In this document: positions 1 to 64,000 of the stretch, piece after piece
How positions within the stretch are numbered: position 1 is the first letter of the stretch
How the letters are laid out: the number at the start of each line of letters is the position of its first letter
IMG/VR virus record: IMGVR_UViG_3300026442_000101
Source: a virus
Taxonomy: Duplodnaviria > Caudoviricetes
Strand: one strand, 5' to 3'
Length of the DNA stretch: 64,000 nucleotides
Program-made: the position numbers and the translations under genes
Notes under the pieces: generated by a model
What the model was told of the DNA's origin: nothing
The model's database searches: none
What the model saw: only the letters and a program-made list of their open reading frames with translations

Positions 1-1082
1 TAATAGTCGAGGCTGGTCAAGTGGGACTCAACGTTCTCCACCAGTTTACCGGTACCGAGCTGGTCACCGAAGAGCACATAACCCATCCAGATCTTCCAAC
101 GCTCATCTCCCATCAACTCGTCGATATCCGTTACCTCAGGGAACAGATCGACAGTGTAGAAGAACGCACGAGCGTAGGACATCGTCAGAGGGTTGGTGCG
201 ATCTTTAGGGATCAACATCGCCATCGGAGATTTGATGGTGCTATACAGCACTTTCTGCTTGAGGGCAGACGGCCTGACATGAGACGAGGTAACGACCGTG
301 AACTTGTCAAGATCGTAACCCTGCTCCTGTACCTGCCTGATGATCTCCGCCTGAATTTTGTCAGGTTCACGAAGCTCATCAGGAACGAAGACCTTGGTGA
401 GCTGCACCTCGGTTCGAGCAAACCGGCGGAACGTTTCAGCCATTCCGTACCGACAGAACAGATAGTGAGGCAAAGTACTAACTGCCTTACCAAGCGATAA
501 TGTATCACTCTGCCCAGTTCGGTTATTAGCGCCGCCGCTATTGTGCAACCAAGACCACGCCACGTAATCCGAAACATCCTCCCCATTGACTCGGATCGTG
601 TGGATGATTTGTTTGAATGTTACCGGAGCGCGGGACATCCGGATGAACACGTAATCAGGCCCAATACTCAGACCTGGATCCATCAACACTGTACCAATCC
701 CGAACTGCTTACCTGCGATCATCGTCAGGGAACCCCGACGGGCATAAGGCAGGAAGAAGTACCGTGGGATGAGCTTGGTCTCATCACACAGGAATTGGTA
801 TTTGACCAGGTACACGTCGGTCGTGGCCAGATCGATAGACGGCTGACCACGATCCGAACGGGACATCGAGGATGCCATTACAGCGATCGCTTCTTGCGGA
901 CTACAGATTTCCGAATGCGAGAACGAGAAGTTATCCGGGAATCCCGGCTCCGCGCACGCAATGTACTGATCGATTTCCTCCTTAGCTCTCCGGAGGTCCT
1001 TGAATGCCAGACCGTCCAGGATATCCTGGTTGAAGACTGGCATGTCCTCCTGGCACTCATCGAACAATTGATAGTCAGGCAT
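1..1082 (-). CDS. Non-virion RNA polymerase beta-subunit part (phiKZ gp123-like), runs off the left edge
   Basis: Not in the ORF track because it has no stop in the window. Translated by hand from ATG at 1082 (MPDYQLFDECQEDMPVFNQDILDGLAF...TTDVYLVKYQF...FFLPY...LPHYLFCRYG...), open for 360 codons. Sequence style and position next to the capsid/DnaB block match gp123. Confidence 0.75.
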   Translation of the reverse strand, partial: MPDYQLFDECQEDMPVFNQDILDGLAFKDLRRAKEEIDQYIACAEPGFPDNFSFSHSEICSPQEAIAVMASSMSRSDRGQPSIDLATTDVYLVKYQFLCDETKLIPRYFFLPYARRGSLTMIAGKQFGIGTVLMDPGLSIGPDYVFIRMSRAPVTFKQIIHTIRVNGEDVSDYVAWSWLHNSGGANNRTGQSDTLSLGKAVSTLPHYLFCRYGMAETFRRFARTEVQLTKVFVPDELREPDKIQAEIIRQVQEQGYDLDKFTVVTSSHVRPSALKQKVLYSTIKSPMAMLIPKDRTNPLTMSYARAFFYTVDLFPEVTDIDELMGDERWKIWMGYVLFGDQLGTGKLVENVESHLTSLDY

Positions 1083-1101
1083 CCCCTACACCTATATCTG
1101 T

Positions 1102-2196
1102 CTAAGCTGGCTTTAGTTTTAGCAACGTCGTAGCGAAAGCGAAGATCGACGAAACGATACCCGTCGTCAGCTTTATCCAATCGCCGAAGTTGCGAGTACT
1201 CTCCTTTACATCTTCTTCGTTTGCGCGATAGCGCTGCCGCTCTTCCCTTTCACGACTTTGTTGTTGCTCGTACTGCATTTTCTCACGCCAATTCTCATGC
1301 TCCCAATCGGCGCGCTCTTTGGTACGTTCATAAGCTTTGCTGGTGAGTTCTTCTTTACGCATTTCTGCCTGACTAACCCCAGCTCTTGCCTGCTCGATTG
1401 TCTCAAACAAACAATACTTCTTATCTGCCTCTTCGAAGGACAGATGCTCATGTTCGATCGAATGACCAAATCCACCCATGTTCTTAACGACGGCTGTCCG
1501 CCTTCGTGTGACATGGATCCCGTCTAACATGTCCGGATCACGTTCGATAGGAATGTGATAAACCTCACTACCCACCATCATGAACCGATCGTGCCTGTTG
1601 CGCAGCTGCCCGTTGTCGATTGCGCGAATGGACATAACGAAAGTCTCATTCCCCAACGCTGGCAACTCTTGCGCCAAGCTAGCCTTTGCACGGCTGTTCT
1701 TACTAAATGGATGTTCCGCGAATTTCTGCTGCTCCCCAGCAAAGCAGATCGTCACATCCAGATCCTCAACATAAACAGAACCACCAGCTGCCAGAATATC
1801 CGACATATGGAATTCCATCTGCAACGTCAGGGAATAGACCAGACCTTGGAAAGGACTGGAATCTTTCGCCCGATAGAATGCGTTGATGATCGCTTGCGTT
1901 GTCTCGTCCGGAACCGTGTGTCGATCCTGAAGGTCGATGTAGGTAGCCATGAAGGCTTCCTCAGTCATCCTCCAGACGATGAACACATCCACGTACTCGA
2001 GCCTGCGATTCTTCAGATCCGGCTTCAGGATGGAGTTAACGCCAAGCCTAGACTTGATGCGAACTTCGCGAGACGTATTGTTCACCCAGCGGTACGTAAC
2101 CTCTGAATGTTCAAGACCTGCCTCGACTCCTTCCTGGTGAGTACAGCGAACTTGGTAGTTCCTAAACACTGGTGTTCGAAGACCACCACTATTCAT
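1102..2196 (-). CDS. Conserved phiKZ-like hypothetical protein (gp122 position), coiled-coil C-terminus
   Basis: 364-aa ORF between the capsid gene and nvRNAP beta; E/R/Q-rich helical tail; an alternative start at 1950 has an RBS. Confidence 0.6.
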   Translation of the reverse strand: MNSGGLRTPVFRNYQVRCTHQEGVEAGLEHSEVTYRWVNNTSREVRIKSRLGVNSILKPDLKNRRLEYVDVFIVWRMTEEAFMATYIDLQDRHTVPDETTQAIINAFYRAKDSSPFQGLVYSLTLQMEFHMSDILAAGGSVYVEDLDVTICFAGEQQKFAEHPFSKNSRAKASLAQELPALGNETFVMSIRAIDNGQLRNRHDRFMMVGSEVYHIPIERDPDMLDGIHVTRRRTAVVKNMGGFGHSIEHEHLSFEEADKKYCLFETIEQARAGVSQAEMRKEELTSKAYERTKERADWEHENWREKMQYEQQQSREREERQRYRANEEDVKESTRNFGDWIKLTTGIVSSIFAFATTLLKLKPA

Positions 2197-2265
2197 AACG
2201 ATAAATCCCCTGAGTTAAAAATTACAACGCTCCATTCTTGCTTTACCCTGCCTCATCATCTTGAT

Positions 2266-2277
2266 AATGTATCACTG
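2266..2277 (-). promoter_or_regulatory. Recurrent phage promoter-like motif CAGTGATACATT
   Basis: Copy of a motif found upstream of several minus-strand operons, often just after a terminator. Confidence 0.6.
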
Positions 2278-2311
2278 TAATCGCTTTATCCATAAAACAG
2301 CATAATGCAGC

Positions 2312-2343
2312 ATAAAGAGCGGTGGTTTCCCACCGCTCTTTAT
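2312..2343 (-). terminator. Hairpin terminator after the major capsid gene (14-bp stem, GAAA loop, TTTATG tail)
   Basis: ATAAAGAGCGGTGG-GAAA-CCACCGCTCTTTAT. Confidence 0.8.
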
Positions 2344-2365
2344 TAAACGCCTATGCCCTTACGGG

Positions 2366-4618
2366 TTAAGGAGTTACGGTGCCGCCGCCGGAGTCGTCGC
2401 CGCCACCGGTCCCACCAGTACCACCGGTACCGCCAGTGCCTGCGTCGGTGCCACCGTCGCCAGCTTCAGCTTCGGTGAGTTTGACACGAAAAGGCAGGGT
2501 CTGCTCCAGGAGCTCAGCAACGCCTTCCACGTTCACCTTGACGATGATCGGGCAGAAGTTGTAGTGCTGGAAGCGCGGCTGCACTACAGCCTCGTTCACT
2601 GGACGGCCATCACGGGTAACCGAGATGGTGGAGACCAGGGTCGGAGTCAGCAGCATTGCGCCGGAGCTCAGAGCGTCGATGCCTTCGCCATCGCGAACGA
2701 TGACCATGTACATGACGTCGCGCAGACGGGCGTCCACGTCCGATTCCAGCTGGTACTTCAGACCAGCACCCAGGGTGCGGCTGTCGCCCGAGATGGTCAT
2801 GAAGCGCTCGATCTGCTTCGAGGTCACCAGACCGAAGCGGAACGGTTGAGCAACTTCACCGCCGTCCATGTAGCGGCAGGCGTTCTCGTAGTTGGTCTTC
2901 TGCAGGATGTCGAAGGCCACCGAACGCAGGGTGTTGACCAGGACCGCAACGCCGTTCTCGACGTTGGCGACGGTTTCCTGCGACTGGGCAGTTTCCATCA
3001 GGTCGACGGTCAGTTCCTGAACGTACGGGTTGACGAGGTAACGGCCGATACCTTCGATAGGCAGGGCGTTGATCTCGAAGTCGCCAGCGGTCATCTCGCC
3101 GCGCAGGCCACCGGTCAGACGCATCAGACGCTCGTGGTAACCGATCAGGGTACCCACAGCTTCGTTGTTGATGTAGCTGGAGACCGCGAAGGTCAGCCAG
3201 TCCATCACGGTCTGGTCACGGTTTTCGCTCAGTGGGTACGGAACGAAGAACGGCGAACGCTGACGGGTCAGCAGACGCTCGGTCACGTTACGGACGTTGA
3301 GCATCAGGCCCAGGTGACGGTGGTTGGTGTTGGTCAGACGAGCGTCCGGCCACCAGCCGACTACCTTCAGTTGTGCCAGGCCATCAACGATGGTCTTGCC
3401 GACGCCGGTGCCCAGCGGGATGCGCTCGCCAGCTTCGTTCTCGATGTACATCACTTCCATGGAAGTGGTGGACACGTCGATGGTGCCGCGCTCAACATCG
3501 CTGTTGCCGTTCAGACGGGTCTTCAGACGGACGCTGTAGCCACCATCTTTGATGGTGGTGAACACCGCACCAGTCAGAGCTTCGCCCTTGTAGTTGGTGG
3601 TGTTCTTGTCGATCTTCAGGGTGGTCAGAACGAAGTTCAGCGACAGTTGACGGCCGCCTTGTTCTGGCAGCTTCACGAAGCGGCTGAATGGCAGACCCTT
3701 GGTGTCGAACACGATGGTGTCGGCGCCCAGGCCCAGGTACACGTCGGCAACGCCGATGTTACGGTCCAGTGCTTCGGTGTAGTCGGCTTGACCAACGCGG
3801 CTGATCGAGTCGGACTGACCCAGGCCGAAGATGTTGACGGTCTTGTTGACCAGCAGAGCCGAGGTCTTGACGGTACGACGACCGGAGATGTAGTCGAACG
3901 GCTCGACAACGGATTCGGCGACGAAGTTGTCTTTCGACACGTCGGCGTAGCCCGGGATCAGCTGGGTGCTGTTGTCGTGCAGTACGGTGTAGTCGATCGC
4001 CGAGTCCATGACGCGGCGCAGGCCGAAGTCGGATTCGGAACCATCCAGCTCGTGGCGCAGGGTGTTCTGCACGTAGAGGTTCGGGATGGTGATGTCGATA
4101 CCGCCTTGCTCAGGAGTCAGTGGAACGGTGCGGTACACCATTTCCATGGCCGGGCCCTGGCGCGCGATCTTGTAGTTCAGACCGATGGAGATCGGCAGGT
4201 GATCGATCAGCGACTGGTTGTCGAAGGATTCCTTCGAGTATTCGCTGTCGAATTCCATGCCGTCGGCGTGAGCGTAACGCACACCAGCGCCCAGCTGCTT
4301 GCTTTCGGTCGAGATCTGCAGGTTCAGCAGGTCGGAAGGACGCTGGGCGAACGAGGCGATGAACGAGGCTGCTGCCATACCGGCCGGGTTCTTGTAACCG
4401 GCTTCGGTGTTGCCTGGCTCGAGGACGCTTTTCAGGTTCTCGGCAACGCTCGACAGATCGACGCGGCTTTCGAAGGAACCTTCTTGCAGCCACTTGATGG
4501 CGTCAGCGCTCTCGGTGGAATAACCACCGGAGTGAATGTTTTCCTGGATCTGGGTAGCCAGCACGCCAGAGCCGGCGCCGAAGTTGCCGCCGGGCTTGTT
4601 GAGTTTGATGACACTCAT
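2366..4618 (-). CDS. Major capsid protein (phiKZ gp120-like)
   Basis: 750 aa with very strong codon bias; propeptide with S-x-E protease sites (YSTES, GSFES, YSKESFDNQ); adjacent to DnaB as in phiKZ; Gly/Thr-rich C-terminal tail. Confidence 0.9.
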   Translation of the reverse strand: MSVIKLNKPGGNFGAGSGVLATQIQENIHSGGYSTESADAIKWLQEGSFESRVDLSSVAENLKSVLEPGNTEAGYKNPAGMAAASFIASFAQRPSDLLNLQISTESKQLGAGVRYAHADGMEFDSEYSKESFDNQSLIDHLPISIGLNYKIARQGPAMEMVYRTVPLTPEQGGIDITIPNLYVQNTLRHELDGSESDFGLRRVMDSAIDYTVLHDNSTQLIPGYADVSKDNFVAESVVEPFDYISGRRTVKTSALLVNKTVNIFGLGQSDSISRVGQADYTEALDRNIGVADVYLGLGADTIVFDTKGLPFSRFVKLPEQGGRQLSLNFVLTTLKIDKNTTNYKGEALTGAVFTTIKDGGYSVRLKTRLNGNSDVERGTIDVSTTSMEVMYIENEAGERIPLGTGVGKTIVDGLAQLKVVGWWPDARLTNTNHRHLGLMLNVRNVTERLLTRQRSPFFVPYPLSENRDQTVMDWLTFAVSSYINNEAVGTLIGYHERLMRLTGGLRGEMTAGDFEINALPIEGIGRYLVNPYVQELTVDLMETAQSQETVANVENGVAVLVNTLRSVAFDILQKTNYENACRYMDGGEVAQPFRFGLVTSKQIERFMTISGDSRTLGAGLKYQLESDVDARLRDVMYMVIVRDGEGIDALSSGAMLLTPTLVSTISVTRDGRPVNEAVVQPRFQHYNFCPIIVKVNVEGVAELLEQTLPFRVKLTEAEAGDGGTDAGTGGTGGTGGTGGGDDSGGGTVTP

Positions 4619-4812
4619 CGTGATACTCCAAATAGCTATTTGGTATAATTGAGAGATCGAAGCTTCGTTTTCGGGACTGACGCCTGTCTCCTAGTAGTCG
4701 ACTACCAAAAGCAATCCCTCGTCCTGCTGGCGTATTCTTGAATTCTGTCGATCGCCATACGGCGTAATCTACATATCACCGTGATAACACACGGATTTTC
4801 CATAACATGTAT

Positions 4813-5361
4813 TTACGGTTTGGCGCTGTCGTTCTCGAGCTCTTTACTGGTGGTCATCACCTGGCTCTTGCTAGCCCCGGAGTTTTTATTTACCGAGGAT
4901 AGGAATTTATTGAACGACTTCGACGCGTAAGCCACTTCACGACCGCGATAGGTTGCCATCGCAGTGAGCAGCTCACGAATGAGATCTTTCTTGTCCGAGC
5001 CATCCTTTTCAATGAGCAGGATGCCATCATAACTATCTGGAACGATCACAAAGTGACCGAGCTCGAACTGCGGTACGGTAGCATCCTTCTGGTCGGAGCC
5101 GTAGAGCGCAAACACTGCATCGTCGGCGCTGAACTGGCCGACCTTGTCCGCTGCTGGGAATACGAAATCATCGATACCCAGAGCTTTGAAGCGAGAACGC
5201 AGCAGATGGTTGGCGACATAGTAGAGTCCGATGTCATGCGGCGATACTATGCTCTCGAAATCTTTTACGTTAGTCCCGTAATGTTCGATAGAGCCGCTCA
5301 GCCATTTTGGAATGAACCGAAGCTCGATTGGTTTGTTCATCACACACCCATTAACTTTCAA
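4813..5361 (-). CDS. Hypothetical protein (phiKZ gp119 position)
   Basis: 182-aa ORF between DnaB and the capsid gene. Confidence 0.6.
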   Translation of the reverse strand: MKVNGCVMNKPIELRFIPKWLSGSIEHYGTNVKDFESIVSPHDIGLYYVANHLLRSRFKALGIDDFVFPAADKVGQFSADDAVFALYGSDQKDATVPQFELGHFVIVPDSYDGILLIEKDGSDKKDLIRELLTAMATYRGREVAYASKSFNKFLSSVNKNSGASKSQVMTTSKELENDSAKP

Positions 5362-5379
5362 TGCCTGCGGTGAGGCGGT

Positions 5380-6921
5380 ATGGAAATCAAGCTACTGTTA
5401 GCCAAGGCCATCAGCGCCATCTATTACGCAAGTCACTCCGGAGGTCAAGATCCGGAAGCTACCTCGAACCTGATCGAACGCACTCTGGAACACCTAAGCC
5501 TTCCAGACGATCCGCTGAACTCGAACCGCGAGCACTCAGCGCTGATGCGTACACGCCAGATCTTGGTCTGGATGAAAGGTAAAGGTATCGACCACGCCTA
5601 CGATCAAAACGACCTCATGGCGAGGCTTTGTGCGTCCTGTGGGGACAATGATCGTCTATATGATCTCTTCTGCAAGAGTATCCTGGTAGTTGACGATCCG
5701 GATGCGGCAAAAGACAAGTACGATTCGATCGCACATGAACTGTACGATTTCATTGCAGTAGAAGACTTCGTCAAGCTGGCCAGGGCTGCATCCCACAAGA
5801 TCGCATTCAACCGCGACAAGATCACTGACGTAGCTCGTTTCCGCGACGAGCTGGTGCTCAAGTTGCAGGACCTGCCGCTGGCCGGTAAACGTCGCGCTGC
5901 ATCCGCTGGTCGCTGCATTGACATTGGTGATATCGAAAGCTTGACCCAAGTCTACCAGCTCGCTCAAAGCGCGATCGATCCAGATGCCATCCTCAAGCTG
6001 CCGTTCAAAGCAGCTAACCGCATGACGGGTGAGCAGGACGGCGTGCGTCGTGGTGAATGGGGTAACGTGTCGGCTCTGTCGGGTATGAACAAGTCAGGTA
6101 CACTGCTTGATGAGTTCATCTCGTTCTGTATCTTCAACACACCGAAGCTGATTGACGAAACCAAGAAGCCTTGCCATGTGTTGGCGATTCTGGAAGACAA
6201 GCCCGAACTCGTACTCCAGAAGCTCTACGTTCTGCTCATGCAGCACGAAACAGGTCTGCCTGTGATCATCCGAGGGGTAGACCCGAAAGAGATCGCACAG
6301 TACGTCATGGAGCGTCTGCAGCGCAATGGCTGGCATGTCAAGATCTTTGACTATACAGAAGGCGCTGAGGTAGACGACTGTATCGAAGACCTGCGTCAGC
6401 TGCAACGTGATGGCTACGAGATCTTCACATTCGGTTGCGACTACCCGAACCTGTTCGATAAGAGCAGCATCGTGGTGCAGGTAGCCGGTGAAGAGATCCA
6501 GCTCTGCCACCGTAAGCTGCGTAAGTTCACTGCGCCGAACAACATCTACGGTTACGCAGTGCACCAGTTGTCCACGCAAGCTAAGGAGATGTCCCGTCAG
6601 TATCCTGAAGACTACATCAAGAAGCTGCCTGGTAAGGGTTACTACGAAGGCTGTAAGAAGCTCGACACTGAGTTCGACTTCGAGCGGTTTGTAGCCAAGA
6701 CCATGCATGGTGGTCAAGCGTGGCAAGAAGTGCAGTGGGGCAAGCACCGTAAGATCGGTACGACTCCTGAGCAGGATAAGTACTACGCACTGAAGTTCCT
6801 CCCGTATCCAATGATGGGCTTCAAGTACGACTTCGATCTCGAAGAAGATCTGTCCTTCCGTAAAGTCGGCGGGCGTCTTGCAGCAGGAGCTGCCGGTCAC
6901 GAGTGGACCGATTTCGACTGA
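5380..6921 (+). CDS. DnaB-like replicative helicase (phiKZ gp118-like)
   Basis: 513 aa; Walker A-like ALSGMNKS, DYPNL Walker B region, VHQLS motif; synteny with the capsid gene. Confidence 0.85.
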   Translation: MEIKLLLAKAISAIYYASHSGGQDPEATSNLIERTLEHLSLPDDPLNSNREHSALMRTRQILVWMKGKGIDHAYDQNDLMARLCASCGDNDRLYDLFCKSILVVDDPDAAKDKYDSIAHELYDFIAVEDFVKLARAASHKIAFNRDKITDVARFRDELVLKLQDLPLAGKRRAASAGRCIDIGDIESLTQVYQLAQSAIDPDAILKLPFKAANRMTGEQDGVRRGEWGNVSALSGMNKSGTLLDEFISFCIFNTPKLIDETKKPCHVLAILEDKPELVLQKLYVLLMQHETGLPVIIRGVDPKEIAQYVMERLQRNGWHVKIFDYTEGAEVDDCIEDLRQLQRDGYEIFTFGCDYPNLFDKSSIVVQVAGEEIQLCHRKLRKFTAPNNIYGYAVHQLSTQAKEMSRQYPEDYIKKLPGKGYYEGCKKLDTEFDFERFVAKTMHGGQAWQEVQWGKHRKIGTTPEQDKYYALKFLPYPMMGFKYDFDLEEDLSFRKVGGRLAAGAAGHEWTDFD

Positions 6922-6928
6922 TCGAAAC

Positions 6929-6980
6929 AAAAAAAAAGAAAGCGAGGGAGCCGGGGCACGAAGCCCCGGTCCTTATGCTG
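6929..6980. terminator. Bidirectional terminator between convergent genes
   Basis: CCGGGGC-ACGAA-GCCCCGG; A-tract on the left, CCTTATGCTG on the right. Confidence 0.75.
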
Positions 6981-7286
6981 CTATTGCTTAGAAGCAGATT
7001 TCATCAGATTCAAGAACCCAGCCAACTTCACCGCGCGTTCCCGCCCGGCTTGGTCTAACAGCTTGAGGATGTATTCTTGAGTATCGATTGTCATCTTCTT
7101 CAACGCCAGTGCATTGTAGAGGAACAGACCGATTGGCTCGGTGAGGTAGGACTCGTCGTTCTCCTCAGCTGCCCACTGCGCCAGCCTGGCGCGCTTCTCG
7201 TACTCAAGCTTCCACTCGGCGCTGATCTCAAGCAACTTATTGGCGATCTCGAAAGCGCCATCGTCATCCCTGATCTCAAGTTTCAT
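6981..7286 (-). CDS. Hypothetical protein
   Basis: 101-aa ORF, ATGA-coupled to the upstream gene. Confidence 0.6.
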   Translation of the reverse strand: MKLEIRDDDGAFEIANKLLEISAEWKLEYEKRARLAQWAAEENDESYLTEPIGLFLYNALALKKMTIDTQEYILKLLDQAGRERAVKLAGFLNLMKSASKQ

Positions 7287-7429
7287 GCTGCTGCTCCTGC
7301 GGCTTCGGCACGTCCCTCGGCTCGCGCCTTGGCGATTACTTCTGCTCGCTCTTGAGCATTCTTGTGCTTGAGATGATTGATGTACATCCCAAGGCAGATG
7401 CCGATTGCGAGAATAGTTACTTCTTTCAT
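7283..7429 (-). CDS. Small membrane-anchored hypothetical protein
   Basis: MKEVTILAIGICLGMYIN...; GAGG RBS; hydrophobic N-terminus. Confidence 0.55.
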   Translation of the reverse strand: MKEVTILAIGICLGMYINHLKHKNAQERAEVIAKARAEGRAEAAGAAA

Positions 7430-7446
7430 TTTGACCTCCTCGGTCG

Positions 7447-7677
7447 TTAAAGAAATCGATTGAGTTCGGTCACCCATGCCTTAACTAGGTGATAGGGCGA
7501 ACTTGTGTTGTGAATTGCGATGTGGCGGATCTTGGATTTGATACTGGGGTTAGCCAGCACTTGTCGACCGATGTCGGTTTTCTTGGCTGCATCCAGATCA
7601 GCTTTAAGTTGAATCATCAACTGCCTGATCTTTTCAGCATCCTGTACGGTGCGTTCTGCGGTGCTCATGGTGCGCAT
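7447..7677 (-). CDS. Hypothetical protein
   Basis: 76-aa ORF in a tightly packed operon. Confidence 0.5.
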   Translation of the reverse strand: MRTMSTAERTVQDAEKIRQLMIQLKADLDAAKKTDIGRQVLANPSIKSKIRHIAIHNTSSPYHLVKAWVTELNRFL

Positions 7678-7862
7678 TCATCCAGAAGGCCGGCTTTGTT
7701 AGTGTCGAGCAGAACACCAGCTTCAGCGCGAAGGTTATTGTTGATACAGTCGCCCGGCCGATCGAGGATATCGAAGAGCAAGGCGACGTTAGCACAAATC
7801 ACCAACACAGCTGCAAGAGCCGTGATGGTGAGGTCTTTTGGTTTATCATCCGTGAAGGTCAT
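7665..7862 (-). CDS. Small membrane hypothetical protein
   Basis: MTFTDDKPKDLTITALAAVLVICANVALLF...; ATGA overlap with the upstream ORF. Confidence 0.5.
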   Translation of the reverse strand: MTFTDDKPKDLTITALAAVLVICANVALLFDILDRPGDCINNNLRAEAGVLLDTNKAGLLDECAP

Positions 7863-8029
7863 GCTGCACCCATGATCAATGCCACGATGGAGAGGACTAC
7901 GAAACATGGGATACCGATGATCAGGACCCACTTGAGGAAATTGTCAAGCTTTCTGAGCAGCCGCAGTTTCCTACGAGCTGCCATGCTCTCTTCAAGCTGA
8001 CGTTCCAGATCGTTGATAGCTTCGTCCAT
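7859..8029 (-). CDS. Small membrane protein (56 aa; not in ORF track)
   Basis: MDEAINDLERQLEESMAARRKLRLLRKLDNFLKWVLIIGIPCFVVLSIVALIMGAA; TAATG and ATGA overlaps on its two ends. Confidence 0.6.
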   Translation of the reverse strand: MDEAINDLERQLEESMAARRKLRLLRKLDNFLKWVLIIGIPCFVVLSIVALIMGAA

Positions 8030-8547
8030 TACAGTCCAACCTCCTTAGCGTGACGCTGGAACTCCCGGGTGAAGGAGTCCAGGATCTTCTTGGGTTTGTA
8101 ACTACCTTCCAGATCAACCTTGATCATCAGATCCTTGTTGAACTTGTAGAGCGACTTCCAGGCTGCGATACACTTGTTGTTGAACTCAGCTGCAAACTTG
8201 AGCGTAGTGAACTTGCGGTAGCACTTCTCGATTGGATCACGTACCAAGAAGAGACCGTTGATCTCACGGATCTCGTACGCCCGGCGAATACGCGGAAGGA
8301 GACGACGGGTGAAGAGCATTTCCATCGAATTCTCACGCGCTTCAACCGCCATCTCGAATGCTTCGATCGCACCATGCTTCTTAATGCTGAAGGACTTGGA
8401 AGTCCAGCCAGCAGTGTCAGAGAGAACGCTGGCAGTCCAGCGCTCTGCATCTTCCTGATAGCTCACGCCGCATGGGGCACTGAGCACCTTAGTTACGCCA
8501 GCTTCCGATACAACTACTTTACGAGCTTCGAGTTTGATTACAGCCAT
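8029..8547 (-). CDS. AP2-like DNA-binding domain protein
   Basis: GVSY...WTASV...KSFSIKKHGAIEAFEMAVEAR fits the AP2 pattern (W-x-A...F-S-x-x-K-x-G...A...A...R). Confidence 0.65.
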   Translation of the reverse strand: MAVIKLEARKVVVSEAGVTKVLSAPCGVSYQEDAERWTASVLSDTAGWTSKSFSIKKHGAIEAFEMAVEARENSMEMLFTRRLLPRIRRAYEIREINGLFLVRDPIEKCYRKFTTLKFAAEFNNKCIAAWKSLYKFNKDLMIKVDLEGSYKPKKILDSFTREFQRHAKEVGL

Positions 8548-8579
8548 TACGTTGACCTCCGCGGTCGATGGGTACAACT

Positions 8580-8930
8580 TCAATGAACGGTCTTGTGACC
8601 TGAGTACCAACCACGCTTCTGTTGCGCGATGGATGGGTTGAAACGTTTGCTGCGCGGCAAGCTACCGTTATAGTTCTCGAGGATCTGCTCGATAACTGCC
8701 GGGTTCTCACAAGTGCGGCGGAGCTCCTTCTCGAAGTCCTCGCGCTCTTTCTTGTCAGAGTAGATCTTCAGGCTACCGAAGATCCGGATGTAAATCGGAC
8801 TGCCATGATCGAAGTAGATCGGGACAGTGCCGATGCGGTGCGTCTCTGGAGGCGGATCAGAATCCCCGCAGAGAATGAGCGGATTGCCCATGATGTTGAT
8901 GGACAGTTGGGACATGGTTTGATTCCTCAT
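8580..8930 (-). CDS. Hypothetical protein
   Basis: 116-aa ORF coupled to its neighbour. Confidence 0.55.
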   Translation of the reverse strand: MRNQTMSQLSINIMGNPLILCGDSDPPPETHRIGTVPIYFDHGSPIYIRIFGSLKIYSDKKEREDFEKELRRTCENPAVIEQILENYNGSLPRSKRFNPSIAQQKRGWYSGHKTVH

Positions 8931-9418
8931 AGGGGGAATTTCTCCGGGTCAAGTTCGTTCATCCGCTGCGCGAAGTTGGAGTAGAGCGCGGTACCGCGGT
9001 CAGGTTCTCTGACGCAGATATCGAGACACTCAACGAGCGACGTTACGGGGTGACCCTCCTCAGCTGCTTTACGCAGCAAGTTAGTGACATGTGCTTCATG
9101 CTCGGTAAAGACCCGAGTCTTCTTGTAACGCTCGCTTAGGTAGACTTCACCAAGCGAGTCGAATGCGATGTAACCCCGCAGACCGGGCGCTACGATGAGC
9201 GACCGATCAGGGAGTCTTGCAGCCCACTTACGACCGATGTCGTTGCGGTTCTCCACCAGCCAACCGCCAGCATGGTTAGCTGCGCTTTCGACGGATTCAT
9301 GCTCACCAAGATTACTGAAGTGCTCGGTAAACATGAAGTGAATCATGAACAACTCTTCGGGGCTGATTGGATCAGCATCCTTTTGAATTAGTTCGATGAC
9401 GGAGATATCGTTCTTCAT
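8927..9418 (-). CDS. Hypothetical protein
   Basis: 163-aa ORF with GGAGG RBS. Confidence 0.65.
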   Translation of the reverse strand: MKNDISVIELIQKDADPISPEELFMIHFMFTEHFSNLGEHESVESAANHAGGWLVENRNDIGRKWAARLPDRSLIVAPGLRGYIAFDSLGEVYLSERYKKTRVFTEHEAHVTNLLRKAAEEGHPVTSLVECLDICVREPDRGTALYSNFAQRMNELDPEKFPL

Positions 9419-9427
9419 GGTACCTCC

Positions 9428-9712
9428 TTAAGCAGCCATTGCTTGCGGCAGGTGGAAGACTTCGCCTTCTTCAAGGGCGATGAAGTGGCAGCGCGTGATA
9501 TACTTGCGCAGGTCTTCAGCTTGACTCTCCAGCTTCTCCAGCTTAGCCAGGTCAGTTTGCAGACCAGCCCAGTCGCCGATGTAGGCGCCGACGTTGTTCA
9601 GCTTCTCTTCGAGCTGGGTAGCTTTCTGACGAAGCACTACGCGCTCGCAGGCGGCGAAAGCGATAACTTCTTTGATGGTTTCAACGTTAGCAGCGGTGAT
9701 TACTTGTTGCAT
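9428..9712 (-). CDS. Hypothetical coiled-coil protein
   Basis: MQQVITAANVETIKEV...; GAGGAGG RBS; strong codon bias. Confidence 0.65.
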   Translation of the reverse strand: MQQVITAANVETIKEVIAFAACERVVLRQKATQLEEKLNNVGAYIGDWAGLQTDLAKLEKLESQAEDLRKYITRCHFIALEEGEVFHLPQAMAA

Positions 9713-9754
9713 GATGTTAGCCTCCTCGGCTATTGATGTTAGGTTCGTGTTGAC

Positions 9755-9766
9755 TATGTATGACTG
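9755..9766 (-). promoter_or_regulatory. Promoter-like motif CAGTCATACATA
   Basis: Motif copy about 45 nt upstream of the ATG at 9712. Confidence 0.6.
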
Positions 9767-9820
9767 TAAAAATCTTGACTGCAAATAGGATGTAGAGAAA
9801 CCCTCTTATAAAGGTGCGAT

Positions 9821-10369
9821 ATGACCGGTGTAGAACTTCTTATTGGAATGATCACCGAGGCTAACCGGGCTATGCTCGAAGAGGTTAACCTCGTATTGAC
9901 TACAAAGAACATCCGCTTCACCGATCTGTACCCAGGTGAGTGGGAAGGTGGATTCAACACCAAGGTCGGGGCGACTGGTTTCGGTCCAAGACTCGAAGGT
10001 ACCCACGTCTACTATTACAACCGTCTTGACATTCAGCAAGCGTTTGTCGATATCGGCGTGGATGAGGTAGTGGCGCAGGTGGTGGGTGAAGTCACTCCAG
10101 CATCTATCCTTGCGGCACTCGCAACCAAGCACAACCTCTGGCTGCGTCTCGATGACCTGAGCGATTACACCTACGTTGATGGCGTGGCTGTCTTCACCCT
10201 CAAGCCAACGTCCTACGTGTGGCTAGGGACGCTCACCGTCACCGTTGTGAACGAACCCCTGACCTTAGGCGTCATGTTCCCCTTCAACGTCTTAAACGGC
10301 CTCGTTGAGCCTGGTGGCGTTGAGATGACTGATGGCGGGATTTACGAGGAGCTGATCCAGCAGCCGTGA
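9821..10369 (+). CDS. Virion structural paralog (tail/baseplate fibre family, YxRL domain)
   Basis: NTKV...YYYNRLDI...LxLDD motifs shared across the array. Confidence 0.7.
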   Translation: MTGVELLIGMITEANRAMLEEVNLVLTTKNIRFTDLYPGEWEGGFNTKVGATGFGPRLEGTHVYYYNRLDIQQAFVDIGVDEVVAQVVGEVTPASILAALATKHNLWLRLDDLSDYTYVDGVAVFTLKPTSYVWLGTLTVTVVNEPLTLGVMFPFNVLNGLVEPGGVEMTDGGIYEELIQQP

Positions 10370-10411
10370 ATTCTATGACCTTCTGACCATCCATCAACCG
10401 AGACTTCGTGT

Positions 10412-10948
10412 ATGGCCACCGATTACACTAAGAGTGAAGCCGACATCATTGTCGACCTCATTCGTCAGGACAATGGACGCAAGCCACTCACCAGTTCGAT
10501 GGTGACGTTCGGTACGCCAAATGTCTACATCCCTCAGCCCGGGGTGAACCGCAACACTGTCGTGGTGGTCACCGCTCGCCCCGGCCAGACGCTCGAAGGT
10601 AGCCACAGCTACTATTACAACCGGGTACCACTCCCCCAGTTTGTAAACCCCAACGTCCCGGACATCTTGGAATTCGTGATCGAAGGCGAGACCAAGCTGT
10701 CTGAACTTCTCCCTCGAATCAATGAACGCCTCAACATCAACCTTGGCGTGAGTAAGATCTTCGACCGGGACATCCCTGACTTCGAACAGATCGGTTCTGC
10801 TGGAGAAGACATCGAACTTAAGGTGACCTCCAACTCGTTGGTGTTCCTGAGCTCGATCATGATCCACGTCAAACCGGTCCTCATCCCTCTGGGCGCTGTC
10901 ATCAAGACCAAGCGCATGGACGGCCTCACTTACGCACCACCTGTCTGA
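10412..10948 (+). CDS. Virion structural paralog (YxRL domain)
   Basis: FGTP...RNTVV...YYYNRVPL...GLTYAPP. Confidence 0.7.
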   Translation: MATDYTKSEADIIVDLIRQDNGRKPLTSSMVTFGTPNVYIPQPGVNRNTVVVVTARPGQTLEGSHSYYYNRVPLPQFVNPNVPDILEFVIEGETKLSELLPRINERLNINLGVSKIFDRDIPDFEQIGSAGEDIELKVTSNSLVFLSSIMIHVKPVLIPLGAVIKTKRMDGLTYAPPV

Positions 10949-10960
10949 TGCAGCATACAT

Positions 10961-10989
10961 GGGGAGGGCGACCTCCCCTAAATATGCCG
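10961..10989 (+). terminator. Hairpin followed by TATGCCG
   Basis: GGGGAGG-GCGA-CCTCCCC, then TAAATATGCCG. Confidence 0.6.
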
Positions 10990-11085
10990 TAAATGTTGAC
11001 GAATGCTATAGGGTTGGAGAAGGAAAACCAATTCTATGCATTGGCTATTTATAGCCTATCCCGAAAGCTCTCGAGAGTAATGAAG

Positions 11086-11631
11086 ATGGCCGACAATCTG
11101 ACCCTTGCGCCCAAAGAGGTGCTTTGCGCCCTCATCAACCGCAACAACACCGCACAGGGTGCCGCGCTGACTCCTGAACTGGTAGACTTCGGTCTCCCGA
11201 CTCAGTCCGCCGGCGCCAAGAACACCGACATCACCGTAACCGCCAAAGTAGGCTCCGGTTACACTGGTGCTGAAGTCATCAACTATGACCGCGTCCACCT
11301 GCAGACCGACGTGGTCAACGCCTACGTGGCATCCGCTGCAGGTCGCGACGTAGTCTTCGCTGTTGGCAATGCTGTCAAGATCTCCGACATGATCGCCGAG
11401 ATCAACTCGCGTCTGGCTATCAACCTGACCCCCGACGACTACGTTGACGCCACCCTGCCTGAGTTCACCGGTGTGGCCAACGAAGAGTTGGACGTCCAGG
11501 TTACTGCCAAGGCCGACTCGCTCTGCTACCGCGGCAGCTTCACCTTCAAACTGAAGGCTGAGGACATCCCGCTGAGCGAAGTGATCGTGACCAAGGTCCT
11601 GAACGGCCTGACCTACGCGCCTCCGGCCTGA
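11086..11631 (+). CDS. Virion structural paralog (YxRL domain), probably abundant
   Basis: MADNLTLAPKEVL...FGLP...NTDI...YDRVHL...GLTYAPPA; strong codon bias; the track start at 10993 is probably too early. Confidence 0.7.
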   Translation: MADNLTLAPKEVLCALINRNNTAQGAALTPELVDFGLPTQSAGAKNTDITVTAKVGSGYTGAEVINYDRVHLQTDVVNAYVASAAGRDVVFAVGNAVKISDMIAEINSRLAINLTPDDYVDATLPEFTGVANEELDVQVTAKADSLCYRGSFTFKLKAEDIPLSEVIVTKVLNGLTYAPPA

Positions 11632-11715
11632 TGGGTCTCCGATCAGACATAAGCACGGACGAGGGGAGGGCACACCCCTCCCCTCGTCCTGTCTGCCCGC
11701 GCTAGGAGATGCGTT

Positions 11716-12519
11716 ATGTTTCTGTTACCAGGCGGATCGGAGCAGGCTCTGGTCGACGCCATCAATGCCGTAAACGAACTGCCGACTCCACTTGCCCCCG
11801 ATGACCTGTATCTAGGCAAGTTCACCCCAGTGCCTAACGGCCAGCCGGGTGAGATCTCGCTACCTGTAGTGGCGATGTACAACAGCGACTTCGAAGGCTA
11901 CGTTCGGTTCACGTACAACCGCCTTGATCTCGGCAAGGTCTACGGTACTGTAAAGCCGTCGATCAGACGTGTCGGTTATCCGACCCTCTACAGGTTGCTG
12001 CCGATCATCAACGAGACGCTGGGTCTTTCTCTCACCGAGAACGACGTGGTCGATATCTCGATCACCTGGCTCAACGATAACGAGCAGATCAACATCCCGA
12101 TCGTGGCGAAAGCCGAATCGCCGGTGTATGAAGGTCAGTTCGTAGTCGAGTACGTCCGCGTACGTCCAGAGCTTGCCACCATCGTCTTCCGCGACCTCGA
12201 CGTGCTGAAGCACCCGATCGATCCTGCGCTAGGTAAGAAGTCTATTGCCATGCACACCTGGTCGATGGACTTCACCGATTTCCAATCGGAACTCCTCCTT
12301 CGAAACGGTACGTGGTGGGATATCACTCGCGTCAGGAGAGTGATGGATAAGTTCGGCATGCCTAACTGGCCGCAGGTGCCGACTTCGCCGTGGATTTCTG
12401 TACAGTCCACCAAAGACGTCCCGACTGCCAACAAGTCGTTCACTCACGTTATCGTACAGCGGGATGTCAATCTGCCGGATATGGTTGGCGACGCTTACAT
12501 TCATTTCAACCGTAGCTAA
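11716..12519 (+). CDS. Virion structural paralog, two-domain (YxRL plus HxN-ending C-domain)
   Basis: YNRLDL; ends GDAYIHFNRS. Confidence 0.7.
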   Translation: MFLLPGGSEQALVDAINAVNELPTPLAPDDLYLGKFTPVPNGQPGEISLPVVAMYNSDFEGYVRFTYNRLDLGKVYGTVKPSIRRVGYPTLYRLLPIINETLGLSLTENDVVDISITWLNDNEQINIPIVAKAESPVYEGQFVVEYVRVRPELATIVFRDLDVLKHPIDPALGKKSIAMHTWSMDFTDFQSELLLRNGTWWDITRVRRVMDKFGMPNWPQVPTSPWISVQSTKDVPTANKSFTHVIVQRDVNLPDMVGDAYIHFNRS

Positions 12520-12530
12520 GAGGCTCGCTC

Positions 12531-13361
12531 ATGGCCTTGTATAATGATCCACTCGACACTATCTTGGAGTCGATCAAGACGCTGAACAACGGCGTCTCGC
12601 TGGGGCGTGACGAGTACAACTATTCGGCACCTGGCGTAATCCCAGTAGAAGCCTCCGGCGTCAACACCACCATGACCATTACCTCGCCTGGACCGCAAAG
12701 TCCGTATGCGGGCGAAGTCACGGTGAAACACATCCGCTTGAATCTGGCTGACCTGCTGGTCCTGATCCCTTCTGAAGTAGCGGTGAGCGGCGTGACTACC
12801 ACGCTCGCTTTCGCCCAACAGCTGAACAGCATCTACGGTTTGGCTTTCACTGAAGACGACATCGTCAACGAGCCGGTCGCTCTACCGAACGGTACCGGTC
12901 AGATCACCCTGACCGCTGTAGCTACCTCTCGCGGCTGGATTGGTTCCGTTACCTTCAACGTGGTGCCTGGTCGTCAGAAGCTCGATGAGCTGATCACCGT
13001 CACCCGACTGGATGGCCTGAATTATCCTGACCCGTACGAAGGTAAGCCTTTCGGCAACGCCTACAGCTACTGGCGCGATTATTCGGCGCGCTACAACCTG
13101 CTGGATGTTCTCGTAGCGGGAGAGGGCGGGGATCTGGTGAATGTCAAAGACGCCCTCGTCTACATCACCGGTGACGCGTGGGTTACTGAGGGTTCCAGTC
13201 GTTACTCTCTGGAAGGTACCGAGATTCTCTACGTCGGTCCGACGTCTGGTTACCTTGAGACCAACCAAGCCTACGCCAAAGTCGTGGTGGTGAAATTGGG
13301 TACTGCGTGTCTCGGTTTCTCCGGACGCATGTTCCTCCACTACAACCTGCCAGTTACGTGA
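12531..13361 (+). CDS. Virion structural paralog, two-domain
   Basis: HIRLNL; LDGLNYP linker; ends GRMFLHYN. Confidence 0.7.
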   Translation: MALYNDPLDTILESIKTLNNGVSLGRDEYNYSAPGVIPVEASGVNTTMTITSPGPQSPYAGEVTVKHIRLNLADLLVLIPSEVAVSGVTTTLAFAQQLNSIYGLAFTEDDIVNEPVALPNGTGQITLTAVATSRGWIGSVTFNVVPGRQKLDELITVTRLDGLNYPDPYEGKPFGNAYSYWRDYSARYNLLDVLVAGEGGDLVNVKDALVYITGDAWVTEGSSRYSLEGTEILYVGPTSGYLETNQAYAKVVVVKLGTACLGFSGRMFLHYNLPVT

Positions 13362-13369
13362 GGTGAGAG

Positions 13370-14146
13370 ATGGATAGCGCTGAGAAACTCCGTCAGTTAC
13401 TCAACGACGAGCAGCTGCCACCAAAGCTCTTCACCGAGCGCAACCTGATCATGCGCATCCCGGAAGCCGATGTCGGTGAGGGGTGGAACACCAAGCTGGA
13501 ACTTGAAGGCATCCCGGGTCGCGGCTACTACGGTACCGATGAGGTCTTCTATAAGCGTATCCCGCTTGAGCTGATCCAACGCGTCACACCGCTGCGTTCT
13601 GTCGCTGCCCTGACGCCACAGCTCGTGGTAGACCTCTTCAACGCCAGTACTGGCGCATGGCTGATCCTTGACGACCTTGAGGAGTTCACTCCTCCAGAGT
13701 TGGCTGACGGCGAGAGTGGGTCGGTTACCATCACGGCTAAGTCCACTTCGTTGGGCTTCACCGGTTCGGCGTTGATCAATCTTGAGTACGGTCGTTCGTG
13801 GCTGGATTCCGTAGTCGCATCACGTAACCTCAATGTCCTGACGCATCCCATCAAGGTCGACTATCGAAAGTCGGCCCGCATGCTGACGTGGTCGAAAGAT
13901 TTCACGTCGTTGCGCGATTCCATGCTGCCGGTTAAAGGCATTTATGCCGACTGGGAGATCTTCAGCGCTGCGTGTGGTGAAATGGGTATCCCGACTTGGG
14001 TTCGCGCCAGCTGCACTGATTACCCGACTTCAGCCATACCCGACAGCAACCCCGCTTTCCATCGTGTAGTCATCCAACGAAACGTGGTGAGTGGTGGAAT
14101 GATCGGGGATCTGTACTTCCATTACAATGTCCTCGAAGAGATGTGA
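13370..14146 (+). CDS. Virion structural paralog, two-domain
   Basis: WNTKL, YKRIPL; ends GDLYFHYN. Confidence 0.7.
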   Translation: MDSAEKLRQLLNDEQLPPKLFTERNLIMRIPEADVGEGWNTKLELEGIPGRGYYGTDEVFYKRIPLELIQRVTPLRSVAALTPQLVVDLFNASTGAWLILDDLEEFTPPELADGESGSVTITAKSTSLGFTGSALINLEYGRSWLDSVVASRNLNVLTHPIKVDYRKSARMLTWSKDFTSLRDSMLPVKGIYADWEIFSAACGEMGIPTWVRASCTDYPTSAIPDSNPAFHRVVIQRNVVSGGMIGDLYFHYNVLEEM

Positions 14147-14149
14147 CCC

Positions 14150-15097
14150 ATGCCTCTTTACAAAAAGCCCTCGAAAGACTTGGTGTACGACCTCATCAAC
14201 GAGGCGAACCCACAGCTTGAAATTCCAGCCTCGGCACTTAACGTGTCGCTCGGTGTGCCGGCAGCCATTGCCGGTACGTCCTGGCCGGCAAACAACACCA
14301 ACATCGTTCTATCCCCAGCGCCAGGCAGCGGCGACTTCATCGGTCGCCAGACCGTCAGCTACCGTCGCCTGGATCTGTCGGCCTTGTTCCGTGGCCAGAC
14401 CATCCTGATCAAGAAATTCAAGTCTACCGCCAGCTCCAGCTCGGGCACTTTGATGTACACCGTCTATCAGCTGTTGGCGGACATCAACTCTCGGTACGGG
14501 ATGAACCTGACCGAAGACGACGTCAACAATGCCAACATCCTACGGGGCAGTACCCTGGAAGACGGGCAGTACACCACTACCGTTACAGTGAGCACCAAAG
14601 CGACCTCGCTCGGTTATACCGGCAGCTTCTCTCTGAAGTGGCTGAACACCAAGCAGTCGTTGGAAGACATGATTACTGTCCGCACGCTGGGCGGTCGTCT
14701 CTTCCCGGGCGGTAACGACTTCAGTGGGGCGCACAAAGAAATTCTCGCCATGGCCGGTTACGGTATCGATGGCAGCGATGCACTTCGTCGAACCAGCTCG
14801 ACCTGGAACGGTACGGCTACGTCAGGAGTCGTCGCCGCAGCGCACCAAGTGTGGCTGTCCGCCATGCTGGATGATATCAACATCAAGTGCGGCACCAGCT
14901 ATAAATGCACCAACGGCGGATCGTACCTGACCACCAACGAGTTCTTCGGCATGAACTACACGATCGTAGTCCTGCCGCACGCCAACTACCCGGACGCGAA
15001 TACGACAGACTTCAACCGTCTGTTCATCATCACCGCGCCGGCGAACTGTCCATGGGCGGTTGGTGATCTGTACGTCCACGCCAACTACCCGTTCTAA
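14150..15097 (+). CDS. Virion structural paralog, two-domain
   Basis: YRRLDL; ends GDLYVHAN. Confidence 0.7.
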   Translation: MPLYKKPSKDLVYDLINEANPQLEIPASALNVSLGVPAAIAGTSWPANNTNIVLSPAPGSGDFIGRQTVSYRRLDLSALFRGQTILIKKFKSTASSSSGTLMYTVYQLLADINSRYGMNLTEDDVNNANILRGSTLEDGQYTTTVTVSTKATSLGYTGSFSLKWLNTKQSLEDMITVRTLGGRLFPGGNDFSGAHKEILAMAGYGIDGSDALRRTSSTWNGTATSGVVAAAHQVWLSAMLDDINIKCGTSYKCTNGGSYLTTNEFFGMNYTIVVLPHANYPDANTTDFNRLFIITAPANCPWAVGDLYVHANYPF

Positions 15098-15110
15098 GGA
15101 TAGGTGAACC

Positions 15111-15986
15111 ATGAGTTTCCTCACTCCGTCCAGACAGGACATTTTGAACTACGTCAACTTGGCGAACAGTACCTCGTACGTGTTGGCTGACGTGACGTTC
15201 GGTACGCCTGCGCCGACCGAAGGTAGTTGGCAGGGCAACGTTACCGATAAGAACACCGTCGTCCGCATCACTGCGGCTGCAGGCGGTACGTTCCAGGGCA
15301 GCGCGGTTGTCGTTTACGATCGCCTCAATCTGGCGAGCCTTGCGAACATCAAGGGTTTCAAGCCCCGCGTTACCGCGCCAGCGACCACGCACGATCTACT
15401 CGCGTCGATCAAGTACTTCACCGGCTTGAGCTTGTCGGTCAATGACATCGAAGCTACCCCAATGACCGACAATGGCAACGGCACCTATTCCGGTACCCTG
15501 ACTGCCAAAGCTGGATCGTGGGGATGGTACGGGAGTCTGCCGATCACTGTGCAGAAGGGCGGCGATCGCCTGAGCGACATCATTACCGATGTTACGCTCG
15601 ACGGCCTGAACTACCCGACGACGTCGGATCAGGAAATCTACGGGGCACTCTACATGTACCCGTACGACATGACCCCATACTTCAACACTCTGATCGATCT
15701 GGAAGACGGCGTAGCGCTTACCACCGAGCAGGTCAATGCCTTGGTGTTGGCGTTCAACGCGGTGGACGTTTCGTCCGGTAAGGGTCTGTGGACTGGTAGC
15801 GGTGCTGCCACTACCTGGACGCTGGGCGGTGCCAAGTGTGTGCGTAACGGCCTCAACGGCTCCGACCTGCCAACCAACCCTGGCTACAAATACGTGGCTG
15901 TGATCGAATTGCGTGCTGACGTCACCACTCCTCGCGGCGTGATGTACCTGCACTACAACGACTACACCGATCCTAACGCCGTTTAA
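15111..15986 (+). CDS. Virion structural paralog, two-domain
   Basis: YDRLNL; LDGLNYP; ends GVMYLHYN. Confidence 0.7.
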   Translation: MSFLTPSRQDILNYVNLANSTSYVLADVTFGTPAPTEGSWQGNVTDKNTVVRITAAAGGTFQGSAVVVYDRLNLASLANIKGFKPRVTAPATTHDLLASIKYFTGLSLSVNDIEATPMTDNGNGTYSGTLTAKAGSWGWYGSLPITVQKGGDRLSDIITDVTLDGLNYPTTSDQEIYGALYMYPYDMTPYFNTLIDLEDGVALTTEQVNALVLAFNAVDVSSGKGLWTGSGAATTWTLGGAKCVRNGLNGSDLPTNPGYKYVAVIELRADVTTPRGVMYLHYNDYTDPNAV

Positions 15987-16030
15987 CATCCAGCGGGTCC
16001 CTTCGGGGACCCTTCGCTAAGGAGCGAGTT

Positions 16031-17056
16031 ATGTTACGAGCTATGCTCGGCTTCGACCACTGTCCCCGGAACGTGGCCAACAGCTGGATTGCCAACTCCG
16101 GCTATTCGATCGAACGCTATTACCTGGACACTGGTGTCGGTCGTGACATCATCGTCGATAACAATGCCAAGTTGTCCATCTCTGCCGGCAACACTGCTGG
16201 CCGTACCTTGCACGTCCTGAACCTCAGTCAGTTCCTGGTCCCGAACGCAGCCAACAGCTTTGTATTCGGCTATCGGGCGAAGATGGAGACGGCCGGCGGT
16301 GCGGTTGGTGACTGGGCGCTATGGGTGGATTACCAGCGTGGTAACACTGGCGCAACCATCCTCAACCTCGGCCATATTTTCGGCACTGTTACGGCCGGTG
16401 TCGAGGCGTACATCGAGATCGTCATCCTGACGTCCGGCGCTGTAGAGTTCTGGAAGGACGGTGTGCTGGTCAGTTACAACGCTACTCTTTTGAGCGGCAT
16501 GATTGCTCAACTGAAAGCTGGTAACTTCTCCCTCGTCTTGCTGGCAGCTACCGCCAACACCCCTGCCGTGATTTCGTATCGCGACTTCTACTTGCTCGAT
16601 GACGTGCCTGGCGATGGTTTCACTTCCCGTCTTGGTTCCCGCGTCGTACGACCGGTCACTATTGACGCTGTTCCGGTGTCTACCGGCTGGAGCGCAACGA
16701 ACTCGCAGACTCCGCTGGAGATCCTCAGTGCACCGATCGATACCGCGAGTCCAGGTCTTCTGACCTCGTCCGTGGGCGCTCAGGCGCTTGAGGTGAGTTT
16801 GAAGTCGACCATCCCGGCCAACACCAAGGTGGAAGCGATTCAGCTCATGGCGGGCGCACTAGGCAGCACTGCGGCTTCTCGCCTAGGTTTCTCTCTGAAG
16901 GATGCTAACGGGGTTACTTCTCGTCGAGTAGTCACGCCAAGCACCACCCTCAAGTACGGTTTGCCGACCGGCTGCTGGACTCGTAGCCCGAGTGGACAAG
17001 AGTGGACCAACGCCACCATCGATAGCACGTCGCTGGTGATCACCCCTGATCTGTGA
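16031..17056 (+). CDS. Putative lectin-like (ConA/LamG-like beta-sandwich) tail protein
   Basis: Beta-rich; YIEI...G.VEFWKDG, YRDFY...RLG and WTxxxI motifs shared with 18959 and 20087. Confidence 0.55.
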   Translation: MLRAMLGFDHCPRNVANSWIANSGYSIERYYLDTGVGRDIIVDNNAKLSISAGNTAGRTLHVLNLSQFLVPNAANSFVFGYRAKMETAGGAVGDWALWVDYQRGNTGATILNLGHIFGTVTAGVEAYIEIVILTSGAVEFWKDGVLVSYNATLLSGMIAQLKAGNFSLVLLAATANTPAVISYRDFYLLDDVPGDGFTSRLGSRVVRPVTIDAVPVSTGWSATNSQTPLEILSAPIDTASPGLLTSSVGAQALEVSLKSTIPANTKVEAIQLMAGALGSTAASRLGFSLKDANGVTSRRVVTPSTTLKYGLPTGCWTRSPSGQEWTNATIDSTSLVITPDL

Positions 17057-17066
17057 GTAATCGGCT

Positions 17067-18095
17067 ATGACGATTTCCGTTCGTAACGCGCTGGGTTATG
17101 CATTAACCCGGCCAGCCGGGACCAACACTCTGCGTAACGTCATTGGTTACGCGCTGACGTTACCGGCAGCTGATGCAGTCGTGAAAGGCGGCGACGTAAA
17201 TCTGCTGGCTTCTCGCGAGCAGATGTTGTACCAGCTCGTTGTCAAGAGCAACCCCAAGATGGCCAGCTACGCCGCTACCGACATTGCCTTCAGTAGCGTC
17301 ACTGCCATGAACGCCACTATAGCTCCAAGCGGCGGCTCGTCGCTGATGCCGGATACTTCGGCGATCGTGAAGGCAGCAGGCTCCGGTAGTATGATCGGAC
17401 AGCAGACCGTCTATTACCGCCGCATCGACATCAGCAAACTGTTCAAGGGCAGGACGCTGACGTTGAAGGTGCCCTACGCCATGGGCACGACTGCGATTAC
17501 GAGGGCTCAGGCTCTAGACTTCGCTGCTCAGCAGTTTGGCATCAGGATCCCTACCGATGACGTTAACTTCACGTCTTGGTCGTTCCCTGCAAACAATAGC
17601 CTCAGTATAGTCGGAACGAGTCCTTGTTTCAAAGGGACGCTGATCATCAGGGTTGAGCGCGATAAACAGCTCCTGAGTTCGGTGGTTGGGGATCGAACCT
17701 TTGCCGGCCGGTCTTGGCCAGATGCGATGATCGACGTGGGCGATGGAACCAAGCCGCAAGGCGAACTGCTGTTGTACGACATCGATTACAGTTCCCAGAA
17801 ATCGGTATTGAACAACCTATCTTCTGGCACAGTTCCTGACGTCAACACCACCGGGAGTCTTGCTGCTGCGATGAACGCAGTACCTAACAACTCAGGGTAC
17901 GCGTTTGGTAATCAGCGGTGCGATACCCCGCCTGGGATCTTACTGGCGCGAGCGACACGGTATACGCTGCCTAACGCAGCAATTCCCGAGGCCAACTCGG
18001 CGCAATACAATCGCTGTGTTGTTATCGAAAACGTCGATTACCCGCAGTATCCGTCGTGGTGGGCGGGGAAGATCATCCTTCATTACAATGTCTAA
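17067..18095 (+). CDS. Virion structural paralog with 2 N-terminal RNxxxYAL repeats
   Basis: VRNALGYALT / LRNVIGYALT; YRRIDI; ends GKIILHYNV. Confidence 0.7.
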   Translation: MTISVRNALGYALTRPAGTNTLRNVIGYALTLPAADAVVKGGDVNLLASREQMLYQLVVKSNPKMASYAATDIAFSSVTAMNATIAPSGGSSLMPDTSAIVKAAGSGSMIGQQTVYYRRIDISKLFKGRTLTLKVPYAMGTTAITRAQALDFAAQQFGIRIPTDDVNFTSWSFPANNSLSIVGTSPCFKGTLIIRVERDKQLLSSVVGDRTFAGRSWPDAMIDVGDGTKPQGELLLYDIDYSSQKSVLNNLSSGTVPDVNTTGSLAAAMNAVPNNSGYAFGNQRCDTPPGILLARATRYTLPNAAIPEANSAQYNRCVVIENVDYPQYPSWWAGKIILHYNV

Positions 18096-18106
18096 CGGGG
18101 CAACCT

Positions 18107-18601
18107 ATGTCAGTTTATACGGAATCCAGGGCTGATGTGATCGACCTGTTCCTGAAAAAGACTGGCTTGTCGATCCCGACGGCTGACCTCATCGTCAGCC
18201 GTCCGAAGGTGAACGATGATCCAGCTCGCCCTACAACCAACACCCAGGTCAAGTTTACGGTGGCGGATACCAACGCCAGCTACAGTGGTAGCGAGGTATT
18301 CCACTACAATCGGCTAGACTTGGCCAGGTTGGCAAACTACCCAGCGCCGGACTACCCGCCGATTACTAACGTCGGGGTGTCGGTATACGCGCTGCTAACG
18401 CAAATCAAAAACGCCATGGGGTTATCCTTCACCCCTGACGATTTGGTGGAGACGTTCGTGACCGGTACCGAAGGTAACACGTCCATCCTCCTCAAAGCCA
18501 AGACCACTTCGCTGGGATGGATCGGTGAGTTCAACCTACCGCTCGGTGTTCCGCCGCTGCTGAGCAGCATCTTCGTCAAAGACTTCGTTCTCTGGAGCTA
18601 G
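18107..18601 (+). CDS. Virion structural paralog, N-domain only
   Basis: MSVYTESRADVIDLF...TNTQV...YNRLDL. Confidence 0.7.
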   Translation: MSVYTESRADVIDLFLKKTGLSIPTADLIVSRPKVNDDPARPTTNTQVKFTVADTNASYSGSEVFHYNRLDLARLANYPAPDYPPITNVGVSVYALLTQIKNAMGLSFTPDDLVETFVTGTEGNTSILLKAKTTSLGWIGEFNLPLGVPPLLSSIFVKDFVLWS

Positions 18602-18603
18602 TA

Positions 18604-18948
18604 ATGGCTAACGATATCAATTGGGTCCGTTACGGATTCCACATCAACGACCCGGCCGTCAAGCCTGTCGCTGAGCAGTTCGAGACCGGTGAAATCGTCG
18701 ATATCGAGAAAGGTCAGTTGCTCGCTGATCTGATGAACGAGATCGATAAGAAGGAAGGTAAGGGTCAGTGGGTCAGTAATGACGAACTGCCCGGCAACTT
18801 CAACTTCAACGGCTGTTACGTCGACCACCGCGGGCCGAACAGCTTCAACTATCCGACCAAGGGTACCATGCAGAACGTGTTGATTCTGTCGTTCCCCTCC
18901 TCGGCTGTACAGCCGGTTGGTCGCATCTACATTCCCTACAACGACTAG
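18604..18948 (+). CDS. Virion structural paralog, C-domain only
   Basis: Ends GRIYIPYND, like the C-domains of the two-domain paralogs. Confidence 0.6.
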   Translation: MANDINWVRYGFHINDPAVKPVAEQFETGEIVDIEKGQLLADLMNEIDKKEGKGQWVSNDELPGNFNFNGCYVDHRGPNSFNYPTKGTMQNVLILSFPSSAVQPVGRIYIPYND

Positions 18949-18958
18949 GAGTTGAGTC

Positions 18959-20044
18959 ATGCCTATTCTTTCTGTTGAAGGGATGTTGGATGCCCTCCCC
19001 GGCGCCGGTCACAACAGTGCGAGCGTCGGTACGGCATTGCTTGGCAGTCCATACCTGATCTTCGCAAACTCTGCCGCCACCTTCAGTGAGGTGACCATCT
19101 CCAAGGATGTGAACGGTTGGCTGAACACCCGCACAGGCCCAGCCACCGGCACCACGACGCAGACCACCAAGTACTGCGGCATCAGCCGACTCCTTTCTGA
19201 CTACACGACGATTGCGGCGAGCACGTACCTTTACGGCGGGGTGCGTCTGAAGGTATTCGTCAACGCCACCCAGCTTCCAATCGTAACGCTCCATGACCGG
19301 AAGAGTCTTCCGAATACCCCCTCGAACCAGGTGGTCATCTTCAACTATCAGGATATCCCGGGCGGTGTGGTGGCTGGTCAAGAGTACTACTTCGAATGGG
19401 CCATCGATATGGCTGCCGGTAAGGTGTATCGTCGCCTTGATGGCAATCGTATTGCCGACGTTACCCTATCGGCCGCTAACATCACTGCGCTACTAGCGCA
19501 GGGGTTTGGTATCTGCTACGGCTTTGCGGCTGGTTACTCCGTGGCGATGTCCACTGTGGTCGGATACAGCATCAAAGACATCTATGTCGGCGAGAAAGTG
19601 GCTGGCGAGACTGTCGACTGGCTGGGGCCTCGCTCTGTGGTGCCTGTCGACTTCAACGCGTTGGATTCGCAGTGGCTTGCCAGTGCCGGCACACCGCTCA
19701 GCGCACTGCAGACCCCGATCAACGATAGCGCTTCGCTAAACGCGCCGTCGGTCACTTCCGATGTGGCGGGTACCCCTGGTACGTTCACCATGAACACCCC
19801 AGCGGTTACCGGCATTATCAATGCCGTAACGCTCACAGGCCTGGCCAAGCGGCAAGCAGGTTCGTTGGGCGGTCTGAAGGGCGCTATTAAGTCTGGCAAC
19901 AACCAGATCGATGGTCAGCCCAAGAACCTGGATCTTACCTACACCTACGTCACCCTCGGTCTGTATCCTAAGGCCCCAGGTAACGTGTCGTGGACTAAGG
20001 AACTACTGGGTTCGCTCAGCACCATCGTCACGCCGAGTAACTAA
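18959..20044 (+). CDS. Putative lectin-like tail protein
   Basis: Paralog of 16031 and 20087 (EYYFEW...G.VYRRLDG, IKDIY...WLGP, SWT). Confidence 0.55.
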   Translation: MPILSVEGMLDALPGAGHNSASVGTALLGSPYLIFANSAATFSEVTISKDVNGWLNTRTGPATGTTTQTTKYCGISRLLSDYTTIAASTYLYGGVRLKVFVNATQLPIVTLHDRKSLPNTPSNQVVIFNYQDIPGGVVAGQEYYFEWAIDMAAGKVYRRLDGNRIADVTLSAANITALLAQGFGICYGFAAGYSVAMSTVVGYSIKDIYVGEKVAGETVDWLGPRSVVPVDFNALDSQWLASAGTPLSALQTPINDSASLNAPSVTSDVAGTPGTFTMNTPAVTGIINAVTLTGLAKRQAGSLGGLKGAIKSGNNQIDGQPKNLDLTYTYVTLGLYPKAPGNVSWTKELLGSLSTIVTPSN

Positions 20045-20086
20045 ACATCGCACGGGGAGTGGCGACACTCCCTACGAGGATTTCCC

Positions 20087-21223
20087 ATGCGCGGATTCAA
20101 CATCATCGGTCTCAATCACCTCCAGAAAGGCAAGCTCGGTGACATGAACGCTTGCTACGGATTTGGTTCCAGTCAATGGGAGCCGGTCGCCATTCGCAAC
20201 GCGACGAGCCAGGGTCAAGTTGGGTTGTACGTCAATACTGCCAACAAGCTGGTGTTTGCAGTAAACGACACGGTCGGAACAACCAAGGCCGGCTGCACTC
20301 AAATCAAGCTGTCTAAATTGATCGATAACGCAGCCGACGTCGCTGAGCTTACCATCGGTATGCGTCTTGATGCTGCGCCGTATACGCCGTCCATCACCAG
20401 CGCTTATCCACTGGTCTGCCTTTATGCGATACAGCCCGCTGTCGGCGCTACCAACGGACCACAATCCACTCTCGTGATACAGCCTTCTGCTAACGTCGCT
20501 GCAGCGTCTGGTTACTACGAGTTCGTATTCACCCTAACCGCCGTAGGTGCCGGCGGTGGTAGGATCGACATCTATCTGGATAAAGTCTTCCAGGGCTACA
20601 CCACGTTGGCATCCACGATCGGTCGAACCAACATTGGTAACTACTACCTCAGCTTCGGTCGTATGGCTATGGTTTGCTATAACAGCACGACTCCTGGGCT
20701 CGGTGGTGCGGATACGGTGCTCTTCACCATGGAGGACATTTACTGCGTGTACGACACCGTCGTTCAAGATGGTAGTACCCGTAAAGGTCCGATGAAGATC
20801 CGCCCTCTGGACGTCGATACCAACAACGATGTCGCGTGGCAGACTTCGGACGGCAGTGCTCGTGCAGCGTGCTTGAACCTCGCCGATCACCACGGCACTA
20901 TCTTGACGCCGTATGTCCTGTCCCCACTCGACATGACGGCCATCAAACTCAGACGCGTCACTACGCCGATCAGCGACAGCGACAAGATCCTCTGCATTGC
21001 TGGAGCGACTAGCGCTTCTCGTGACGTAGGGCAGTCAGCGAACATCTCGGCTAAGTGGAAGTTCAACTCTTCGGAATCGGCAGCTACCAGCTATCTGCCC
21101 ACTTCCGGAGACTACACCACGCAGAAGGACTTCCCGCTAGTCACTCTCCAGGCCATGCCGGACGGCTCACCCTTCACCAAGGCCAAGTTGGCTGACCTCG
21201 AGATGGTCCTGACTCCGGTATAA
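20087..21223 (+). CDS. Putative lectin-like tail protein
   Basis: Paralog of 16031 and 18959 (YYEFVF...IDIYLD, MEDIY...RKGP). Confidence 0.55.
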   Translation: MRGFNIIGLNHLQKGKLGDMNACYGFGSSQWEPVAIRNATSQGQVGLYVNTANKLVFAVNDTVGTTKAGCTQIKLSKLIDNAADVAELTIGMRLDAAPYTPSITSAYPLVCLYAIQPAVGATNGPQSTLVIQPSANVAAASGYYEFVFTLTAVGAGGGRIDIYLDKVFQGYTTLASTIGRTNIGNYYLSFGRMAMVCYNSTTPGLGGADTVLFTMEDIYCVYDTVVQDGSTRKGPMKIRPLDVDTNNDVAWQTSDGSARAACLNLADHHGTILTPYVLSPLDMTAIKLRRVTTPISDSDKILCIAGATSASRDVGQSANISAKWKFNSSESAATSYLPTSGDYTTQKDFPLVTLQAMPDGSPFTKAKLADLEMVLTPV

Positions 21224-21233
21224 CGAGGTCGTC

Positions 21234-21944
21234 ATGCCGCAAATCAAACTTAGGAACGCCCCACTCTACGTGGGTATGGTGGGCGATGCGCGAGTTAAGT
21301 TGCGTAACGCCCCGATGTATGTGGCGGTTCAGAGCCCACCTGTGGTAGAGTTCCGTAGCGTCAGGGCCTACGCTTTGACTCAACCAGCGAACACCACGCA
21401 GTTACGTAATGTTCGGATGTACGCGCTGGTGCAGATGGCGCCGCTTACCTATCTTGCCAAGGCAGGCGCGGTAGCTCTCCTCGAGGCTATCAACAAGGAA
21501 CATTCCAAAACCCTGACTGCGGAGCAGGTGTATTTCGAGAATCCCCAACCTCTGGCTGGTGATGATCACTTCAACTCGCAGATCACCATGAAGCCACATG
21601 CGGTGTTCCCGTATTCTGGACAAATGGTGTTCCGGTATAACCGATTCGTCATCGCTGACTTCTTCGCAGGTAAGGATACCAGTACCCTGCCAGCAGGTAG
21701 TCAGACCACCATCCACGGACGACTGGCGGCTATCAATAGTACGTTTGGGTGCTCGTTATCGACGACTGATGTCGTGAACGCTCCAGTGGCAGCTAATACC
21801 ACAGGCCTCACGCTCACCATCGCTACCACGAGTATTCTATTCGTACCAGGTAGTAAGATGTTCATCGGACAGTCGTTACCAGCCGACGATCTCTCGGTCA
21901 AGGCTCCGGTAACCGATCTCGGTGGTTTTGATGCAGAAGGCTAA
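21234..21944 (+). CDS. Virion structural paralog with 4 N-terminal R(N/S)xxxY repeats
   Basis: LRNAPLYV, LRNAPMYV, FRSVRAYAL, LRNVRMYAL; YNRF; ends VTDLGGFDAEG. Confidence 0.7.
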   Translation: MPQIKLRNAPLYVGMVGDARVKLRNAPMYVAVQSPPVVEFRSVRAYALTQPANTTQLRNVRMYALVQMAPLTYLAKAGAVALLEAINKEHSKTLTAEQVYFENPQPLAGDDHFNSQITMKPHAVFPYSGQMVFRYNRFVIADFFAGKDTSTLPAGSQTTIHGRLAAINSTFGCSLSTTDVVNAPVAANTTGLTLTIATTSILFVPGSKMFIGQSLPADDLSVKAPVTDLGGFDAEG

Positions 21945-21952
21945 GTAGACAG

Positions 21953-21984
21953 CATACAGCCCCGGCGCGAGCCGGGGCTGTATG
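21953..21984. terminator. Bidirectional hairpin between convergent structural genes
   Basis: CATACAGCCCCGGC-GCGA-GCCGGGGCTGTATG. Confidence 0.8.
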
Positions 21985-21994
21985 TCGCTTGGGA

Positions 21995-22519
21995 TTAACC
22001 CTCGGCGTCGAAGCCGTCCAGGTCAGTCACGGAAGCTGCTTCGTTCAGAGGAACGTCAGCGTCCGGTACGGACAGAACAGCAGCGAAGGTGCCGGTGTAC
22101 AGCAGGCTGCCAGCGTCGGCAACAACATCGGCCGAACCGTTGGTGTCTTCGTCAACCGGGCGAACGATGTTCGACAGGCTGATTTCCGATTCGATCAGAC
22201 CCAGCGCGGTAGCGACCTTGGTCAGGACCTGTGCGTCGGTATCGCCTTCAGCGATGACCACAGGGATGGCCTTGGCAGTAGCGATACCTTCGCCAGCAGT
22301 CAGCGCCCGACGGGTGTAGCTGAAGGTCTGGGTGCCGCTGAAGCCTTGGTTGTCGACAGCGGTGTAGGTGATGCTGGTGTTGCGACCACCAGTGCCAGCT
22401 TCGCTGACAACCGAGCCAGGAGTGATCTGGGCGGCGGTAGCGTTCAGGCTGGGGTTAGCAGCGTTGATCAGTGCCAGGACGTTAGCCGCGGCAGTGATGG
22501 CGATATTGACTTTAGCCAT
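21995..22519 (-). CDS. Virion structural paralog (YxRR domain), probably abundant
   Basis: GRNTSI...FSYTRRAL; ends VTDLDGFDAEG; codon bias like the capsid gene. Confidence 0.7.
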   Translation of the reverse strand: MAKVNIAITAAANVLALINAANPSLNATAAQITPGSVVSEAGTGGRNTSITYTAVDNQGFSGTQTFSYTRRALTAGEGIATAKAIPVVIAEGDTDAQVLTKVATALGLIESEISLSNIVRPVDEDTNGSADVVADAGSLLYTGTFAAVLSVPDADVPLNEAASVTDLDGFDAEG

Positions 22520-22571
22520 GATGTTGAACCCTTCATGTTTGCGGTTAGGGACAGTCCTAACATAGCATCAG

Positions 22572-22615
22572 CGGCATAAGCCCCTACACCAGAGCCGTGA
22601 AGCCTGGTGTAGGGG
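22572..22615 (-). terminator. Hairpin plus TATGCCG ending the 620-nt non-coding unit
   Basis: CCCCTACACCAG...CTGGTGTAGGGG, then CTTATGCCG. Confidence 0.7.
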
Positions 22616-22619
22616 AATG

Positions 22620-23240
22620 CTCAAGGATCAGAAAGGCAACTACCCGACAATGGATACCTGGGGAGGAGATGCGCGGCTGCTACGCGCTCCATCGTCGTTA
22701 GGTCGACCAAGACTTTTGTCGCCCTTATCTCCGTTTCAGTGAGGTCAATACCCACCCATCAGATCGCCTATAATAGACGTGCACATCCATTACAAGCATC
22801 TGAAGGCTGCGTACTACGAGCCGCGTTGGTCGGCAGTCCATTTCCGTCTTTTACGATCATCGCTTCAGCCCACTGGACTGCGGGTCGAACCCGGAGCAGC
22901 GGTCCACTAGACCGACGGAGCGTGACGGCGTACCACGATTAACTGCCAAGCGCGAACATCGTGCAACAACTTGAGTACTCCTTGAAGCGTTGGCGTGCTT
23001 AACGAGTCCCCCGTACCCTTCGAAACTCTAATCACCGGCCAGGGGTCAGAGAGTCTCTCATATACTCCAATAGTCCAGGGTGAGGTTATTGGAGATGCCC
23101 TAAGGCATATCAAACACAAGAGTGTTTCACGCCATGTTTAACGTCTTGCGATCATCAGTGATAAGACGATCAGAGGACCAGCTGCCTTAGACAGTCAGGC
23201 GGCCAGCGAGGGAGTCCGGGATGCGCGGCTGGTCCTCTGA
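22620..23240 (-). ncRNA. Putative ~620-nt structured non-coding RNA
   Basis: No credible ORF; many hairpins; 13-bp 5' stem; 12-nt terminal direct repeat; upstream GTATTATAT element; downstream terminator. Confidence 0.6.
23108..23163 (-). ncRNA. Putative type I hammerhead ribozyme
   Basis: UAUCA-CUGAUGA-(23-nt stem/loop II)-GAAA-CAC-UCUU-GUG-UU^UGAUA; all invariant core nucleotides are present, and stems I and III are Watson-Crick. Confidence 0.65.
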
Positions 23241-23263
23241 TATAATACTTTCATGTTTCGTAA

Positions 23264-23971
23264 TTATTCACGGATAGTTCGCACCATGTACTCGTTGGTC
23301 ATCTTGATGACGTTACCTAACTTAGTAGCCGCGTTGATGCGCTGGCAGAACTCTTTGAGGATCGGTCCACCGGACTGGGATTTACAGTTGAAGGTCAGTT
23401 GGATCATGCCGGCGAAGATACGGACTTCGATAAGCGGCACCGGCAGCAGGGTGGCTTGGATCACCTTGCCGTCGATATCGGTACGATATAGCACGTAATG
23501 GTAATCGAGATCACGAGTGCTATCAAGTACGACTTGGTTGATGCCGTAGAGGGCTTGCCGTATCGCATCACGATCGGCAGTGTCGGTGTCGTTAAACACT
23601 ACGCTGATACTTCCGCCAGTATCCTCACCACCAACCGAGACTACCTGCATACGCAGCAGGGCGTTAATGACATCACGATTGGCTTTGAGGTGATCCATGC
23701 TCGAGTCGAACTGTAACGCAGTGATCGCTAAGCTCGTGTCCACGCGGCGTGGTACGTTCTGTTCCTTGATGACGATCTCGACTTTACTGCCATCAAGGCT
23801 AGTCCAGTTACGGATATCCTCGCCAACGAGGTTGCGCTCTGCACGCAGATCCTCGCTGGTGATCTTAACCTCGTGACCGTACTCCTGCATCAGAGCACGC
23901 TCGATGATTGCCATGACGTGACTTTTACCGACGCCGGTCGAACCTTTAACGATGACTTCGAGCTTTTCCAT
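23264..23971 (-). CDS. Hypothetical protein with N-terminal P-loop-like motif
   Basis: VIVKGSTGVGKS at the N-terminus; no clear Walker B. Confidence 0.55.
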   Translation of the reverse strand: MEKLEVIVKGSTGVGKSHVMAIIERALMQEYGHEVKITSEDLRAERNLVGEDIRNWTSLDGSKVEIVIKEQNVPRRVDTSLAITALQFDSSMDHLKANRDVINALLRMQVVSVGGEDTGGSISVVFNDTDTADRDAIRQALYGINQVVLDSTRDLDYHYVLYRTDIDGKVIQATLLPVPLIEVRIFAGMIQLTFNCKSQSGGPILKEFCQRINAATKLGNVIKMTNEYMVRTIRE

Positions 23972-24341
23972 TGGCTGCGATCTCTCTTTTGATGTATGAC
24001 CATTTGTTCATGATGCCCGCCGCAGCGCCGAGCGCTACGTCATGACAATCATTGTATTCAAACGCTACCTCCCTGAGACCAGGTCGTAGGGCTCCGACCT
24101 GCTTGTCGTCACGCTTAGCTTCGAGGACGACACAGTAGACCTCGTGTTTGACGAGGTGCGCCACGTACCGGGCAGCGTCACGCCACAGCTTGTTAGGGAC
24201 ATCATGGCAGGTCATCTTACGGACCTCATTGAGATAACCCTCAACCTTTAAGATGAGGACGTATTCGTCGCCAAGGAGTCGAAGTAAGTCTCGAGGTATT
24301 TGATGCCGCACACAGTCCAGCAGAAATGCTTCCAGTTCCAT
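23946..24341 (-). CDS. Hypothetical protein
   Basis: 131 aa with GGAGG RBS. Confidence 0.6.
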   Translation of the reverse strand: MELEAFLLDCVRHQIPRDLLRLLGDEYVLILKVEGYLNEVRKMTCHDVPNKLWRDAARYVAHLVKHEVYCVVLEAKRDDKQVGALRPGLREVAFEYNDCHDVALGAAAGIMNKWSYIKREIAANGKARSHR

Positions 24342-24419
24342 GACGACCTCCGTTTATTCATTACATAGCCGTCATTGTTAAATGTATACGAACGGCATAA
24401 AGACCCGGCCGAAGCCGGG

Positions 24420-24665
24420 CATCTTGATCTTCATGTTGCCCGTCGTTGTACATGCGCATCCGGCTAGAGGCAGCGAACCGCCCGATAGGTTTCAGCTACA
24501 AGCATTGATAGGCGCGTTCAGCCTCAGGAAGAACGCTAAGGGGTGGCGTTGCCGCCATTGGGGTTCCATTCCTCAGGGAGCTGGACGAAACGGACGTCCT
24601 TACTGTGAGTTCAAGATCTAAATTGTGAAAGAGCTCAGAGAACAACTTGTGAGGGCATTCTCTAC
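24420..24665 (-). ncRNA. Putative ~245-nt structured RNA
   Basis: Closing stem ATCTTGA/TCAAGAT; GGCG-GCAA-CGCC and GGCGG-TTCG-CTGCC tetraloop hairpins; TATG at the 5' end; hairpin+TTTATGCCG at the 3' end. Confidence 0.45.
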
Positions 24666-24748
24666 ATAGTATATTGACATCATCCGTAAGTATTCACGCA
24701 AAAAAAAAAGAAAGTAGCACAGCCCGGCTTTCGCCGGGCTGTATGCTG

Positions 24749-25072
24749 TCAGTCTTTGCGACGTCTGAAGGATGTGATTGCTTTCTTGATGTAGGAGAGG
24801 TTCTTGATCTCGGAATACGGGACCGAGTTCTGCCGACAGAAATCTCTGTAGGCGATCAACTCCTCCATCTTCGAAAGCTGCACGTAGTGACTGATCTCAC
24901 CATCGGGTAGATAGTGGCGGATATAGATCATGTCGTCCTTGTGCTTACTTGGGTCAGCAGCTTCCCAGATGAGTCGCTCCTTACCGTGGATCGTATCTAC
25001 GAAGAGGTGGACGACAGTGCCGTCCTCATCCCCGTAGTGATCCTGACTGTGCTTGATGTACGGCTGTGTCAC
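24749..25072 (-). CDS. Hypothetical protein
   Basis: 107-aa ORF (GTG start) overlapping its neighbour by 4 nt. Confidence 0.55.
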   Translation of the reverse strand: MTQPYIKHSQDHYGDEDGTVVHLFVDTIHGKERLIWEAADPSKHKDDMIYIRHYLPDGEISHYVQLSKMEELIAYRDFCRQNSVPYSEIKNLSYIKKAITSFRRRKD

Positions 25073-25374
25073 GTAACTACCTCGTAGACTTTGTTGTACA
25101 GATCACGGATCTCCTTGAGGACCCGATCGCGATCACCTTTGTAGTCATGCGAGATGATTGTCTGCATGAGCCACGCTTCTGCCGCAGTGAGCTTGCGCTC
25201 GATATCTGCGATCTTCTCCAGGATCTTCTTGTGAAGAAACTCGATCTCCTCATCGATCTTCTTCTTATCCGCCTCGGTCCGAGGAGTTGGTTTGTATCGC
25301 TGGTAAGCTGCGTAACCTCCACCAGTGATCACGCCAGCTGCTATCAGAGCGGCTACTAACTTTGCTGCGTTCAC
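25069..25374 (-). CDS. Membrane-anchored coiled-coil hypothetical protein
   Basis: N-terminal hydrophobic segment; GGAGG RBS. Confidence 0.6.
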   Translation of the reverse strand: MNAAKLVAALIAAGVITGGGYAAYQRYKPTPRTEADKKKIDEEIEFLHKKILEKIADIERKLTAAEAWLMQTIISHDYKGDRDRVLKEIRDLYNKVYEVVT

Positions 25375-25383
25375 GGTTACCTC

Positions 25384-25722
25384 CTAGCCTACATTAGGCA
25401 TGACGATAAGTTTGATGACCTTCAGCTGATCCTGGATGCTCTCCAGTTCGGTAGGCGACAATTTGTCGAGTTCGCCCGTGGTGCTCTGGACAGTCAGCTT
25501 AGCAAGGAAATCTACCTGGACATCGCTCAGCAAACCGCTGCCATTCAGGTTGACGAACAGGCTGATCATCTGAAGATCCACAATGATCGAAGTGACTTTC
25601 ATCTTGGCGAGAGTTCTGTCTTCGCTTTCCTTTGTAGCTTTGATGGACTTGTAGGCTGCGTAACCCAGACCACCAACGATTGCACCCAGAGCAGCGATAC
25701 GGACGATATTACCAAAGTTCAT
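25384..25722 (-). CDS. Membrane-anchored hypothetical protein
   Basis: MNFGNIVRIAALGAIVGGLGYAAYK...; GAGGAGG RBS; N-terminal segment similar to 25069. Confidence 0.6.
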   Translation of the reverse strand: MNFGNIVRIAALGAIVGGLGYAAYKSIKATKESEDRTLAKMKVTSIIVDLQMISLFVNLNGSGLLSDVQVDFLAKLTVQSTTGELDKLSPTELESIQDQLKVIKLIVMPNVG

Positions 25723-25761
25723 TGCGCGACCTCCTCGGTCATTGAGATTGTTCATCGCGAC

Positions 25762-25773
25762 AATGTGTGACTG
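25762..25773 (-). promoter_or_regulatory. Promoter-like motif CAGTCACACATT
   Basis: Motif copy between a terminator and the ATG at 25722. Confidence 0.6.
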
Positions 25774-25834
25774 AAAAATAGTTAAATGCGGCATATACCC
25801 CACCACCGGCGGAGCGACCGGTGGTGGGGATCTA

Positions 25835-26061
25835 TGTTGGTTCACACTTGGGGCTGAGTGGTCACCCCACAGAGTTCGGCTTGTCCTCACGACGCTGAAC
25901 TCTGCAGGCTGTGCACTCTAGGCACTAGCTAGACTCCGACGGACCCGCGACCGTCGTAGCCTAAGGTCGGAGAGGACTCCCGACCACGGTGATCCAACGA
26001 TGGGAGTGTGCACACCGTTGGATTAAACTGAATCCATTCGCCCGAAATAATTCAGTCTAAC
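25835..26061 (-). ncRNA. Putative ~230-nt highly structured RNA
   Basis: Six consecutive hairpins whose G-U pairs work only on the minus strand; GTATTATATG directly 5'; hairpin+TATATGCCG 3' (25789-25829). Confidence 0.65.
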
Positions 26062-26078
26062 ATATAATACATCACATG

Positions 26079-26495
26079 TCACCAGTTGAACATCTTACTC
26101 CTCTCCGATGCATTAGCCTCGACAGTGTATTCGTCGAAAGGCTTGGCATTTGCGTATGCACGTTTAGCTGTAGGGAGGAACCCTGCGGCTTTGTATGCGC
26201 GGATGCTTGAAGCATTCTTCGGTTCGATCCAGGCTCTCATGCGCTTACCTTGACGAAATGCGCGAATGAAGTCTGCTGCCACACCTTTACCCCGATATTC
26301 GGGGAGGATGTAAATAGAGCCTGTCCGCCAGTAGCCGTCCGGCTCTTGGAATGGTACAGAGAATCCCACGACCTTCCCCTCGAAGTACAAGGGTTCGATA
26401 TTTTCCATGTGGTTCTTAAGTGCGGCAGGGCCTAAGAATGGATCCTTCAAGGCTTTGTCCACGAGCGCTTTAAGCTCAGGTGTTATAGTCGCCAT
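26079..26495 (-). CDS. GNAT-family acetyltransferase
   Basis: IYILPEYRGKGVA (motif A) and N..SIRAYKAAGF (motif B). Confidence 0.85.
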   Translation of the reverse strand: MATITPELKALVDKALKDPFLGPAALKNHMENIEPLYFEGKVVGFSVPFQEPDGYWRTGSIYILPEYRGKGVAADFIRAFRQGKRMRAWIEPKNASSIRAYKAAGFLPTAKRAYANAKPFDEYTVEANASERSKMFNW

Positions 26496-26599
26496 GATCC
26501 TACTCTCAATATACTTGACCATACGATAAGTTTTAACGAACACCCCCTATACAAAAAAAGAAAGCACACCAGGGCCTTGCGGCCCTGATGTGTTTAGTC

Positions 26600-26926
26600 T
26601 TACTTGATCACGCTAAGAGTCGGTGGGTGCGAACTCTTTCGGAACCATGCTGTCCACGCCGCTTTGAAGGACGGAAATCGGTCCTTGGTTACCTTACGGC
26701 CAAAGCGGTCAGTCAGCACATAACCAGCATCATCCAGTTGGTTGAGCAACCAGGCGACACCATGACTCGCGCCAGCATTATAAATGTTCACTTCTTCTGG
26801 CGTGTCGATGATTTCGGTGATGTTATCGCCGACGTCTGCGATCTTACCTCGGAAGCCGTGAACAAGCGCAGCCGCAGACTCTGCTCGGTAAGCGTCCCAC
26901 ATGAGTTCTTCAAGCGGAGATTTCAT
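26600..26926 (-). CDS. Hypothetical protein
   Basis: 108 aa, TGATG-coupled to the upstream gene. Confidence 0.55.
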   Translation of the reverse strand: MKSPLEELMWDAYRAESAAALVHGFRGKIADVGDNITEIIDTPEEVNIYNAGASHGVAWLLNQLDDAGYVLTDRFGRKVTKDRFPSFKAAWTAWFRKSSHPPTLSVIK

Positions 26927-28239
26927 CAGTCTTCCTCAGAATCGACTTGATCAGTGGTGGTCAGATGGGTTAGCCAGCGGCAAAGATTGTGCTGCACATC
27001 TTCGTCACTCAACTGACTGGTCAGACGACCGGTCATACACATCGGAATGCTGATGGTCGGCATCAGGCCGCGATCGATCAGGTGGACATTCATCACCCCA
27101 TGTCGAGTACAGTTCACCGATACGCCAGTGATGTATTCGGCGAACTCGCAGATTGCGTTACGCATCTCTTCCATGAGACGCTCCATGACCTTCTGTGCGA
27201 TCTCATCACCGTAAGGGACGCCGATGGTATCCATCAAGGTGGTGAAATGCGGGATGAAAGTCGCGCCGTTATACACGACGTTGAGCGTGTCGAGGTTGAG
27301 TTCGGACATCGTCGACAGAGTCGCGCGGTAGATGCGGTTGAGGATGTGTCGATATTCCGGATCCGAAGCTTCGATAGTTTCATCGAACGACTTCACGATG
27401 ATCTCCGGCCCGAAGGTGGTTGGGATGCCACTGAAAATCCTGACCAACTCACCGAACGTAACGTAACCGTCCGAAGCGAACTGCGTATCGCGACTGAGCC
27501 TGTCGAGGAACATGACGTGACTGAGTGGTCGAGTTTCCGTCGCGTAACTCATCTGCTCCAAGGTATCATGAGGAGCTGCGTCGAGGTCGAACTCTTTCGC
27601 AACACCGTCGTATGCCCGCAGGATCTCGTCCAGCCATTCTCTCGAAGACTCGGTGAGTACCGGCACCAGTCGCACCGTAGTCGGAACGCCAGTCAGGTTG
27701 AGTGCAGGGCTACCTATCCGAGTGTGTGCTCCTAACACCGCCTCGGAGATCGTACGGTTGATGAGGTCGCCCGGACGAAGGCTGTAGAGTCTCTCATCGA
27801 TGCGATGAGTCGGCGGGACGACGTGGTCATCAGTGATCGTCTGCACGAGAGGACCATGCGGTGTGTTGAGCTGACGATAGGTAGTCACGCGGTCGAAGTA
27901 CAGCTTGGCATCGTGATCGACCAACCCACCCATGCTGACGACACTGGCGTCTTCAGTGAAGCCCGTAACGACAGCAGTCTGCTTACCGAACCCTGGACCA
28001 CCGACATTGCTCTCCATGGTCAGGGTGAACGCGTAGCGCGGTTGATCGTTGCCGCCCGGGATGGTGACTTCCCGCCCGTCGCGCAATGAGATCGACAGAG
28101 CGTCGTCGATCAGTTCGTCACGTTGGATATGACAACGCATACCTGGAGTGAGAATCGGATAAGCGACCAGCTTTGGAACTGGGCTCAGCTGGCGGAAGTT
28201 GATGGAGACAGCATCGTAGGTTTCGATCTGAATATGCAT
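26926..28239 (-). CDS. Probable homolog/paralog of the phiKZ nvRNAP sigma-like subunit gp68
   Basis: Collinear motifs RYAFTLT..GFT..D..LYFDRVT..LRPGDL..S..WL..IL..Y..FL..L.RD....GYVTFGEL match my recollection of gp68; not verified by a search. Confidence 0.6.
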   Translation of the reverse strand: MHIQIETYDAVSINFRQLSPVPKLVAYPILTPGMRCHIQRDELIDDALSISLRDGREVTIPGGNDQPRYAFTLTMESNVGGPGFGKQTAVVTGFTEDASVVSMGGLVDHDAKLYFDRVTTYRQLNTPHGPLVQTITDDHVVPPTHRIDERLYSLRPGDLINRTISEAVLGAHTRIGSPALNLTGVPTTVRLVPVLTESSREWLDEILRAYDGVAKEFDLDAAPHDTLEQMSYATETRPLSHVMFLDRLSRDTQFASDGYVTFGELVRIFSGIPTTFGPEIIVKSFDETIEASDPEYRHILNRIYRATLSTMSELNLDTLNVVYNGATFIPHFTTLMDTIGVPYGDEIAQKVMERLMEEMRNAICEFAEYITGVSVNCTRHGVMNVHLIDRGLMPTISIPMCMTGRLTSQLSDEDVQHNLCRWLTHLTTTDQVDSEED

Positions 28240-28285
28240 TATAAAGCTCCGGCATAAGTGGGGCGGTTTCCCGCCCCTAATTAGA

Positions 28286-28900
28286 TTACATGTTGTCGAT
28301 CAGGCGGCGTTGTTCGGCGAGCTCATCGCCGAATACATCAAGATACATTTTCGGATATCGCGCATAGCCAGCCGCTGCACCAAACTTCTCTTTGATGTGC
28401 TCGATCGCAGGCTTCATCGCTTCGTTGCGACTCATCCCTTGATTCATGCGATACAGCACAGCGCGTTCAACCATCAAACCGATGTTCCCTGGTAACTCTC
28501 GATCAGCTGAAGCCATCAGCTCCGCGAACATACTCGGATACCCGCCCTCGTACGACGCTCGGTGATACTGACATCCAAGCGCCACCTGTTCTCGATCGGT
28601 GATATCCAACTCAGTGATCATCTTGTAATCAGTGCTGCGCACCCACTCAGCGCTCAGCAGATGGTGGTTGTGTCGCTGATGAGCAAACATATCGTGGAAG
28701 TGCGCGACCAGCATGATCAGCTTGGGATCATACCCCAACCCTAACCGATCGTTGATTACATTCCCGCACAATTCAACCCGAGTGAAATGATCTACTCGAT
28801 GCGCTTTGTCATTGACTTCCCACGCCTTGGTGAAGTCTTCGATAACCTTGTTTCTTAATTCATCAAGCATTGCGTTATCCTTTCGGATGTTGTTGTTCAT
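28286..28900 (-). CDS. HD-domain phosphohydrolase
   Basis: HRVDH...HFHDM...HHLLS...HRAS...AD pattern; probable start at about 28870. Confidence 0.75.
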   Translation of the reverse strand: MNNNIRKDNAMLDELRNKVIEDFTKAWEVNDKAHRVDHFTRVELCGNVINDRLGLGYDPKLIMLVAHFHDMFAHQRHNHHLLSAEWVRSTDYKMITELDITDREQVALGCQYHRASYEGGYPSMFAELMASADRELPGNIGLMVERAVLYRMNQGMSRNEAMKPAIEHIKEKFGAAAGYARYPKMYLDVFGDELAEQRRLIDNM

Positions 28901-28991
28901 GACTACAATGTAGTATTCAAATTCGTTTGACTGCGCGATACCAATTTTATGTCAACTCTTTCTTTCACCACAGATAAATTCGGAGTCATCT

Positions 28992-31900
28992 ATGTTTGCA
29001 GGAATCAAAAGAAGGCTGGGACTGGTGGAAGTCACCACCACCCCGACCTATATCGTGGTGGAAGGATTCAGTACCTTATCGTTCACCAAGGACATGTATC
29101 GCGTATGGGGTAACAACACCATCGCCAAGTACATGTTCTCTCAAGTACGGTCGAGCGAATTCAAGCTGCGACACTTCTTCGGCCTCGACTTCCTCTACAT
29201 CTGCCGTCGCCTCTACGACGAGAAATACACCAGCATGCCAAAGCGTATCCTGGGTAAGATCATCGAGGAGCTCGAAGAGAAGACCTGGCTCGGCCAAGTC
29301 GGTAAGGACATCACTCCGATCACTGACATCAGTGTAGCCGACAAGACCGTAAGCTTCACCCTGAAGCCATTCCAGCGTGAGTTCGTGGAAGTGTTCGGGA
29401 AGATGGTCCCAGCCTACCGTCTGAAGGGCTACATGCTCGATGCAGGTGCAGGTACCGGTAAGACCGTCACAGACCTCGTTATCGCAGCGTCCCTGCATGC
29501 CAACAAGGTAATCATCGTCACGCCAAAGAACGCCGCAGAGCGCGTCTGGGAAGCTACCATCAAGGACATCGTCCTGAAGAAGCAACCCTACTGGCTGTCG
29601 GTGGGTAACAAGCCGCCTAGCGTCAACGACTACTACTTCATCTGCCACTACGAGTCGCTCGAGCAGATGCTGGCGTTTGTCAAGGCAAACCCACAGGCGT
29701 TCAAGAACACTTTCGTCATCCTTGACGAGTCGCACAACTTCAACCGCATCGCATCGGACCGTACCCAGTTCTTCATCGAGCTGTGCAACCTCCCTCAGGT
29801 TACCTACAACCTCTGGGCTTCTGGTACCCCGATCCAGGCGCTGGGCACTGAGTGCATCCCGTTCCTGAAGTGTGTTGACCCGCTGTTTGACAGCTACTGC
29901 GAAGAAGCCTTCCGTAAGATCTACGGTCGTGACGCTAAGCGCGCTAACGACATCCTGCGTAACCGCATCGGTCACCTCAAGTATCACGTACCTCAACAGG
30001 ACGTGGTCCATACCGAGGTTATCGTTGAGACCGTCAAAGTCTCGATGCCTAACGCGAAGGATTACACCCTCGAGAACATCGGTAAGCTGCTGCGTGAGTT
30101 CATCGACAAGCGTCGTGAGCATTACGCCAAACACCGACTGGACTATGTCAAGTTCTACGAGGATGGCCTGAAGGTCTTCAAGCAGACGCTCAAGACTGAC
30201 CAGCAGAAGCGTCAGTTCGAAGCGTACCAGTCTGCATTCAAAGTCATCGCCGGTCGTTTTGATCCGCAGACGATGAAGGCTGAAGCACAGCTCTGTAACC
30301 AGTACGAGCTCAAGACCATCATCCCGGTCCTGAACAATCCGCTGAAGAACAACTTCAAAGGTGCTCGTTCGGTTATCAAGTACGTCGACCTCAAGATCAT
30401 GGGCGAGGCACTCGGCACCATCGTTGGCGGTATGCGCTCGAAGTGTCACGTCGAGATGGTCAAGCACATCGACTTCAACAAGTACATCGACGACGCTGAG
30501 AAGAAGACGCTGATCTTCACCAGCTACGTCGAGGTCCTCGAGTCGGTGGCTGATATCGTCGACAGCAACGGCTATAAGTCTGGGCGCGTCTACGGCGCTA
30601 CCAACAAAGACTTGGCATCGATCGTGGGTCAGTTCTACAAAGACGAAGACCTCAATCCGCTGTGCGCTACCTACCAGTCACTCTCGACTGCGGTACCTCT
30701 CACTGCGGCCAACACGATCCTCATGATCAACCAGCCGTTCCGTGACGCTATCCGTACACAGACCATCGCTCGTGCAAACCGTCTTGGTCAGGACAAGAAC
30801 GTCTACGTGTTCGACTTCCTGCTCGACACTGGCGACATGCCGAACATCTCGACGCGCAGTAATGACATCCTGCTCTGGAGTCAGAACCAAGTGTCGCAGA
30901 TCCTTGGCGTGAATAACGTCGACGTGGATACGCTGGCATTGGAATCCGCGTCCGTTGATGAGTACTCGACTGAGGTGTTCGATCTGCTTGTCGACGCTGG
31001 TGACCTGCTCGCACAAATCCTCGGTATTGACAAGTTCCTTGACCGCATCGGGGCTCGTACGAACTTGACTAACCAAGGCCGGACAGGTTGGGGTAACGAA
31101 GCTTACTCGAAAGAGAGTGTGGGCTTTGATGTCCCGCATTACCTGTACCACGGCTCGATGTATAAGCAGGGCGAACTCATGCCTGGCTTCCAGCGCTCCG
31201 GTGAGCTGGTTCGTTGGGATGGCGTGGAGTCGAACGAGTGGCTGTACGCAACCACCGATCGTGAAGATGCGATCATGTTGGGGATTGGCTCGGCTCTTGA
31301 GAAAGAGTTCCGTGTCGATCGATATTCGTACGATGCCAAGACTCGTAAGCTGGTCATTACCTCGCCGGACAACATCACTCCCGCTGACGTCAGAAAGGCC
31401 CAGGTCTTCCTGTACACCATCAAGGGTGAGAACTCTGACGAGTGGCTGCCGAACTTCAATCAGCAGAACGGCATCGAGAACGAGTATAAGACCCAGAACA
31501 CTATCGATGAATCGATCATCAAGACCGAGCAAGTCGATATCAGTAAGGTGCTCGCCAACTACCGTCTCGAGATCGTCAAGTCGAAAGCGGAATACTCGAC
31601 CGAAAGCTTCTCGCAGGTGATGAGTAACCTGAAGAAGATGATCTTCGGCGATAATCGCGAAGACAAGAAGAAACACCTACCGACTAAACCTTGGATGAGC
31701 ACCAAGGAAATTAAAGCGCTGCTTGAATACATCGATGATTACTTCGGCAACGATTCCTGGCTGTCTAAACAACAGTTCAACGTCGACGTCCCAAGTAACG
31801 GCATCATCCAGGCGTTGTCGTACGACGGTAAGTTCACGACCACCAATCCGATGTCGGCTATCAATGGTCATCTCAATGACTACAAGACGAAGGCTGCCAA

Positions 31901-32471
31901 GTTTGCGTCCCAACTCAAAGAGATGGACAGTGCGGTGCAGCGGGTTTACGGCAAGTATGAGAAACCACTCATCGCCGCTGCCAAGGCTGATCAGCACGAC
32001 AAGTTTGAAGAGCTGATCAGAGAAGCGGTCAAGGCCTACGACGACATCCCGGTGCCGATGGCCAAGATGACTCCCGTCAAGGTGATCGGCAGTGTCGAGG
32101 TCTACTTCGACAAGAACGACCGCTGGATGTTTGGCGGTAACGTTGAGGGTAAGGAAACTGAGGTCAAGTCCCCTGCCCGCATTCCGGCACTCGATCGCAA
32201 CGGCTTTATCGCTGCGGTTAAGATCATCCGCGAGTGCTTGAAGATGCGCGAAAGCAGTGACTTCTATCAGTCATGGCTGGACTTCGAAGATGGTAGTGAT
32301 TTCTCGAATGTAATCCATGAGTACGACGAAATGCTGTACATGGATTACTACGATCAATACTACCACCAGACCGTAGGGCAAGCCATCGTCGAAGGGTTCC
32401 CTGATTCTTCCTCTGTTGGTGGTGATGTCATCATTGCGTTGATGGCCTGGATGGAACGCAGTATCAAGTAA
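28992..32471 (+). CDS. Virion SF2 (SNF2/DEAD-like) helicase fused to an ART-like domain and a head-protein-like domain
   Basis: DAGAGTGKT, ILDESHN, SGTP and QTIARANRLGQ motifs in aa 1-640; then LALES/YSKES; LYHGS..L.PG..LYAT..ENEY; YSTES; C-terminal domain. Confidence 0.8.
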   Translation: MFAGIKRRLGLVEVTTTPTYIVVEGFSTLSFTKDMYRVWGNNTIAKYMFSQVRSSEFKLRHFFGLDFLYICRRLYDEKYTSMPKRILGKIIEELEEKTWLGQVGKDITPITDISVADKTVSFTLKPFQREFVEVFGKMVPAYRLKGYMLDAGAGTGKTVTDLVIAASLHANKVIIVTPKNAAERVWEATIKDIVLKKQPYWLSVGNKPPSVNDYYFICHYESLEQMLAFVKANPQAFKNTFVILDESHNFNRIASDRTQFFIELCNLPQVTYNLWASGTPIQALGTECIPFLKCVDPLFDSYCEEAFRKIYGRDAKRANDILRNRIGHLKYHVPQQDVVHTEVIVETVKVSMPNAKDYTLENIGKLLREFIDKRREHYAKHRLDYVKFYEDGLKVFKQTLKTDQQKRQFEAYQSAFKVIAGRFDPQTMKAEAQLCNQYELKTIIPVLNNPLKNNFKGARSVIKYVDLKIMGEALGTIVGGMRSKCHVEMVKHIDFNKYIDDAEKKTLIFTSYVEVLESVADIVDSNGYKSGRVYGATNKDLASIVGQFYKDEDLNPLCATYQSLSTAVPLTAANTILMINQPFRDAIRTQTIARANRLGQDKNVYVFDFLLDTGDMPNISTRSNDILLWSQNQVSQILGVNNVDVDTLALESASVDEYSTEVFDLLVDAGDLLAQILGIDKFLDRIGARTNLTNQGRTGWGNEAYSKESVGFDVPHYLYHGSMYKQGELMPGFQRSGELVRWDGVESNEWLYATTDREDAIMLGIGSALEKEFRVDRYSYDAKTRKLVITSPDNITPADVRKAQVFLYTIKGENSDEWLPNFNQQNGIENEYKTQNTIDESIIKTEQVDISKVLANYRLEIVKSKAEYSTESFSQVMSNLKKMIFGDNREDKKKHLPTKPWMSTKEIKALLEYIDDYFGNDSWLSKQQFNVDVPSNGIIQALSYDGKFTTTNPMSAINGHLNDYKTKAAKFASQLKEMDSAVQRVYGKYEKPLIAAAKADQHDKFEELIREAVKAYDDIPVPMAKMTPVKVIGSVEVYFDKNDRWMFGGNVEGKETEVKSPARIPALDRNGFIAAVKIIRECLKMRESSDFYQSWLDFEDGSDFSNVIHEYDEMLYMDYYDQYYHQTVGQAIVEGFPDSSSVGGDVIIALMAWMERSIK

Positions 32472-32520
32472 TATAGGGGCGGACTACGGTCCGCCAACCT
32501 TAACAACAGCGAGTATCAAC

Positions 32521-33600
32521 ATGCAAACTCTCCTGAGCGATATCCTGAATACCTACGGCGTCGAGTCGGGTCTGATCACTCCAGAACCCGCCGTTGTCGA
32601 GATCCCGCCTGATGACAACGACACCATCGACGGCGACCTGTCTCAGCTGATCGAGCACAGCGCTAACGAGATCGATCGCGGCGTGGCGCTGGTGCAGTCG
32701 CTCGACTCGATGTCCGAGCGAGTGGAAGCTGGCGACATCACCGAAGCTGCGATGGAAAGCTATCGCTTCAACTTGGAATGTTTGCTGCGCTCCAGCGGCC
32801 TGGGTATCCCGGTTGACCTGATTGCCCCTTCGTTCGAAGCGGCGGAAGCCGACAAGAAGACCGTGGGTCAGAAAGTCAAAGGCGCCATCGACGCTGCCAT
32901 CAAATGGATCCGCGAAAAGGTCAAGGCGCTGCTTGCCCTGTTCACTCGCGGTAGCGCCAAGACCAAAGCCAAGGCCGAAGAAGCGAAGAAGGCCGAGGAA
33001 GACGCAAAAGCGTACGCGAAGAAGTACTCCGACGATGGCATCAAGCGCCTGGCTTCTGACGGCTTCGCCGAGAAGTACAAATCGCAGGAAGGTTCGGGCG
33101 TCAAGGTCAAGTCGATGAAGCGCCTGCCGGGCTGGATGGTCAAAGGCGACCAGATCAACTGGGGTGAGCTGGACAAGATCATCGCCGTTTGCAATGGCAC
33201 TCAGGTCAAGAACCTGATGCAGGGCGAAGTGAAGGGCGGTACTCCTGATCACTTCCGGACCGAGATCGGCCACATCATGGCCTCGTTCCCAGCCAACGGC
33301 AATGGCGACGACAACAAGCAAGAGTACGAAGTGGATATTCCGAAAATCGCGGAGTACATCGGCAAGTTCACCGCGTGCATCGTCAGCATCCACGGCCAGT
33401 CCGAAGACCTGCAAGGTACCATCAAAGGGATGGAGAAACGCATCGCGCGCTTCGAGTCCCAAGGTCGCGAGATGAAGCCTGAGGAGAAGAAGCAAATCCT
33501 GGACGACATCCAGGTATTCAGCATGGCAGTTGCTGCCGCTGACCGCATCATCATGCGCCCAGCGTTGGTACTGAAATGGCTGAAGGGCATCCTCGCCTAA
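32521..33600 (+). CDS. Inner head protein (phiKZ-type, propeptide with x-x-E sites)
   Basis: Acidic propeptide YGVES..AAMESY..SFEA, then K..I.AAIKWIREKV helix typical of phiKZ inner-body proteins. Confidence 0.7.
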   Translation: MQTLLSDILNTYGVESGLITPEPAVVEIPPDDNDTIDGDLSQLIEHSANEIDRGVALVQSLDSMSERVEAGDITEAAMESYRFNLECLLRSSGLGIPVDLIAPSFEAAEADKKTVGQKVKGAIDAAIKWIREKVKALLALFTRGSAKTKAKAEEAKKAEEDAKAYAKKYSDDGIKRLASDGFAEKYKSQEGSGVKVKSMKRLPGWMVKGDQINWGELDKIIAVCNGTQVKNLMQGEVKGGTPDHFRTEIGHIMASFPANGNGDDNKQEYEVDIPKIAEYIGKFTACIVSIHGQSEDLQGTIKGMEKRIARFESQGREMKPEEKKQILDDIQVFSMAVAAADRIIMRPALVLKWLKGILA

Positions 33601-33607
33601 AAAAAAC

Positions 33608-33644
33608 AGCATAAGGCCCCGGCAAACGCCGGGGCTCTATGTCG
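33608..33644. terminator. Bidirectional terminator
   Basis: CAGCATAAGGCCCCGGC-AAAC-GCCGGGGCTCTATG between convergent genes. Confidence 0.75.
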
Positions 33645-33935
33645 TCAATTCAGAAGTAACCAACTAGGCCGATCCTTCCGGAACTTACGTTCTTCTTTCT
33701 TCGCCTCACTCACATCTACGGCAGGGTAGAACCTCACCTTGATGTCCTCCCTCGGCCCATAGACGCGCTGCAACCTAGGACAGTTCATCTTGCCGTCTTC
33801 CAGATCACGCTTGATCTTGAGTAAGGCGGTTTGCATCTGAGTGGACGTACCGGTGTAGACCTTTCCGGTATCGACCATCTCGATAACGAAGAAGCCCGGC
33901 ACATCCATGTCTGTCTTTAGGTGCAGCTTTCTCAT
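33645..33935 (-). CDS. Degenerate GIY-YIG-like protein
   Basis: GFFVI...GKVYTGTS...RLQRVY; the catalytic Arg position appears to be Ala. Confidence 0.55.
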   Translation of the reverse strand: MRKLHLKTDMDVPGFFVIEMVDTGKVYTGTSTQMQTALLKIKRDLEDGKMNCPRLQRVYGPREDIKVRFYPAVDVSEAKKEERKFRKDRPSWLLLN

Positions 33936-33945
33936 CTAATCCTCT

Positions 33946-34368
33946 CTATACAGCAAACTTCTCAGAGGTGGTCGAGAAGTTACGTTTGGCGAAGAGGCGA
34001 ACACCGGCGTAGAAGATCCATGCCCGCCATTTAGCGATACCCTCAGCCCGTAGAGCGCGATAGAAGATCTGATCACACTCCTTACGGGTTGGGTAATAGA
34101 ACCGACCAGGCTCCACCTCAATCCCGTACCCGCTATACAGCCAGTCGTGGATGGTGGCGCTCTTGTCCCCGTAACTCATGAGCAGAGCGTAGAACAAGAA
34201 CGTGAGGATGTTGTACAGGGCATCGATCGAAGCGTAGTCGGTAACGAAACCTTTCCTCGCAGTGATGAGACCCAGACCACTCTGGTCGTTGAAGCTGAAG
34301 TCATCGAGGAGCAGATTTTCCTGACGACTCAGTTGACGTGTGTCGAAGTTACTGAACAGCTTAGCCAT
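33946..34368 (-). CDS. DUF1353-family protein
   Basis: GFVTDYASI...A.IHDWLY...D.IFY.AL...G...W....Y.GVR. Confidence 0.8.
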   Translation of the reverse strand: MAKLFSNFDTRQLSRQENLLLDDFSFNDQSGLGLITARKGFVTDYASIDALYNILTFLFYALLMSYGDKSATIHDWLYSGYGIEVEPGRFYYPTRKECDQIFYRALRAEGIAKWRAWIFYAGVRLFAKRNFSTTSEKFAV

Positions 34369-34408
34369 GGTGATGATCCGTCAATGCCCTATAGTGGGCA
34401 TACGAATA

Positions 34409-34870
34409 TCACCGGAAGTCAGGATGTGGGGTGTTTTCCTTCTTCCGGTCCATGACCCAACAGAACCAAAGGAACCCGACGAGAACGGTACAGATCGCCG
34501 AAACTATAACGGCTACAAACCACCATGGGGTACTGGTGACGTTAGGGTCGAACTTATAGCGCACTACGTTGATGTCGTAAACGATCCCACGTTTACCTGA
34601 CTTGTACGTCTGATAGACACCGCCGCTTATCGGATGTTCGAAGCCCGCTTTGGTCTTCTTATCGACGAAGTAGCCCATCCAGTTTTCTTCTAGATGACTC
34701 TTGGAACCGCTCAAGTAGCTCCACGCTTGAGTCAGTTCCGCGGAGCGCACAACCCGTTCGGTCGGATAACTTGATTTACCGTCGGCGTAATTAGTCAGCC
34801 AGATGAACCCAACGAGCAGAATCGCATAAATGCAGTCCACCCAATACATCTTTTTATTCTTCCCAAGCAT
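34409..34870 (-). CDS. Two-TM membrane protein
   Basis: Hydrophobic segments at the N- and C-termini. Confidence 0.6.
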   Translation of the reverse strand: MLGKNKKMYWVDCIYAILLVGFIWLTNYADGKSSYPTERVVRSAELTQAWSYLSGSKSHLEENWMGYFVDKKTKAGFEHPISGGVYQTYKSGKRGIVYDINVVRYKFDPNVTSTPWWFVAVIVSAICTVLVGFLWFCWVMDRKKENTPHPDFR

Positions 34871-34971
34871 GGTAGTCTCCTTGTAGTTATAGCACAGGGC
34901 GGTTTTGTAACAAAAAAAAAGAGGGCGGTTTCCCGCCCCTAAAGGGGATGTCCAGTCTGACCTTTCGGTCG

Positions 34972-35226
34972 CTAAAGTACTTGGCCTTGACGGCCGAGTT
35001 CATTCACTACGAATTTGTAGATGTCACCCTGCATACCCAACAGCTCCTTACGGCGCATGTCGATGTAGTCGACTTGAACGTGCGGACTCGTGCCGAAACG
35101 TTTCAACGCATCGGCTTTATAGCTCAACTCCTGTGCCTCTTCGAGCAAGTTGTTGAAGAACTCGTCCGGGTCCTCGTCATCTACGTCACCTCGGTAGTGA
35201 CTTATCTTGAATAACTCTGCCATCAC
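34972..35226 (-). CDS. Hypothetical protein
   Basis: 84 aa; followed by a hairpin and T-tract. Confidence 0.55.
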   Translation of the reverse strand: MMAELFKISHYRGDVDDEDPDEFFNNLLEEAQELSYKADALKRFGTSPHVQVDYIDMRRKELLGMQGDIYKFVVNELGRQGQVL

Positions 35227-35234
35227 ATTTTCCT

Positions 35235-35414
35235 TTATGCTGCCAAGGCGGCTTCGGCCTCATCGATCTTTGCAGACCAGTGGTTAGCTTCGTCAGAGTT
35301 AACGCCGTGGTTACGCATGGCGCGTTCGAACAGCTTCTCAGCCATCCGCTTTTCCCTCAGGAGGGAATCGGTGACTTCGTTGCTGCGGGTGTTACCAAAC
35401 AGGAAATTAAGCAT
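35235..35414 (-). CDS. Hypothetical protein
   Basis: MLNFLFGNTRS...; GGAGG RBS; promoter motif at 35485. Confidence 0.55.
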   Translation of the reverse strand: MLNFLFGNTRSNEVTDSLLREKRMAEKLFERAMRNHGVNSDEANHWSAKIDEAEAALAA

Positions 35415-35484
35415 CGCGATTACCTCCTTCGGTGTTATGCGATTGGTGTTCCTTGAGCCGTCATGTTGCACAACTCACGCTGAG

Positions 35485-35496
35485 TATGTATGACTG
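35485..35496 (-). promoter_or_regulatory. Promoter-like motif CAGTCATACATA
   Basis: Identical 12-mer to the copy at 9755. Confidence 0.6.
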
Positions 35497-35516
35497 AAAT
35501 TCTTTTTAATGCGATT

Positions 35517-35810
35517 TCAGGCACGCTGCCGATGCTGGCAAGTATTGAGATGGACTAACTGTTTCTCGAGCAGTATATCGATGGAGTCAGAAATCTCGCG
35601 CATCTTACCCATGACCTCGCGGATACGATCGGTAATCTCGGTCGTATCTTCGTGGCGCATTTGCATTTCCTGACGTTCAGTCGACAACTGCCCGTATTTA
35701 GCATCCAGAGCCAAACGACGACTACGCAGGTCCGCTACGGCACGGCCGTAGTCTACGCTTTGTTGTACGAAGTCTTCGTCGTAGCTGACTACCTGGTTAA
35801 CATGTGACAT
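35517..35810 (-). CDS. Hypothetical coiled-coil protein
   Basis: 97-aa ORF. Confidence 0.55.
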   Translation of the reverse strand: MSHVNQVVSYDEDFVQQSVDYGRAVADLRSRRLALDAKYGQLSTERQEMQMRHEDTTEITDRIREVMGKMREISDSIDILLEKQLVHLNTCQHRQRA

Positions 35811-36256
35811 AGATAAAGCTCACTCTCATCTGTAGTGGTTTGGTTAAGTGCGAATTCCAGATTGTGCTCAAAGTAGGCGTGTTCAGGAATCGCATCTGCG
35901 ATGCAGCTGTACTTAAAGCACAGCCTGTCCTCTAATCGGACGATCTTGATTTGCTCGCTGTCTCCAGCCTTGCGGAAGTAGTACCAGCGTCTGAAGCGTT
36001 GTGCAGCAGTGATGCACTTCGCGATAGCGAGAGCGTCAACATCCAGCAGCTTCATCAGAAGGACGCCTTCTGAAACGGTTGTTGGCTTTCCAGCGACTTG
36101 GGGCTCGAGCACTTTGTCGCTTACAGTCCAATGACCGCACCGCCAAATGAAACAATTATCTTCCTTGTCCGCATACTTCGGCAAAGGTCCTAGGCTCTCT
36201 GCAGCGGCGGCATTATGTGTTATCACATGGTAGAACATAGGGCCACCTATTATCAC
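35789..36256 (-). CDS. Hypothetical protein
   Basis: 155-aa ORF downstream of a promoter motif (36273-36284). Confidence 0.55.
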   Translation of the reverse strand: MIIGGPMFYHVITHNAAAAESLGPLPKYADKEDNCFIWRCGHWTVSDKVLEPQVAGKPTTVSEGVLLMKLLDVDALAIAKCITAAQRFRRWYYFRKAGDSEQIKIVRLEDRLCFKYSCIADAIPEHAYFEHNLEFALNQTTTDESELYLCHMLTR

Positions 36257-36330
36257 GGTTCATCCTGTCGATTATGTATGACCGAATAAACTTTAACAGC
36301 ATATAGGCCGGGGATTACCCGGCCTATATG

Positions 36331-36663
36331 TCATTTGCAAACGCCTTCCTTACAGGTGAGGATGTTGACCTCATCTTTCTTGAGGGCGTTGTAGTTGCGC
36401 GTATTATCCAAGCGGATGTTGCACGCACCCACCAGACCGATCTGTTTGATGTACAGACCGCTCCAGAAGTCCACCTGCTCCTGGAGAGACATCTGACGGT
36501 ATTCATCAGGTTCTGCCGGAGAGAGTACCGGACAGTCTTTCAACCACCGATCGTCGATGACAGCGTACTTGGTGACGGTACGCTCTACGATGACCTCTTT
36601 GACCTTGGGAGCACAACCTGTGATCAAGATCGAGAAACACGCTACGGACAGAATCCTGAACAC
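36331..36663 (-). CDS. o-spanin (Rz1-like lipoprotein)
   Basis: Signal peptide with lipobox ITGC; Pro-rich CPVLSPAEP; directly after the i-spanin. Confidence 0.75.
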   Translation of the reverse strand: MFRILSVACFSILITGCAPKVKEVIVERTVTKYAVIDDRWLKDCPVLSPAEPDEYRQMSLQEQVDFWSGLYIKQIGLVGACNIRLDNTRNYNALKKDEVNILTCKEGVCK

Positions 36664-36666
36664 TTG

Positions 36667-37122
36667 CTACTTCTCCTTAGGCTCACACCGCGGGTCGGAT
36701 GGAGCTACCTTGCAGTAAGCCTGCCATGTGATTTCGATCTCTACCGGGATACCCCTGAAGGTATTCGGATTCGATCCGTTGGACTGATCAGCCAGTTTGC
36801 TTTCCAGTTTCTTCCGTTCAGCCACCGCTTTGGCTAGCTTGACGCCTAACTCATCAACCGAGCCCAGCAGATCAGTGGTTTGCTGATCGATTGCTTCCTC
36901 GGTCTTCCTGCGGTCCTCATCGTCCTTGACGCGTCTGATGAGTTCCTGGTTGACACTGGCGTTGATCTCGAGCAAGTTGGCGACCTTCGCCTTTTCCTCA
37001 GCCAACTCCGTGGTCATGTTGCGGTAGGTATCCACCGCATAGCCGATGCCGAAATAGGCACCGCCCAGTACCGCCGCAAGTAAGAGTAGCCAGACCCACT
37101 TGGGAATCAGTTCCAACTTCAT
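36667..37122 (-). CDS. i-spanin (Rz-like)
   Basis: N-terminal TM, long coiled coil, C-terminal Cys pair. Confidence 0.75.
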   Translation of the reverse strand: MKLELIPKWVWLLLLAAVLGGAYFGIGYAVDTYRNMTTELAEEKAKVANLLEINASVNQELIRRVKDDEDRRKTEEAIDQQTTDLLGSVDELGVKLAKAVAERKKLESKLADQSNGSNPNTFRGIPVEIEITWQAYCKVAPSDPRCEPKEK

Positions 37123-37131
37123 GACGTTACC

Positions 37132-37809
37132 TCACTGTTCGATGACGAGCTTACCGTACTGTTCGCATACCAGCCTGTGGCCTTGCGAATCCAGCAGAGG
37201 GTGGACAAACGTGTTGCCCCGCAGCTGGTAATCGAGAGCAGCCATTTCAGCGATCAGAGACGGTGGTACGTCCCATGGCGCTTTCATGGCTTTAATCTGC
37301 TCTTCAGTAGGTTCGAGGTGAACGTCGATGCGATGGTTCAGTTCCAGTGGTCCTGCCTTGTACAAGCGGCAGAGGATCATTGGCGGCTGTGGTTCGAACA
37401 TCTTGTCGCTGTCGATCCGAATACTAAACAGATAACCATCGATCTCACGAACGACCTCAGCCACCACCGCCAGTACGTGCTTCGACCGGAACTGTCGTGG
37501 CGCCTGGTTGAAGGTGACGTTGCCGATCCACGGCAGGTCGGAGTAATGGACGTCTTCAAGATCTGGGATATCCTCTAAGCTACCTGCTGCCGTCTTCTTC
37601 TCTTGCCTGACTACACGAATGCGGCGGCGCATCACGTCGGACTTATTGTCGGGCAGACCCCAGTAAGAAATCTCTGCAGACTTCTTCTTGCGCAGCACTT
37701 CGAACACACTGCTGTTCGCGATGGCGATTTCACGGTGACCGGCGGTTTCCTCTACGGGAATATAGATCACCTTGATCGCTGTTTTCTTTGCTGCCTGCAA
37801 CATATTCAT
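37132..37809 (-). CDS. Hypothetical protein
   Basis: 225-aa ORF with RBS. Confidence 0.6.
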   Translation of the reverse strand: MNMLQAAKKTAIKVIYIPVEETAGHREIAIANSSVFEVLRKKKSAEISYWGLPDNKSDVMRRRIRVVRQEKKTAAGSLEDIPDLEDVHYSDLPWIGNVTFNQAPRQFRSKHVLAVVAEVVREIDGYLFSIRIDSDKMFEPQPPMILCRLYKAGPLELNHRIDVHLEPTEEQIKAMKAPWDVPPSLIAEMAALDYQLRGNTFVHPLLDSQGHRLVCEQYGKLVIEQ

Positions 37810-37831
37810 GCCCCATACTCCTAAAGCAGCC

Positions 37832-38449
37832 TTAAGTCAGGCTGCTGTTGTAATGTTCCGCAATAGCGGTTGGTGAAAATTCTGTTCCCCACGCCTTGAA
37901 GATGACGAGCACTGTGTCGTCGGTGGCGGTCTCGATGGTCACGATCCTACACTCAAGCTTGAAGGCGATTTCTTGCAGCAGTTGCAACAGACCCGCGGAG
38001 GGTCCGCCGAACAGACTATTAGTGTTCGGAATCGGAGCTACTGGAAAGAACATGGCGACATGTGGATCGCCATAGAACTCGTAGCCGTCGACATGCGTGA
38101 CTTCGATCGTACGAACGCTGAGTCCGCCTTGGAAGTCCATCGAGTTGTTGCTGACCTTCCACTCTAGATTCGGCTTGTTGAGCAAGTCCCGGATCATCGT
38201 GTAGACAGGCTCTGACAGATGGTTGAAAGTACCCTTACTCCAGCCGTAAGCCAGGAACTGAGGAGAGGTTTCTTGCTCCTCCCCATCGATACCTATCCGT
38301 GCCATAATCAGCGGGCGCTGTACCCGCTTGATTGCAGGTTCAGGTTCTGGTTCCGGAGGTACGGTTGGGAGAAACGTCACAGTGGCTCGGAACAATGGAC
38401 GGTTAAGGAGCCTGGTCGCGGTAGCCCAGATGTCTTTCAATGCTTTCAT
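37832..38449 (-). CDS. Hypothetical protein
   Basis: 205-aa ORF. Confidence 0.6.
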   Translation of the reverse strand: MKALKDIWATATRLLNRPLFRATVTFLPTVPPEPEPEPAIKRVQRPLIMARIGIDGEEQETSPQFLAYGWSKGTFNHLSEPVYTMIRDLLNKPNLEWKVSNNSMDFQGGLSVRTIEVTHVDGYEFYGDPHVAMFFPVAPIPNTNSLFGGPSAGLLQLLQEIAFKLECRIVTIETATDDTVLVIFKAWGTEFSPTAIAEHYNSSLT

Positions 38450-38475
38450 AGCGATGTGCCACCTTACAGTAGAGA

Positions 38476-38685
38476 TCAGTCGAAGCCGTCGAACGCATCG
38501 CCCAGACCATCCATCGCTTCGCCAACGCCGCCCGGTGCGTAAGCGATGACGGCGATGATGATATCAATCACGATCATGATGGTAATCGCGATCCACGACC
38601 ATTCGCGGATGTGGTGCGTGCCGAGGATGAACCCTTCGACCAGGAAGACGATTGCCCAGGCGAACAATACGCTTAACAGTTTCAT
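38476..38685 (-). CDS. Small two-TM membrane protein
   Basis: Hydrophobic 69-aa ORF, ATGA overlap. Confidence 0.6.
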   Translation of the reverse strand: MKLLSVLFAWAIVFLVEGFILGTHHIREWSWIAITIMIVIDIIIAVIAYAPGGVGEAMDGLGDAFDGFD

Positions 38686-38972
38686 TTGTGCTCCTTACGG
38701 ATAGGCACTACCTTTCCAGGCGCTGGCGACACTGACTTGAGGTGTTTGTTCTCACGCTTCAGGCGCTGAAACTCGTTGTAATCGTCGATCGACTGTTGGC
38801 GACGATGGTCGAAGAAGACGAACGCCAAGCCAATCACCCAGAGTAGGGCGAGCGTCATCTTCCCGAACCCATCCCACTGACTGATGTCGGGAGTGGCTGC
38901 GACAAACATGCCGATCACGTAGGTGATCGCAGTGACCGATAAAGCGTAGATGAAATGTTTCATAGCTAACAC
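38682..38972 (-). CDS. Two-TM membrane protein
   Basis: Hydrophobic helices plus a basic tail. Confidence 0.6.
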   Translation of the reverse strand: MLAMKHFIYALSVTAITYVIGMFVAATPDISQWDGFGKMTLALLWVIGLAFVFFDHRRQQSIDDYNEFQRLKRENKHLKSVSPAPGKVVPIRKEHK

Positions 38973-39283
38973 GCCAAGGCTTGTTGGTTTAATTGTGCCA
39001 TCGCAGCGACATAGCGCTGCGATTGGTCGAGGGTCATGGCCACCGTATCCAGATTGATCGTAACCATAAACTCTCGAGTTATAGGCGAATACTCGACTAA
39101 GACCTTGCGCATACCGCAGTAACGCTTGACGGCATTGCGCAGTTGGTCAGTGACGCGTTTGAAGCACAGAGAATCAGCACCCAGCCTGAACTTGCGTTCT
39201 ACCTGACCTGTCTTACTGCACAGGTTGATCGATACGTCAATGCAAGCGTTGATTTCACTGTCGAGTCGTTCAGTGTGGGACAT
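38966..39283 (-). CDS. Hypothetical protein
   Basis: 105-aa ORF with RBS. Confidence 0.55.
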   Translation of the reverse strand: MSHTERLDSEINACIDVSINLCSKTGQVERKFRLGADSLCFKRVTDQLRNAVKRYCGMRKVLVEYSPITREFMVTINLDTVAMTLDQSQRYVAAMAQLNQQALAC

Positions 39284-39292
39284 TCCTTTACC

Positions 39293-39463
39293 TCACAGAG
39301 AGGTCTCGTAAATCTGCCATTCACCGACAGTCATCTTGAAGATGGCTAGGCGCGGGATATCCGAGACGGGTAAGTTGACGAGTTTGGCGAGGGCTTCTTC
39401 GCCCTCTACCTTAGACCACTGGTTAGTGGTCTTGTTGTAGACCTTGAACTTACGTGGACGCAT
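39293..39463 (-). CDS. Small hypothetical protein (56 aa; not in ORF track)
   Basis: MRPRKFKVYNKTTNQWSKVEGEEALAKLV... fills the gap after dcd. Confidence 0.5.
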   Translation of the reverse strand: MRPRKFKVYNKTTNQWSKVEGEEALAKLVNLPVSDIPRLAIFKMTVGEWQIYETSL

Positions 39464-39464
39464 G

Positions 39465-40208
39465 TCAAGTCCTTGCGAGTGTGGTTCCGCGCTGCCCTTG
39501 GTATTTACCGCCTTTGTCTTTGTAGCTGATTCTGCAGACTTCAGAGACAGTGTGGAACAGCAGCTGAGCGATACCGCAGCCGAGGTACACGCGGGTTGGG
39601 CTGTTGGTCATCGAAGCGATCTCGAGAACCAGCTCGCCTTCCCATTCCGGCTCCAGCGGGGTAACTAGCTGAGACAGGCCAACGCGGGCATAGGTGGACT
39701 TGCCAAGGCAGGTCACCAGCAGGTCACGCGGAATAACGAAGTATTCGACGGTGTGGGCCAGCGCCAGACTGTTAGGCGGCAGGATGAAGTAGTGCAGACC
39801 GAACTCTTCATCGAAGTGGATCACCGGGTCCATGAGCTGGTCGCCATACGGCCGCATCGGATCGACGATCTCACCGGTGAGGTTGGTGAACAGCTTGATA
39901 CCGTCGGCCTTGATGCGAATGTCGTAGCCGTAGGAGCTGGTGCCCCAGCTGATGATCTTGGTACCCTTCTCGTTGAAGCGGTTAGCCTCTGGAGAGAACG
40001 GCCAGATCATGGGCCGCCAACCGAAGCGGGAGCAGTCCTCGTCATCCTTTGGAGTCTCCAACCCCATCCAGCGACGCTTCTCCATATTCGCCACGATCTC
40101 TGGCGTATGGGTGACGCCCGGAATGATCGGTTCCCAGAAACCATCGCGACGCATGAAGTGGTTAGGGCGCATGCAACGCGCCTGAATTTGACGATCGGAC
40201 AGCAGCAT
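39465..40208 (-). CDS. dcd: dCTP deaminase
   Basis: SSYGYDIR, GKSTYARVG, PLEPEWEGELVLE and KYQGQRG motifs. Confidence 0.9.
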   Translation of the reverse strand: MLLSDRQIQARCMRPNHFMRRDGFWEPIIPGVTHTPEIVANMEKRRWMGLETPKDDEDCSRFGWRPMIWPFSPEANRFNEKGTKIISWGTSSYGYDIRIKADGIKLFTNLTGEIVDPMRPYGDQLMDPVIHFDEEFGLHYFILPPNSLALAHTVEYFVIPRDLLVTCLGKSTYARVGLSQLVTPLEPEWEGELVLEIASMTNSPTRVYLGCGIAQLLFHTVSEVCRISYKDKGGKYQGQRGTTLART

Positions 40209-40217
40209 CGGTTATCC

Positions 40218-40700
40218 TTAAGGTTTTCTATGCCGTTTATTGGGATTGATCTTCGCAAACATGTTTGCGATATGCTCGTTCCAATGACGGACGTGTCTGA
40301 ATATTTTGACCAGCTCTTTCGCATCGGTCATTGTGATTACGTGCTTGGTAGCAATGTTCTTGAGCTTGAAATAAGCCTCAGTGGACATAACAACCTGATT
40401 AGGATTGTAGTTCCGGTTACGGCGGCGATAGGATACAACGATACCATCACAACCAATGTGGCGAACTAGCGCTGCCAGATTGGGGACGCTATCGACAGCC
40501 TCGTTTAACCGCCTGGCGACTTTGACAGGGTAGTCACCGTCCAGCACTTCCAGCGTGCCGCAGACGTGCATCATGGCAGCCATGAAATGCTGGTCTTCCA
40601 TCTTCTCCATCTGTTCGCCGGACGGATGCTTAACCAGTCGGGTGATTTTCAGGCCGATGGACTTATGATACAGTTCGATCTGAACGTCGTAAGTTTCCAT
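40218..40700 (-). CDS. Hypothetical protein
   Basis: METYDVQIEL...; downstream of a terminator. Confidence 0.55.
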   Translation of the reverse strand: METYDVQIELYHKSIGLKITRLVKHPSGEQMEKMEDQHFMAAMMHVCGTLEVLDGDYPVKVARRLNEAVDSVPNLAALVRHIGCDGIVVSYRRRNRNYNPNQVVMSTEAYFKLKNIATKHVITMTDAKELVKIFRHVRHWNEHIANMFAKINPNKRHRKP

Positions 40701-40764
40701 ACTTTCATTGCTCTTGGTATTTAAGTACACAAAAAAGAAAGGGTCGGTTTCCCGACCCAATCGT

Positions 40765-41664
40765 TTACATCTCAGCCAGACGATGGATAGCGTCTTCCAT
40801 CTCCATGTCGGGGTTCTCATCGAGAAGCTGGCGCATCTGATCCGTTACGGGAGTCTTGCTGATCGGAATCCGAATCACCTCACCGCCGGTGACGGTACGC
40901 TCGACAGGCGCAGTGAGTTGTTTGACTTCTTGCGGTGCGGAGGAGGTGTGCTCCGATTCCACTGCCTGTCGCCACTTGTTGCGGTTACGCTCCTTGAGAT
41001 CTTCGCAGCGTTTGGCGATGGACTCGTGATGTTCTTCCAGAGTCTTGTGCGTCTTCAGCTTGAAGCGGAACTTCTCCACTTCACGCGTCATGCACGGCTC
41101 GCAACGCCCGCACGCTGTAGCGCCCTTACGGGCATTGGTAGTCGGTAGTTCACAGACCCAGGTAGCAGCGTAGATCTCTGGTGGGAGATCGCGCATCATG
41201 GCGAACTTGGTAGTGTGTCGCAACGGGAACTTCAAGGGGACGACATCACCTTTCTTGGTGAAACGCCACATGGCATTCCACGCCTCGATCATCGAGTGCA
41301 TCTCTTGCAGCGTGTCATCGTCAGCGCAATAGCCGATGTTGACCGAGGTGTGGACATCGGGATCGACCATCTCGATTGCAGCTACCATCCAAGGTAGCGC
41401 TTGACGCCACTTGGCTTTAGGCGTCGCCGACAGATTGACCTTCGACAACACACGCCCGCCGCCATGCGGATACCAGCCTGGCCAATACTCTTTGATCAGG
41501 CTGATGATCTCCCCGCGGGAGTCCTCTTCGACGGAAGACTTATTGCGACCCTGGGCGCCGTCAGCGTAGATGTAGTCGACCTGAGTTCCTGCCTCTGCCA
41601 TTTCCCACATGAGGTAAGTGGAGTCCATCCCACCAGAGAAGAGGACGAGTGCACGCTTAGCCAT
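40765..41664 (-). CDS. QueC-like PP-loop ATPase with Zn-binding Cys cluster
   Basis: ALVLFSGGMDST; C-x13-CGRCEPC; the canonical QueC VPxRN motif is not visible. Confidence 0.75.
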   Translation of the reverse strand: MAKRALVLFSGGMDSTYLMWEMAEAGTQVDYIYADGAQGRNKSSVEEDSRGEIISLIKEYWPGWYPHGGGRVLSKVNLSATPKAKWRQALPWMVAAIEMVDPDVHTSVNIGYCADDDTLQEMHSMIEAWNAMWRFTKKGDVVPLKFPLRHTTKFAMMRDLPPEIYAATWVCELPTTNARKGATACGRCEPCMTREVEKFRFKLKTHKTLEEHHESIAKRCEDLKERNRNKWRQAVESEHTSSAPQEVKQLTAPVERTVTGGEVIRIPISKTPVTDQMRQLLDENPDMEMEDAIHRLAEM

Positions 41665-42074
41665 TACAGACCACCCTGACCGATGAATACTTCGAAGGAG
41701 TGAATGTCGCCTTCAGGCGTACGCTTCATGGTCTTGAGCCAGCCATTGAGAACGGTCAAGCCGCTCAGAGCGACGCTCTGCACCAGGGAGGCGTAAACGT
41801 CATCGCCTTCGAGCTTAATGACTGCATTGCTCAGGCCCACGCCGCTGCTTTCGAACACGCCAGGCATGCGCGGGTTAGCAGCTTCGAAATCAGGAGTCCA
41901 GCATTCCATACGGCATGCCTTGGTAGGGCAAGTCGCGTTACCGAGTTGATCAGTTGGCAGGAACAGTTTGATGTTAGGGTTCTTGAACGCACCTACGAAC
42001 TTCTTGCGGGGATCGATCAGGACGCGTTTCTTCTGGAAGTTTGCTTCGGTAACTTGTGGACGGTAGGACATCAT
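41664..42074 (-). CDS. Hypothetical protein
   Basis: 136 aa, TAATG-coupled to the queC-like gene. Confidence 0.6.
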   Translation of the reverse strand: MMSYRPQVTEANFQKKRVLIDPRKKFVGAFKNPNIKLFLPTDQLGNATCPTKACRMECWTPDFEAANPRMPGVFESSGVGLSNAVIKLEGDDVYASLVQSVALSGLTVLNGWLKTMKRTPEGDIHSFEVFIGQGGL

Positions 42075-42136
42075 GTCACTCCTAATTAGTTAGTGGCGGT
42101 GAGACTCTCACCGCCGGGGTTTTGTATTGCTGGGAA

Positions 42137-42709
42137 TTACTTGCTTTCGAAACGGACGTCGACGCCGTAGTAGTTGATGTGGAACGCCATGCCTTCCAGA
42201 CCGCGGTAGGCGCGGTTTCTGGTAACGGTGAGAGTGATCTCATCAGTTTCCGGCAAGAGGTCCACCCAAGCCAGCATCTTCTCGAGCTGACCATTGTCGG
42301 CATTCAGCGCCAGTAACTTGATGCCTTCGCGAACTTTGGCAACGCCGGAGTATTGATAACACTCCACCTCGGCTGTCGGATTCTCAACGACCGGTAGACG
42401 CCGAATGGCCGTGAGGTATTCCAGAGCTTTCGGTAGACTCCAGGCGTGAACCATGTGATCGCTCTTGGTGACATCATCGTCAGTGACGCTGCCGCGACGG
42501 GAAGTCTTCGACCAATCAATCGAGATGACGCGCTTCCGCCAGCCGATGCGGATCTGGCCCTCTTCAGTGCTGACGAGATACCACGGATACTGCTTACGCA
42601 TGTCGTCGTAGTTCGGATGGTCGGGCCAGTAATCGTTCTCGATCTTCTGGAACTCAGTGGGCTCGTAACCTGCGAGGTTGAACAGGGCCGCTACTTCTAC
42701 TACTTGCAT
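42137..42709 (-). CDS. Conserved phage hypothetical protein
   Basis: IENDYW..PW..V.T..G.I.IGWRKRVISIDW motif. Confidence 0.6.
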   Translation of the reverse strand: MQVVEVAALFNLAGYEPTEFQKIENDYWPDHPNYDDMRKQYPWYLVSTEEGQIRIGWRKRVISIDWSKTSRRGSVTDDDVTKSDHMVHAWSLPKALEYLTAIRRLPVVENPTAEVECYQYSGVAKVREGIKLLALNADNGQLEKMLAWVDLLPETDEITLTVTRNRAYRGLEGMAFHINYYGVDVRFESK

Positions 42710-42719
42710 GCAACTCTCC

Positions 42720-42974
42720 TTAGTGAATATAGATGGTGACTTCGAGCATTTTGTTGTGGGCAGCCTGGGCCTTATAGTTGATGGTGGTGCCTTCAACTTC
42801 TACATCTGCGAACTCGTTCTCTTCGCAAACGAGCTTCTCGTCGATTTCGATTTCGACATCTTCGTTGAAGTGGCCAGTCGCAACCAGATGGGCTTTGACG
42901 TCGATGGAACCTTCATGACCAACTGGGAAACTGATAGTCATGCTGGTTACTTTGAATGCTTGTTGCAGTGTCAT
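42720..42974 (-). CDS. Hypothetical acidic protein
   Basis: 84-aa ORF with GGAG RBS. Confidence 0.55.
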   Translation of the reverse strand: MTLQQAFKVTSMTISFPVGHEGSIDVKAHLVATGHFNEDVEIEIDEKLVCEENEFADVEVEGTTINYKAQAAHNKMLEVTIYIH

Positions 42975-42984
42975 GATGCTCTCC

Positions 42985-43335
42985 TTAGTGCAGGGTTGTC
43001 TTTTCTTCTGGGACGATGATCAGTTCGACCCGAATTGGATACATTCCAGCCTCACCTTCGCCGACCTTAAGGCCCAAGTCGTAGCGAGGTCCCATGTCGT
43101 CGAATGCTTGGTGGTACTTTCCTGAGAATAGGCCGAACTGTTTACCGAACTGTAGTTTGAACTCATCGCGCAGCACGCGCACGAATTGTTCTTCCTGCTC
43201 GCTGAACTGATCTGCCGTGCTCATTCCCAATGTGACGAGTGTATTGACAATCCTCGGAACCAGCTTCTCCGAGAATACCTTCAACTTCTCCTCATCAGGC
43301 ACGATCAGTTCAATCCGAAATGTCTCTTTAATCAT
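42985..43335 (-). CDS. Hypothetical protein
   Basis: 116-aa ORF. Confidence 0.55.
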   Translation of the reverse strand: MIKETFRIELIVPDEEKLKVFSEKLVPRIVNTLVTLGMSTADQFSEQEEQFVRVLRDEFKLQFGKQFGLFSGKYHQAFDDMGPRYDLGLKVGEGEAGMYPIRVELIIVPEEKTTLH

Positions 43336-43386
43336 CCTAAATCCTTATTCAGGTGCGGCATAAAGGCGGGATTACTCCCGCCCAAT

Positions 43387-43923
43387 TTACCAGGTCAGCA
43401 TCTTGGACTCAGTGGATAGACCCACCTTAGTCCCAGACTTACTCAAAATTCTTGCGAGGTTCTTCTCACGCTGCTCATCAGTAAATGCGGTGTTCGAATC
43501 CCACGCCCATTGCAGCAGGCCTTGTCTCTGCACAGGCCGGCAGTTCTTATCGGCCAGCGTACAGTTAGCTTTGATCTGCCCCATGTGCCTGGCTACAAAG
43601 CTATTCCATCGACCGATCTGCCAATCGTCTTCCTTACCTAGGCGACGACCCATGAAGTAATGGCAGTACCATTCGAACCAACCAGACTTATCGGTCTTGA
43701 TCCAACCGTTAGCGCGCCAGACAGAAAGAGGTTGTCTGGATTTGACGCCGTAGAAGTTCAGGCTTATGTCCGGACTATCTTTGGGACCTAATACTCTCGG
43801 ATATTTCTTCCAAGCCTCAGGTACCCCTTTGACGCTATTGATGTATTTGCCTTCGAAGACGCCCTTCTCGAGCATCTCTTGCGGCGTAAAACTTGGTGTA
43901 AACTTAGGGTTCCATGACGCCAT
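43387..43923 (-). CDS. Conserved uncharacterised protein (TPxEML/GWF.WYC/GRR family) with C-terminal STESKMLTW
   Basis: FTPQEMLEKGVFEGKY..YGVKSRQ.L..W...GWI..GWFEWYC.Y..GRR..D..QI.RW..F.RH; AT-richer codon usage than neighbours. Confidence 0.7.
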   Translation of the reverse strand: MASWNPKFTPSFTPQEMLEKGVFEGKYINSVKGVPEAWKKYPRVLGPKDSPDISLNFYGVKSRQPLSVWRANGWIKTDKSGWFEWYCHYFMGRRLGKEDDWQIGRWNSFVARHMGQIKANCTLADKNCRPVQRQGLLQWAWDSNTAFTDEQREKNLARILSKSGTKVGLSTESKMLTW

Positions 43924-44257
43924 GACGAGAGTCCTTTGAATTAGGTTTCATGTTATTGGCGGCATAGAGGTAGAAACGTGCCACCTCCTATTCTGAAACC
44001 CGCTCTGGCGGTCCCACTATCCTTGATCAAGGAATAGCGGCGATCCCAGTTACGCCTTCATATTTAGGAGGTGACGGTGCTTCTATACTCGACGGTCTGT
44101 GAGCGCAAGCCAGAGTGTTGCTTCATCTCCCGCTACCCAACAGATTGTCGCCGTGGTATCGCGGCATCACACAGACGCCTAATTTGAGCGGTCATCCCGT
44201 CTCTTGGTTGACTATCTACGCTTATCAGTGGGGTGGGTGATTAAAGTCCCAAAGGCG

Positions 44258-44521
44258 TCAGGGAGTCTGGGCCATGCCAAACCGAGTCCAGATCTCGGCG
44301 GCGTGACTGTGGGTGCCAAGGAATCGCCCCGATGATTGCCACGACCACGAACATCCGCCGATCATGCGGAGAACGTATTCGAGGTAATCGTCATCTTCCT
44401 CCCCGTCAGTGCAGCAATCCTCTTCCTCGTAGGTGGGTATCTGGAGGTAGCGGTTGAAGCGTTTGACGGAGAGTTCGAGGAGCCGGAATGCGAGACCTAA
44501 GGCGCTGAAGGATCCGAACAT
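44258..44521 (-). CDS. Hypothetical acidic protein
   Basis: 87 aa with phage-like codon usage; TTATATG element upstream. Confidence 0.4.
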   Translation of the reverse strand: MFGSFSALGLAFRLLELSVKRFNRYLQIPTYEEEDCCTDGEEDDDYLEYVLRMIGGCSWSWQSSGRFLGTHSHAAEIWTRFGMAQTP

Positions 44522-44585
44522 CCAAACCCTTAATGCGGCGGCAGTGCTTTACATATAAGGCAATGTGCCAGTAAAAAGTTACGGA

Positions 44586-45023
44586 CTACCCTACCTTAGT
44601 TCCCCAACCGATGTTGTTGATCACATGTCGGGAAGATGCTTCCGGCTCTGTGTTATCCAACCACCACCATTTGGTGTCGCCTGTCGCGATATGTACGACA
44701 ACCGCAGCTTCGTACCACCGACCGCCCGCTTCGAAGCGCTTCCTGCCGTAGCAGAACTCGCCATCGCTTTTGAGAGGGATCTTCACATTAGGGTGGATTA
44801 CCGAGTTATCCCCAACCTTCATGCCTTTCGGTACGATCGCTGAGATCCCGGCGACGTAGCCGAATTGGGAAGCCAGTTGTCGATGCGCACCCAGCATCCG
44901 CCCTAATGCGGCGTCAAACATATTCTGCTTGTCTTCCCAGCTCGTTAATGCTGGCGGAGGTGGTGGGGTCACCTCGAATGTCGCCGAGGGGTAATAAGGA
45001 CCACCACCATCGTCACTAAACAT
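44586..45023 (-). CDS. Hypothetical protein
   Basis: 145 aa with GGAG RBS. Confidence 0.55.
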   Translation of the reverse strand: MFSDDGGGPYYPSATFEVTPPPPPALTSWEDKQNMFDAALGRMLGAHRQLASQFGYVAGISAIVPKGMKVGDNSVIHPNVKIPLKSDGEFCYGRKRFEAGGRWYEAAVVVHIATGDTKWWWLDNTEPEASSRHVINNIGWGTKVG

Positions 45024-45138
45024 CAGCAGCTCCTTAACCAGGCAAAGCCTACGATGACTGCGACGATGCCAAAGGCGATCAATGCGCCCTTGGCTTCAGT
45101 CCAGTCGATACAGTTACAAGTCTTCCCACACCGACACA

Positions 45139-45519
45139 TCAGGCCATATTCCTGATCGTCTTCCATTCATCCACGGTGAACGTCAGAGAGATCTTAACGT
45201 TATCGCCGCGCTTGTACTGACCAGGGTGAAGCTGGTGCATGTTCTGACTCAGCCACTGTGACATCAGCATCCTGGTGATGCGTTCATGTCGAGTGCGGGA
45301 CATGGCTTCGAGCTTGTCGCTGAAGCGTTGGATGCACTTGCCGATCGGGAACGCAATGGCGGCGCTGTAGACAGCGATATAGAACATGGCCGTGGCCGGG
45401 AACTCTGGGATCGCGAGCATGATGGTGTCATTGATCACACCCATGGCGAACAACATCGCACCCAGAAGAACAAACACTAGAACGCCGATGCTGAATTTGT
45501 AGCGGAATGGAATGATCAT
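45139..45519 (-). CDS. Two-TM membrane protein
   Basis: Hydrophobic N-terminal half. Confidence 0.6.
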   Translation of the reverse strand: MIIPFRYKFSIGVLVFVLLGAMLFAMGVINDTIMLAIPEFPATAMFYIAVYSAAIAFPIGKCIQRFSDKLEAMSRTRHERITRMLMSQWLSQNMHQLHPGQYKRGDNVKISLTFTVDEWKTIRNMA

Positions 45520-45520
45520 G

Positions 45521-45736
45521 TTAGTCCCTTAATAGATCGAAGACGACGTAGAAGAATTTGCAGACGCACCAGATGATGCCGCAGAAGAGGTAGATCGGCC
45601 AGAGTACGGCGCACCCGAACGGAATCCAGGCTTCCGCATAGCGGGGATCCTTCAGGAGGTTTCCCCACATGACGGTGATTACGCCGCCGACTAGGTAAAT
45701 GAGGAGCCAGAGCTCCCCATAGGTCAGAGTGATCAA
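45521..45736 (-). CDS. Small membrane protein
   Basis: Two hydrophobic segments; WPI motif. Confidence 0.55.
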   Translation of the reverse strand: MITLTYGELWLLIYLVGGVITVMWGNLLKDPRYAEAWIPFGCAVLWPIYLFCGIIWCVCKFFYVVFDLLRD

Positions 45737-46050
45737 CGAAGACCCTCCAACAGATGTAGAGGCGCCAACTCCTCAAGCGGATGGCTGGAGTATTGGAGGA
45801 TGCGTTTCTCGAAGTTAGGGTCAGTGCCCTCGATCCACGCATAGCCTTCGAAGGTCTTCACCTCGATGGCCCAGTCAGCGGGGCCGTAATTGCTGCCCAT
45901 GATGACGCGGAACGGCGTATCGCCCAGAGCAGCGGCGGTCACGGTACGGACCTCAGCCTCAAGGAGATTGTACGCTTGGCGCAGCTGGTAACCCAGCGCA
46001 CGCTTGGTGAGCTTGCGGTTACCGCCGAAGTAGTGCTTAAGCTTGCGCAC
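45733..46050 (-). CDS. Hypothetical protein
   Basis: 105 aa overlapping both neighbours. Confidence 0.55.
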   Translation of the reverse strand: MRKLKHYFGGNRKLTKRALGYQLRQAYNLLEAEVRTVTAAALGDTPFRVIMGSNYGPADWAIEVKTFEGYAWIEGTDPNFEKRILQYSSHPLEELAPLHLLEGLR

Positions 46051-46723
46051 GGATAGGCTCCAAGGTAGCGAGGTCGTAGAAGGTGAAGTAACCCTTCTTC
46101 CAACCCTCGGTGTCGATGTGGTGGATGTTCGCTACGATCAGCGGCTCTGCTACTTTGCAGTGACCGACCACCAAGGCGCGGATATCGCGCACTGGGCGCT
46201 CATCACGGATCTGGTAGCGGTTGCGAGAACCCTGCACGGCGTTACGCACAAGCCATGCGATGCGGTGATCCTTCGAGTGGAGGTACTCCTTGAAGGTTTC
46301 CCAGGTATCGAACATCACGTCAGCGTGGACGATGCAGACCAGACCTTCTTCAGTCTCGATCTCCATCCCGATGGGCAGCTTGCCGAACGCGGCAGCCCAT
46401 TCATCTTTGTGCTCTTCTTTGAAGTTCTGGAACCACGAACCACCTTCAGAGACCCACTTGTCTACAGGGCGTTGACGCCAGTCGACGACGTACTGATCAT
46501 GGTTGCCGCGTACAGCGAAGAACCATGGCTGAGACAACCACCAGAGCGATTGGCTGCTCTGGGGTCCACGGTCTACCAGGTCGCCGACGCTGAACAGACG
46601 ATCGTACTGCTTATCGAAGCCGATCTCTTCGAGTCCCCGCTCGACACGGTCCCAGCAACCGTGGATATCGCCGATCGCAATATCGCGACCAAACTTATTT
46701 CTACCGAAGTGACGAATCAACAT
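46037..46723 (-). CDS. Serine/threonine protein phosphatase (lambda NinI/PphA-like metallophosphoesterase)
   Basis: GDIHG, GDLVDRG, RGNHD, VHA, VGH and IDT motifs. Confidence 0.9.
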   Translation of the reverse strand: MLIRHFGRNKFGRDIAIGDIHGCWDRVERGLEEIGFDKQYDRLFSVGDLVDRGPQSSQSLWWLSQPWFFAVRGNHDQYVVDWRQRPVDKWVSEGGSWFQNFKEEHKDEWAAAFGKLPIGMEIETEEGLVCIVHADVMFDTWETFKEYLHSKDHRIAWLVRNAVQGSRNRYQIRDERPVRDIRALVVGHCKVAEPLIVANIHHIDTEGWKKGYFTFYDLATLEPIRAQA

Positions 46724-46735
46724 CCGTATCCCCTA

Positions 46736-47353
46736 TTAGAAGTAGTAGTTCGACTTACCGATGCGTTTGTTGAATTTCCCTGCGACACCACGTTCTACCT
46801 CGATGCTTTGACGAGTGCCTGAGAAGCCCCTGGTCTTGAACAGGACGACTTCGCATGCAACTCGCTCTATGTTAAGGAAGTTCATCAGAGCGTGAGCGGC
46901 GGCTGCCACCATCTCATGCTCGTTTGCAATTATCCACGCCCTGTCCTCGACGACGTCCTTGCGGTAGTGTTCGACGGGATGCTTGTTACCATCCTGTTCT
47001 CGCATTACCTTAGGGTCCCGCAGCTGTATGTCCAGAGGGATAGCTTCGCCCTCATAGATCACAAAGCCAGGTCGCCCCATCTTCGAGATCTCGGTCGAGC
47101 ATTCATACAGATCGAGCAGGCCGTCGGCAAGGAAATAGACCATCTCTTTACGGCCAGGGGCGTCGATGACTTTATTGACCATCGCTTCCTGGACAGAGCG
47201 GGTGCAGCGTTTGGATAACTTGATGAGTTTCTTCTTCTGTTCCTTCTTATCTTTTACGTATTCGACTATCAGCGCCATGCGCAGTAACGCGTCGAGTGGA
47301 TCGTAAGCCATGACACGAATTCCTAAGTTGACATCTATTCTATAATGTGTCAC
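46736..47353 (-). CDS. Hypothetical protein
   Basis: About 190-205 aa; promoter motif at 47344-47355 suggests a start at about 47310. Confidence 0.55.
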   Translation of the reverse strand: MTHYRIDVNLGIRVMAYDPLDALLRMALIVEYVKDKKEQKKKLIKLSKRCTRSVQEAMVNKVIDAPGRKEMVYFLADGLLDLYECSTEISKMGRPGFVIYEGEAIPLDIQLRDPKVMREQDGNKHPVEHYRKDVVEDRAWIIANEHEMVAAAAHALMNFLNIERVACEVVLFKTRGFSGTRQSIEVERGVAGKFNKRIGKSNYYF

Positions 47354-47355
47354 TG
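47344..47355 (-). promoter_or_regulatory. Promoter-like motif CAGTGACACATT
   Basis: Motif copy just downstream of a terminator. Confidence 0.6.
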
Positions 47356-47516
47356 TAACAAAATAAAAGAGATCAAAATGCCGGGGCGATTAAGCCCCGG
47401 CATCTATGCTGTTAGCCCTTGTCGTTATTACCGTATTTATCGTACAGGGCTTTGAGTCCGTAAAGACCCAGTCCAATGATTACAACCCAGCCTACAAATG
47501 TAGCCATGGTGTACTC

Positions 47517-47855
47517 CTATTCCAAACTGCTGATGTCGATAGCGTGAGCCTGGGCGATACCCACTGCTGGGACCTCCGAGGCTGCCCGCTGATAGGTACT
47601 GATGATTTCACCCGCGGTTTCAGCACCGAGGATGTGGAGCATGAACGAGTAGATCGAGATATCGATCCAAGCGTTCTCGCTGTCATGCTTGCTGATCAGT
47701 TCAGCAATCTCGCCCATCAGGTAGCGCGCAAGCACTTCCTGGTTAGCTTCATCACGAAACAGATCCAGCGGAACCTTCTGCTTCTCAGTGAGGTATTTGA
47801 AACGTTCCAGCAACTCACCGCTGAACTTCGCAGAGAGGAATTCGAGAATATCCAC
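47517..47855 (-). CDS. Hypothetical protein
   Basis: 112 aa with GGAG RBS. Confidence 0.55.
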   Translation of the reverse strand: MDILEFLSAKFSGELLERFKYLTEKQKVPLDLFRDEANQEVLARYLMGEIAELISKHDSENAWIDISIYSFMLHILGAETAGEIISTYQRAASEVPAVGIAQAHAIDISSLE

Positions 47856-47864
47856 GAGGACTCC

Positions 47865-48068
47865 TTAGAAGAAGCCGAGGTCTATGCCGCCGGCCTTGAT
47901 GTTGATTATTGGACTGCCGTTAAAATAGGTGAGGATCATCTCCACATCTGGCGTGGCGATAATGATCGATTCGGCGTCCGTGAACTGATCAGGGGTGATC
48001 GCCTGTTCCTCGAGCAACTCGAGGAGACGATCATTGATCTGCTTAGCCCCACGAATTACTTCAGACAT
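47865..48068 (-). CDS. Hypothetical protein
   Basis: 67 aa with GGAGG RBS. Confidence 0.55.
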   Translation of the reverse strand: MSEVIRGAKQINDRLLELLEEQAITPDQFTDAESIIIATPDVEMILTYFNGSPIINIKAGGIDLGFF

Positions 48069-48080
48069 AGCGATTACCTC

Positions 48081-48614
48081 CTACTTACAGAATTCGCGAT
48101 CGGTGAATACCGTTCGCTTATTACCGACCATGATTACATACTGATCGGCGTGTTCGATAGGGAGATTACCGAACTCTCCCTTACTTGCATTCTTCCACCA
48201 CCATGACCCATCTTTCATCAGACCGATGACTTCGGTATCATCGCCTGTGAGTTTGATAGTGGTCTTCTCGGTAGTCTCCAGCTTGTTCATGTGACGGTAC
48301 GCGCCGTAGAAGTCGATGAAGGGCTGACCGAATGTTCTGGTGCCGTTGACGGTGGCGTCATTCTTGGTAATCTTGCAGTCCACTGGGTACGACAGATAAC
48401 CAGTCTTCTTGGTATCCCAGCCGATCCAGCCGATAGCGCCAATCATGATGATCCCAGCAATGGTGACCATCAGGTAGACACGCAACATGAAGAGTCTGGC
48501 GTTCTGTAGAACATCGCGATGCTTCTGCACCATCTTGTCGCGTGAGGCGATTCCCGCATCGAGTACGACTACGTGGGAATCTTCGTTATTGCTTGGGAGG
48601 GCTTCTGTGGACAT
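48081..48614 (-). CDS. Single-TM membrane protein with periplasmic domain
   Basis: TM at aa ~40-65, two Cys. Confidence 0.6.
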   Translation of the reverse strand: MSTEALPSNNEDSHVVVLDAGIASRDKMVQKHRDVLQNARLFMLRVYLMVTIAGIIMIGAIGWIGWDTKKTGYLSYPVDCKITKNDATVNGTRTFGQPFIDFYGAYRHMNKLETTEKTTIKLTGDDTEVIGLMKDGSWWWKNASKGEFGNLPIEHADQYVIMVGNKRTVFTDREFCK

Positions 48615-48618
48615 CGTG

Positions 48619-49119
48619 TCACTCCTGGGTGATTCGTAAGCTATCGCTTACCGGTTGGGCTGGTAGACGTCCTTCGCTGAAGACGCAGGTCATCAAGTCA
48701 GGTACTTGCTCAAAGATACCCGGCAGGTATTTATTGAAACTGACGCAGTGGAGCAGGCGGAGCTTCTCATAAGCAGCTTTCGCCCTAGGCGGCTGACACA
48801 GTTTGAACTCGGTGACCGCTTTGTCTAATTCACAGATATCTATCCATCCCCTGGTAAACATCTTATCGACGTTTTGAACCAAGTTAGTCAGGCGCTGGAC
48901 TTCCCAAACGTCATTATGGTCGTTCGGTTCCGGGAAGACAATCTGGTCGGTAATGCGCGCACGGCCGATTGTCCTTACCCGCCGATGCTGACCCGGTTCA
49001 GGTGCTGCGATACGGCCCATGGCCTGTAACGCTTGGAAGACATCGGCCACGGTTGTATCTTTATCTAGGGGCGGTTCTTTCTTTGCCCAGTTGATTTCGA
49101 TGAGTCCGAAGAGCTTCAC
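48619..49119 (-). CDS. Conserved phage hypothetical protein
   Basis: IDIC.LD...AY..L.LLHC motif. Confidence 0.55.
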   Translation of the reverse strand: MKLFGLIEINWAKKEPPLDKDTTVADVFQALQAMGRIAAPEPGQHRRVRTIGRARITDQIVFPEPNDHNDVWEVQRLTNLVQNVDKMFTRGWIDICELDKAVTEFKLCQPPRAKAAYEKLRLLHCVSFNKYLPGIFEQVPDLMTCVFSEGRLPAQPVSDSLRITQE

Positions 49120-49174
49120 GGTAATCTCCTGTTTGCGGAATAAAGGCCGGGTGGTTTCCCACCCGGCTCAGGCA

Positions 49175-50836
49175 TCACTCTGGACGGTCGATGATGTAAT
49201 CGGCTTTACCGAATTCAGTCTCGACACGGATGATGAACGGTGCGCCTTGTGCAGGGCGCAGGCCGATGGCCGGACGCTCTACGTCAAGTTCCAGCGAACC
49301 GCCGTCAGAGAACGCGCTGATCACACGCTCCACTTCCTTGAACTCGCGACGCAGCAGTTCGTTGAAGAGGCAGAGCTTGCGGGGGTTGCGTTCTTTCAGG
49401 CCTTCCAGCACGATGATGTCACCGGCGTACTTCGCAGCAGCCTCACCGCCAGTCCAGGTACCAGGGATCGGCAGGACGCCAGCCACGTCATGGAACACGT
49501 TAGGAGCCATGTTGTACTGACGCATGTCGACCATTTCGGAGCTGGTGTACCAGCAGAACGGGTTGCGGTTGTCCTCGTGGTCGTAGAAGAAGATACGACC
49601 AGAGTCTTCCTTCACCGGCGCGGTAACGCAGAAGAAGTTACCTTGGACGATGGCGGGACGAGCCTGCATGGTGCGAGCGTTAGGCAGAACCTTCTCGCAG
49701 AACTTCTCCCAGGTCATGGTCACCGCCGGAGCGATGTGTTCCTTGATCTGCGGCTTGGCTTCTTCCTGCTTGGTGGTCAGGCTGCCGAACAGCTTCTTCT
49801 CAGGCTGCTTGACTTCGATCGGGTTTGGCGACCAGGTGAAACGATTGGCCACTTCGTCGATCTTCGCCAGGCGGCGCAGCAGGTCTTCTTCGCCCAGGCC
49901 CAGCTCTTCGAAGATCTGACGAGCACGCTCGACGTTACCTTCGGAAGGAGCAGCGGTCTGCTGACGGTAGTTGACCGGATCGATCTGCTTGATGAACGCA
50001 CGCTTGGCCATCTCGGTGGAGCGACCGTTGACGATCGGATCCAGGAGCATGGAAGCCACGACGTTGGTGCCGACGCGCGGGAAGGTTGGGTTGATGGCCA
50101 TGCCTTCAGCCACTGCACGCCAGATGTAGTTGCGCAGCAGGGTGTCCTTCAGACCCAGGTCGTCTTTCGCCTTGACCACGCCGTGGAACCACTTCAACAG
50201 TTCGGTGTGCTTGAGAGCGATCTGACCGCAGGATTCGGAGATCACGACCGCGGCAGCGATAGCTTTCAGCGGGTAGTTCTTGATCGCGTTTTCCAGCAGG
50301 GTGAAGTTCTCAGCGTAACGGCCGATGTTCTCGGCAACGTTGCTTTCGGAACACACCTGACGCACCAGATCTTTCGGCAGGAAGTAGTGCGACCACTTCA
50401 CCGCTTCGCCGTTCTGCTGACCGTCGGTCAGTTCTTCGCCCCAGCTGGCGTGCTCGGTCCAGAAGTAACCGGCAACGCCCTGACGACGTACGAAGGTTTC
50501 CACAGCCTTGGTCGAGGCGCGGTATTCTTCAGGCACGGCGTTGGAGTCCCAGAATGCCGGAACGGTACGGCCTTCCGGAGTGATGAAGACCAGGTGGCCG
50601 AAGCGTTCGAAGAACAGACGGCAGCTGGTGCACTTGTTGTGCTTCTGGAGCTCTTCCGGGAAGGCCTGACGGTAGACAGTCGACAGACCTTTGCCGCGGG
50701 TGGAGTACAGATGCGGGCCGAAGCTTGCGAAGTTTTCCTTGAAGGTCTGGATCGCCAGAGCTTGGGCCTTGTGGAAATCAGCACCGGAGGCCGACAGAAC
50801 CTCGGCTACGGAGTTACCAACTACTTCTTGAGTCAT
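49175..50836 (-). CDS. Large conserved hypothetical protein with N-terminal HNCxxC motif
   Basis: 553 aa; LQKHNKCTSCRLFF.RFG.L...WSH; very strong codon bias. Confidence 0.7.
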   Translation of the reverse strand: MTQEVVGNSVAEVLSASGADFHKAQALAIQTFKENFASFGPHLYSTRGKGLSTVYRQAFPEELQKHNKCTSCRLFFERFGHLVFITPEGRTVPAFWDSNAVPEEYRASTKAVETFVRRQGVAGYFWTEHASWGEELTDGQQNGEAVKWSHYFLPKDLVRQVCSESNVAENIGRYAENFTLLENAIKNYPLKAIAAAVVISESCGQIALKHTELLKWFHGVVKAKDDLGLKDTLLRNYIWRAVAEGMAINPTFPRVGTNVVASMLLDPIVNGRSTEMAKRAFIKQIDPVNYRQQTAAPSEGNVERARQIFEELGLGEEDLLRRLAKIDEVANRFTWSPNPIEVKQPEKKLFGSLTTKQEEAKPQIKEHIAPAVTMTWEKFCEKVLPNARTMQARPAIVQGNFFCVTAPVKEDSGRIFFYDHEDNRNPFCWYTSSEMVDMRQYNMAPNVFHDVAGVLPIPGTWTGGEAAAKYAGDIIVLEGLKERNPRKLCLFNELLRREFKEVERVISAFSDGGSLELDVERPAIGLRPAQGAPFIIRVETEFGKADYIIDRPE

Positions 50837-50895
50837 TATTACAGTCCTTGTTTGCGGGATTTACATCTAATGGTCTTGCTGCTTATCTTTTTACA

Positions 50896-51465
50896 TCAAT
50901 TGCCGATCAGGTCTTTGATGGCCTTCAGGCGTTCAATCACAGCTTCCTGTCCGGGGAAGTCGTGGTTTGGCAGATCGCGAGCCCAGTAGTAGCTCAGGCG
51001 CGGGTCTGCCAGAGCTGCAATATGGACCATGACACCGCCGATGTTGGTGTACAGGAGTTCATCGCCGAGAGACTTACTGTCCTTGAACTCGACGTCACGC
51101 GCTCTCCAGTAAAGCTGGAACCCCCCGGTATCACAGCTGTGGAGAATCGCGTTGAGCTGCTGCTCTACGGTATCGAACTCAGACTCGATAGGCACCAGCA
51201 TGCGGCGGGTAGGCTTAGCCAGACCAAGGCGCAGGATCAGCTGCTGGCCGGTGTGTTGGTTCACCAGGTACAGGTGGTCCATGACCGGGAAGTCTTTGTT
51301 GGACGGATCACGGAACAGCGCATGCCAGCCGTGGGCAAGGTTGCTCTGCACGTAACCATCGCCGGTGAACTCAGGGATGGTGCCTGGAGTCATCGCTACG
51401 CCTTCAGCGACGCGTACGTCAACGAAGTCAGTATTCTTTTGCTCGTGGTGCAATCGATCGATCAT
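50896..51465 (-). CDS. Hypothetical protein
   Basis: 189 aa with GGAG RBS. Confidence 0.6.
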   Translation of the reverse strand: MIDRLHHEQKNTDFVDVRVAEGVAMTPGTIPEFTGDGYVQSNLAHGWHALFRDPSNKDFPVMDHLYLVNQHTGQQLILRLGLAKPTRRMLVPIESEFDTVEQQLNAILHSCDTGGFQLYWRARDVEFKDSKSLGDELLYTNIGGVMVHIAALADPRLSYYWARDLPNHDFPGQEAVIERLKAIKDLIGN

Positions 51466-51491
51466 GTAACTCTCCTAATGTGGAATGTCAA

Positions 51492-51995
51492 TTAATAGCC
51501 GCGACGTCTAACGCGCGGATCGTGGGCTTTAGCAGAACCCTTCTTGGCATGAGCTTTACGCTCGCTACCGGTTTCTCCAGTCAACAATGTACGACCAGAA
51601 TTCCGTTTACTGGGAATGCCGAGTACGAATTGCTTCGAGTCCGGGTTGATGGAATCGATGAGTTGCTTGAAGCCTTCCATCGGATCCCTGGTCAGCCCGT
51701 CCAGCGCATCTATCATGTCGTCGACGTCAGGTGGAGCGATCAGGCCAGGATACTTCCGCCCGCGATGCAGAGCTAGGATCTGCTGCATGTTCACCATGGC
51801 GTCGAGGTGCTTCTCTTCCTCGACTACGATCACGATGTCTTGGACTGACTTACTTTCGAGCGCCAACTCATCGAGGATAGTGTTCGCGATGTAGCGACGA
51901 CCCTCAGCGCCCGGACCTGTCAGGATGATTCGACAACTTCCGCTAGAGGTGAGGGCTTTGATCAGTTCCTGAATCTTTGCTGCATTCATAACCAC
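51492..51995 (-). CDS. Hypothetical protein
   Basis: 167 aa; degenerate P-loop-like IILTGPGAEGR. Confidence 0.5.
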   Translation of the reverse strand: MVMNAAKIQELIKALTSSGSCRIILTGPGAEGRRYIANTILDELALESKSVQDIVIVVEEEKHLDAMVNMQQILALHRGRKYPGLIAPPDVDDMIDALDGLTRDPMEGFKQLIDSINPDSKQFVLGIPSKRNSGRTLLTGETGSERKAHAKKGSAKAHDPRVRRRGY

Positions 51996-52046
51996 CTCGA
52001 CAAAATAAAAAACCTGCCCGGTTACCCAGGCAGGGATACAAATCGT

Positions 52047-52775
52047 TTATTGCTCAGGTGGAGTTTCACCTTTGGTTTTCGGCCAGTATACGTCACCTAG
52101 TTCCTGAGCCACTTGGTAGACATCTGCGCCAGTGCCGATCCAGAAAACTCGCGCGCATTTGCGACGTTCTGGACGCATCGGTCGGAACCGCCACGACAGA
52201 GCACAGACGATGCCGAGTCTGTATTCATGCTCGGCATCGGGTAGACGCTCTGCAACGTATTGAATGGCCGCAGCGAGGAACCGAGCTTTAGAATCAGGAA
52301 CAGAAGCAAATGCACCGAACCAGCCAAAGTTATCCCACGACTTTACTTCATCGAAGAATGGCGTCAGTAGCTCCTTCGCCCGCGCAAGTCGCTTCAAACG
52401 TTCGGCTGTGATTTCATCAGCCAGAACACCTGGGTCTTTACGGCCGAAGTTACGATTGGCGATGAAATCAGGATCTGAGTTGAAGGCAGCAGCTTCCTGC
52501 CTGTCCTTATAACCCATCGCCTGATAGATCATCAATGATGCTCTCATGTATTTGATCTTGCGTTCAGACAGATCGCGGATCTTTCGAGCAGCCTCGTTGA
52601 TAACCCTCTCAGAGACCTTTTCCAGTAAGACGATCTGAGCGATGATACCGCTTACGTCACCATCTACTTCGGGCGGAGGTTCTACCTCGTACCCATTGCG
52701 GGACTTGAACGCCTCCTCATGTTCCTTAAGGTTTCTGGAGAGGTTCTTAGCGGTCAATACTTCCCGGCGCATCAC
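52047..52775 (-). CDS. Hypothetical protein
   Basis: 242 aa with GGAGG RBS. Confidence 0.6.
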   Translation of the reverse strand: MMRREVLTAKNLSRNLKEHEEAFKSRNGYEVEPPPEVDGDVSGIIAQIVLLEKVSERVINEAARKIRDLSERKIKYMRASLMIYQAMGYKDRQEAAAFNSDPDFIANRNFGRKDPGVLADEITAERLKRLARAKELLTPFFDEVKSWDNFGWFGAFASVPDSKARFLAAAIQYVAERLPDAEHEYRLGIVCALSWRFRPMRPERRKCARVFWIGTGADVYQVAQELGDVYWPKTKGETPPEQ

Positions 52776-53238
52776 GCACCTCCTTCAATTCGGTTTCAAG
52801 CATTTTGCCGCCTTTGTAAAACAATGCAGCGAAACACCTGGATGTCTCAAGGTGGATGGTCACGACGATTTTATAATCGGCTCGACGCAGCATAGCGATG
52901 GTCACACTTTCGCAATATCCATCGGACTGTCGTCCTACGATCATGTAAGCATTGCCTAAGGCGAGGACTTGGTCATTGAAATCACGTAACACGTAATGCC
53001 AAGGACCGCCATTAACTTCGACGACGGTCAGCTTGATCCCGAAGTTCATGGCAACGGCAGCGTCAACATTACCGCTGAACTGTCGGCGGGCTTTAGGTCT
53101 GGTCACTTCAGGAGCTTCTCGGAACGCCTTCTCGAGACGGTCCATTCGTAACTGGGTTGCGCTGATGTGATGCTTCAGCACTGATAGAGCTGTTTGCCAA
53201 TCCAACTCCAACTCCATTTGTTGTTCAGCCATCATCAT
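52747..53238 (-). CDS. Hypothetical protein
   Basis: MMMAEQQMELEL...; RBS. Confidence 0.55.
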   Translation of the reverse strand: MMMAEQQMELELDWQTALSVLKHHISATQLRMDRLEKAFREAPEVTRPKARRQFSGNVDAAVAMNFGIKLTVVEVNGGPWHYVLRDFNDQVLALGNAYMIVGRQSDGYCESVTIAMLRRADYKIVVTIHLETSRCFAALFYKGGKMLETELKEVRDAPGSIDR

Positions 53239-53386
53239 CCCCTTAATTCGTACGCTTGATGATCTGCTCAGCAATCCGGTCGCCGAGCGGTTCCTGTTTG
53301 CCTAATTCGGAGATACCGTACAGGCCAGCTACCAGGCAGAGAGTGAGAAACAGTCGACGAACCAGATTGTTCATGTGCAAATTCCT

Positions 53387-53908
53387 TTATGCGATAGTAG
53401 ACATTAGTGTTTCGTGATCAGCGCCTTCCACCTTCCATTCAAGGAGCGTGATGAGACGCGAGTAATCGAGTTGCTTGACTTTCTCGATGTCGCCTTCGTG
53501 ACCTTCGCAGATGATGCCGATGATGGCGCCACGCTTGACGCCGCTACCGAGGAACATCGGCAGGCCCATGTCGATGACGCGAGCATTACCGCCAGAGAGA
53601 TGCTGTACTTTACTTACCAGCGCGTCTCGATATTCCGGCTGTAGCTGCTTGGCTTGCAGTAACGCCGCATAGCCAGCCGCCTTGACCAGGTACTTCATTT
53701 CTTCTTCAGTACCGGTGTAAACGGTGTCGTCGATGCAGCCCAATACCTTGACGCGATTGACCAGCCGGGTTTCGGTGAGTTCGAGGATTTCGCTATTCCA
53801 GCCGATATCGCATTCGAGCAACTGACTCAACGCACCCCAAGGCTGATCGGTCTTCTTCGACTTGTAGGTCTCACCGTCTTTCGTACGGATCAGATCAATG
53901 GCGATCAT
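53387..53908 (-). CDS. Hypothetical protein
   Basis: 173 aa, ATGA overlap. Confidence 0.6.
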   Translation of the reverse strand: MIAIDLIRTKDGETYKSKKTDQPWGALSQLLECDIGWNSEILELTETRLVNRVKVLGCIDDTVYTGTEEEMKYLVKAAGYAALLQAKQLQPEYRDALVSKVQHLSGGNARVIDMGLPMFLGSGVKRGAIIGIICEGHEGDIEKVKQLDYSRLITLLEWKVEGADHETLMSTIA

Positions 53909-54324
53909 GCAGACTCACCCAACTTGATGATGCGGTTAGGGAGAGTTTCGTCTTCGGTCGGGTTCTTTGGTGCGAAGGCAAGGCCGCCCAACACTTCGTT
54001 GATTTTCTGAAGACGCTTACCTTCTCGACGAGTCGAATAGACCTGGAAGTTCCAGCTGCCGAATTGGACTTCTTTCGGCATTGGGTGGCAGTAAGGCGTG
54101 CTCTCGACCACGTTCTCCAGAACACCGAAGATAGCGCGTGTTTCCTTGTCTTCGTTCCAGAGCTTCTTCAGCACCTTTGGACTGACCGGCTTGTCAGTGC
54201 TGAAGTTGAAGATGATGGTGACGTCGTCAGCGCCTTTGGTGTAGATGCACTTACCCTTCGGATTGAAGGAGTCAGTGAACACGGTAATGTTGATGTCGCC
54301 AAGTTTCTTTTCGTAGTTGCTCAT
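53905..54324 (-). CDS. Hypothetical protein
   Basis: MSNYEKKLGDINITVF...; AAGGA RBS. Confidence 0.6.
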   Translation of the reverse strand: MSNYEKKLGDINITVFTDSFNPKGKCIYTKGADDVTIIFNFSTDKPVSPKVLKKLWNEDKETRAIFGVLENVVESTPYCHPMPKEVQFGSWNFQVYSTRREGKRLQKINEVLGGLAFAPKNPTEDETLPNRIIKLGESA

Positions 54325-54334
54325 GATTGTTTCC

Positions 54335-54628
54335 TTATACGTCGAGGTGGGAGAATGGTGGTTTGCCGTCATCGCTGAACGCGAGATGTACGCGGCCGAG
54401 TTCGAGATAGTCTTTGACCAGAGGACCGTAGCGGTCATCGGCCTTTACGCGGGCAGCCCACTCGGCAGCGGTTTCGCCGACCTTAGGGGTGACTACGATG
54501 CTCAGATGCTGCGGACGTTTGGTCAGCGCCTCTGGCGACAGGGACGTAACCGCGACAGGGAATACGTCGAAGAAGCCAGCTACGAAGTTAACGCCCTTAG
54601 TGTTAACGGATACGATGAGAGTTTTCAT
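54335..54628 (-). CDS. Hypothetical protein
   Basis: 97-aa ORF. Confidence 0.5.
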   Translation of the reverse strand: MKTLIVSVNTKGVNFVAGFFDVFPVAVTSLSPEALTKRPQHLSIVVTPKVGETAAEWAARVKADDRYGPLVKDYLELGRVHLAFSDDGKPPFSHLDV

Positions 54629-54662
54629 GCGAGTTCCTTCTTTAAGAAAAAGTGCTGCTTAC

Positions 54663-54703
54663 AAAAAATAAAAGGCGGGGGATTTCTCCCCCGCTTTATG
54701 CCG
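54663..54703. terminator. Bidirectional hairpin terminator
   Basis: AAAAAATAAAAG-GCGGGGGA-TT-TCTCCCCCGC-TTTATGCCG. Confidence 0.7.
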
Positions 54704-54705
54704 TG

Positions 54706-55596
54706 TTACTGAACGCGCTGTTGACGCACGTTTTGCACGATGGCCTTATCCAGCGACTTGCGCAGGAGGCGAACATCTTTCTTGTCCAGACCGTCGAACA
54801 GCTCGTTGTTGTAGACGATCTGAGCATTGACGCAGTAGGTATCGGGCTTCAGACGGGTGGAGGTCTTCAGGCCGTTGGTCTGCTTGTCGGTCAGTTCACA
54901 GGTGGAGTACAGCTGACCACCGATGGCGTCTTTCACGCCCTTGAAGCTCGAGACATCGATCTCGCCGATGGTCAGGTCTTCTTTGAACTCGCCAGTGATT
55001 TCAGAGCTGATGTTGCCAGGGCGACCAATGTAGACCATGCCAGCGATTGGGATGTCGTTCTTGGCACGACGCACCTTGCCGTCAGCAGCAGCCTTCGCAG
55101 CCGAGAACCAGTCGTCGAAGACGATGATGTTCAGGTCTTTGAAGTCCTTGTCGACGTTACCGAAGTTACGCAGGGTCACTTCAGCACCGGAACCTTCAAC
55201 AACGGCGATGCCTTTGTTCTTGTGTTCCTTGTCGGACATGTCACCGAAGTCGCTCACGCCACCCTTACCGAACAGCCAGTAGATGGCTTCCTTGTGGGCG
55301 TCGCTGACGGCGATGTCAGACGGCAGGGGACGGGAGATCACGGCGTCAGCTTGCAGAATGGCGACATCGCAGTCGCCGTCCTTCAGCATCTGGGCCGAGG
55401 ACACCGAGCCTTCAGTCGACAGCACCTCAACCTGGACCTTGGCTGCTTTGGCGACATCATTGGCGATCTGCTTGGCAAACGACTCGTAGAAGCCGCCTTC
55501 TGCACCGCCGCAGAAGTTGAGGGTTTTGCCTTCGATAGCGAGGGCGTTGAACGACATGGCCATCATGGCCAGTGCGGCGACGAGCATCTTCTTCAT
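54706..55596 (-). CDS. TAXI-family TRAP transporter solute-binding protein (periplasmic)
   Basis: Signal peptide; G...GG.Y....I, STEGSV..A..L..G..DVAILQAD motifs. Confidence 0.8.
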   Translation of the reverse strand: MKKMLVAALAMMAMSFNALAIEGKTLNFCGGAEGGFYESFAKQIANDVAKAAKVQVEVLSTEGSVSSAQMLKDGDCDVAILQADAVISRPLPSDIAVSDAHKEAIYWLFGKGGVSDFGDMSDKEHKNKGIAVVEGSGAEVTLRNFGNVDKDFKDLNIIVFDDWFSAAKAAADGKVRRAKNDIPIAGMVYIGRPGNISSEITGEFKEDLTIGEIDVSSFKGVKDAIGGQLYSTCELTDKQTNGLKTSTRLKPDTYCVNAQIVYNNELFDGLDKKDVRLLRKSLDKAIVQNVRQQRVQ

Positions 55597-55626
55597 GTTT
55601 TACTCTCGAGTGGTACTGCGGGTGGG

Positions 55627-55764
55627 TTAATTGAAAAGCTTGTAAGCGCCGTACACCGCCAAGCAGACGATGACTAGGCCAGCGGTGAAAAGCCAGCCTT
55701 GCAAAACGCATTGGCACGGCTGGCGTTTACATTCGCAGCAGTAGACGTGATCACGACGAGACAT
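55627..55764 (-). CDS. Small Cys-rich membrane protein
   Basis: MSRRDHVYCCECKRQPCQC plus a TM helix. Confidence 0.5.
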   Translation of the reverse strand: MSRRDHVYCCECKRQPCQCVLQGWLFTAGLVIVCLAVYGAYKLFN

Positions 55765-56359
55765 CGCAATCCTCCACCAGTGCGTTGATATCGAACTGCA
55801 CGTCGATGAGCAAGTCTCGCCCTTTGACGTACCCCTGGATGTCGAACATGCCCCCGCCCTCTTCGACGTCGACGTAGACAACATCGAGTTCGTTCTCGAT
55901 GAACAGTCTGACACTGCTCTCGATGAACATCGCCACGGCCGGATTGAGCCGTCCGTAGTCTTCGAGCAGATCGGCCAGCAGCTCTTCCAGCATGCTGTAA
56001 TCCGGCATGGCTTCGACGTCATCTGGACGATTCTGACGGGTGGCTTGAAGCGCCATGAAGCAATCGTGCTCTGGACGAACTTTAGTACGCCACAGAACAG
56101 CTACGCTTTCGCCGACGTTCTCCAACTTGCCGGTAGTATCCGAATCACGGGAGATTATTGCGGTATAGATCGCATGCTGCTCACGATACTTCCCATCAGC
56201 AAACTCGCGCTGAATCTTGCCGGCGATCGACCAAAGCGGATTATCCGGGAACAACTCAACTGCTTCTTCAAAAGCGACCGCATAGTCGAGCTGCGTTTTA
56301 CCGGCTGTGTCGACTTCGCGTTTCTTCTGGAAGCGATCCGTGCTAGCGATTACTGTCAC
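55751..56359 (-). CDS. Hypothetical protein
   Basis: 202 aa with GGAG RBS. Confidence 0.6.
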   Translation of the reverse strand: MTVIASTDRFQKKREVDTAGKTQLDYAVAFEEAVELFPDNPLWSIAGKIQREFADGKYREQHAIYTAIISRDSDTTGKLENVGESVAVLWRTKVRPEHDCFMALQATRQNRPDDVEAMPDYSMLEELLADLLEDYGRLNPAVAMFIESSVRLFIENELDVVYVDVEEGGGMFDIQGYVKGRDLLIDVQFDINALVEDCDVSS

Positions 56360-56597
56360 GGGTGTTTCTCCTGAAATGACTACGACTTGCCAAGATCACC
56401 CCATACCCGACAAGCATCATCAGGAAGAACGACAGGAGGATTGCAGCCATAGCCTCGCTGGTGTCAAACTTCGGATGATGCTTATCAACACAACCGTCCC
56501 ACGCAGGTCGTTGGATCGACGTTACGTACTTAGGGCTGTACGGGATACAGCATGCGGCTTCGAGGCATTGCTTGAATGCCTCGTCACCTTTACTCAC
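56343..56597 (-). CDS. Small membrane protein
   Basis: One TM, ATGA overlap. Confidence 0.5.
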   Translation of the reverse strand: MSKGDEAFKQCLEAACCIPYSPKYVTSIQRPAWDGCVDKHHPKFDTSEAMAAILLSFFLMMLVGYGVILASRSHFRRNTRDSNR

Positions 56598-56953
56598 GAC
56601 AGGGTTTCTTCGCCGCGTGCGATGCGAGCGATCTGAGCGTCATCACGCTCCTGCTTGAAGGCGTGTTGCTCTTCTTCAGTAGCGATGACGATCTTGCTGC
56701 CATTGACGAACACGTCGGCACCGTTCTCGATCGCTTCGACAGCAGCGTTGAGAGCGATGTCCAGGTTGTTGTCCATCAGGGAACTGATGGTCTGGCCGGT
56801 AGTGATGACGTCGCCCTCGCACTGGCTGGTTTGACCGCCGATGATCACCTTGGTGATGACCTTCTTGCCGTTGTCCACGATATCGTGAGTAACAGCGGTA
56901 GCCAGAGCCAGCAGGCAGTCGACGGAATAGACTTTGGTTTCGGCGTTGCTCAT
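56594..56953 (-). CDS. Hypothetical protein
   Basis: 119 aa, strong codon bias. Confidence 0.6.
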   Translation of the reverse strand: MSNAETKVYSVDCLLALATAVTHDIVDNGKKVITKVIIGGQTSQCEGDVITTGQTISSLMDNNLDIALNAAVEAIENGADVFVNGSKIVIATEEEQHAFKQERDDAQIARIARGEETLS

Positions 56954-57222
56954 GGGGACTTTCTCCGTTTGGGGTGTCGTACGTCACGTACGACTAGGGT
57001 GATGAAACCGATGATTATTGCGATGACGATCAAGTACAGCCAGGCGCGTTCATGGAACTCCCTGTTGGCTATCTCGATGTCACGACAATAGTTGTATTGC
57101 TTGATGTCAGCGATGCTGGTGCTCGTCGTTGGCACTTTCTTCAAGACGGGCTCGCAGTCGATAGACGGTTCACGAGGCTTATCGTCACCGCCGAGGACAA
57201 AGTACCAGACGACGATGCTCAT
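56950..57222 (-). CDS. Small membrane protein
   Basis: Cys pair plus C-terminal TM. Confidence 0.5.
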   Translation of the reverse strand: MSIVVWYFVLGGDDKPREPSIDCEPVLKKVPTTSTSIADIKQYNYCRDIEIANREFHERAWLYLIVIAIIIGFITLVVRDVRHPKRRKSP

Positions 57223-57488
57223 CAGCTGATTCCTTCTTTAGGGACGGGAGCGAAGCGAGTTTCGTCCTCGATCTCCGCCTGGCCGCGTTGCCAGAGTGGG
57301 TTCTCGTCATCGACCGGCAGACCAGGCTTGGCGTAGCCATAGGCCCATTCACCGGTTTGTTCGAGTCGGACATGATGCAGTTCAGGAGTAGTAACGATCA
57401 CGTACTCCTGTCCTTTGTAGTGTTTGAGAATCTGCCCGGGAGTATACTTACAAGCTGGCATGATGAATCTCCTGATTGGGTTGCCCAT
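57222..57488 (-). CDS. DUF1653-like protein
   Basis: ILKHYKG.EY.I....E.TGE..YGY....W.R....RF. Confidence 0.7.
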   Translation of the reverse strand: MGNPIRRFIMPACKYTPGQILKHYKGQEYVIVTTPELHHVRLEQTGEWAYGYAKPGLPVDDENPLWQRGQAEIEDETRFAPVPKEGIS

Positions 57489-57518
57489 ACCAAGTAAATG
57501 CCCAGTAAAGAAACACGA

Positions 57519-57890
57519 CTACTTCTGGTACGGCATATCGAAGCCGATGTAGAGCACGCAGTCCGCGTAGTCACTTTCACCCACCACTTCGGCTTTGGCA
57601 GCCGCTGGCGAGTTGAAGATCTTGGTCACGTTGGCGATAGCCATCGGTACCATTGCGCGGTAGCCGTCATCTTGCAGATGTTCGGGCTTCATCAAACCCA
57701 GCAGCACCGAGTCCATACCTGCGTTCTCAGCACGAGCAGCTACTGCGCCCTTACTGATGTCAGCCACCATCTTACAATCCTCAGTGGTGACTCTGTGGTA
57801 TTCGAATTCCGGAAGGCTATCGTCATAGTGCGGCATGGCGTTAGCGATAACAGCGGTCAGCATCAATGCCGAAAAGATTGCAACTTTCAT
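57519..57890 (-). CDS. Secreted/periplasmic hypothetical protein
   Basis: Sec signal MKVAIFSALMLTAVIANA; Cys pair; promoter motif at 57933. Confidence 0.65.
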   Translation of the reverse strand: MKVAIFSALMLTAVIANAMPHYDDSLPEFEYHRVTTEDCKMVADISKGAVAARAENAGMDSVLLGLMKPEHLQDDGYRAMVPMAIANVTKIFNSPAAAKAEVVGESDYADCVLYIGFDMPYQK

Positions 57891-57997
57891 GTAGTCCTGA
57901 TCCTAGTGGTTGGTTTGGTTATTCACTTCCAAAATGTGTGACTATCTAATTCTTAGATAGGCAAAAAAAAAGAAGCGGGGCAAGAGCCCCGCATCAA

Positions 57998-58699
57998 TTA
58001 CTTCTCGGCCGGGGCTTCGTCAGCACGGATGAACGAAAGTGGGATCGCCATCCCGTTAGGGAACCTGTACGCTACCAACGCTCTACATACGGCCACCGAA
58101 TACGATTGGCAGTTTTCAGCAAAGCGAGTTTCATCGTCGATCCAAGCCCGCGTGTACTGGCCTTCCGGATCCCGGCGAGTGCGGAACTGCGTGTTGATGT
58201 TGTTATTGATGGCGATGTGTGCCGCCATGTTCACACTGCGGGATGGATTGAAGCCGTAGGTGTGGTTGAACTCAAGTTCTTCCTCATCCGGGTCCGGCGC
58301 ATCGTAGGAGATGAACGGAGGTTCACCTTCGCGATCCTCATGTAGACGAATCGTACCCCGGCCGTAATACGGCTCGGTCCAATTCAGCGCTACGGCCACC
58401 GCATAGTCCAGCGCTTTACCGCCCAGACCGTTTGGGAGAACCCAGACCAGCGGGTCTTTCAACGGCTCGACCACCAGCGAAGTAATCGTGACGATCTGAC
58501 GGCGTTCGCCACGACGGCGAGCATCGGCGAATTCGGTAGAGAAATCGAACACCAGCCTATCGATTGAATCGTAAGCCAGCGGTCCAGCATTATTGAACTG
58601 GAAACGCAACATCGCGTCGCGACGCTCGATATTACCATCGCTGTATTGCACCATCAGGCGCGGCAGCTTGTCTGGCGTATCAAACAGTTCTGCAATCAT
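57998..58699 (-). CDS. Hypothetical protein
   Basis: 233 aa coupled to the AAA ATPase. Confidence 0.6.
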   Translation of the reverse strand: MIAELFDTPDKLPRLMVQYSDGNIERRDAMLRFQFNNAGPLAYDSIDRLVFDFSTEFADARRRGERRQIVTITSLVVEPLKDPLVWVLPNGLGGKALDYAVAVALNWTEPYYGRGTIRLHEDREGEPPFISYDAPDPDEEELEFNHTYGFNPSRSVNMAAHIAINNNINTQFRTRRDPEGQYTRAWIDDETRFAENCQSYSVAVCRALVAYRFPNGMAIPLSFIRADEAPAEK

Positions 58700-59862
58700 T
58701 TACCACCTCCTTTAAAACGACGATGCTGACCGGGCGGTGGAGCGCCCCATGGATCGTTTGGGTCACTGTGCAGGTGCGGTTCATCATCGTCATGACGGTA
58801 ACGCTTCATCTTCGACGAATTGGTTGCGCGCTGTTTATACGGCGACAGATTGCGATTGACCTTGATGGTGATGGTTGGGCTGATCACCACACGCCATTCG
58901 CTTTCATCAGCGGCAGTCTCGACCTTGGAGGCCGTGAGCCATTCGAACTTACCACTGTCGACGATCTCGTTGGACTTCGGATCGCGCAGTTCGAGAACGA
59001 TAGTGCCATCATCCTCATGCACGAAACGACTGTCGCCTTTGAACGCCTCACCGTTGTGCAGGATCTCACGCAGGTTGTAGTTCGCGTACACTTCGTCAGG
59101 TACGTTGTGGATCTTGAGCTCTTGCTTGAAGGCCTTCAGATCCTTGGCGCCGGTGGCCACCTTCGCTACCACTCGCAGCATGTCAAAGCTGATGCGGTGA
59201 CACTTGCAGTAGTCGAGGATGTATGCCAGGATAGCCGGCTTGAGCTGAAGCTCTTCGATCACTTCGAGGATGGCATCTTCCTGCATGCCTTCGTAGTTGA
59301 TCTTGTACAGGAAGCGGCCAGGGCGGTGGATCATGTAGTCGCTGAGCTCGTGGACATGGTTGGAGGTAACGATGAACATCACCCCTTCCAGATCCGAGTC
59401 GCTGAACAACGTCAGCATCTTATCGCGAGCTTCTTCTTCGTAGTACTTACCGAACTCATCGAAGTAGACGACGCACTTACCCATCGCCAGGATCAGGCGC
59501 TTGATCACCGAGGCCGGGATGGCGCTGGTAATCATGAGACACGGCCGCTTGAACTTCTCGATCACCGAGTTGATGGTGTCTTCAGCCAGCAACGACTTAC
59601 CCGCACCTTTCAGACCGGTCAGCAAGATACCGGTGGTGCCCTTGGCCTCACCGTAGGTTCTGATGAAGCTGGTCTTGTAAGCATCGTGCTGACCATAGCG
59701 CTTGGTCGGAACCTTGAACTTTTCGCGGTCCTTGATCAGGATGACTTCTTCATCCTTGGTCCCTACACGGTAGACCATTGGAGCGACTGCGTCGATCTTG
59801 TTGTGCAGGTTGATATTGCTGAGCGTTACGTATGGGCCTTCATCGGCCAGAATGGTTGGCAT
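58696..59862 (-). CDS. AAA+ ATPase
   Basis: GILLTGLKGAGKS, VYFDEFGK, VTSN and RPGRF motifs. Confidence 0.9.
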   Translation of the reverse strand: MPTILADEGPYVTLSNINLHNKIDAVAPMVYRVGTKDEEVILIKDREKFKVPTKRYGQHDAYKTSFIRTYGEAKGTTGILLTGLKGAGKSLLAEDTINSVIEKFKRPCLMITSAIPASVIKRLILAMGKCVVYFDEFGKYYEEEARDKMLTLFSDSDLEGVMFIVTSNHVHELSDYMIHRPGRFLYKINYEGMQEDAILEVIEELQLKPAILAYILDYCKCHRISFDMLRVVAKVATGAKDLKAFKQELKIHNVPDEVYANYNLREILHNGEAFKGDSRFVHEDDGTIVLELRDPKSNEIVDSGKFEWLTASKVETAADESEWRVVISPTITIKVNRNLSPYKQRATNSSKMKRYRHDDDEPHLHSDPNDPWGAPPPGQHRRFKGGGK

Positions 59863-59871
59863 CTTGTTTCC

Positions 59872-60714
59872 TTACACGAGTTCGACGATATCGAGATGAT
59901 CGATGCGGTTACGCTTGAAGCTTGCCGCGTTAGTGTGACCGCCGCCGCCGTGTTGTTCGGCAATGGTGGCGACGTTAACGTCAGAGCTCTTGAGCGAACG
60001 CAGACGGTAGTAACGGAACTTGGCGTCTTCGTACCAAGTGATCGAGAACGGCGAGTTGTACTTCTTGATCAACTCTTCACCGACGCGGCTGCCGTTGTAG
60101 CGCGGCACGTTCGACATCGGAATGTTCTCATAGCCAGCGAAGCTGACCAGGAAGCTTTCTTCCAGATGTCGGCCGATCTGCTGATCTTCCATCGCCACCA
60201 GCGGCTGCCCTACATCAATCAGATGTTCGGTATACGCATGAGCGTAAGTCACCGAATCGATTTCGATAGGCAAGGTGGCAAAGCCTGCGATGAAAGCTCG
60301 GGTATCAGGCAGCTTGTAGTTCCACAGGTCGTGGTCTTCCACAAGGTCGACAATCGTCGGCCGCGGCTGATTGGGGAAGATGATGTCCCACGCCAGACCT
60401 GCACCAGACCGGGTCATGTCAAGACGCAGGTCGAGGTTGTTCGGATAGCCCGCCTTCTCGAAGTATTCGTCGATACGTTCGATGGCCGTCTCGTGATGAT
60501 CGAGCACAGTGACCATCTTCGCCTTATCGCACATCTCAGCGAGGACGTTCGGCGGATAGGAGAAGTCGAGGATGATGACCGTACGGTCGGTAACGTCGGG
60601 TGGGTTATCACCATAAGCTGCGGCGATGTAGTCGGCATCATCACCGTACTTGTTGCGAGCTGCCCATGCGGCAACGACGCCGTCGAAACAGTCAGCGTGG
60701 TAGATTACAAGCAT
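59872..60714 (-). CDS. DHH/DHHA1 phosphoesterase
   Basis: YHADCFDG, ILDFS, LDHHET, DHDLW and GGGGH motifs. Confidence 0.9.
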   Translation of the reverse strand: MLVIYHADCFDGVVAAWAARNKYGDDADYIAAAYGDNPPDVTDRTVIILDFSYPPNVLAEMCDKAKMVTVLDHHETAIERIDEYFEKAGYPNNLDLRLDMTRSGAGLAWDIIFPNQPRPTIVDLVEDHDLWNYKLPDTRAFIAGFATLPIEIDSVTYAHAYTEHLIDVGQPLVAMEDQQIGRHLEESFLVSFAGYENIPMSNVPRYNGSRVGEELIKKYNSPFSITWYEDAKFRYYRLRSLKSSDVNVATIAEQHGGGGHTNAASFKRNRIDHLDIVELV

Positions 60715-60764
60715 TACAGTCTCCAGTTTGCCTTATGTCAGAACATAAGGCATTGGGTTAGATT

Positions 60765-61403
60765 TTAACCGTTATCGGTCGCTTGGTTCATGGGTTCCGC
60801 GTAACCCATGCTCTCATCAACTTCAGATTGCAACCGATCGGTCATGCGTTCGCGCCTTTCTTCGGTAGTGATCTTGCGGATGGGAGGCTTGAGGTTGTGG
60901 TCCTCCGTGAAACCTTTGGCATGCAGCAGCGCCAAGATATCTTCGACCTTCCAGATCTCGTAAGGCGGTAAGCCGCCGAGCGAACACTTGCGCAGCAGTT
61001 GACCCGCTTCGTCAAGGCTCTTTGTGATGTGAACAGCCATGGTCATCTGTTCTTCAAGCTTACTGGCAGCTCCGCGGACGTAGGTAACGCCTTGCCCGTA
61101 ATGTACGCGGCGGCGCAGCATGTACGTCTTGTGTTCTTCGCTTTTGTTGGGTACGCGGAACTCGTAGAGCTTTCCGCTAGGCGTCAGGATATTGCAGACG
61201 TTGGCGACTTCAGCCTGGCGGATCTCATCGATAGTGCCATCGAAGTAATCGTAGATCACCGGCCAGTTGCATTCCAGCGGGATGATTAACCCGTACTTGG
61301 TAATCAGCGAATCGATCGACACCTTGGTGTATAGATCGTTAGGTTTCAAGATGCCGGTCTGGAGGAAGATCTCGTTGTCTTTGAATACAGTTACGTTTGC
61401 CAT
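60765..61403 (-). CDS. Hypothetical protein, possibly a degenerate Ntn-hydrolase fold
   Basis: MANVTVFKDN.. start parallels the neighbour MSLIIYKDG..; TAATG-coupled. Confidence 0.5.
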   Translation of the reverse strand: MANVTVFKDNEIFLQTGILKPNDLYTKVSIDSLITKYGLIIPLECNWPVIYDYFDGTIDEIRQAEVANVCNILTPSGKLYEFRVPNKSEEHKTYMLRRRVHYGQGVTYVRGAASKLEEQMTMAVHITKSLDEAGQLLRKCSLGGLPPYEIWKVEDILALLHAKGFTEDHNLKPPIRKITTEERRERMTDRLQSEVDESMGYAEPMNQATDNG

Positions 61404-61993
61404 TACTTAGCGATCCTTGGGACTCGAGGCTTACGGGCACGTTTACGGGTAGGCGCTACTTCTACCGGCGCTGGCTTCGCAGGTGGAGTGATCAGCGGCA
61501 ACAGGTCGCTCTGGCCGATGACATCAACCACCGTACCTACCTCAGGGTTGAGCTCACCTACTGAGATGATCGTGTCTGTGACTGACAGGCCGTGGGCCAA
61601 GCCGACGTATCCCATCCATGCACCGTTACCTCGACATTGGGTGGTTTCGTTCAGATGGGTCCAGCGGTAACCATCAACGCACCACGCGTCAGTGGTGGTC
61701 ATTACGAAATAAGTGCGGTCGCCCAGGAATGCTTCCCGCTGTTCCTCGGTGAACTCAGGGCCGACGTTCTTCTCAGCCGCTTCCCAGCCCATCAGTACGA
61801 TGCTGAATATATCCATCGCAATCTGAACGCTTTCAGGATGGATGTTGTCCCCACAGAAAGCTACAGCCATGCGCTTGGTCTTGCAGACGTACAGCTTCCG
61901 CATTTCCTGAAGGTTGGAATAGGTGGTGTAAGGCTGGACAACACCACAGCGATCAGCGCCGAGGACTCCATCCTTGTAAATGATCAACGACAC
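61403..61993 (-). CDS. HslV/proteasome-beta-like (Ntn-hydrolase) protein
   Basis: MSLIIYKDGVLGADR..RKLY..AVAFCGD..RGNGA..AHG.S...I....NPEVG.VV resembles phage HslV-like proteins; N-terminal Ser in place of Thr. Confidence 0.55.
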   Translation of the reverse strand: MSLIIYKDGVLGADRCGVVQPYTTYSNLQEMRKLYVCKTKRMAVAFCGDNIHPESVQIAMDIFSIVLMGWEAAEKNVGPEFTEEQREAFLGDRTYFVMTTTDAWCVDGYRWTHLNETTQCRGNGAWMGYVGLAHGLSVTDTIISVGELNPEVGTVVDVIGQSDLLPLITPPAKPAPVEVAPTRKRARKPRVPRIAK

Positions 61994-62062
61994 ATCTATC
62001 TCCTTACAAAATAAAACGACATAAAGAGCAGGGTCTTTCGACCCTGCTCTCGCTTGTGCTGC

Positions 62063-62350
62063 TTAAAGGTCCGGGCGCAGTGCCGTCGAACCTTGACCCT
62101 GCTTCGGAGCCGGTGCCTTGTAGGTCGGTGCGGTGCTGCGGGTCACTTTGCCGTCGGTGCCGAAGTAGATACGGGTGCCGATGGTTTCGGTGATGGCGGT
62201 ATCGCCGACCAGGACCGATTCCATGGAATTGTCACCGAATACCAGGCTGGCGCCTTGGTCGCTCAGATGCGCCAGAGTAGCGTAGGTTTCGCCGTTCTCG
62301 GTGGATAGCTTGGCGATTTGTTCAGCGGTCAGTTGCATGTGAAGCTCCAT
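62063..62350 (-). CDS. Hypothetical protein
   Basis: About 93 aa, strong codon bias; promoter-like variant at 62381. Confidence 0.6.
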   Translation of the reverse strand: MELHMQLTAEQIAKLSTENGETYATLAHLSDQGASLVFGDNSMESVLVGDTAITETIGTRIYFGTDGKVTRSTAPTYKAPAPKQGQGSTALRPDL

Positions 62351-62405
62351 TGCAGTTGGGTTGGTGTTGCTCTATACGGTAATGTGTGGTTGTGATTAGT
62401 TACAG

Positions 62406-62933
62406 TCAGTTGACCCGAAGGATCACTTGATCACGACCACCGCGTTGAGCCAGCCATTCGTAGAACTGCGTATACTTCATATTGCAGAAGAAGTAACTGG
62501 CATCGTCGACGATGATGAGCTTTGCTGGGGGAATAGGATCGGGCAGACCTTTCTTCCGATGCAGGATCGAGCGCTTTACTTCGTATGGCGTACACACACG
62601 AACGCTTTCTAATTCTGCACGGGGATACCCGATGAAATCAGGGTTCTCGTTCGCACAGTTCTGGATCAGCATCTTCTTGATCCTGAGGTTCGGTACGATG
62701 TAGAGCGCCTCACCTACCAGGTTGAAGATCTGAGCCAAAGCTCTGGTACGGCCGGTCTGACGTGGGACGAAGAACCCCACAGTCTTCCAGTCACGCAACC
62801 AGATGTCGTCTGGAGGAGCTGCCCTTCTGTACTGTTCCTCGAACCACTCCTGTTCGGCGTGGAATGGCGCCAGCAGGCTCTGTACCATCTCCTTCGGATT
62901 GAAGGGAGGTTGTGAGACCGTTTTCTTACTCAT
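62406..62933 (-). CDS. Hypothetical protein with degenerate P-loop (RQTGRT; IIVDD)
   Basis: Walker A/B-like remnants. Confidence 0.5.
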   Translation of the reverse strand: MSKKTVSQPPFNPKEMVQSLLAPFHAEQEWFEEQYRRAAPPDDIWLRDWKTVGFFVPRQTGRTRALAQIFNLVGEALYIVPNLRIKKMLIQNCANENPDFIGYPRAELESVRVCTPYEVKRSILHRKKGLPDPIPPAKLIIVDDASYFFCNMKYTQFYEWLAQRGGRDQVILRVN

Positions 62934-63349
62934 CTTGTAATCTCGCCTTTATATTCAAACGGTAAGTTCGCCTTCTCAGCGATCTTCCGTAAAACGTTTA
63001 TGCTTAAGTGTCGGTGACAGAACTTACCGGGACTACAATAGCACGCAATGGCCACCTCACTGTCTCGTCCCAATTCGAGCAGATCGTAGAAAGACCGACG
63101 CCAACTACCGTACCGATCGCGTAATAGCGCTAGGTATTGTTCGGTATACATCTCGTCGGTTATGAGCTCGCCCTTGTGGTTCATGACCATCGTCCAAGTG
63201 GGTGCGAGAAACTCGTACTCCACAGCTGACTTTACCGTGGTATCGGCCAGGATGATTCCCCTATCCTGCACCAGTCTCCACTGGCTAATCTGCGCTGTCC
63301 AAAAGGCCATGCTAAGCTCCGGTATTCTCTGACATACATTTGCCAGCAT
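62930..63349 (-). CDS. DUF488-like protein
   Basis: LAPTW...Y...Y..LL....IACYC..G.FCHR. Confidence 0.7.
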   Translation of the reverse strand: MLANVCQRIPELSMAFWTAQISQWRLVQDRGIILADTTVKSAVEYEFLAPTWTMVMNHKGELITDEMYTEQYLALLRDRYGSWRRSFYDLLELGRDSEVAIACYCSPGKFCHRHLSINVLRKIAEKANLPFEYKGEITR

Positions 63350-63362
63350 AAATGAAAGTTTA

Positions 63363-63395
63363 CGGCATAAAGCCGGGATCTATCCCGGCAGTATG
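63363..63395 (-). terminator. Hairpin plus TTTATGCCG
   Basis: GCCGGGA-TAGA-TCCCGGC, directly after the tRNA-like element. Confidence 0.7.
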
Positions 63396-63398
63396 TTT

Positions 63399-63530
63399 AG
63401 GCCCCGAGCGGGAGATTTGAACTCCCCACCAACTAATAAACGACGGACACGGGAAAGTGCGTCAGGCATGAAACCCTTTCCAGTATATCGTATCGCAGTT
63501 CGCCGGAGTAGCGCCAGCCGCTAGCCAGGG
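63399..63530 (-). ncRNA. tRNA-like element with a non-canonical central domain
   Basis: Perfect T-arm GGGAG-TTCAAAT-CTCCC followed by GCTCGGG pairing with 5' CCCTGGC (1 mismatch); TAGCG/CGCTA D-arm-like hairpin; about 80-nt insert; no normal anticodon arm. Confidence 0.5.
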
Positions 63531-63537
63531 ATGATCG

Positions 63538-63726
63538 TTACAGGAACTTGGGCTTTTCCTTAGTCAGGCAAGCCGCCGGGAAGCCGGTAGCGCGAACTTC
63601 ACCATCGGCCATCCAACGAACCACCGTGTGCTCGTCTTCCTCATCATAACGCTCGACGGTCAGTTCCGGAGAACCGCTTTTGAGGTAGACGACATCACCT
63701 GGTTCGAACTTGGTAGCTTCGCTCAT
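63538..63726 (-). CDS. YodC-family (DUF2158) protein
   Basis: F..GDVV.LKSG.P.LTV....V.W......F....L. Confidence 0.8.
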   Translation of the reverse strand: MSEATKFEPGDVVYLKSGSPELTVERYDEEDEHTVVRWMADGEVRATGFPAACLTKEKPKFL

Positions 63727-63744
63727 GCCGGTATCCTGTATTGT

Positions 63745-63948
63745 TTAGAAATCGGAGAAGGTGCGCATGAAGATGGACTCAGCAATGGTCCAGATCTTCC
63801 CTGCCGGTGCATCATGGGTAGGCTCCACATTTGTGTAGACCACCATCGGCCAAGAGCAATCTTGCCCATGTTGCGCCTTATACAGGACTTTGAATCGCAG
63901 TCCGCTAGGAGACTTGTAATCCACTCCTTCTTCATACGACTCAAGCAT
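63745..63948 (-). CDS. DUF1653-like protein
   Basis: Y....G..F.VL..AQH......MVVY.N......IW......F...F. Confidence 0.55.
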   Translation of the reverse strand: MLESYEEGVDYKSPSGLRFKVLYKAQHGQDCSWPMVVYTNVEPTHDAPAGKIWTIAESIFMRTFSDF

Positions 63949-64000
63949 TGCACTCTCTCCTAATAGGTCTCCAACATACCCAGTGTATCGCCTATTGTAT

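Follow-up and report, generated by a model that had tools for sequence, protein, structure and literature searches.

What is the function of three gaps without open reading frames that lie close together on the minus strand of a jumbo phage genome? The whole stretch of DNA that we analysed, 64,000 nucleotides long and referred to here as the window, is that of a divergent phiKZ-like jumbo phage, seen in soil metagenomes only. Its helicase is 36-42% identical to the helicases of pPa_SNUABM_DT01, Eowyn and Noxifer, and its array of tail genes, composed of DUF7941 paralogues, supports the phiKZ-like type. Besides the lineage of the window, the clade comprises just two other lineages (L002/L003 and L004/L005), in which gene order and all three gaps are kept at the same places. 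A previous sequence-only reading of the locus had placed three ORF-free minus-strand units between the tail array and a block of GNAT, gp68-like and HD genes. The units themselves were borne out, at 22581-23239 (unit 1), 24403-24665 (unit 2) and 25798-26061 (unit 3), and so were the tail array and the GNAT gene, whereas the gp68-like and HD labels found no support in Pfam or tblastn. Pfam gave no informative family for the neighbouring proteins, and no partner protein for the units was identified. The gap at 22580-23263, which contains unit 1, is the longest of the window. The units are not contiguous, their series being interrupted by five small protein genes. All features described below are on the minus strand.

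Across the lineages, the three gaps show 74-93% identity and include stretches longer than 100 nt in which nothing varies; the flanking coding sequences show 50-89% identity, with 60-63% at four-fold degenerate sites. The short intergenic spacers of the clade are 80-93% conserved, comparable to the units, and therefore conservation alone cannot single the units out. No ORF common to the three lineages is conserved in any of the units, whose indels are mostly 1-2 nt long and frame-breaking and whose substitutions are without 3-nt periodicity; in the case of unit 2, the scattered single-nucleotide indels rule out coding. Structure was assessed from covariation and RNAalifold energies, both judged against column-shuffled alignments of three lineages only, so that covariation rests on few independent events and the large invariant parts of the units are uninformative on structure.

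Unit 1 has the features of a structured RNA with several domains, about 660 nt long and possibly produced as two overlapping transcripts. Its single-sequence fold has a z-score of -5.2, its RNAalifold consensus energy is -220 (shuffles -154±6.6), and it contains 24-25 compensatory pairs against a column-shuffle mean of 6.5 and maximum of 12. The resulting model has about 200 pairs, with many helices supported by covariation. The 5' domain (23066-23239) is formed by a 17-bp closing stem and four hairpins. The first ~136 nt of the unit are near-invariant, with just three substitutions among lineages, all of them on the same side of the closing stem, and two of these lead to G-U wobbles in the minus-strand RNA only. 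A long hairpin of about 30 bp (22739-22824) carries GUGCAC at its tip (22779-22784) and shows compensatory changes at two pairs, the tip being invariant. The unit ends in a GC-rich terminal hairpin of 13 bp (22581-22615), with two compensatory pairs, followed by CUUAUG and without a canonical U-tract.

Unit 3 is a 264-nt row of hairpins whose predicted 5' end is the G of a TATG (26061-26064). It has the stronger single-sequence fold (z-score of -7.0) and is invariant among the relatives apart from one hairpin (25866-25908), which holds all of its covariation: five consecutive pairs are changed on both sides across three lineages, together with G-U changes. These five compensatory pairs compare with a column-shuffle mean of 0.24 and maximum of 2, and the RNAalifold energy is -126, against -84±5.8 for the shuffles. 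In both units 1 and 3 the minus strand beats its reverse complement, in which more pairs are broken. The units had also been described as densely base-paired, which is accurate for units 1 and 3 but not for unit 2, where about 263 nt of non-coding sequence are conserved and the case for structure is weaker. Unit 2 is 88-91% identical to the other lineages, the value varying with the alignment; its single-sequence fold is not significant (z-score of -0.64), its three compensatory pairs are a weak signal (shuffle mean 0.75, maximum 4), its RNAalifold energy is -78 against -59±4.5, and its structure leaves the strand ambiguous. Structural conservation, whose absence the sequence-only reading had named as grounds for giving it up, is thus present in units 1 and 3. 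Taken as a whole, the alignments demonstrate the non-coding nature of the units and purifying selection on them and, for units 1 and 3, the strand and a conserved secondary structure; conservation, covariation and G-U substitutions tolerated on the minus strand only argue that the units are real non-coding elements of that strand, constrained at the RNA level.

Evidence for an RNA product comes from soil metatranscriptomes, 24 runs of which contain the stretch. In two runs from two studies (X15 and X24), a part of unit 1 (22865-23048) is covered by very deep short contigs, at 22865-23043 in X15 and 22873-22944 in X24, with depths of 22,383-25,000; these are depths of assembled contigs rather than reads, from which ends, strand and level are not readable, and they concern unit 1 alone, not units 2 and 3. 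The long contigs flanking the deep zone have depths of 340-960 and error-variant contigs depths of 10-28, while two further runs show no depth break. To judge by these soil RNA libraries, unit 1 seems to be highly abundant, and at least ~180 nt of it appears to accumulate far above the neighbouring phage sequence. The high-depth zone is bordered at its upper edge by an internal TATG (23059-23062), within GTATATGAGAG and invariant in the unit 1 alignment, a possible further start of the late type with its +1 at G23059.

The promoter of the phiKZ nvRNAP is TATG, with transcription starting at its G (+1), and the middle-promoter motif of the same phage is AAanTTACc, centred at -24 (PMC4666361). 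In all lineages, units 1 and 2 share a conserved box, GTGAATAnTTACG-N16-TAT(G/C), located at -20 to -32 and with the consensus (C)GT(G/A)AATAnTTACG in all three; GTGAATAnTTACG is similar to the phiKZ middle-promoter consensus, with one extra or changed base. The promoter-like box of unit 1, GTGAATAATTACG (23259-23271), overlaps the stop codon of the 235-aa gene and lies 16 nt upstream of a TATC (23239-23242) that replaces TATG at the 5' edge. With this TATC edge, and with no terminator between the 235-aa gene and unit 1, the unit could be a 3' UTR. The corresponding box of unit 2, GTGAATACTTACG (24685-24697), is invariant in all lineages save the 'n' position and lies 16 nt upstream of a TATG (24665-24668); a canonical intrinsic terminator (24700-24743), with an 11-bp stem and T10, ends the upstream 112/101/107-aa operon. 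The element TATACTATG, reported ahead of unit 2, is indeed there and is invariant. The GTATTATAT reported as identical at units 1 and 3 does match exactly at 23240-23248 and 26062-26070, but it is not conserved: the relatives carry ATATAGTATG at unit 3 in its place. Its exact occurrences are these two, and those with one mismatch (3 observed, 4.5 expected) are no more than chance. As judged from the alignments, GTATTATAT is specific to the lineage of the window, and the confirmed shared 5' element joins units 1 and 2, rather than units 1 and 3.

A conserved TATG is present at three of the putative starts (26061-26064, 24665-24668 and 23059-23062) and again after the hairpin of each unit. The longer TATGCCG occurs 13 times against 6.0 expected, and about ten intergenic TATGCC sites are preceded by a GC-rich hairpin. 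The proposal that every unit closes with a hairpin and TATGCCG stands as to the arrangement, but not as to TATGCCG being part of the RNA end: since the phiKZ TATG has its G as +1, the motif most likely starts the mRNA of the next gene. Thus, the TATG(CCG) at 22575-22578 probably provides the 174-aa DUF7941 gene (ATG at 22519) with its promoter and +1, the one at 24396-24399, after the unit 2 hairpin (24403-24420), is likely to serve the 131/235-aa operon, and the one at 25792-25795, after the unit 3 hairpin (25798-25829), the 112-aa gene. The late timing that had been suggested for the units is something that we infer from motifs only.

An alternative that we regard as unlikely takes the units for cis-acting long leaders. 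A distal promoter would produce a structured 5' UTR of 260-660 nt, the hairpin would, depending on conditions, terminate transcription or let the polymerase continue into the next gene, the accumulating RNA would be a by-product of attenuation, and TATGCCG, closer to the gene, would act as an additional late promoter of the constitutive kind, in a scheme like that of the short RNAs derived from phiKZ 5' UTRs. There are precedents: phiKZ has 17 candidate 5'UTR-derived RNAs arising from premature termination, some of them abundant (10.1101/2023.10.13.562163 = PMC10914365), and of the 11 sRNAs in 201phi2-1, one lies ahead of a tail gene (PMC11512511). These abundant short RNAs, bounded from start to terminator upstream of genes (10.1101/2023.10.13.562163; PMC11512511), are equally a precedent for the reading as RNA genes that we favour below; they were found by ONT-cappable-seq, differential RNA-seq and Grad-seq (PMC10914365; PMC11512511). 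Like our units, they belong to jumbo phages that encode RNA polymerases of their own, and they show the succession of phage promoter motif, structured RNA and hairpin just upstream of a gene, often a structural one; some of the species are abundant. Every unit is directly upstream of a same-strand gene, the 5' UTRs downstream of TATGCCG are likewise highly conserved, and the terminal hairpins are without strong, canonical U-tracts, so that read-through into the next gene is possible. However, the phiKZ and 201phi2-1 RNAs are 71-250 nt long and share their start with the downstream mRNA, whereas those considered here measure about 264 and 660 nt and have a second promoter motif right after the hairpin, so that the downstream genes could do without the distal start. 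No leader described so far comes close to unit 1, with its ~200 pairs, in size and elaboration, near-total invariance across 100-200 nt is unusual for attenuators, and no riboswitch or leader family of Rfam matches. The two sets also differ in their evidence, which is comparative covariation for the units of the window and mapped transcript ends for the RNAs of phiKZ and 201phi2-1.

Known RNA families were searched with Rfam 15 (4227 models, which took in riboswitches, introns, RNase P, tmRNA, 6S, ROOL, GOLLD, HEARO, pRNA and hammerheads), and nothing reached the gathering threshold in the whole window; at E<=10, chance fragments of 11-20 bits were all that came up. ARAGORN predicted 0 tRNA or tmRNA genes in the window, BLAST of the units against 50,697 phages detected no similarity, and two covariance models had no match in five related jumbo phages. 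A tRNA, CRISPR-repeat or Rfam-family identity was rejected for the units, as no resemblance was found. A special case of action in trans, in which the RNAs would be decoys or inhibitors directed against host RNA-sensing or RNA-cleaving defences, RNases or ribosomes, seems to us rather improbable; decoys were among the candidate roles put forward in the sequence-only reading, next to packaged RNA and regulators. The RNAs are highly structured and hairpin-rich, and unit 1 appears to reach a very high level, as a decoy might, but the absence of any such resemblance speaks against it, and variation would be expected against fast-evolving defences, while the units are among the most conserved sequences of the region.

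The great depth of unit 1 is confined to one part of it, which suggests processing, and a hammerhead-like core can be drawn by eye at 23108-23163, where CUGAUGA and GAAA, stem I (5 bp) and stem III (4 bp) are arranged in type I order and the cleavage-site nucleotide is U. Unit 1 might accordingly be a self-processing ribozyme whose cleavage frees the abundant 3' part, or a remnant of an intron or mobile RNA, but we consider this very unlikely. Although the core and two of the stems can be recognised, the covariance model of the type I hammerhead (RF00163) fails, and neither it nor any intron model scores at E<=10 in a 701-nt search. Stem II has just 3 bp with a non-canonical U-U at 10.1/11.1, the core bases form a stable competing hairpin in the predicted folds, the invariance of 23108-23163 makes covariation uninformative there, and the predicted cut at 23112/23113 falls outside the deep zone, above its upper edge (~23043-23094); an intron, in turn, would have no flanking exons. 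Least credible of all is a role of the stretches as DNA, be it a replication origin, a packaging site or protein-binding arrays, which would suit long, ORF-free, inverted-repeat-rich and highly conserved regions in a clade whose intergenic DNA is generally conserved, but does not account for compensatory changes that retain helices rather than sequence, for one-sided substitutions that keep G-U pairing on the minus-strand transcript only (units 1 and 3), or for a part of unit 1 that is 25-70x deeper than its flanks in RNA libraries, a difference inexplicable by phage DNA.

The palindrome GUGCAC occurs twice in unit 3 and once in unit 1 (25911, 26008 and 22779), as had been noticed earlier. In unit 3, site 1 (26008-26013) is in the loop of the second hairpin and site 2 is at 25911-25916, both invariant in the relatives. 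Three of the seven sites of the window fall in the ~1.2 kb of the units, all three being invariant, and the same holds for position in the loci of the relatives, with 3/4 and 3/3 sites inside units; the motif is only partly in loops of the predicted folds. The phi29 pRNA and the HIV-1 dimerisation site are structured viral RNAs that multimerise by loop-loop pairing, and GUGCAC is one natural kissing palindrome of HIV-1. The relation of the units to these RNAs is one of analogy only, with no homology and no match to the Rfam pRNA model. In size class, unit 1 resembles ROOL (RF03087) and GOLLD (RF01998), which are ORF-less, often phage-borne RNAs longer than 500 nt that have numerous helices and self-assemble via RNA-RNA contacts (PMC5737381; 10.1101/2024.12.08.627333), and it has a conserved self-complementary motif of its own; it differs from them in host range and phage type, and their covariance models do not match it even at E<=10. 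Comparison of units 1-3 reveals neither a common body motif nor mutual complementarity, and the idea of a coordinated RNA system is thus unsupported and unproven.

The explanation that best fits these observations, to which we assign a probability of roughly 0.6, is that the three gaps are non-coding RNA genes of new families, limited to a small soil clade of phiKZ-like jumbo phages. In the model that we propose, where we infer which promoters are used, that the hairpins terminate, when the RNAs are made, that they act in trans and what they might bind, a phage-encoded RNA polymerase would transcribe each unit. Units 1 and 2 would start from their common middle-promoter-like box, and for unit 3, and perhaps for the internal start of unit 1, a late-type TATG without such a box would suffice, with transcription beginning at its G. 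The transcripts would terminate at their GC-rich hairpins and, as each hairpin directly adjoins the TATGCCG promoter of the following gene, every RNA would constitute an insulated unit rather than the sole leader of that gene. Unit 1 would yield a large RNA of about 660 nt with several domains, unit 3 a 264-nt string of hairpins and unit 2 a looser RNA of about 263 nt, and units 1 and 3 may self- or cross-associate via the conserved self-complementary GUGCAC. We tentatively suggest, at somewhat short of even odds, that they are stable RNAs acting in trans by their shape, which may offer phage or host proteins a scaffold, or act as sponges for them, in the middle and late phases of infection.

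Three minus-strand stretches (22520-23263, 24342-24748 and 25723-26078) hold no credible open reading frame, as the sequence-only reading had claimed, and within them lie unit 1 (22581-23239), unit 2 (24403-24665) and unit 3 (25798-26061). The phage that carries them has a 1159-aa helicase (28992-32471) that is 36-42% identical to those of phiKZ-like jumbo phages (among them pPa_SNUABM_DT01, Eowyn, Noxifer and the Erwinia Ea35-70 group). DUF7941 'virion structural' paralogues stand in a row from 11.7 to 22.5 kb, and metagenome contigs of ~246 kb encode proteins identical to those of the window. Unit 1 adjoins the gene of a fast-evolving 235-aa P-loop protein (23264-23971, minus strand), in which the N-terminal 75 and C-terminal 14 residues are nearly invariant around a hypervariable middle (42-49% identity overall) and whose AlphaFold2 model is poor (pLDDT 44). 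Between units 3 and 2 sit genes for a 112-aa (25384-25722) and a 101-aa protein (25069-25374), both on the minus strand and neither with a family match; by eye, each opens with a hydrophobic stretch like a membrane anchor, after which the sequence is charged and helical. Searches of Pfam and PHROGs found no RNA-related family among the neighboring proteins. The earlier label 'gp68-like' for a 437-aa protein (26926-28239, minus strand) finds no support: the protein has no Pfam family, no tblastn match at E<=1e-5 in 50,697 phage records, and PHROG 3141, of unknown function, as its sole match.

Gene order and all three gaps are the same on contigs of two other lineages of the clade (L002/L003 and L004/L005), in agreement with the synteny check that had been suggested, and these lineages and the window form the comparative set used here. 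The 235-aa protein has just two other clusters among 5.8 billion proteins (45% and 42% identity), and the search with the 101-aa protein returned the same three lineages, so that a deeper alignment is impossible. At the nucleotide level, megablast and blastn of the units against the 50,697 phage records gave no match, the region being without DNA similarity to any of them; a scan of metagenome contigs with a 22-mer of unit 1 recovered one locus only, identical to L004, and the eight matches of a 20-nt unit 1 pattern in genome contigs, all of ~21 nt, are at chance expectation. IMG/VR contigs, queried with two flanking proteins, the helicase and an 18-mer of unit 1, yielded only a distant phage, L001, with a helicase 41% identical to that of the window, and nothing resembling the units. 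ORF-free gaps of 300-640 nt lie close to the helicase gene in L001 (7421-7830 and 9606-9916) and in pPa_SNUABM_DT01 (2709-3221, 11872-12369 and 14722-15361); compared with the units by sequence only, they are dissimilar.

The gaps rank among the best conserved features of the region: gap 1 is 74-88% identical across the lineages, with invariant blocks of more than 100 bases, and gaps 2 and 3 are 88-93% identical, while neighboring coding sequences show 50-89% identity. Identity at four-fold degenerate sites of seven flanking genes is no higher than 60-63%, which places the units under strong purifying selection. Conservation alone cannot tell them from ordinary regulatory DNA, since short intergenic spacers (43-115 nt) are similarly conserved: between the window (13000-33960) and L004 they are mostly 0.80-0.93 identical (one is at 61%) and generally more conserved than most protein genes (0.49-0.89). 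What sets the units apart is their length (263-660 nt) and their substitution pattern.

A coding function is excluded by indels of 1-2 nt, by the absence of codon periodicity and by the absence of an ORF shared by the lineages. With column-shuffled alignments of each unit as the null, unit 1 has 24 compensatory pairs against a shuffle mean of 6.5 (maximum 12) and an RNAalifold energy of -220 against -154±6.6; its 24-25 compensatory pairs are spread over at least eight helices. Unit 3 has five such pairs (mean 0.24, maximum 2) and an energy of -126 against -84±5.8. Nearly all the variation in its body falls within the hairpin at 25866-25908, where both bases of five consecutive pairs differ between the three lineages. 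For both units the minus strand outscores its reverse complement, and several changes on one side of a helix leave G-U pairs, possible solely in a minus-strand transcript. On this evidence units 1 and 3 are structured RNAs; for unit 2, a conserved non-coding element, the support for structure is modest (three pairs against a mean of 0.75 and a maximum of 4; energy -78 against -59±4.5). The dense base pairing attributed to all three bodies holds in single-sequence folds for unit 3 (z -7.0) and unit 1 (z -5.2), far better than shuffles, but not for unit 2 (z -0.64).

None of the units corresponds to a tRNA or tmRNA in ARAGORN, or to an Rfam family at gathering thresholds or, on short sub-windows, at E<=10. 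The nearest known counterparts are short RNAs from phiKZ and 201phi2-1 (10.1101/2023.10.13.562163; PMC11512511), which share the layout, being bounded by a promoter and a terminator, and the host type, but differ in size and show no homology; in the present units a second, putative promoter comes after the hairpin. In size and complexity unit 1 recalls ROOL and GOLLD, whose models it does not match. Two domains of unit 1, made into covariance models and run on five whole related jumbo-phage genomes, gave best E values of 0.2-0.6, that is, noise. By eye, the minus strand at 23108-23163 accommodates a hammerhead-like core (stem I UAUCA/UGAUA, CUGAUGA, GAAA and a 4-bp stem III); this core has no Rfam match at E<=10, its stem II is weak, the same bases form a stable competing hairpin, and the segment is invariant, so that covariation cannot test it.

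The signals around the units call for a correction of the architecture first proposed, as regards the reading of TATGCCG, the AT-rich 9-mer GTATTATAT and the shared box. A GC-rich hairpin followed by TATGCCG does close every unit, but the latter had been taken for the RNA end, and we read it as the mRNA start of the next gene. Late transcription in phiKZ starts at the G of a TATG promoter (PMC4666361), and by this rule the putative starts would be G26061 for unit 3 and G24665 for unit 2. The hairpin, with (T)TTATGCC(G) within the next 2-4 nt, recurs at some ten intergenic sites (2352, 10983, 22578, 24399, 25795, 28256, 43362, 43966, 54697 and 63369) and sits upstream of protein genes; in this module, the terminator that ends a unit is probably joined to a phiKZ-type TATG promoter for the unit that follows. 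As the terminal hairpins have no canonical U-tract, termination there is something that we infer. A scan for sigma-70 promoters and intrinsic terminators found no enrichment, and the one signal that it bore out is the terminator ahead of unit 2; the loose start motif TAT[GC]-N0-2-AGA[GC] is not enriched in the window. The AT-rich elements fare differently: TATACTATG is present ahead of unit 2, while GTATTATAT is exact at the edges of units 1 and 3 (23240-23248 and 26062-26070) but loses its identity in the relatives. A box conserved in all three lineages, GTGAATAnTTACG, precedes units 1 and 2 (23259-23271 and 24685-24697), exactly 16 nt ahead of TAT(C/G). With this spacing, the 64 kb contain three instances of its core motif where 0.35 would be expected, a third and weaker copy lying at 40696 on the minus strand. 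In its sequence the box resembles the phiKZ middle-promoter motif, middle promoters of that phage having an additional AAanTTACc box near -24 (PMC4666361). The conserved C-terminal codons of the 235-aa protein overlap the promoter-like box of unit 1. Because the edge of unit 1 is TATC and an upstream terminator is absent, unit 1 may also be read as extending the 235-aa gene at its 3' end. Its invariant internal TATATG (G23059) could, by sequence, give rise to a shorter late transcript.

RNA libraries bear on unit 1. The stretch is present in 24 soil metatranscriptome runs; these belong to 24 study records, which may all stem from one sampling campaign. Depths there are those of assembled contigs, which fix neither ends, strand nor level. 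In two runs the assembly fragments within unit 1, where contigs of 60-72 nt over 22865-23043 reach a depth of 22,383-25,000, against 340-960 for the flanking long contigs; error-variant contigs beside the deep ones have a depth of 10-28. Phage DNA cannot yield a local 25-70-fold excess of a sequence found in no other genome, which argues for a very abundant RNA comprising at least ~180 nt of unit 1. The zone of fragmented assembly has edges that bracket G23059 and a hairpin end near 22878. One contig end, at 22965, bears an adapter, a single case too weak to be used. Units 2 and 3 fall inside long contigs, so that depth there is uninformative on RNA level, and in two other runs, X7 and X4, the whole stretch lies unbroken on one contig. 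As regards the stretch 21900-26600, many soil samples of 2018-2019 gave RNA libraries in which the phage assembles nearly complete, on contigs up to 234 kb; this reflects either a bloom with heavy transcription or DNA carried in the libraries.

Whether the units form a system is a separate matter. Their bodies have no k-mers in common and no antisense matches above chance; the links among them are conserved co-location, the GTGAATAnTTACG box (units 1 and 2) and the palindrome GUGCAC (units 1 and 3), which, as stated previously, has one site in unit 1 and two in unit 3. Three of the seven GTGCAC sites in the window lie within the 1.2 kb of the units, against ~0.13 expected (P ~3e-4, our own Poisson estimate); the three are invariant, and they make up 3/4 and 3/3 of the sites in the loci of the relatives. 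This is suggestive of a candidate functional palindrome, for example a kissing loop. Dinucleotide shuffles predict 21 sites in the window, against the seven observed; under a higher-order expectation, at least twelve palindromes are depleted more strongly than GTGCAC, and restriction avoidance is therefore not claimed. The 'coordinated system' and the roles put forward by the sequence-only reading are hypotheses.

All together, the finding is real: the units are new clade-specific families of phage ncRNA, of which one is large and seems to be hyper-abundant. The main rival is that they would act as cis leaders. Our best guess is that they would be stable RNAs acting in trans as a scaffold or sponge, made by the phage polymerase during middle-to-late infection. 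A bolder reading, which we consider unlikely to hold as a whole (perhaps one chance in seven), is that unit 1 would be a large structured RNA of a new class, comparable in scale to OLE, ROOL and GOLLD and made by a phiKZ-like jumbo phage, with a hyper-abundant core produced by processing or an internal start; that the conserved GUGCAC motifs would let it associate with itself and with unit 3 in a particle, of RNA or of RNA and protein, required in middle-to-late infection; and that units 1 and 2 would be co-regulated through a dedicated promoter box, the locus being an RNA 'island' and not three unrelated genes.

Few structured RNAs longer than 500 nt are known beyond rRNA, introns and RNase P, and several of these are phage-borne and still unexplained. 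The clade is known from three lineages. Being covariation-supported and apparently very abundant in nature, unit 1 would be a good target for structural and functional work. The 'hairpin + TATGCCG' module and the GTGAATAnTTACG-N16-TAT(G/C) box are directly checkable transcription signals for this phage group, and the small-RNA inventory of phiKZ and 201phi2-1 would extend to far larger RNAs in their uncultivated soil relatives.

Follow-up and report, generated by a model that had tools for sequence, protein, structure and literature searches.

Hammerhead ribozymes are known in phages, where their role is still unclear, and to our knowledge the large structured phage RNAs GOLLD and ROOL are still without function. 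The locus described here combines a predicted ribozyme with a large, covarying, modular RNA whose 5' end it appears to set. The candidate ribozyme has the same core, three stems and type I order as the type I hammerheads of phages and bacteria (Perreault et al. 2011, PMC3088659; RF00163), and it resembles them further in the pseudoknot that ties loop II to the flank of stem I, in U10.1-U11.1, which is found in some of their active examples, and in its intergenic location in a phage. It differs from them in being unscored by the Rfam models, its activity being predicted from sequence, in a long (15 nt) and invariant loop II with stems of 5, 3 and 4 bp, and in forming the front module of an RNA gene of ~665 nt instead of flanking protein genes. 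GOLLD and ROOL are likewise several hundred nucleotides long, phage-borne and patchy in distribution, with many helices and a pseudoknot; the present RNA, in contrast, has no match to their Rfam models (E <= 10) and no adjacent tRNA genes, carries a predicted ribozyme leader, and belongs so far to one clade of phiKZ-like soil phages.

Two other groups of RNAs are close to this one. The ncRNAs derived from 5'UTRs in phiKZ-like phages (Putzeys et al. 2024, PMC10914365; 201phi2-1 sRNA005, PMC11512511) likewise precede a virion gene that is encoded on their strand, and a terminator bounds them. Unlike the present RNA, they are shorter than 250 nt and carry no ribozyme, and the conserved one precedes a gp182 homologue, whereas the present RNA precedes a different gene, has a promoter-like element after its terminator and is dispensable for the locus. 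Retrozymes and viroid-like circular RNAs share with it a hammerhead motif and a short direct repeat, but retrozymes have two type III hammerheads placed in flanking direct repeats, while here there is a single type I motif, a 3' end made by a terminator, an unconserved repeat, and a template in phage DNA. In the literature searched, no hammerhead ribozyme was reported from a jumbo phage, and the texts holding both terms concern CRISPR RNA targeting. Related phages supply natural controls, with either the same core RNA without the ribozyme or an empty slot, so that the purpose of ribozyme processing is directly testable.

A conserved and structured non-coding RNA gene

The window, that is the whole 64-kb stretch of DNA analysed, comes from a phiKZ-like jumbo phage: it encodes a PhiKZ_MCP capsid gene (2366-4618) and a divergent DnaB-like helicase, and the closest cultured capsid protein is that of Pseudomonas phage pPa_SNUABM_DT01 (38.7% identity). 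The minus strand from 23248 to 22572 is a non-coding RNA gene of this uncultured soil phage. On its 5' side lies a gene of 235 aa (23264-23971, minus strand), whose product is conserved among relatives over the first ~56 residues only and found no relatives when compared with phage records and IMG/VR. On its 3' side lies the DUF7941 virion gene (174 aa, 21995-22519, minus strand). An initial sequence-only reading had taken this region for the largest ORF-free gap of the window, and 22580-23252 (673 nt) is indeed the longest stretch without an ORF of at least 75 aa, although 34871-35788 exceeds it when the cut-off is raised to 100 aa. The limits first proposed were 22620-23248; the RNA reaches ~22575, about 45 nt further in the 3' direction. 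The stems and motifs then named were all found on the minus strand, including the hairpin and TATGCCG proposed as a terminator at the 3' end, which correspond to a 12-bp hairpin. The elements of the RNA are, from 5' to 3':

23248-23240, minus strand: AT-rich box GTATTATAT, immediately before the first stem; putative promoter
23240-23169, minus strand: leader hairpin P1, with a closing stem of 13-14 bp and a branched inner part; holds the 5' copy of a 12-mer repeat
23168-23108, minus strand: type I hammerhead candidate, predicted cut 23113/23112
23094-23065, minus strand: hairpin B, stem CTCCAATA/TATTGGAG (23094-23087 with 23072-23065), conserved loop ACCUCACCCUGGAC
23057-22972, minus strand: hairpin D, junction AAGGGUA and hairpin E, with conserved sequence blocks
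22948-22831, minus strand: central variable domain, closed by UGGCAGUU (22948-22941) with GACUGCCG (22838-22831)
22816-22748, minus strand: long hairpin C, ~30 bp, with conserved 1x1 mismatches
22747-22616, minus strand: 3' extension, with motif CUUGGUCGACC (22711-22701), the 12-mer hairpin and conserved block CUGAUCCUUGAGCAUU
22615-22572, minus strand: terminator, a 12-bp G+C-rich hairpin (22615-22604 with 22592-22581) and tail CUUAUGCCG

Orthologous loci were collected by using the downstream protein as anchor, and ~25 distinct ones were fetched. The same RNA was found between the same genes in three metagenomic relatives, L022 (88% identity over 725 nt), L014 (76%) and L028 (~62%), so that the window type of RNA is known in four sequences. 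Substitutions in the RNA are spread evenly over the codon positions, whereas about half of those in adjacent coding sequences fall at the third position, and the indels of the alignment (1, 2, 4, 5, 7, 11 and 20 nt) are not confined to multiples of three; the region is therefore not coding. Among the homologs, no short ORF kept in length or sequence was seen when the alignment was read by eye. Gene decay, an intron or neutral spacer DNA could account for a slot whose content differs between phages, but the gap is conserved as well as or better than the neighbouring coding sequences (88% against 82% identity in the comparison with L022), tblastn with the upstream proteins of relatives matched nothing in it, no gene is split, and strong covariation contradicts such an origin, which we find scarcely credible.

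The minus strand folds with a minimum free energy of -275.7 kcal/mol, against -239.3 ± 8.2 kcal/mol for shuffled sequences (z = -4.5). Covariation was analysed over 13 curated local helices on the alignment of the four sequences (window, L022, L014, L028). In these helices 91.4% of the cells are paired, against 36-49% after sliding the 3' partners by 1-3 columns, and 24 pairs are changed on both sides, against 9.5 ± 2.2 in shuffles, a value of 24 being reached by none of 500. G-U cells number 46 and A-C cells 9, indicating that the minus strand is the RNA strand. Covariation shows the fold of the RNA body, for which hairpin B, the closing helices of the central domain, hairpin C and the terminator are the best-supported elements. 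The search for homologs and covariation that had been suggested as a check thus gave three homologs and a signal that no shuffle equalled.

An Rfam search, suggested in the same way, returned no family: nothing reached the gathering score in the 64-kb window and 17 loci, and nothing was found at E <= 10 on 1 kb (22400-23400) or on an 81-nt slice. ARAGORN found no tRNA or tmRNA, and blastn against 50,697 phage records gave no match. The view that the RNA is not a tmRNA, RNase P or group I/II intron holds with these empty Rfam and ARAGORN results. GOLLD, ROOL, OLE, HEARO, raiA, RNase P, tmRNA and 6S were all rejected on the basis of no Rfam match at E <= 10 over 22400-23400. A group I/II intron was set aside with no match to an Rfam intron model and with flanking ORFs that are complete, come from different families and are not fused in relatives without the RNA. 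A tRNA-like reading of the TTCGA hairpin was abandoned too, ARAGORN being empty and the hairpin being absent from L014 and L028. The undescribed structured phage ncRNA initially proposed is real and conserved, without an Rfam family or a description in the literature searched; it is a genuine, structured, uncatalogued and modular non-coding RNA gene.

The individual elements are conserved in different ways. The AT-rich box keeps TATTATA in L022 and L028 and reads TAATATA in L014, with diverging flanks. The exact 9-mer GTATTATAT occurs twice in the window (23248-23240 and 26070-26062, both on the minus strand), each time before an ORF-free structured region. In P1, the 13-bp stem formed by TCAGAGGACCAGC (23240-23228) and GCTGGTCCTCTGA (23182-23170) is paired in 98% of its cells, with both sides changed in 2 pairs (helix 1), and L028 keeps the closing stem with a different inner part. 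In hairpin B, 5 of the 8 stem pairs are changed on both sides over eight sequences of two RNA types. Its loop has the potential to form a pseudoknot, ACCCU (23081-23077) with AGGGU of the junction (23019-23015); the two strands are ACCCU/AGGGU in the window, L022 and L028, AUCCU/AGGGU with a U-G pair in L014, and AUCCU/AGGAU in L001 and L006. With its one covarying position, this loop-junction pairing is suggestive only.

Hairpin D is formed by GAGACUCU (23057-23050) and AGAGUUUC (23029-23022), and its loop holds the conserved UGGCCGGUG. In the alignment, the conserved blocks UGGC.GG and AAGGGUACGG stand out in the D/E region; helix 6 is paired in 90% of its cells and shows changes on both sides in 2 pairs. 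Helices 7 and 8 of the central domain pair in 100% of their cells, and 3 of their pairs differ on both sides; in L014 and L028 the interior of this domain is replaced, and the TGGAC..CGGG-TTCGA-CCCG..TCCA hairpin within it is not kept. Hairpin C, whose mismatches include a G-G in CAGCC/GGGUG, has 8 pairs changed on both sides in the four-sequence alignment and 10 of 22 over seven sequences of two RNA types, and with its model, R2, the sense strand reaches 84 bits and the antisense strand 35 bits. Within the 3' extension, the hairpin GGAGCGCG..CGCGCAUCUCC (stem GGAGCGCG/CGCGC..CTCC) carries the 3' copy of the 12-mer, and CTTGGTCGNCC occurs as a single sense-strand copy in the orthologous gap of each of nine loci and nowhere else in them. 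Much of this extension is missing from L028, including the motif and the 12-mer hairpin. The stem of the terminator differs in sequence and keeps its pairing in all three homologs, and is followed in the window by CTTATGCCG (22580-22572).

The window contains 13 copies of TTATGCYG where 2.8 are expected, and they are located at operon ends. Such sites, for example 2298-2315, 6973-6980, 22572-22579, 24393-24400 and 28250-28257, stand after G+C-rich hairpins, and a second TATG follows within ~20 nt, before the next gene. The combination of TTATGCYG and TATG looks like a terminator and late-promoter punctuation mark of this phage.

The predicted hammerhead ribozyme

When the window is aligned with L028, the blocks UCACUGAUGAUCGC and GGCGUGAAACA stand out as invariant within diverged sequence, and they contain a complete hammerhead core. 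Its parts are:

23168-23164 with 23146-23142, minus strand: pseudoknot strands, CGUCU with AGACG in loop II
23163-23159 with 23112-23108, minus strand: stem I, 5 bp, UAUCA with UGAUA
23158-23152, minus strand: core CUGAUGA, invariant in the window, L022, L014 and L028
23150-23148 with 23132-23130, minus strand: stem II, 3 bp, CGC with GCG
23128-23125, minus strand: GAAA, of which GAA (23128-23126) is invariant in the four sequences
23125-23122 with 23117-23114, minus strand: stem III, 4 bp, ACAC with GUGU

The A15.1-U16.1 pair is present (A 23125 with U 23114), and H17 is never G, being A in L028 and U (23113) in the other three sequences. Position 10.1-11.1 is a U-U mismatch (23151/23129) and not a pair in all four sequences. 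A G-C pair is usual at this place, but U-U has been reported in natural hammerheads and cleaves better than other mispairs (PMC3088659); since it is found in active natural hammerheads, it does not exclude membership of the class. A pseudoknot between stems I and II has been described in natural hammerheads, including phage ones, and is needed for fast cleavage (PMC3088659).

A type I descriptor of our own (core, stem II, GAAA, A15.1-U16.1, non-G H17 and stem I) gave one match in the 64-kb window, one in each of the three homologs and nowhere else in the loci, for a chance expectation of 0.03 matches per 64 kb over both strands of Markov-shuffled windows. The ribozyme that the sequence-only reading had associated with this RNA has a counterpart in the hammerhead-type motif at 23168-23108. 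A model built from the three close sequences (R1) recovered L028 over its full length (35 bits, E = 1e-6); stem III of L028 holds an extra 24 nt. In L028, stem I goes from UAUCA/UGAUA to UUUCA/UGAAU, with one pair changed on both sides, and the pseudoknot from CGUCU/AGACG to CGCCC/GGGCG, with two. The covariation score of the hammerhead was reached by 61 of 500 shuffles over three distinct sequences, a weak statistic because two independent lineages exist, the window group and L028.

These data have to be weighed against a structured ncRNA in which the hammerhead is an inactive or coincidental look-alike. One primary transcript of ~665 nt would then arise from its own promoter, as the conserved AT-rich box directly before P1 might suggest, and CUGAUGA and GAAA would be a protein site or a tertiary motif. 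The Rfam hammerhead models are silent (no score at gathering or at E <= 10 for the window, the 1 kb and the 81-nt slice), but the odd features of the motif are published natural variants, and the full motif occurs in the correct topology once where 0.03 occurrences are expected. Alternative folds are much more stable, the isolated domain reaching -20.7 kcal/mol against about -5 plus -4.5 kcal/mol for hammerhead and pseudoknot; in L028 one competing helix is disrupted with no compensating change, while the pseudoknot persists through its two double changes. Covariation is lacking in stem II and in parts of stems I and III, where the sequence does not vary, although in L028 stems I and III are formed from different nucleotides. 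One metatranscriptome contig crosses the predicted cut site, but spanning contigs cannot show cleavage. On balance we consider a look-alike unlikely, while granting it a real chance, and the presence of a type I hammerhead, non-canonical and predicted from its motif, quite likely.

Beyond these loci, a hammerhead pattern scan of IMG/VR returned a single match, unrelated and inside an ORF. The same kind of scan over 185,579 prokaryote genomes gave four matches in Planctomycetes, which were discarded as the antisense of a prepilin N-terminal motif. FLC9 was searched together with four related records of IMG/VR, of which three are 100% complete and one is 95% complete: R1 matched none of them, and RF00163 gave one sub-threshold match (13.8 bits, E 0.45, in G001).

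The slot upstream of the DUF7941 gene in related phages

The content of the slot 5' of the DUF7941 gene varies among the loci:

L001, L006, L034, L041: RNA type of ~680 nt
L009: RNA type of 316 nt
L008 (2706-3000), L010, L016, L018: RNA type of 290 nt; ncRNA candidate (L008 type) of about 170-200 nt
L015 (2332-3000): L008-type RNA with a structured insertion of ~400 nt
L002: gap of 488 nt
RNA-less loci: a gene of 332-341 aa abuts the terminator

The core of the window RNA recurs without a hammerhead in the L009 and L001 types: hairpin B, with a loop whose consensus over the types is ACCU.A.CCUG.A, is found there together with the junction AAAGGRUA and hairpin C. All RNAs of these two types were found with R2, including that of L041 (54 bits), which lies outside the training set; on five records R2 gave sub-threshold matches only. 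The L009 and L001 types are without the ~200-nt central domain, which the window type adds together with the leader and hammerhead and the ~130-nt 3' extension. A motif of this extension, CUUGGUCGNCC, is common to the L008 and L002 types. The L008-type candidate itself starts with TATG, is closed by a stem of 12 bp and has one further hairpin before its terminator.

The types also differ in what precedes them. The RNAs of L001 and L015 possess their own upstream terminator and a promoter-like element and have no hammerhead, whereas the window type has the hammerhead and no terminator after the upstream gene. This difference suggests that the ribozyme would be the way in which the window lineage sets the 5' end of the body. 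It also makes the stand-alone status of the RNA uncertain, as nothing terminates transcription between it and the upstream gene: the RNA may equally be excised by the ribozyme from the transcript of that gene.

The RNA ends in a terminator directly 5' of a virion gene of its own strand. This arrangement recalls the terminated leaders that are common in such phages (17 in phiKZ and 11 in 201phi2-1; PMC10914365, PMC11512511), and the RNA could be taken for a cis-acting leader or attenuator of the DUF7941 gene, a very long version of the 5'UTR-derived ncRNAs that arise in those two phages by premature termination. In all loci, however, a conserved G(N)TATG promoter-like element separates the terminator from the gene, and relatives with 69-76% identical DUF7941 proteins do without the RNA and keep the terminator-promoter junction; moreover, the known conserved sRNA precedes a different gene, phiKZ gp182, in a gap of 55 nt. 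L003, which has no RNA, shows the same terminator, TATGCCG and TATG promoter before the downstream gene. Since RNA-less loci retain this terminator/TATG junction, the downstream gene appears independent of the RNA, and we hold the leader explanation to be quite improbable. As judged from the loci compared, the RNA gene reads as a modular and accessory one.

Where relatives have a protein in this slot in place of the RNA (L024 1414-2412, L027 232-1248, L043 1691-2464), that protein has the precomputed Pfam label Acb2_Tad1_hairpin, the name of an anti-CBASS / anti-Thoeris sponge fold. A Pfam scan of the L024 and L043 proteins, and of the homologous ones of L003 and L031, returned no family at E <= 0.01 and did not confirm the label; an anti-defence argument built on it was dropped.

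Processing model, direct repeats and metatranscriptome contigs

Taken together, the best explanation is, in our opinion, a covarying ncRNA gene led by a hammerhead, in which the ribozyme trims the leader and the body ends at the terminator; we consider it probable, with moderate confidence. Transcription would start from the AT-rich box at 23248-23240 or read through from the upstream gene, which has no terminator. The strong leader hairpin (23240-23169) would form first, followed by the type I hammerhead (23168-23108), stabilised by the pseudoknot of the stem I flank with loop II. From the motif, the cut is expected between U23113 and U23112. The 5' product would be a leader of 127 nt, or an upstream mRNA ending in the P1 hairpin, with a 2',3'-cyclic phosphate, and the 3' product a body of ~535 nt with a 5'-OH, whose 3' end would be made by the hairpin terminator at ~22575. 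The body would successively comprise hairpin B with its loop-junction pseudoknot, D, E, the variable central domain, C and the 3' extension.

Our best guess is that the body is a trans-acting RNA, bound by protein via its conserved loops and the mismatched helix. A broader proposal is that ornate RNAs processed by hammerheads make up a widespread class of accessory genes that has gone unrecognised in the phiKZ-like jumbo phages, with a pseudoknotted hairpin and a mismatched helix of the 5'-OH RNA binding a phage or host protein. Under this proposal the RNA might play a role in virion assembly or in host conflict, as a decoy or sponge, since its gene lies within the fibre/baseplate array and is exchanged for protein genes from one relative to another. 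The proposal is a speculative one that we think rather unlikely to hold.

The 12-mer CAGCCGCGCATC is present on the minus strand at 23231-23220 and 22679-22668, and an exact 12-mer repeat within 620 nt is expected ~0.01 times by our estimate. These two copies were at first interpreted as terminal direct repeats which, with a ribozyme, could signal a retrozyme-like or otherwise circularising RNA. The exact copies are there, but they are not conserved and would not be terminal on the mature RNA: the repeat is exact in the window phage only, its 3' copy differing in L022 and L014 and both copies missing in L028, and the predicted cut would remove the 5' copy together with the leader. A circle would draw on the 12-mer near both ends and on the one hammerhead, yet this hammerhead is single and of type I, a second one being found neither by the descriptor nor by R1, and no ribozyme family by Rfam in the window. 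In addition, the intrinsic terminator leaves a 3'-OH, which is not ligatable by RtcB-type chemistry, and no back-joined contig or other joint was seen in the contigs of the four metatranscriptome runs examined. The circularising RNA was accordingly given up as extremely improbable, and the hammerhead-led gene ending at its terminator is retained.

The full stretch is contained in 24 soil metatranscriptome runs. In the four runs examined, the surrounding phage genome is also present, in contigs of up to tens of kb, so that they indicate neither expression specific to the RNA nor cleavage. The RNA contig that runs across the predicted cut was assembled, and assembled contigs cannot show ends. 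In run X6, RNA contigs end with the Illumina adapter at 18078, 20108, 21039, 25802, 26092 and 26542, none of which is an end of the 23248-22572 RNA; these sites suggest abundant discrete RNA ends. In run X1, a 91-nt piece (22985-22895) is found in short contigs at a depth of ~15,000-18,000, against ~146 for the flanking 40-kb contigs, and one contig joins 22985-22952 (minus sense) to non-window sequence beginning AAAAATGTCTGATAACG. The depth over 22895-22985 could come from a stable RNA fragment or from a piece common to another abundant molecule.

Two further ORF-free regions of the window were noted. The one at 24342-24748 (minus strand) is 94% identical in L022 and 89% in L014, with parts recognisable in L028, L003/L004, L031 and L032, and has no similarity to the 23248-22572 RNA. 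The other, structured, extends over ~25797-26061 behind the identical GTATTATAT at 26070-26062 (minus strand). Its hairpin at 25855-25927 (minus strand) aligns to the full-length hairpin C model with 20.7 bits (E = 1e-5 in 1.85 kb, 0.0015 in 228 kb) and has in common with hairpin C a CAGCCU..CAG / CUG..GGGUG helix with the G-G mismatch. The two RNAs, 23248-22572 and ~25797-26061, may have a common partner.

Follow-up and report, generated by a model that had tools for sequence, protein, structure and literature searches.

The closest described relatives of the RNA element reported here are the pseudoknot hammerhead ribozymes of Perreault et al. 2011 (PMC3088659), and the ribozyme class itself is already known in phages. 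A helix I/II pseudoknot, on which fast cleavage critically depends, is present in about 40% of natural hammerheads, across all three types, and intergenic hammerheads occur in phages, the halovirus HHphage example lying at a mapped transcript 5′ end (PMC3088659). Perreault et al. also list hammerhead-like RNAs that are inactive in vitro as well as slow phage variants (PMC3088659). In canonical hammerheads helix II is closed by a highly conserved G10.1-C11.1 pair (PMC4209133, PMC2837043). The structure of a pseudoknot hammerhead has been solved by crystallography (PMC11300833). In that form (Weinberg et al. 2015; Zhan et al. 2024) helix II has shrunk to the G10.1-C11.1 pair, and its function passes to a pseudoknot formed with the loop of an additional hairpin, helix IV (PMC11300833). 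The hammerheads of Penelope-like elements, which are eukaryotic retroelements, keep G10.1-C11.1 and are mostly dimers (PMC4209133).

The element that we describe shares with the Perreault hammerheads the core, the three helices with an open helix I (type I), a 5-6 bp pseudoknot between the helix I side and loop II, and the phage intergenic setting (PMC3088659). A transcript-processing role, as in those phage hammerheads, is predicted here. It differs from them in having a U.U where they have G10.1-C11.1 and a pseudoknot formed with the single-stranded 5′ flank of helix I, and it falls below reporting level with every Rfam model. As in the Weinberg/Zhan form, loop II pairs with an element 5′ of helix I (PMC11300833), but here helix II persists as a covarying stem of 3-4 bp and loop II pairs with the linker between a leader hairpin, P1, and helix I; the single-pair helix II and the helix IV partner of that form are absent, and one lineage (L012) has no upstream hairpin. 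The U.U could also be read, as in the Penelope-like-element hammerheads, as one extra base on each side (a U after A9), although the retroelement context is unrelated to the present one (PMC4209133). The transcript that the present element is predicted to process is a large structured ncRNA of a jumbo phage and not, as with the Perreault hammerheads, an mRNA or repeat transcript. The ncRNA is, like GOLLD, ROOL and similar Rfam RNAs, several hundred nt long, densely structured, phage-borne and abundant, whereas its body matches no Rfam family, either at gathering threshold or at E ≤ 10. We know of no report that GOLLD/ROOL-type families are matured by a 5′ hammerhead, and a full-text search returned no papers linking hammerheads to jumbo phages.

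The window, by which we mean the whole 64,000-nt stretch of DNA analysed, derives from a phiKZ-like jumbo phage of soil that has not been cultured. The major head protein, a match to phrog_3231, is only 39% identical to that of the closest cultured relative; a candidate chimallin protein gave no Pfam match. The ncRNA lies in a gene-free stretch of 744 nt (22520-23263) between two minus-strand genes (Table 1), and ARAGORN found no tRNA or tmRNA. The flanking 235-aa protein combines an N-terminal P-loop domain of ~75 aa (GxTGVGKS), which is widely conserved (51 representatives at E ≤ 0.001), with a clade-specific C-terminus, and its gene adjoins the ncRNA in every lineage, on either the upstream or the downstream side.

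Table 1. Coordinates of the hammerhead, the ncRNA and the flanking genes. Positions refer to the window unless a locus is named; stem sequences are given in the order window, L009, L012.
Feature	Position	Strand	Remarks
P-loop protein gene, 235 aa	23264-23971	minus	flanks the ncRNA
DUF7941 virion protein gene, 174 aa	21995-22519	minus	other flank of the ncRNA
AT-rich motif GUAUUAUAU	23240-23248	minus	just upstream of P1; candidate promoter/start region
P1, leader 5′ hairpin	23169-23241	minus	13-16 bp stem with structured interior; RNAalifold pairs columns 10-82
Pseudoknot 5′ strand, CGUCU(U)	23168-23163	minus	directly 5′ of helix I; pairs with loop II AGACG; CGUCU/AGACG, CGCCC/GGGCG, AUGUCG/CGACAU
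Helix I 5′ strand, AUCA (2.4-2.1)	23162-23159	minus	pairs with UGAU 23112-23109; AUCA/UGAU, UUCA/UGAA, GGUUA/UAACC
Core C3-A9, CUGAUGA	23158-23152	minus	unchanged in window, L002, L003, L009, L012, L105, L106
Helix II, CGC/GCG	23150-23148/23132-23130 (span 23151-23129)	minus	two of three pairs covary; after U.U: CGC/GCG, CGCC/GGCG, UGUC/GACA
U10.1 and U11.1	23151 and 23129	minus	U.U in all lineages
Loop II, 15 nt	23147-23133	minus	first six bases, AAGACG 23147-23142, form the pseudoknot 3′ strand
Core G12-A13-A14 (GAA)	23128-23126	minus	unchanged in all lineages
Helix III, ACAC-UCUU-GUGU	23125-23114	minus	includes A15.1 (23125) and U16.1 (23114); two pairs covary; ACAC/GUGU, ACA..UGU with 24-nt insert, ACCU/AGGU
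Residue 17, U	23113	minus	predicted cleavage 3′ of it, between 23113 and 23112
Helix I 3′ strand, UGAU	23112-23109	minus	covaries with 23162-23159; predicted start of 5′-OH product
First body hairpin, AUGCC-UUAG-GGCAU	23095-23108	minus	A-U to C-G compensatory change in lineage C (RNAalifold columns 143/158)
Predicted mature RNA body, ~540 nt	22575-23112	minus	ends in hairpin 22615-22581 and UAUGCCG
RNA family loci in relatives	L002:4926-5660; L003:6721-7448; L009:5278-5967; L012:2637-2990; L013:1398-1770		
Lineage D hammerhead	L009:5362-5447		RNA at same place as in window
Lineage F hammerhead	L012:2572-2636		shorter RNA homologue, just upstream of P-loop gene

The hammerhead letters are all present on the minus strand at 23163-23108, exactly as quoted in the initial annotation, which had noted that no invariant nucleotide was missing; these nucleotides are unchanged across the diverged lineages described below. 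The features of the class found here are the C3-A9 core, G12-A14, an A15.1-U16.1 pair (A23125-U23114) that is kept in all lineages together with a non-G residue 17, covarying helices and a tertiary contact. The scissile bond, 23113/23112, is predicted from hammerhead numbering, and helix I is short, at only 4-5 bp. A descriptor as loose as the original reading (helix I of at least 5 bp, helix III of at least 4 bp, helix II free) matched only the 23163-23108 site in the window and 0.01 times per 64-kb dinucleotide-type shuffle, so the motif is not a trivial chance occurrence. When the pseudoknot was added, the expectation was 0.01 matches per window and 0.003 per L009 shuffle, with 0 matches in 300 L012 shuffles and one, AT-rich, in 1.3 Mb of unrelated real DNA. 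A reading of CUGAUGA as part of a kink-turn or C/D box was rejected by inspection, as the tandem G.A pairs are absent.

We located relatives through homologues of the flanking P-loop protein, of which few exist, and then through the synteny of their contigs. Four other uncultured phage lineages carry the same RNA beside the same genes. With the window as lineage A, these are B (L001/L002), C (L003-L007), D (L009) and F (L012; also L105 and L106), L009 and L012 being very divergent. In lineages B and C the flanking proteins are 42-45% identical to those of the window, yet the RNA is 88% identical. Among lineages A-C two runs, of 61 bases (23244-23184) and 49 bases (23169-23121), are invariant and cover the leader and the motif, and differences within the motif are confined to the helix III loop (UCUU, UUUU or UUCU). 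L009 and L012 keep CUGAUGA, GAA, A15.1-U16.1 and a non-G residue 17, while every helix sequence differs (Table 1).

No hammerhead was found at loci L011, L014 and L107-L109. Searches of 50,697 phage records with blastn and tblastn gave no relatives of the RNA or of the flanking gene, exact or gapped pattern searches of IMG/VR for further homologues returned nothing or random matches, and a single metagenome scan added only one more lineage-C copy. A pattern search of genome contigs gave 76 matches, all of which failed the descriptor. Seven cultured jumbo phages were searched in subsets, with model R2 (DT01, LucasX, RTH11, Xoo-sp14 and FLC9) and with RF00163 (Eowyn, phiKZ, DT01, LucasX and RTH11); the weak partial matches obtained were without GAAA and helix III and were rejected.

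Covariation among homologues, which the initial annotation had named as a check, is found in helices I, II and III alike. A covariance model of the hammerhead structure built from lineages A-C alone recovered L009 at 36.9 bits (E 8e-7) and L012 at 25.7 bits (E 6e-4). In the model-based alignment 100% of cells are paired and 6 of the 11 pairs, two per helix, have changed on both sides, as against 0-2 in slid controls; these counts come from an alignment fitted to the model and from only three independent deep lineages, and the pairs are plain on inspection. Helix I pair 2.4-1.4 is A-U, U-A or G-C across lineages, and two of the three helix II pairs change from C-G to U-A in L012. The pseudoknot, of 5-6 bp, joins the 5′ flank of helix I (CGUCU, 23168-23164) to loop II (AGACG, 23146-23142); it covaries at 3 of 5 positions and follows the same spacing logic in the window, L009 and L012. 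In three deeply diverged lineages, compensatory changes have preserved the three-helix junction and the pseudoknot around an unchanged catalytic core.

Comparison among lineages also refines the drawing of the motif. The type I fold and the predicted cut after G-U-U at 23113/23112, releasing a leader from a long 5′-OH RNA, gain comparative support. Of five helix I pairs originally proposed, four (23162-23159/23112-23109) stand, and U23163-A23108 is not conserved; A23108 covaries with U23095 (A-U to C-G), which removes this fifth pair and part of a suggested conformational switch. That switch, in which UGAUAU would alternatively pair with AUAUCA at the extreme 5′ end, is not supported: its last bases lie in a covarying hairpin, L009 offers no complementary 5′ sequence, and L012 is without a 5′ hairpin domain. 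For helix II, the U.U-closed stem of 3-4 bp is borne out by its three versions (CGC/GCG, CGCC/GGCG and UGUC/GACA). The other version offered, a 7-nt insert before a 6-bp helix, was rejected, as nothing in L012 corresponds to it and its pairing is in competition with the covarying pseudoknot.

Downstream of the ribozyme, the RNA represents a new family of large structured RNAs with no Rfam match. The 681-nt RNA of the window folds far better than its shuffles (MFE z = -5.3), and the RNAalifold alignment of lineages A-C contains 28 compensatory pairs across the whole RNA. Changes in P1 from G-C to G.U, U-A to U.G and C.A to C-G fit a minus-strand RNA only. Because of the compensatory pairs and of G.U changes that work on the minus strand only, we regard it as a genuine minus-strand structured RNA. 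The family is ~390-540 nt long, varying by domain gain and loss, and its body holds the conserved blocks AAGGGUACGG, CAAGUUG, CGCAGCCUUCAG and GAUGGGUGGGUA. The body in the window is predicted to run for ~540 nt, from U23112 to the hairpin at 22615-22581, rather than for the ~490 nt first estimated.

The 5′ portion of the RNA is modular. The AT-rich motif upstream of P1 has conserved counterparts across lineages A-D (TATTATAT, TAATATAT and TATTATAA), and the P1 hairpin is kept with a different sequence in L009 and absent in L012. At a further locus, L013, the RNA body is present (nhmmer) together with the same short AAGAACGC leader as in L012, and the ~75-nt ribozyme module is missing. L009 and L012 have the equivalent of the first body hairpin after the ribozyme, and L013 has it directly after the short leader. 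Since L013 has no module and L012 has no P1, the hammerhead appears to be a detachable cassette between the transcription start and the body. The type I topology places the ribozyme on the discarded 5′ piece, which argues for a function in 5′-end maturation.

Each RNA unit, in all lineages, closes with a strong hairpin followed by (U)UAUGCYG (22572-22615 in the window, and equivalents). This is probably a terminator followed by a TATG-type promoter of the next (late, structural) gene, and not part of the RNA fold. A long-range helix UGGCGUG/UAUGCCG proposed by RNAalifold is probably spurious, since UAUGCYG follows every terminator hairpin. A second, unrelated conserved ncRNA family, with blocks UUUGGGUCUCCCUG and GCUUCCCUCGCAUAGACAAA, was found by nhmmer one or two genes upstream in the relatives (L012:2240-2530, L013:458-702, L014:1337-1563 and L009:3649-3828); by synteny it corresponds to the window unit 24395-24665, where there is no sequence match.

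The stretch is present in all 24 soil runs listed, 21 of which are RNA libraries. In RNA-library contigs from four soil runs the local k-mer depth at 22813-23050 is 16000-25000, read where the assembly had fallen apart into short contigs under the high depth, compared with 150-6700 in the long flanking contigs. This suggests a very abundant ncRNA, whose assembled k-mer depth exceeds that of the remaining phage genome by a factor of tens to about a hundred. Contigs span 23113/23112 in all four soil runs, although contigs cannot display strand, ends or cleavage, nor rule out DNA. In run X24 the stretch 22506-22614 is uncovered by contigs. Contigs from runs X16 and X4 continue from 22813 and 22952 into 255 unrelated AT-rich letters, which may be chimeric assemblies arising from the extreme depth, or something else. 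A third RNA unit, at 25773-26092 of the window, assembled as its own 320-nt contig at a depth of ~9000 in RNA run X9; Illumina adapter sequence directly follows 25802 and 26092, which indicates defined fragment ends at these positions.

Taken from the sequence comparisons, it is likely that positions 23168-23109 of the minus strand encode an active self-cleaving type I hammerhead stabilised by a pseudoknot. It would sit between the P1 leader and the body of the ~540-nt structured ncRNA and, after transcription, would cut between U23113 and U23112. This would leave the leader plus ribozyme, ~133 nt if transcription starts near 23245, with a 2′,3′-cyclic phosphate, and an RNA body that starts at U23112 with a 5′-OH. 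The purpose of the cut would be precise 5′ maturation of the ncRNA, and the 5′-OH may shield the body from 5′-end-dependent decay, which would fit its abundance.

The principal alternative is that the hammerhead-shaped junction is real and conserved but slow or inactive, serving the leader as a three-way junction with a structural or protein-binding role, or that it is a conditional, factor-dependent ribozyme. The G10.1-C11.1 closing pair of helix II is absent and its place is taken by U23151.U23129, invariantly U.U in every lineage, which might slow or abolish catalysis; the G-C pair is, however, typical of the hammerhead class rather than strictly defining. Rfam points the same way as the U.U: the ncRNA region had no match at gathering threshold and none at E ≤ 10 on 1.2 kb, and cmsearch with the hammerhead models (RF00163 and relatives), a check proposed at the outset, found nothing at E ≤ 10 on 101 bases of the window, nor in L009 or L012. 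We first took this null result as contrary evidence, and consider it outweighed because of the covariation. The 124-nt 5′ domain is invariant throughout in lineages A-C, so constraints there exceed those of catalysis, which suggests additional sequence-specific requirements; the domain has no antisense target or repeat elsewhere in the window beyond insignificant 11-12-mers. In addition, the helix I 5′ strand can pair with U7-U10.1 in every lineage (95% of cells paired). We speculate that this pairing may form a transient inactive conformer during transcription. The inactive and slow hammerhead-like RNAs of Perreault et al. offer precedents (PMC3088659).

Against a slow or inactive junction, 11 unpaired core residues are unchanged while the stems have turned over fully, which, on sequence grounds, is the classical signature expected of an active core. 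Residue 17, moreover, varies among non-G bases only, with U in lineages A-C, A in both L009 and L012, G nowhere and no compensating change. The fold includes a pseudoknot of the kind known to give fast cleavage, and the module is dispensable as a unit, as L013 demonstrates, which is more in keeping with a processing cassette than with an integral structural domain. We therefore consider a slow, inactive or conditional junction unlikely, and an active hammerhead the better account of the locus.

It is less probable still, and in our estimate very unlikely, that the functional form is a nested hairpin (CGUCUU-AUCA, loop CUGA, UGAU, bulge CGC, AAGACG, followed by AAACAC-UCUU-GUGUUU) to which the hammerhead likeness is coincidental. 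Both the MFE and the consensus fold of the window sequence adopt this form, with CUGAUGA within a local hairpin and GAAA paired, and under nested folding the enforced hammerhead costs 7-16 kcal/mol relative to the MFE. The outer helix of the hairpin covaries, and its inner helix, formed by the same helix I 5′ strand and U7-U10.1, can be drawn in all lineages. The outer helix, however, is equally the pseudoknot of the hammerhead, so its covariation cannot discriminate between the two and the nested-energy argument against the hammerhead was dropped; the fold had looked unstable because nested folding programs cannot place the conserved pseudoknot. With the duplex energy of the pseudoknot added, the hammerhead equals or surpasses the nested optimum in L009 and L012 and lies near it in the window. 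None of the inner-helix pairs has changed on both sides, one is a U.U mismatch in L009, and the A14-N17 pair of the nested form is broken in two of the three deep lineages, L009 and L012. The hairpin also leaves unexplained the covariation of the helix I strands (A-U, U-A, G-C), that of helix II (CGC/GCG to UGUC/GACA) and the fact that GAA never changes.

A functionless chance motif is effectively refuted and scarcely credible: at 0.01 per window many chance matches would arise among the some 250,000 windows scanned, but this one is found again at the corresponding place in two distant lineages whose stems differ, where at most 0.003 are expected per locus, and no part of the expressed, covarying RNA is more conserved than the one that holds it.

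With an active hammerhead as the preferred reading, what is new at this locus is first the variant itself, with its conserved U.U at 10.1/11.1 and its pseudoknot to the helix I flank. This variant escapes every Rfam model, and such ribozymes are therefore likely to be under-counted in phage genomes. New, too, is the use to which it would be put, as a putative detachable 5′-processing cassette on a large, strongly covarying and abundant ncRNA. The mature 5′ end is predicted precisely (U23112), and mutants of the core would provide a handle on the role of the ncRNA in jumbo-phage infection. More tentatively, and with some doubt on our part, the hammerhead cut may be the obligatory maturation step of a new class of hyper-abundant structured RNAs in giant, possibly nucleus-forming, phages. 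The 5′-OH body would then be resistant to decay or competent for assembly or ligation, the 124-nt leader with its 2′,3′-cyclic phosphate may be a second functional RNA in some lineages, and the U.U form may represent a missed hammerhead subtype. If this is true, ribozyme-processed ncRNAs would be a general and so far unpublished feature of jumbo phages.

What the first reader, a model, noticed from the sequence alone, without database searches (positions are those of the whole stretch)
25835..26070. ~230-nt hairpin-packed RNA with a palindromic GUGCAC kissing/pseudoknot motif
Seen (minus): it begins at the G of TATG (26061). Then come an 11-bp stem (UUAGACUGAAU/AUUCAGUUUAA), a 10-bp stem (UCCAACGGUG/CAUCGUUGGA) with loop UGCACACUCC, GGUCGG/CCGACC, AGGCU-CGACGG/CCGUCG-AGUCU, GCAGAGUUC/GAACUCUGU and GGGG../..CCCC. 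The G.U pairs are valid only on this strand. The second loop is complementary to a downstream GAGUGCACA (25910-25918). Known: GUGCAC palindromic loops mediate RNA dimerisation (HIV-1 subtype A DIS), and phi29 pRNA oligomerises by loop-loop pairing. Inference: a pseudoknotted or multimerising structural RNA.
Basis: partly seen in the sequence, partly recalled or inferred. Interest (0 to 1): 0.7.

Follow-up and report, generated by a model that had tools for sequence, protein, structure and literature searches.

The report
Kissing-loop RNA gene of soil jumbo phages
This gene-free gap in an uncultured giant (phiKZ-like) soil phage is a real gene for a folded RNA of about 265 bases that related phages keep in shape through matching mutations.

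Summary
The hairpins are real. On the minus strand, 26061 to about 25793, there is a self-contained unit. It has an AT-rich TATTATATG box, a 231-nt body with six helices (P1, P2, P3, P4, P4b, P5), and a phiKZ-type terminator (hairpin plus TATGCCG).

I found 10 lineages in soil metagenome contigs of related jumbo phages, always just downstream of a GNAT acetyltransferase gene. Thirteen sequences from nine lineages were aligned. In that alignment 95.7% of cells pair, and 54 of 63 base pairs show changes on both sides, against 14-22 in slid controls. G.U outnumber A.C cells by 100 to 5, which fixes the strand.

One tertiary contact is supported by covariation. The P3 loop (GUCCUC, 25977-25972) pairs with the P5 loop (GAGGAC, 25888-25883). 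This holds for 5-9 bp in every lineage, with different sequences.

The GGGG/CCCC stem is not conserved either.

There is no Rfam match, no copy in Noxifer, DT01, FLC9 or FLC1-1B, and no conserved ORF. Function is unknown. My best guess is a trans-acting structural or protein-binding RNA, possibly one that self-assembles.

The scan noted what appears to be the same family before on other DNA (e1-5392801).

The parts
26061..26069 (-). AT-rich TATTATATG box abutting the first helix; contains TATG with G at 26061 as the likely first transcribed base
   Evidence: An (A/T)TTATATG-type box sits directly 5' of P1 in most of the 10 lineages. Three close relatives (L003, L005, L011) carry TAGTATG instead. 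The box is kept in L023, where a different gene lies upstream. TATTATAT occurs only twice in the 64-kb window, both times at the 5' edge of an ncRNA unit. TATG with G as +1 is the phiKZ late promoter core (PMC4666361). Promoter activity is inferred, not shown.
26022..26061 (-). P1 hairpin (13 bp plus a 3-bp apical extension); apical loop with family-wide GGGC
   Evidence: 11 of 13 pairs change on both sides across 13 sequences.
25994..26021 (-). P2 hairpin (9 bp); loop UGCACACUCC, whose 3' half (CAC-R-CUCC) is conserved. The GUGCAC here is lineage-specific.
   Evidence: 9 of 9 pairs change on both sides, 99% paired. Loop comparison.
25986..25993 (-). Single-stranded joiner between P2 and P3
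   Evidence: Unpaired in the model. The RNAalifold closing helix with the 3' tail is not kept in L008 or L009.
25965..25985 (-). P3 hairpin (6 bp); its loop carries GUCCUC (25977-25972), the 5' partner of the kissing loop
   Evidence: 100% paired, 5 of 6 pairs change on both sides. Kissing contact.
25930..25963 (-). P4 two-part hairpin (12 bp); loop with near-invariant CGGGU
   Evidence: 11 of 12 pairs change on both sides.
25909..25928 (-). P4b short hairpin CU(A)GUG/CACAG. Its loop ends in GAGUG.
   Evidence: 92% paired; the middle pair switches between U-A and A-U, 5 sequences each.
25866..25908 (-). P5 long hairpin (15 bp); the apical loop carries GAGGAC (25888-25883), the 3' partner of the kissing loop
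   Evidence: 99.5% paired, 13 of 15 pairs change on both sides. Kissing contact: 95.2% paired, 5 of 7 pairs change on both sides, slid controls 43-64%.
25831..25865 (-). 3' tail with conserved UGAC, CCCC and GUGUG(A) words; no proven partner
   Evidence: Conserved words seen. Candidate pairings with the P2 loop and the P4 loop are conserved but show no covariation.
25789..25829 (-). phiKZ-type intrinsic terminator: a 13-bp G+C-rich hairpin (25829-25798) followed by UAUAUGCCG
   Evidence: Hairpin found. A hairpin plus TTATGCYG follows the RNA in all lineages. It fits the phiKZ terminator motif ending YTTATKYYGT (PMC10914365). The motif recurs at least 9 times in the window.

Best explanation
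This is a stand-alone gene for a non-coding, highly structured RNA of about 265 nt in a clade of uncultured soil chimalliviruses (phiKZ-like, nucleus-forming jumbo phages).

Shown:
- The same six-helix fold is kept in 10 lineages by compensatory changes.
- It is read from the minus strand.
- No reading frame is conserved.
- One long-range loop-loop helix (P3 loop x P5 loop) is kept by covariation.
- The RNA is flanked in every lineage by the same AT-rich box and by a phiKZ-type terminator.
- The gene downstream is not conserved.

Inferred:
- The phage's own RNA polymerase starts at the G of TATG (26061) and stops at the terminator, at about 25793.
- The kissing loop locks P3 and P5 together, within one molecule or between copies. 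This presents the invariant single-stranded words (GGGC in the P1 loop, CGGGU in the P4 loop, CUCC in the P2 loop, GAGUG in the P4b loop, CCCC in the tail) as a surface.
- The RNA most likely works in trans as a structural, protein-binding (scaffold or decoy) RNA rather than as an antisense regulator or a leader. This last step is a guess.
For: Fold: z = -6.95.

Homologues: covariance-model hits of 48-291 bits in L003, L005, L007, L011, L008, L009, L019-L025.

Covariation: 95.7% of cells paired and 54 of 63 pairs changed on both sides, against 14-22 in slid controls. 0 of 500 shuffles reach this.

Kissing loop:
- Runs of 5-9 bp in all nine lineages tested. Examples: GUCCUC/GAGGAC, CGCUCUC/GAGAGCG, UAUCCUC/GAGGAUA, CCCCG/CGGGG.
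- The mean longest run is 6.8 for this loop pair, against 2.4-5.7 for all other loop pairs.
- 95.2% paired against 43-64% when slid, on an alignment that was not fitted to this contact.

Strand: 100 G.U against 5 A.C cells. Stops occur in nearly every frame.

Conservation: the RNA is 92-96% identical where the flanking coding DNA is 68-91%.

Unit boundaries: the AT-rich box, the terminator and a separate promoter-like CAGTCAYACATTGT before the next gene are conserved.

The downstream genes are unrelated in at least six lineages.

Literature: TATG late promoter (PMC4666361); terminator motif (PMC10914365).
Against: - No transcript ends were seen. The metatranscriptome runs are held only as contigs, and these span the whole region, so they show neither a start, an end nor a strand.
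- The promoter class is uncertain. The sister ncRNA unit has TATTATATC, not TATG. In four lineages the model pairs the UAU of TATG within P1.
- Nothing identifies a binding partner or a target.
- All lineages were reached through the GNAT gene or the small downstream protein, so the GNAT linkage is partly a matter of how I searched.
Confidence: 0.72

Rival explanations
1. The covarying P3-loop x P5-loop helix forms between molecules, so the RNA assembles head-to-tail into dimers, rings or filaments. Precedents are phi29 pRNA and the ROOL and GOLLD nanocages.
For: Covariation cannot tell pairing in cis from pairing in trans. In ROOL and GOLLD, loop contacts first found by covariation turned out to be bridges between chains (PMC12286853).

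My own geometric estimate, an inference and not a computation: a coaxial P3-kiss-P5 stack is about 27 bp, roughly 75 A. The P4 and P4b bases plus two linker nucleotides span only about 50 A. A contact in cis therefore needs a sharp bend.
Against: Bent intramolecular kissing complexes are common. There is no experimental or structural evidence here. At 231 nt the RNA is far smaller than ROOL or GOLLD.
Confidence: 0.22
2. One reading: the palindromic GUGCAC in the P2 loop pairs with the downstream GAGUGCACA (a pseudoknot) or with itself in a second molecule (a DIS-like dimer).
For: Both words exist in the window, and GTGCAC is rare: 7 in 64 kb, 2 of them here. The 5-bp core CACUC x GAGUG is 87% paired across the family against 17-45% when slid, with one C-G to U-A switch in L021.
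Against: - GUGCAC is absent from all lineages outside the close group.
- The 7-bp version is no better than a slid control and competes with P2 and P4b, which covary.
- Shuffles match the 5-bp version, 168 of 500.
- The longest P2-loop x P4b-loop runs average 3.8 with a minimum of 2, which is background level.
- Palindromes are not enriched in the P2 loop.
Confidence: 0.08
3. A cis-acting element: a riboswitch or attenuating leader of the downstream gene, or a stabilising 3' UTR of the GNAT mRNA.
For: It starts 10-31 nt after the GNAT stop codon in most lineages and ends in a terminator just before the next gene.
Against: - The downstream gene differs between lineages and has its own conserved promoter-like box.
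- The terminator is the phage's general-purpose one.
- In L023 another gene separates GNAT from the RNA, yet the AT-rich box is kept.
- No Rfam riboswitch matches.
Confidence: 0.07
4. Chance hairpins, or a DNA-level element such as an origin or a packaging site.
For: The plus strand also folds well, z = -5.3.
Against: 100 G.U against 5 A.C cells, compensatory changes in every helix, and full-length model hits in 10 lineages.
Confidence: 0.01

Closest known systems
phi29 pRNA (packaging RNA, Rfam RF00044)
   Same: A phage-encoded, stand-alone structured RNA in which two loops are complementary and covary. In pRNA that contact is intermolecular (stated from my own knowledge).
   Different: No Rfam match. 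pRNA belongs to small phi29-like podoviruses and is about 120-174 nt with a three-way junction. This RNA is a 231-nt string of six hairpins in a phiKZ-like jumbo phage, and no link to packaging genes was seen.
ROOL and GOLLD ornate RNAs of phages and prophages (PMC12286853)
   Same: Phage-borne, of unknown function, many covarying helices, and kissing loops seen by covariation that can be contacts between chains.
   Different: Those are about 500-800 nt and usually lie near tRNA genes. There is no Rfam hit here. This RNA is three times smaller, and its oligomeric state is untested.
Intergenic and 5'UTR-derived sRNAs of chimalliviruses 201phi2-1 and phiKZ (PMC11512511, PMC10914365)
   Same: Short transcription units of under about 250-270 nt in phiKZ-like phages, bounded by a phage promoter and the phiKZ-type terminator. 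Function unknown.
   Different: The one conserved sRNA described lies upstream of the tail gene gp182/gp277. This RNA lies after a GNAT gene. The model finds no copy in four cultured jumbo phages. phiKZ and 201phi2-1 themselves were not searched.
HIV-1 DIS-type palindromic kissing loop
   Same: The window's P2 loop region contains the self-complementary GUGCAC.
   Different: The palindrome is not kept in the family, and two of its six bases lie in the P2 stem.

Membership tests
Any Rfam 15 family | Covariance-model score at or above the gathering threshold | tested here: not met
   0 hits in the whole window at gathering thresholds. The best permissive hits are 15-16 bits with E of 3.6-5.8, snoRNA/miRNA noise.
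phi29 pRNA | Encoded by a phi29-like phage next to the packaging/early region, and matching RF00044 | tested here: not met
   The window is a phiKZ/Noxifer-like jumbo phage. No RF00044 hit.
phi29 pRNA | Loop-loop pairing acts between molecules to build a ring | not testable with these tools
   P3 loop x P5 loop covaries, but cis and trans cannot be told apart from sequence.
DIS-like palindromic dimerisation loop | A self-complementary hexamer kept, or swapped for another palindrome, in the hairpin loop | tested here: not met
   Palindromes of 6 nt or more in the P2 loop region in 2 of 9 lineages, the same as other loops and as shuffles.
ROOL / GOLLD | Rfam model match and a size of about 500-800 nt | tested here: not met
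   No hit. The body is 231 nt.
Riboswitch or leader | Constant association with the regulated downstream gene, and a regulated expression platform | tested here: not met
   Downstream genes are unrelated in at least six lineages. The terminator is the generic phiKZ type.
phiKZ-type intrinsic terminator | G+C-rich hairpin followed by YTTATKYYGT (PMC10914365) | tested here: met
   Window 25829-25789, and every lineage.
phiKZ late (non-virion RNA polymerase) promoter | TATG with G as the start site (PMC4666361) | tested here: inconclusive
   TATG abuts P1 here and in most lineages. The sister ncRNA unit has TATTATATC. The paper states that TATG alone is not sufficient. No 5' ends are available.
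Protein-coding gene | An open frame kept across relatives | tested here: not met
   Stops occur in essentially all six frames in nine lineages. Indels of 1-2 nt occur in loops.

The most novel reading that the evidence does not exclude
The RNA is a self-assembling unit. The covarying P3-loop/P5-loop helix would form between copies, giving RNA-only rings or filaments in a nucleus-forming jumbo phage. Together with the two neighbouring ncRNA genes, it would form a small RNA regulon driven by a dedicated TATTATAT promoter class; one of those neighbours shares the box in this window.
Probability: 0.18. Interest if true: 0.85.

Novelty: new variant of a known kind. Interest (0 to 1): 0.58.

Why it matters
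Nucleus-forming jumbo phages are studied intensively, but almost only through their proteins; their non-coding RNAs are barely charted. This report describes an RNA family absent from Rfam. It has a complete secondary structure backed by covariation, a proven loop-loop contact, and defined promoter-like and terminator boundaries.

It sits in a 3.5-kb cluster with two more ncRNA genes. The model and alignment are ready to use: the RNA can be made in vitro and tested for folding, self-assembly and protein partners. The covariance model can be run over soil metagenomes to map its spread.

If the kissing loop acts between molecules, this would be a small, tractable relative of the RNA-only assemblies recently seen for ROOL and GOLLD.

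Tried and rejected
Searches that found nothing:
- tRNA/tmRNA scan: none.
- Rfam at gathering and permissive thresholds: nothing real.
- blastn (distant mode) of the gap against 50,697 phage records: no match.
- IMG/VR scans with the two flanking proteins and with a 30-nt exact word: nothing.
- Structure-aware DNA patterns in IMG/VR and in GTDB genomes gave 0, 4 and 3 matches. All 7 were chance hits, since the model scores none of them.
- Covariance models R2/R3 on the whole records of Noxifer, DT01, FLC9 and FLC1-1B: no hit. The first look found no candidates, so this is weak evidence of absence.
- No second copy in the window, so the two neighbouring ncRNA units are not paralogues.

Expression:
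- Read laying on four metatranscriptome runs: only contigs are held, and they span the whole region at high depth. There is no information on ends, strand or level.

Pairings considered and dropped:
- The GGGG/CCCC hairpin: not conserved.
- The RNAalifold closing helix between the P2-P3 joiner and the tail, and GAGUG x CACUC in the tail: not kept in L008 or L009.
- P2 loop x tail (CACACU x AGUGUG) and P4 loop GGGU x tail RCCC: 78% and 89% paired, but with no covariation beyond conservation. These remain undecided.

Function of the neighbouring gene:
- The GNAT is a generic YncA/phosphinothricin-acetyltransferase-like enzyme. Nothing points to RNA as its substrate.

Full report
**What the window is.** The neighbouring genes match jumbo-phage families:
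- an HD-domain protein, 50% identical to those of Pseudomonas phages Noxifer and DT01
- a PicA-like phrog_3141 protein
- a virion helicase

No whole genome is held for the window. The stretch is present in many soil metagenome and metatranscriptome runs. So this is an uncultured soil chimallivirus (phiKZ-like phage).

**The observation.** The finding lies in a 356-nt gap on the minus strand. The gap runs from the stop codon of a GNAT acetyltransferase gene (26079-26543) to the start of a small membrane-protein gene (25384-25722).
- The minus strand of 25790-26070 folds to -129.9 kcal/mol, z = -6.95.
- GAGUGCACA is at 25918-25910.
- GTGCAC is rare in the window: 7 sites, 2 of them here.

**Relatives.** A metagenome scan with the HD protein gave L003, at 91% protein identity. 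Searches with the small downstream protein and with the GNAT protein, followed by contig look-ups, gave L005, L007, L011, L008, L009 and L019-L025. Every one of these contigs has a gene-free gap of about 350-395 nt near the GNAT gene.

In the close group the RNA is 92-96% identical while the flanking coding DNA is 68-91% identical. The few differences sit in stems and are compensatory.

A covariance model built from the close group finds the divergent copies full-length. L008 scores 126 bits and L009 scores 93 bits. Rebuilt models find L019-L022 and L024 at 100-125 bits, L025 at 48 bits and L023 at 92 bits.

**Secondary structure.** On the 13-sequence alignment A9, the six-helix model (P1 with an apical extension, P2, P3, P4, P4b, P5) gives:
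- 95.7% of cells paired
- 54 of 63 pairs with changes on both sides
- 14-22 such pairs, and 33-42% paired, when the 3' partners are slid
- no shuffle out of 500 that reaches it

The alignment was fitted to this nested structure, which favours it. But the margin is large, and the first evidence came from plain MAFFT alignments.

G.U cells outnumber A.C cells 100 to 5, so the RNA is the minus strand of the window. All frames carry stops in nearly all lineages.

The G's pair with CCU at the base of P5, and that pairing covaries (U.G, G-C or A-U at that position).

**Tertiary contacts.** I compared all pairs of unpaired segments in nine lineages. Only the P3 loop and the P5 apical loop are complementary over 5 bp or more in every lineage. 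Their mean longest run is 6.8, against 2.4-5.7 for other loop pairs.

The sequences differ between lineages:

| Lineage | P3 loop / P5 loop |
|---|---|
| window | GUCCUC / GAGGAC |
| L008 | CGUCCUC / GAGGGCG |
| L019 | CGCUCUC / GAGAGCG |
| L022 | UAUCCUC / GAGGAUA |
| L025 | CCCCG / CGGGG |

Counted on columns that were not fitted to this contact, it is 95.2% paired, with 5 of 7 pairs changed on both sides. Slid controls give 43-64% paired and 1-3 such pairs. L023 also fits (UCCUCG/CGGGGA).

- The GUGCAC-based 7-bp helix is 71% paired against 68% for one slid control, and it overlaps P2 and P4b.
- The 5-bp core CACUC x GAGUG is 87% paired, but shuffles do as well. It is conserved and unproven.
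- The same holds for P2 loop x tail and P4 loop x tail.
- GUGCAC itself exists only in the window's close group, and palindromes are not enriched in the P2 loop.

**Boundaries.**
- *5' side.* A TTATATG-type box abuts P1 in most lineages; three close relatives have TAGTATG. The box is kept in L023, where a different gene lies upstream. TATTATAT occurs only twice in the 64-kb window, both times at the 5' edge of an ncRNA unit: here, and at 23247, where C follows instead of G. TATG with G as the start is the phiKZ late promoter core, but the same paper shows that it is not sufficient on its own (PMC4666361). The start at 26061 is therefore an inference.
- *3' side.* Every lineage has a strong hairpin followed by TTATGCYG. 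This matches the conserved phiKZ terminator motif (PMC10914365). The motif recurs through the window.
- *Beyond the terminator.* A conserved CAGTCAYACATTGT box precedes the next gene in all lineages. That next gene is unrelated in at least six lineages.

Taken together, these make a riboswitch or leader role unlikely, and a GNAT 3' UTR less likely than an independent unit.

**Expression.** The stretch is in the contigs of 21 listed runs on record as RNA, but the four I laid are held only as contigs. These cover the whole region, so nothing can be said about ends, strand or level.

**Spread.** There is no Rfam family and no blastn match in phage records. The model finds no hit in Noxifer, DT01, FLC9 or FLC1-1B. 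IMG/VR and GTDB gave only chance pattern matches. The family is so far confined to uncultured soil relatives.

All lineages were reached through neighbouring proteins. The tight GNAT linkage (10-31 nt after the stop codon, or one inserted gene away in L023) is therefore partly an effect of how I searched.

**What it does.** This is unknown. The GNAT is a generic small-molecule-type acetyltransferase. The pattern is covarying stems, invariant loops and one locking kissing loop. That fits an RNA whose shape and exposed loops are the functional surface: a protein-binding scaffold or decoy, or a self-assembling RNA.

Covariation cannot separate a contact in cis from one in trans. In ROOL and GOLLD such contacts proved to be intermolecular (PMC12286853). 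By my rough estimate, a coaxial contact in cis would have to bend sharply. I therefore keep multimerisation at about one in five.

**Earlier notes of this scan.** A follow-up on another genome (e1-5392801) describes a 265-nt kissing-loop RNA next to an acetyltransferase gene in a clade of uncultured giant phages. It is apparently the same family. I saw that note only after I had spotted the P3-loop/P5-loop complementarity in three lineages, and I established its covariation afterwards on my own data. Notes on this genome (e1-5402489, e1-5402482) pointed to the shared GTATTATAT box and the three-RNA cluster. I confirmed the box but did not study the other two RNAs.

Noticed in passing
window 23239-23247 and 26061-26069 (minus); L023:5546, L025:5157: The TATTATAT box occurs only twice in the 64-kb window, each time at the 5' edge of an ncRNA unit. 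In L023 and L025 a second copy (CCTATTATATGCGTAGCTGACC) lies in another gene-free gap downstream. This may be a promoter class reserved for ncRNA genes.
   Followed up: partly
window 2352, 10983, 54697 (plus); 63369, 43362, 28256, 25795, 24399, 22578 (minus): A G+C-rich hairpin followed by (T)TATGCC(G) recurs after many genes. It matches the phiKZ terminator motif and itself contains TATG, so terminator and late-promoter core may overlap. At 10983, for example, the next ATG follows 10 nt later.
   Followed up: partly
window 25759-25773 (minus) and the same place in all related loci: A conserved CAGTCAYACATTGT box lies between the RNA's terminator and the next gene in every lineage, although that gene differs between lineages. 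It is probably a phage promoter of another class.
   Followed up: no
L027:3486-3834 (Ralstonia phage FLC1-1B): This cultured jumbo phage also has a 348-nt gene-free gap right after its distant GNAT homologue, but the covariance model does not match it. It may hold an unrelated RNA or one diverged beyond recognition.
   Followed up: partly
L019-L022, L024, just upstream of the GNAT gene: In the more distant lineages one or two small genes with Pfam BubE (PF20137) hits lie on the opposite strand, next to the GNAT gene. The window has none there.
   Followed up: no
window 26552: Contigs of two metatranscriptome runs (X7, X12) carry an extra A after 26552, just upstream of the GNAT start. Two other runs match the window. 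This is strain variation or a homopolymer error.
   Followed up: no
window 22779 (ncRNA unit 1): A third of the window's seven GTGCAC sites lies in the neighbouring large ncRNA (AUGUGCACG). It would be complementary to the GUGCACA words of this RNA. Conservation was not checked.
   Followed up: no
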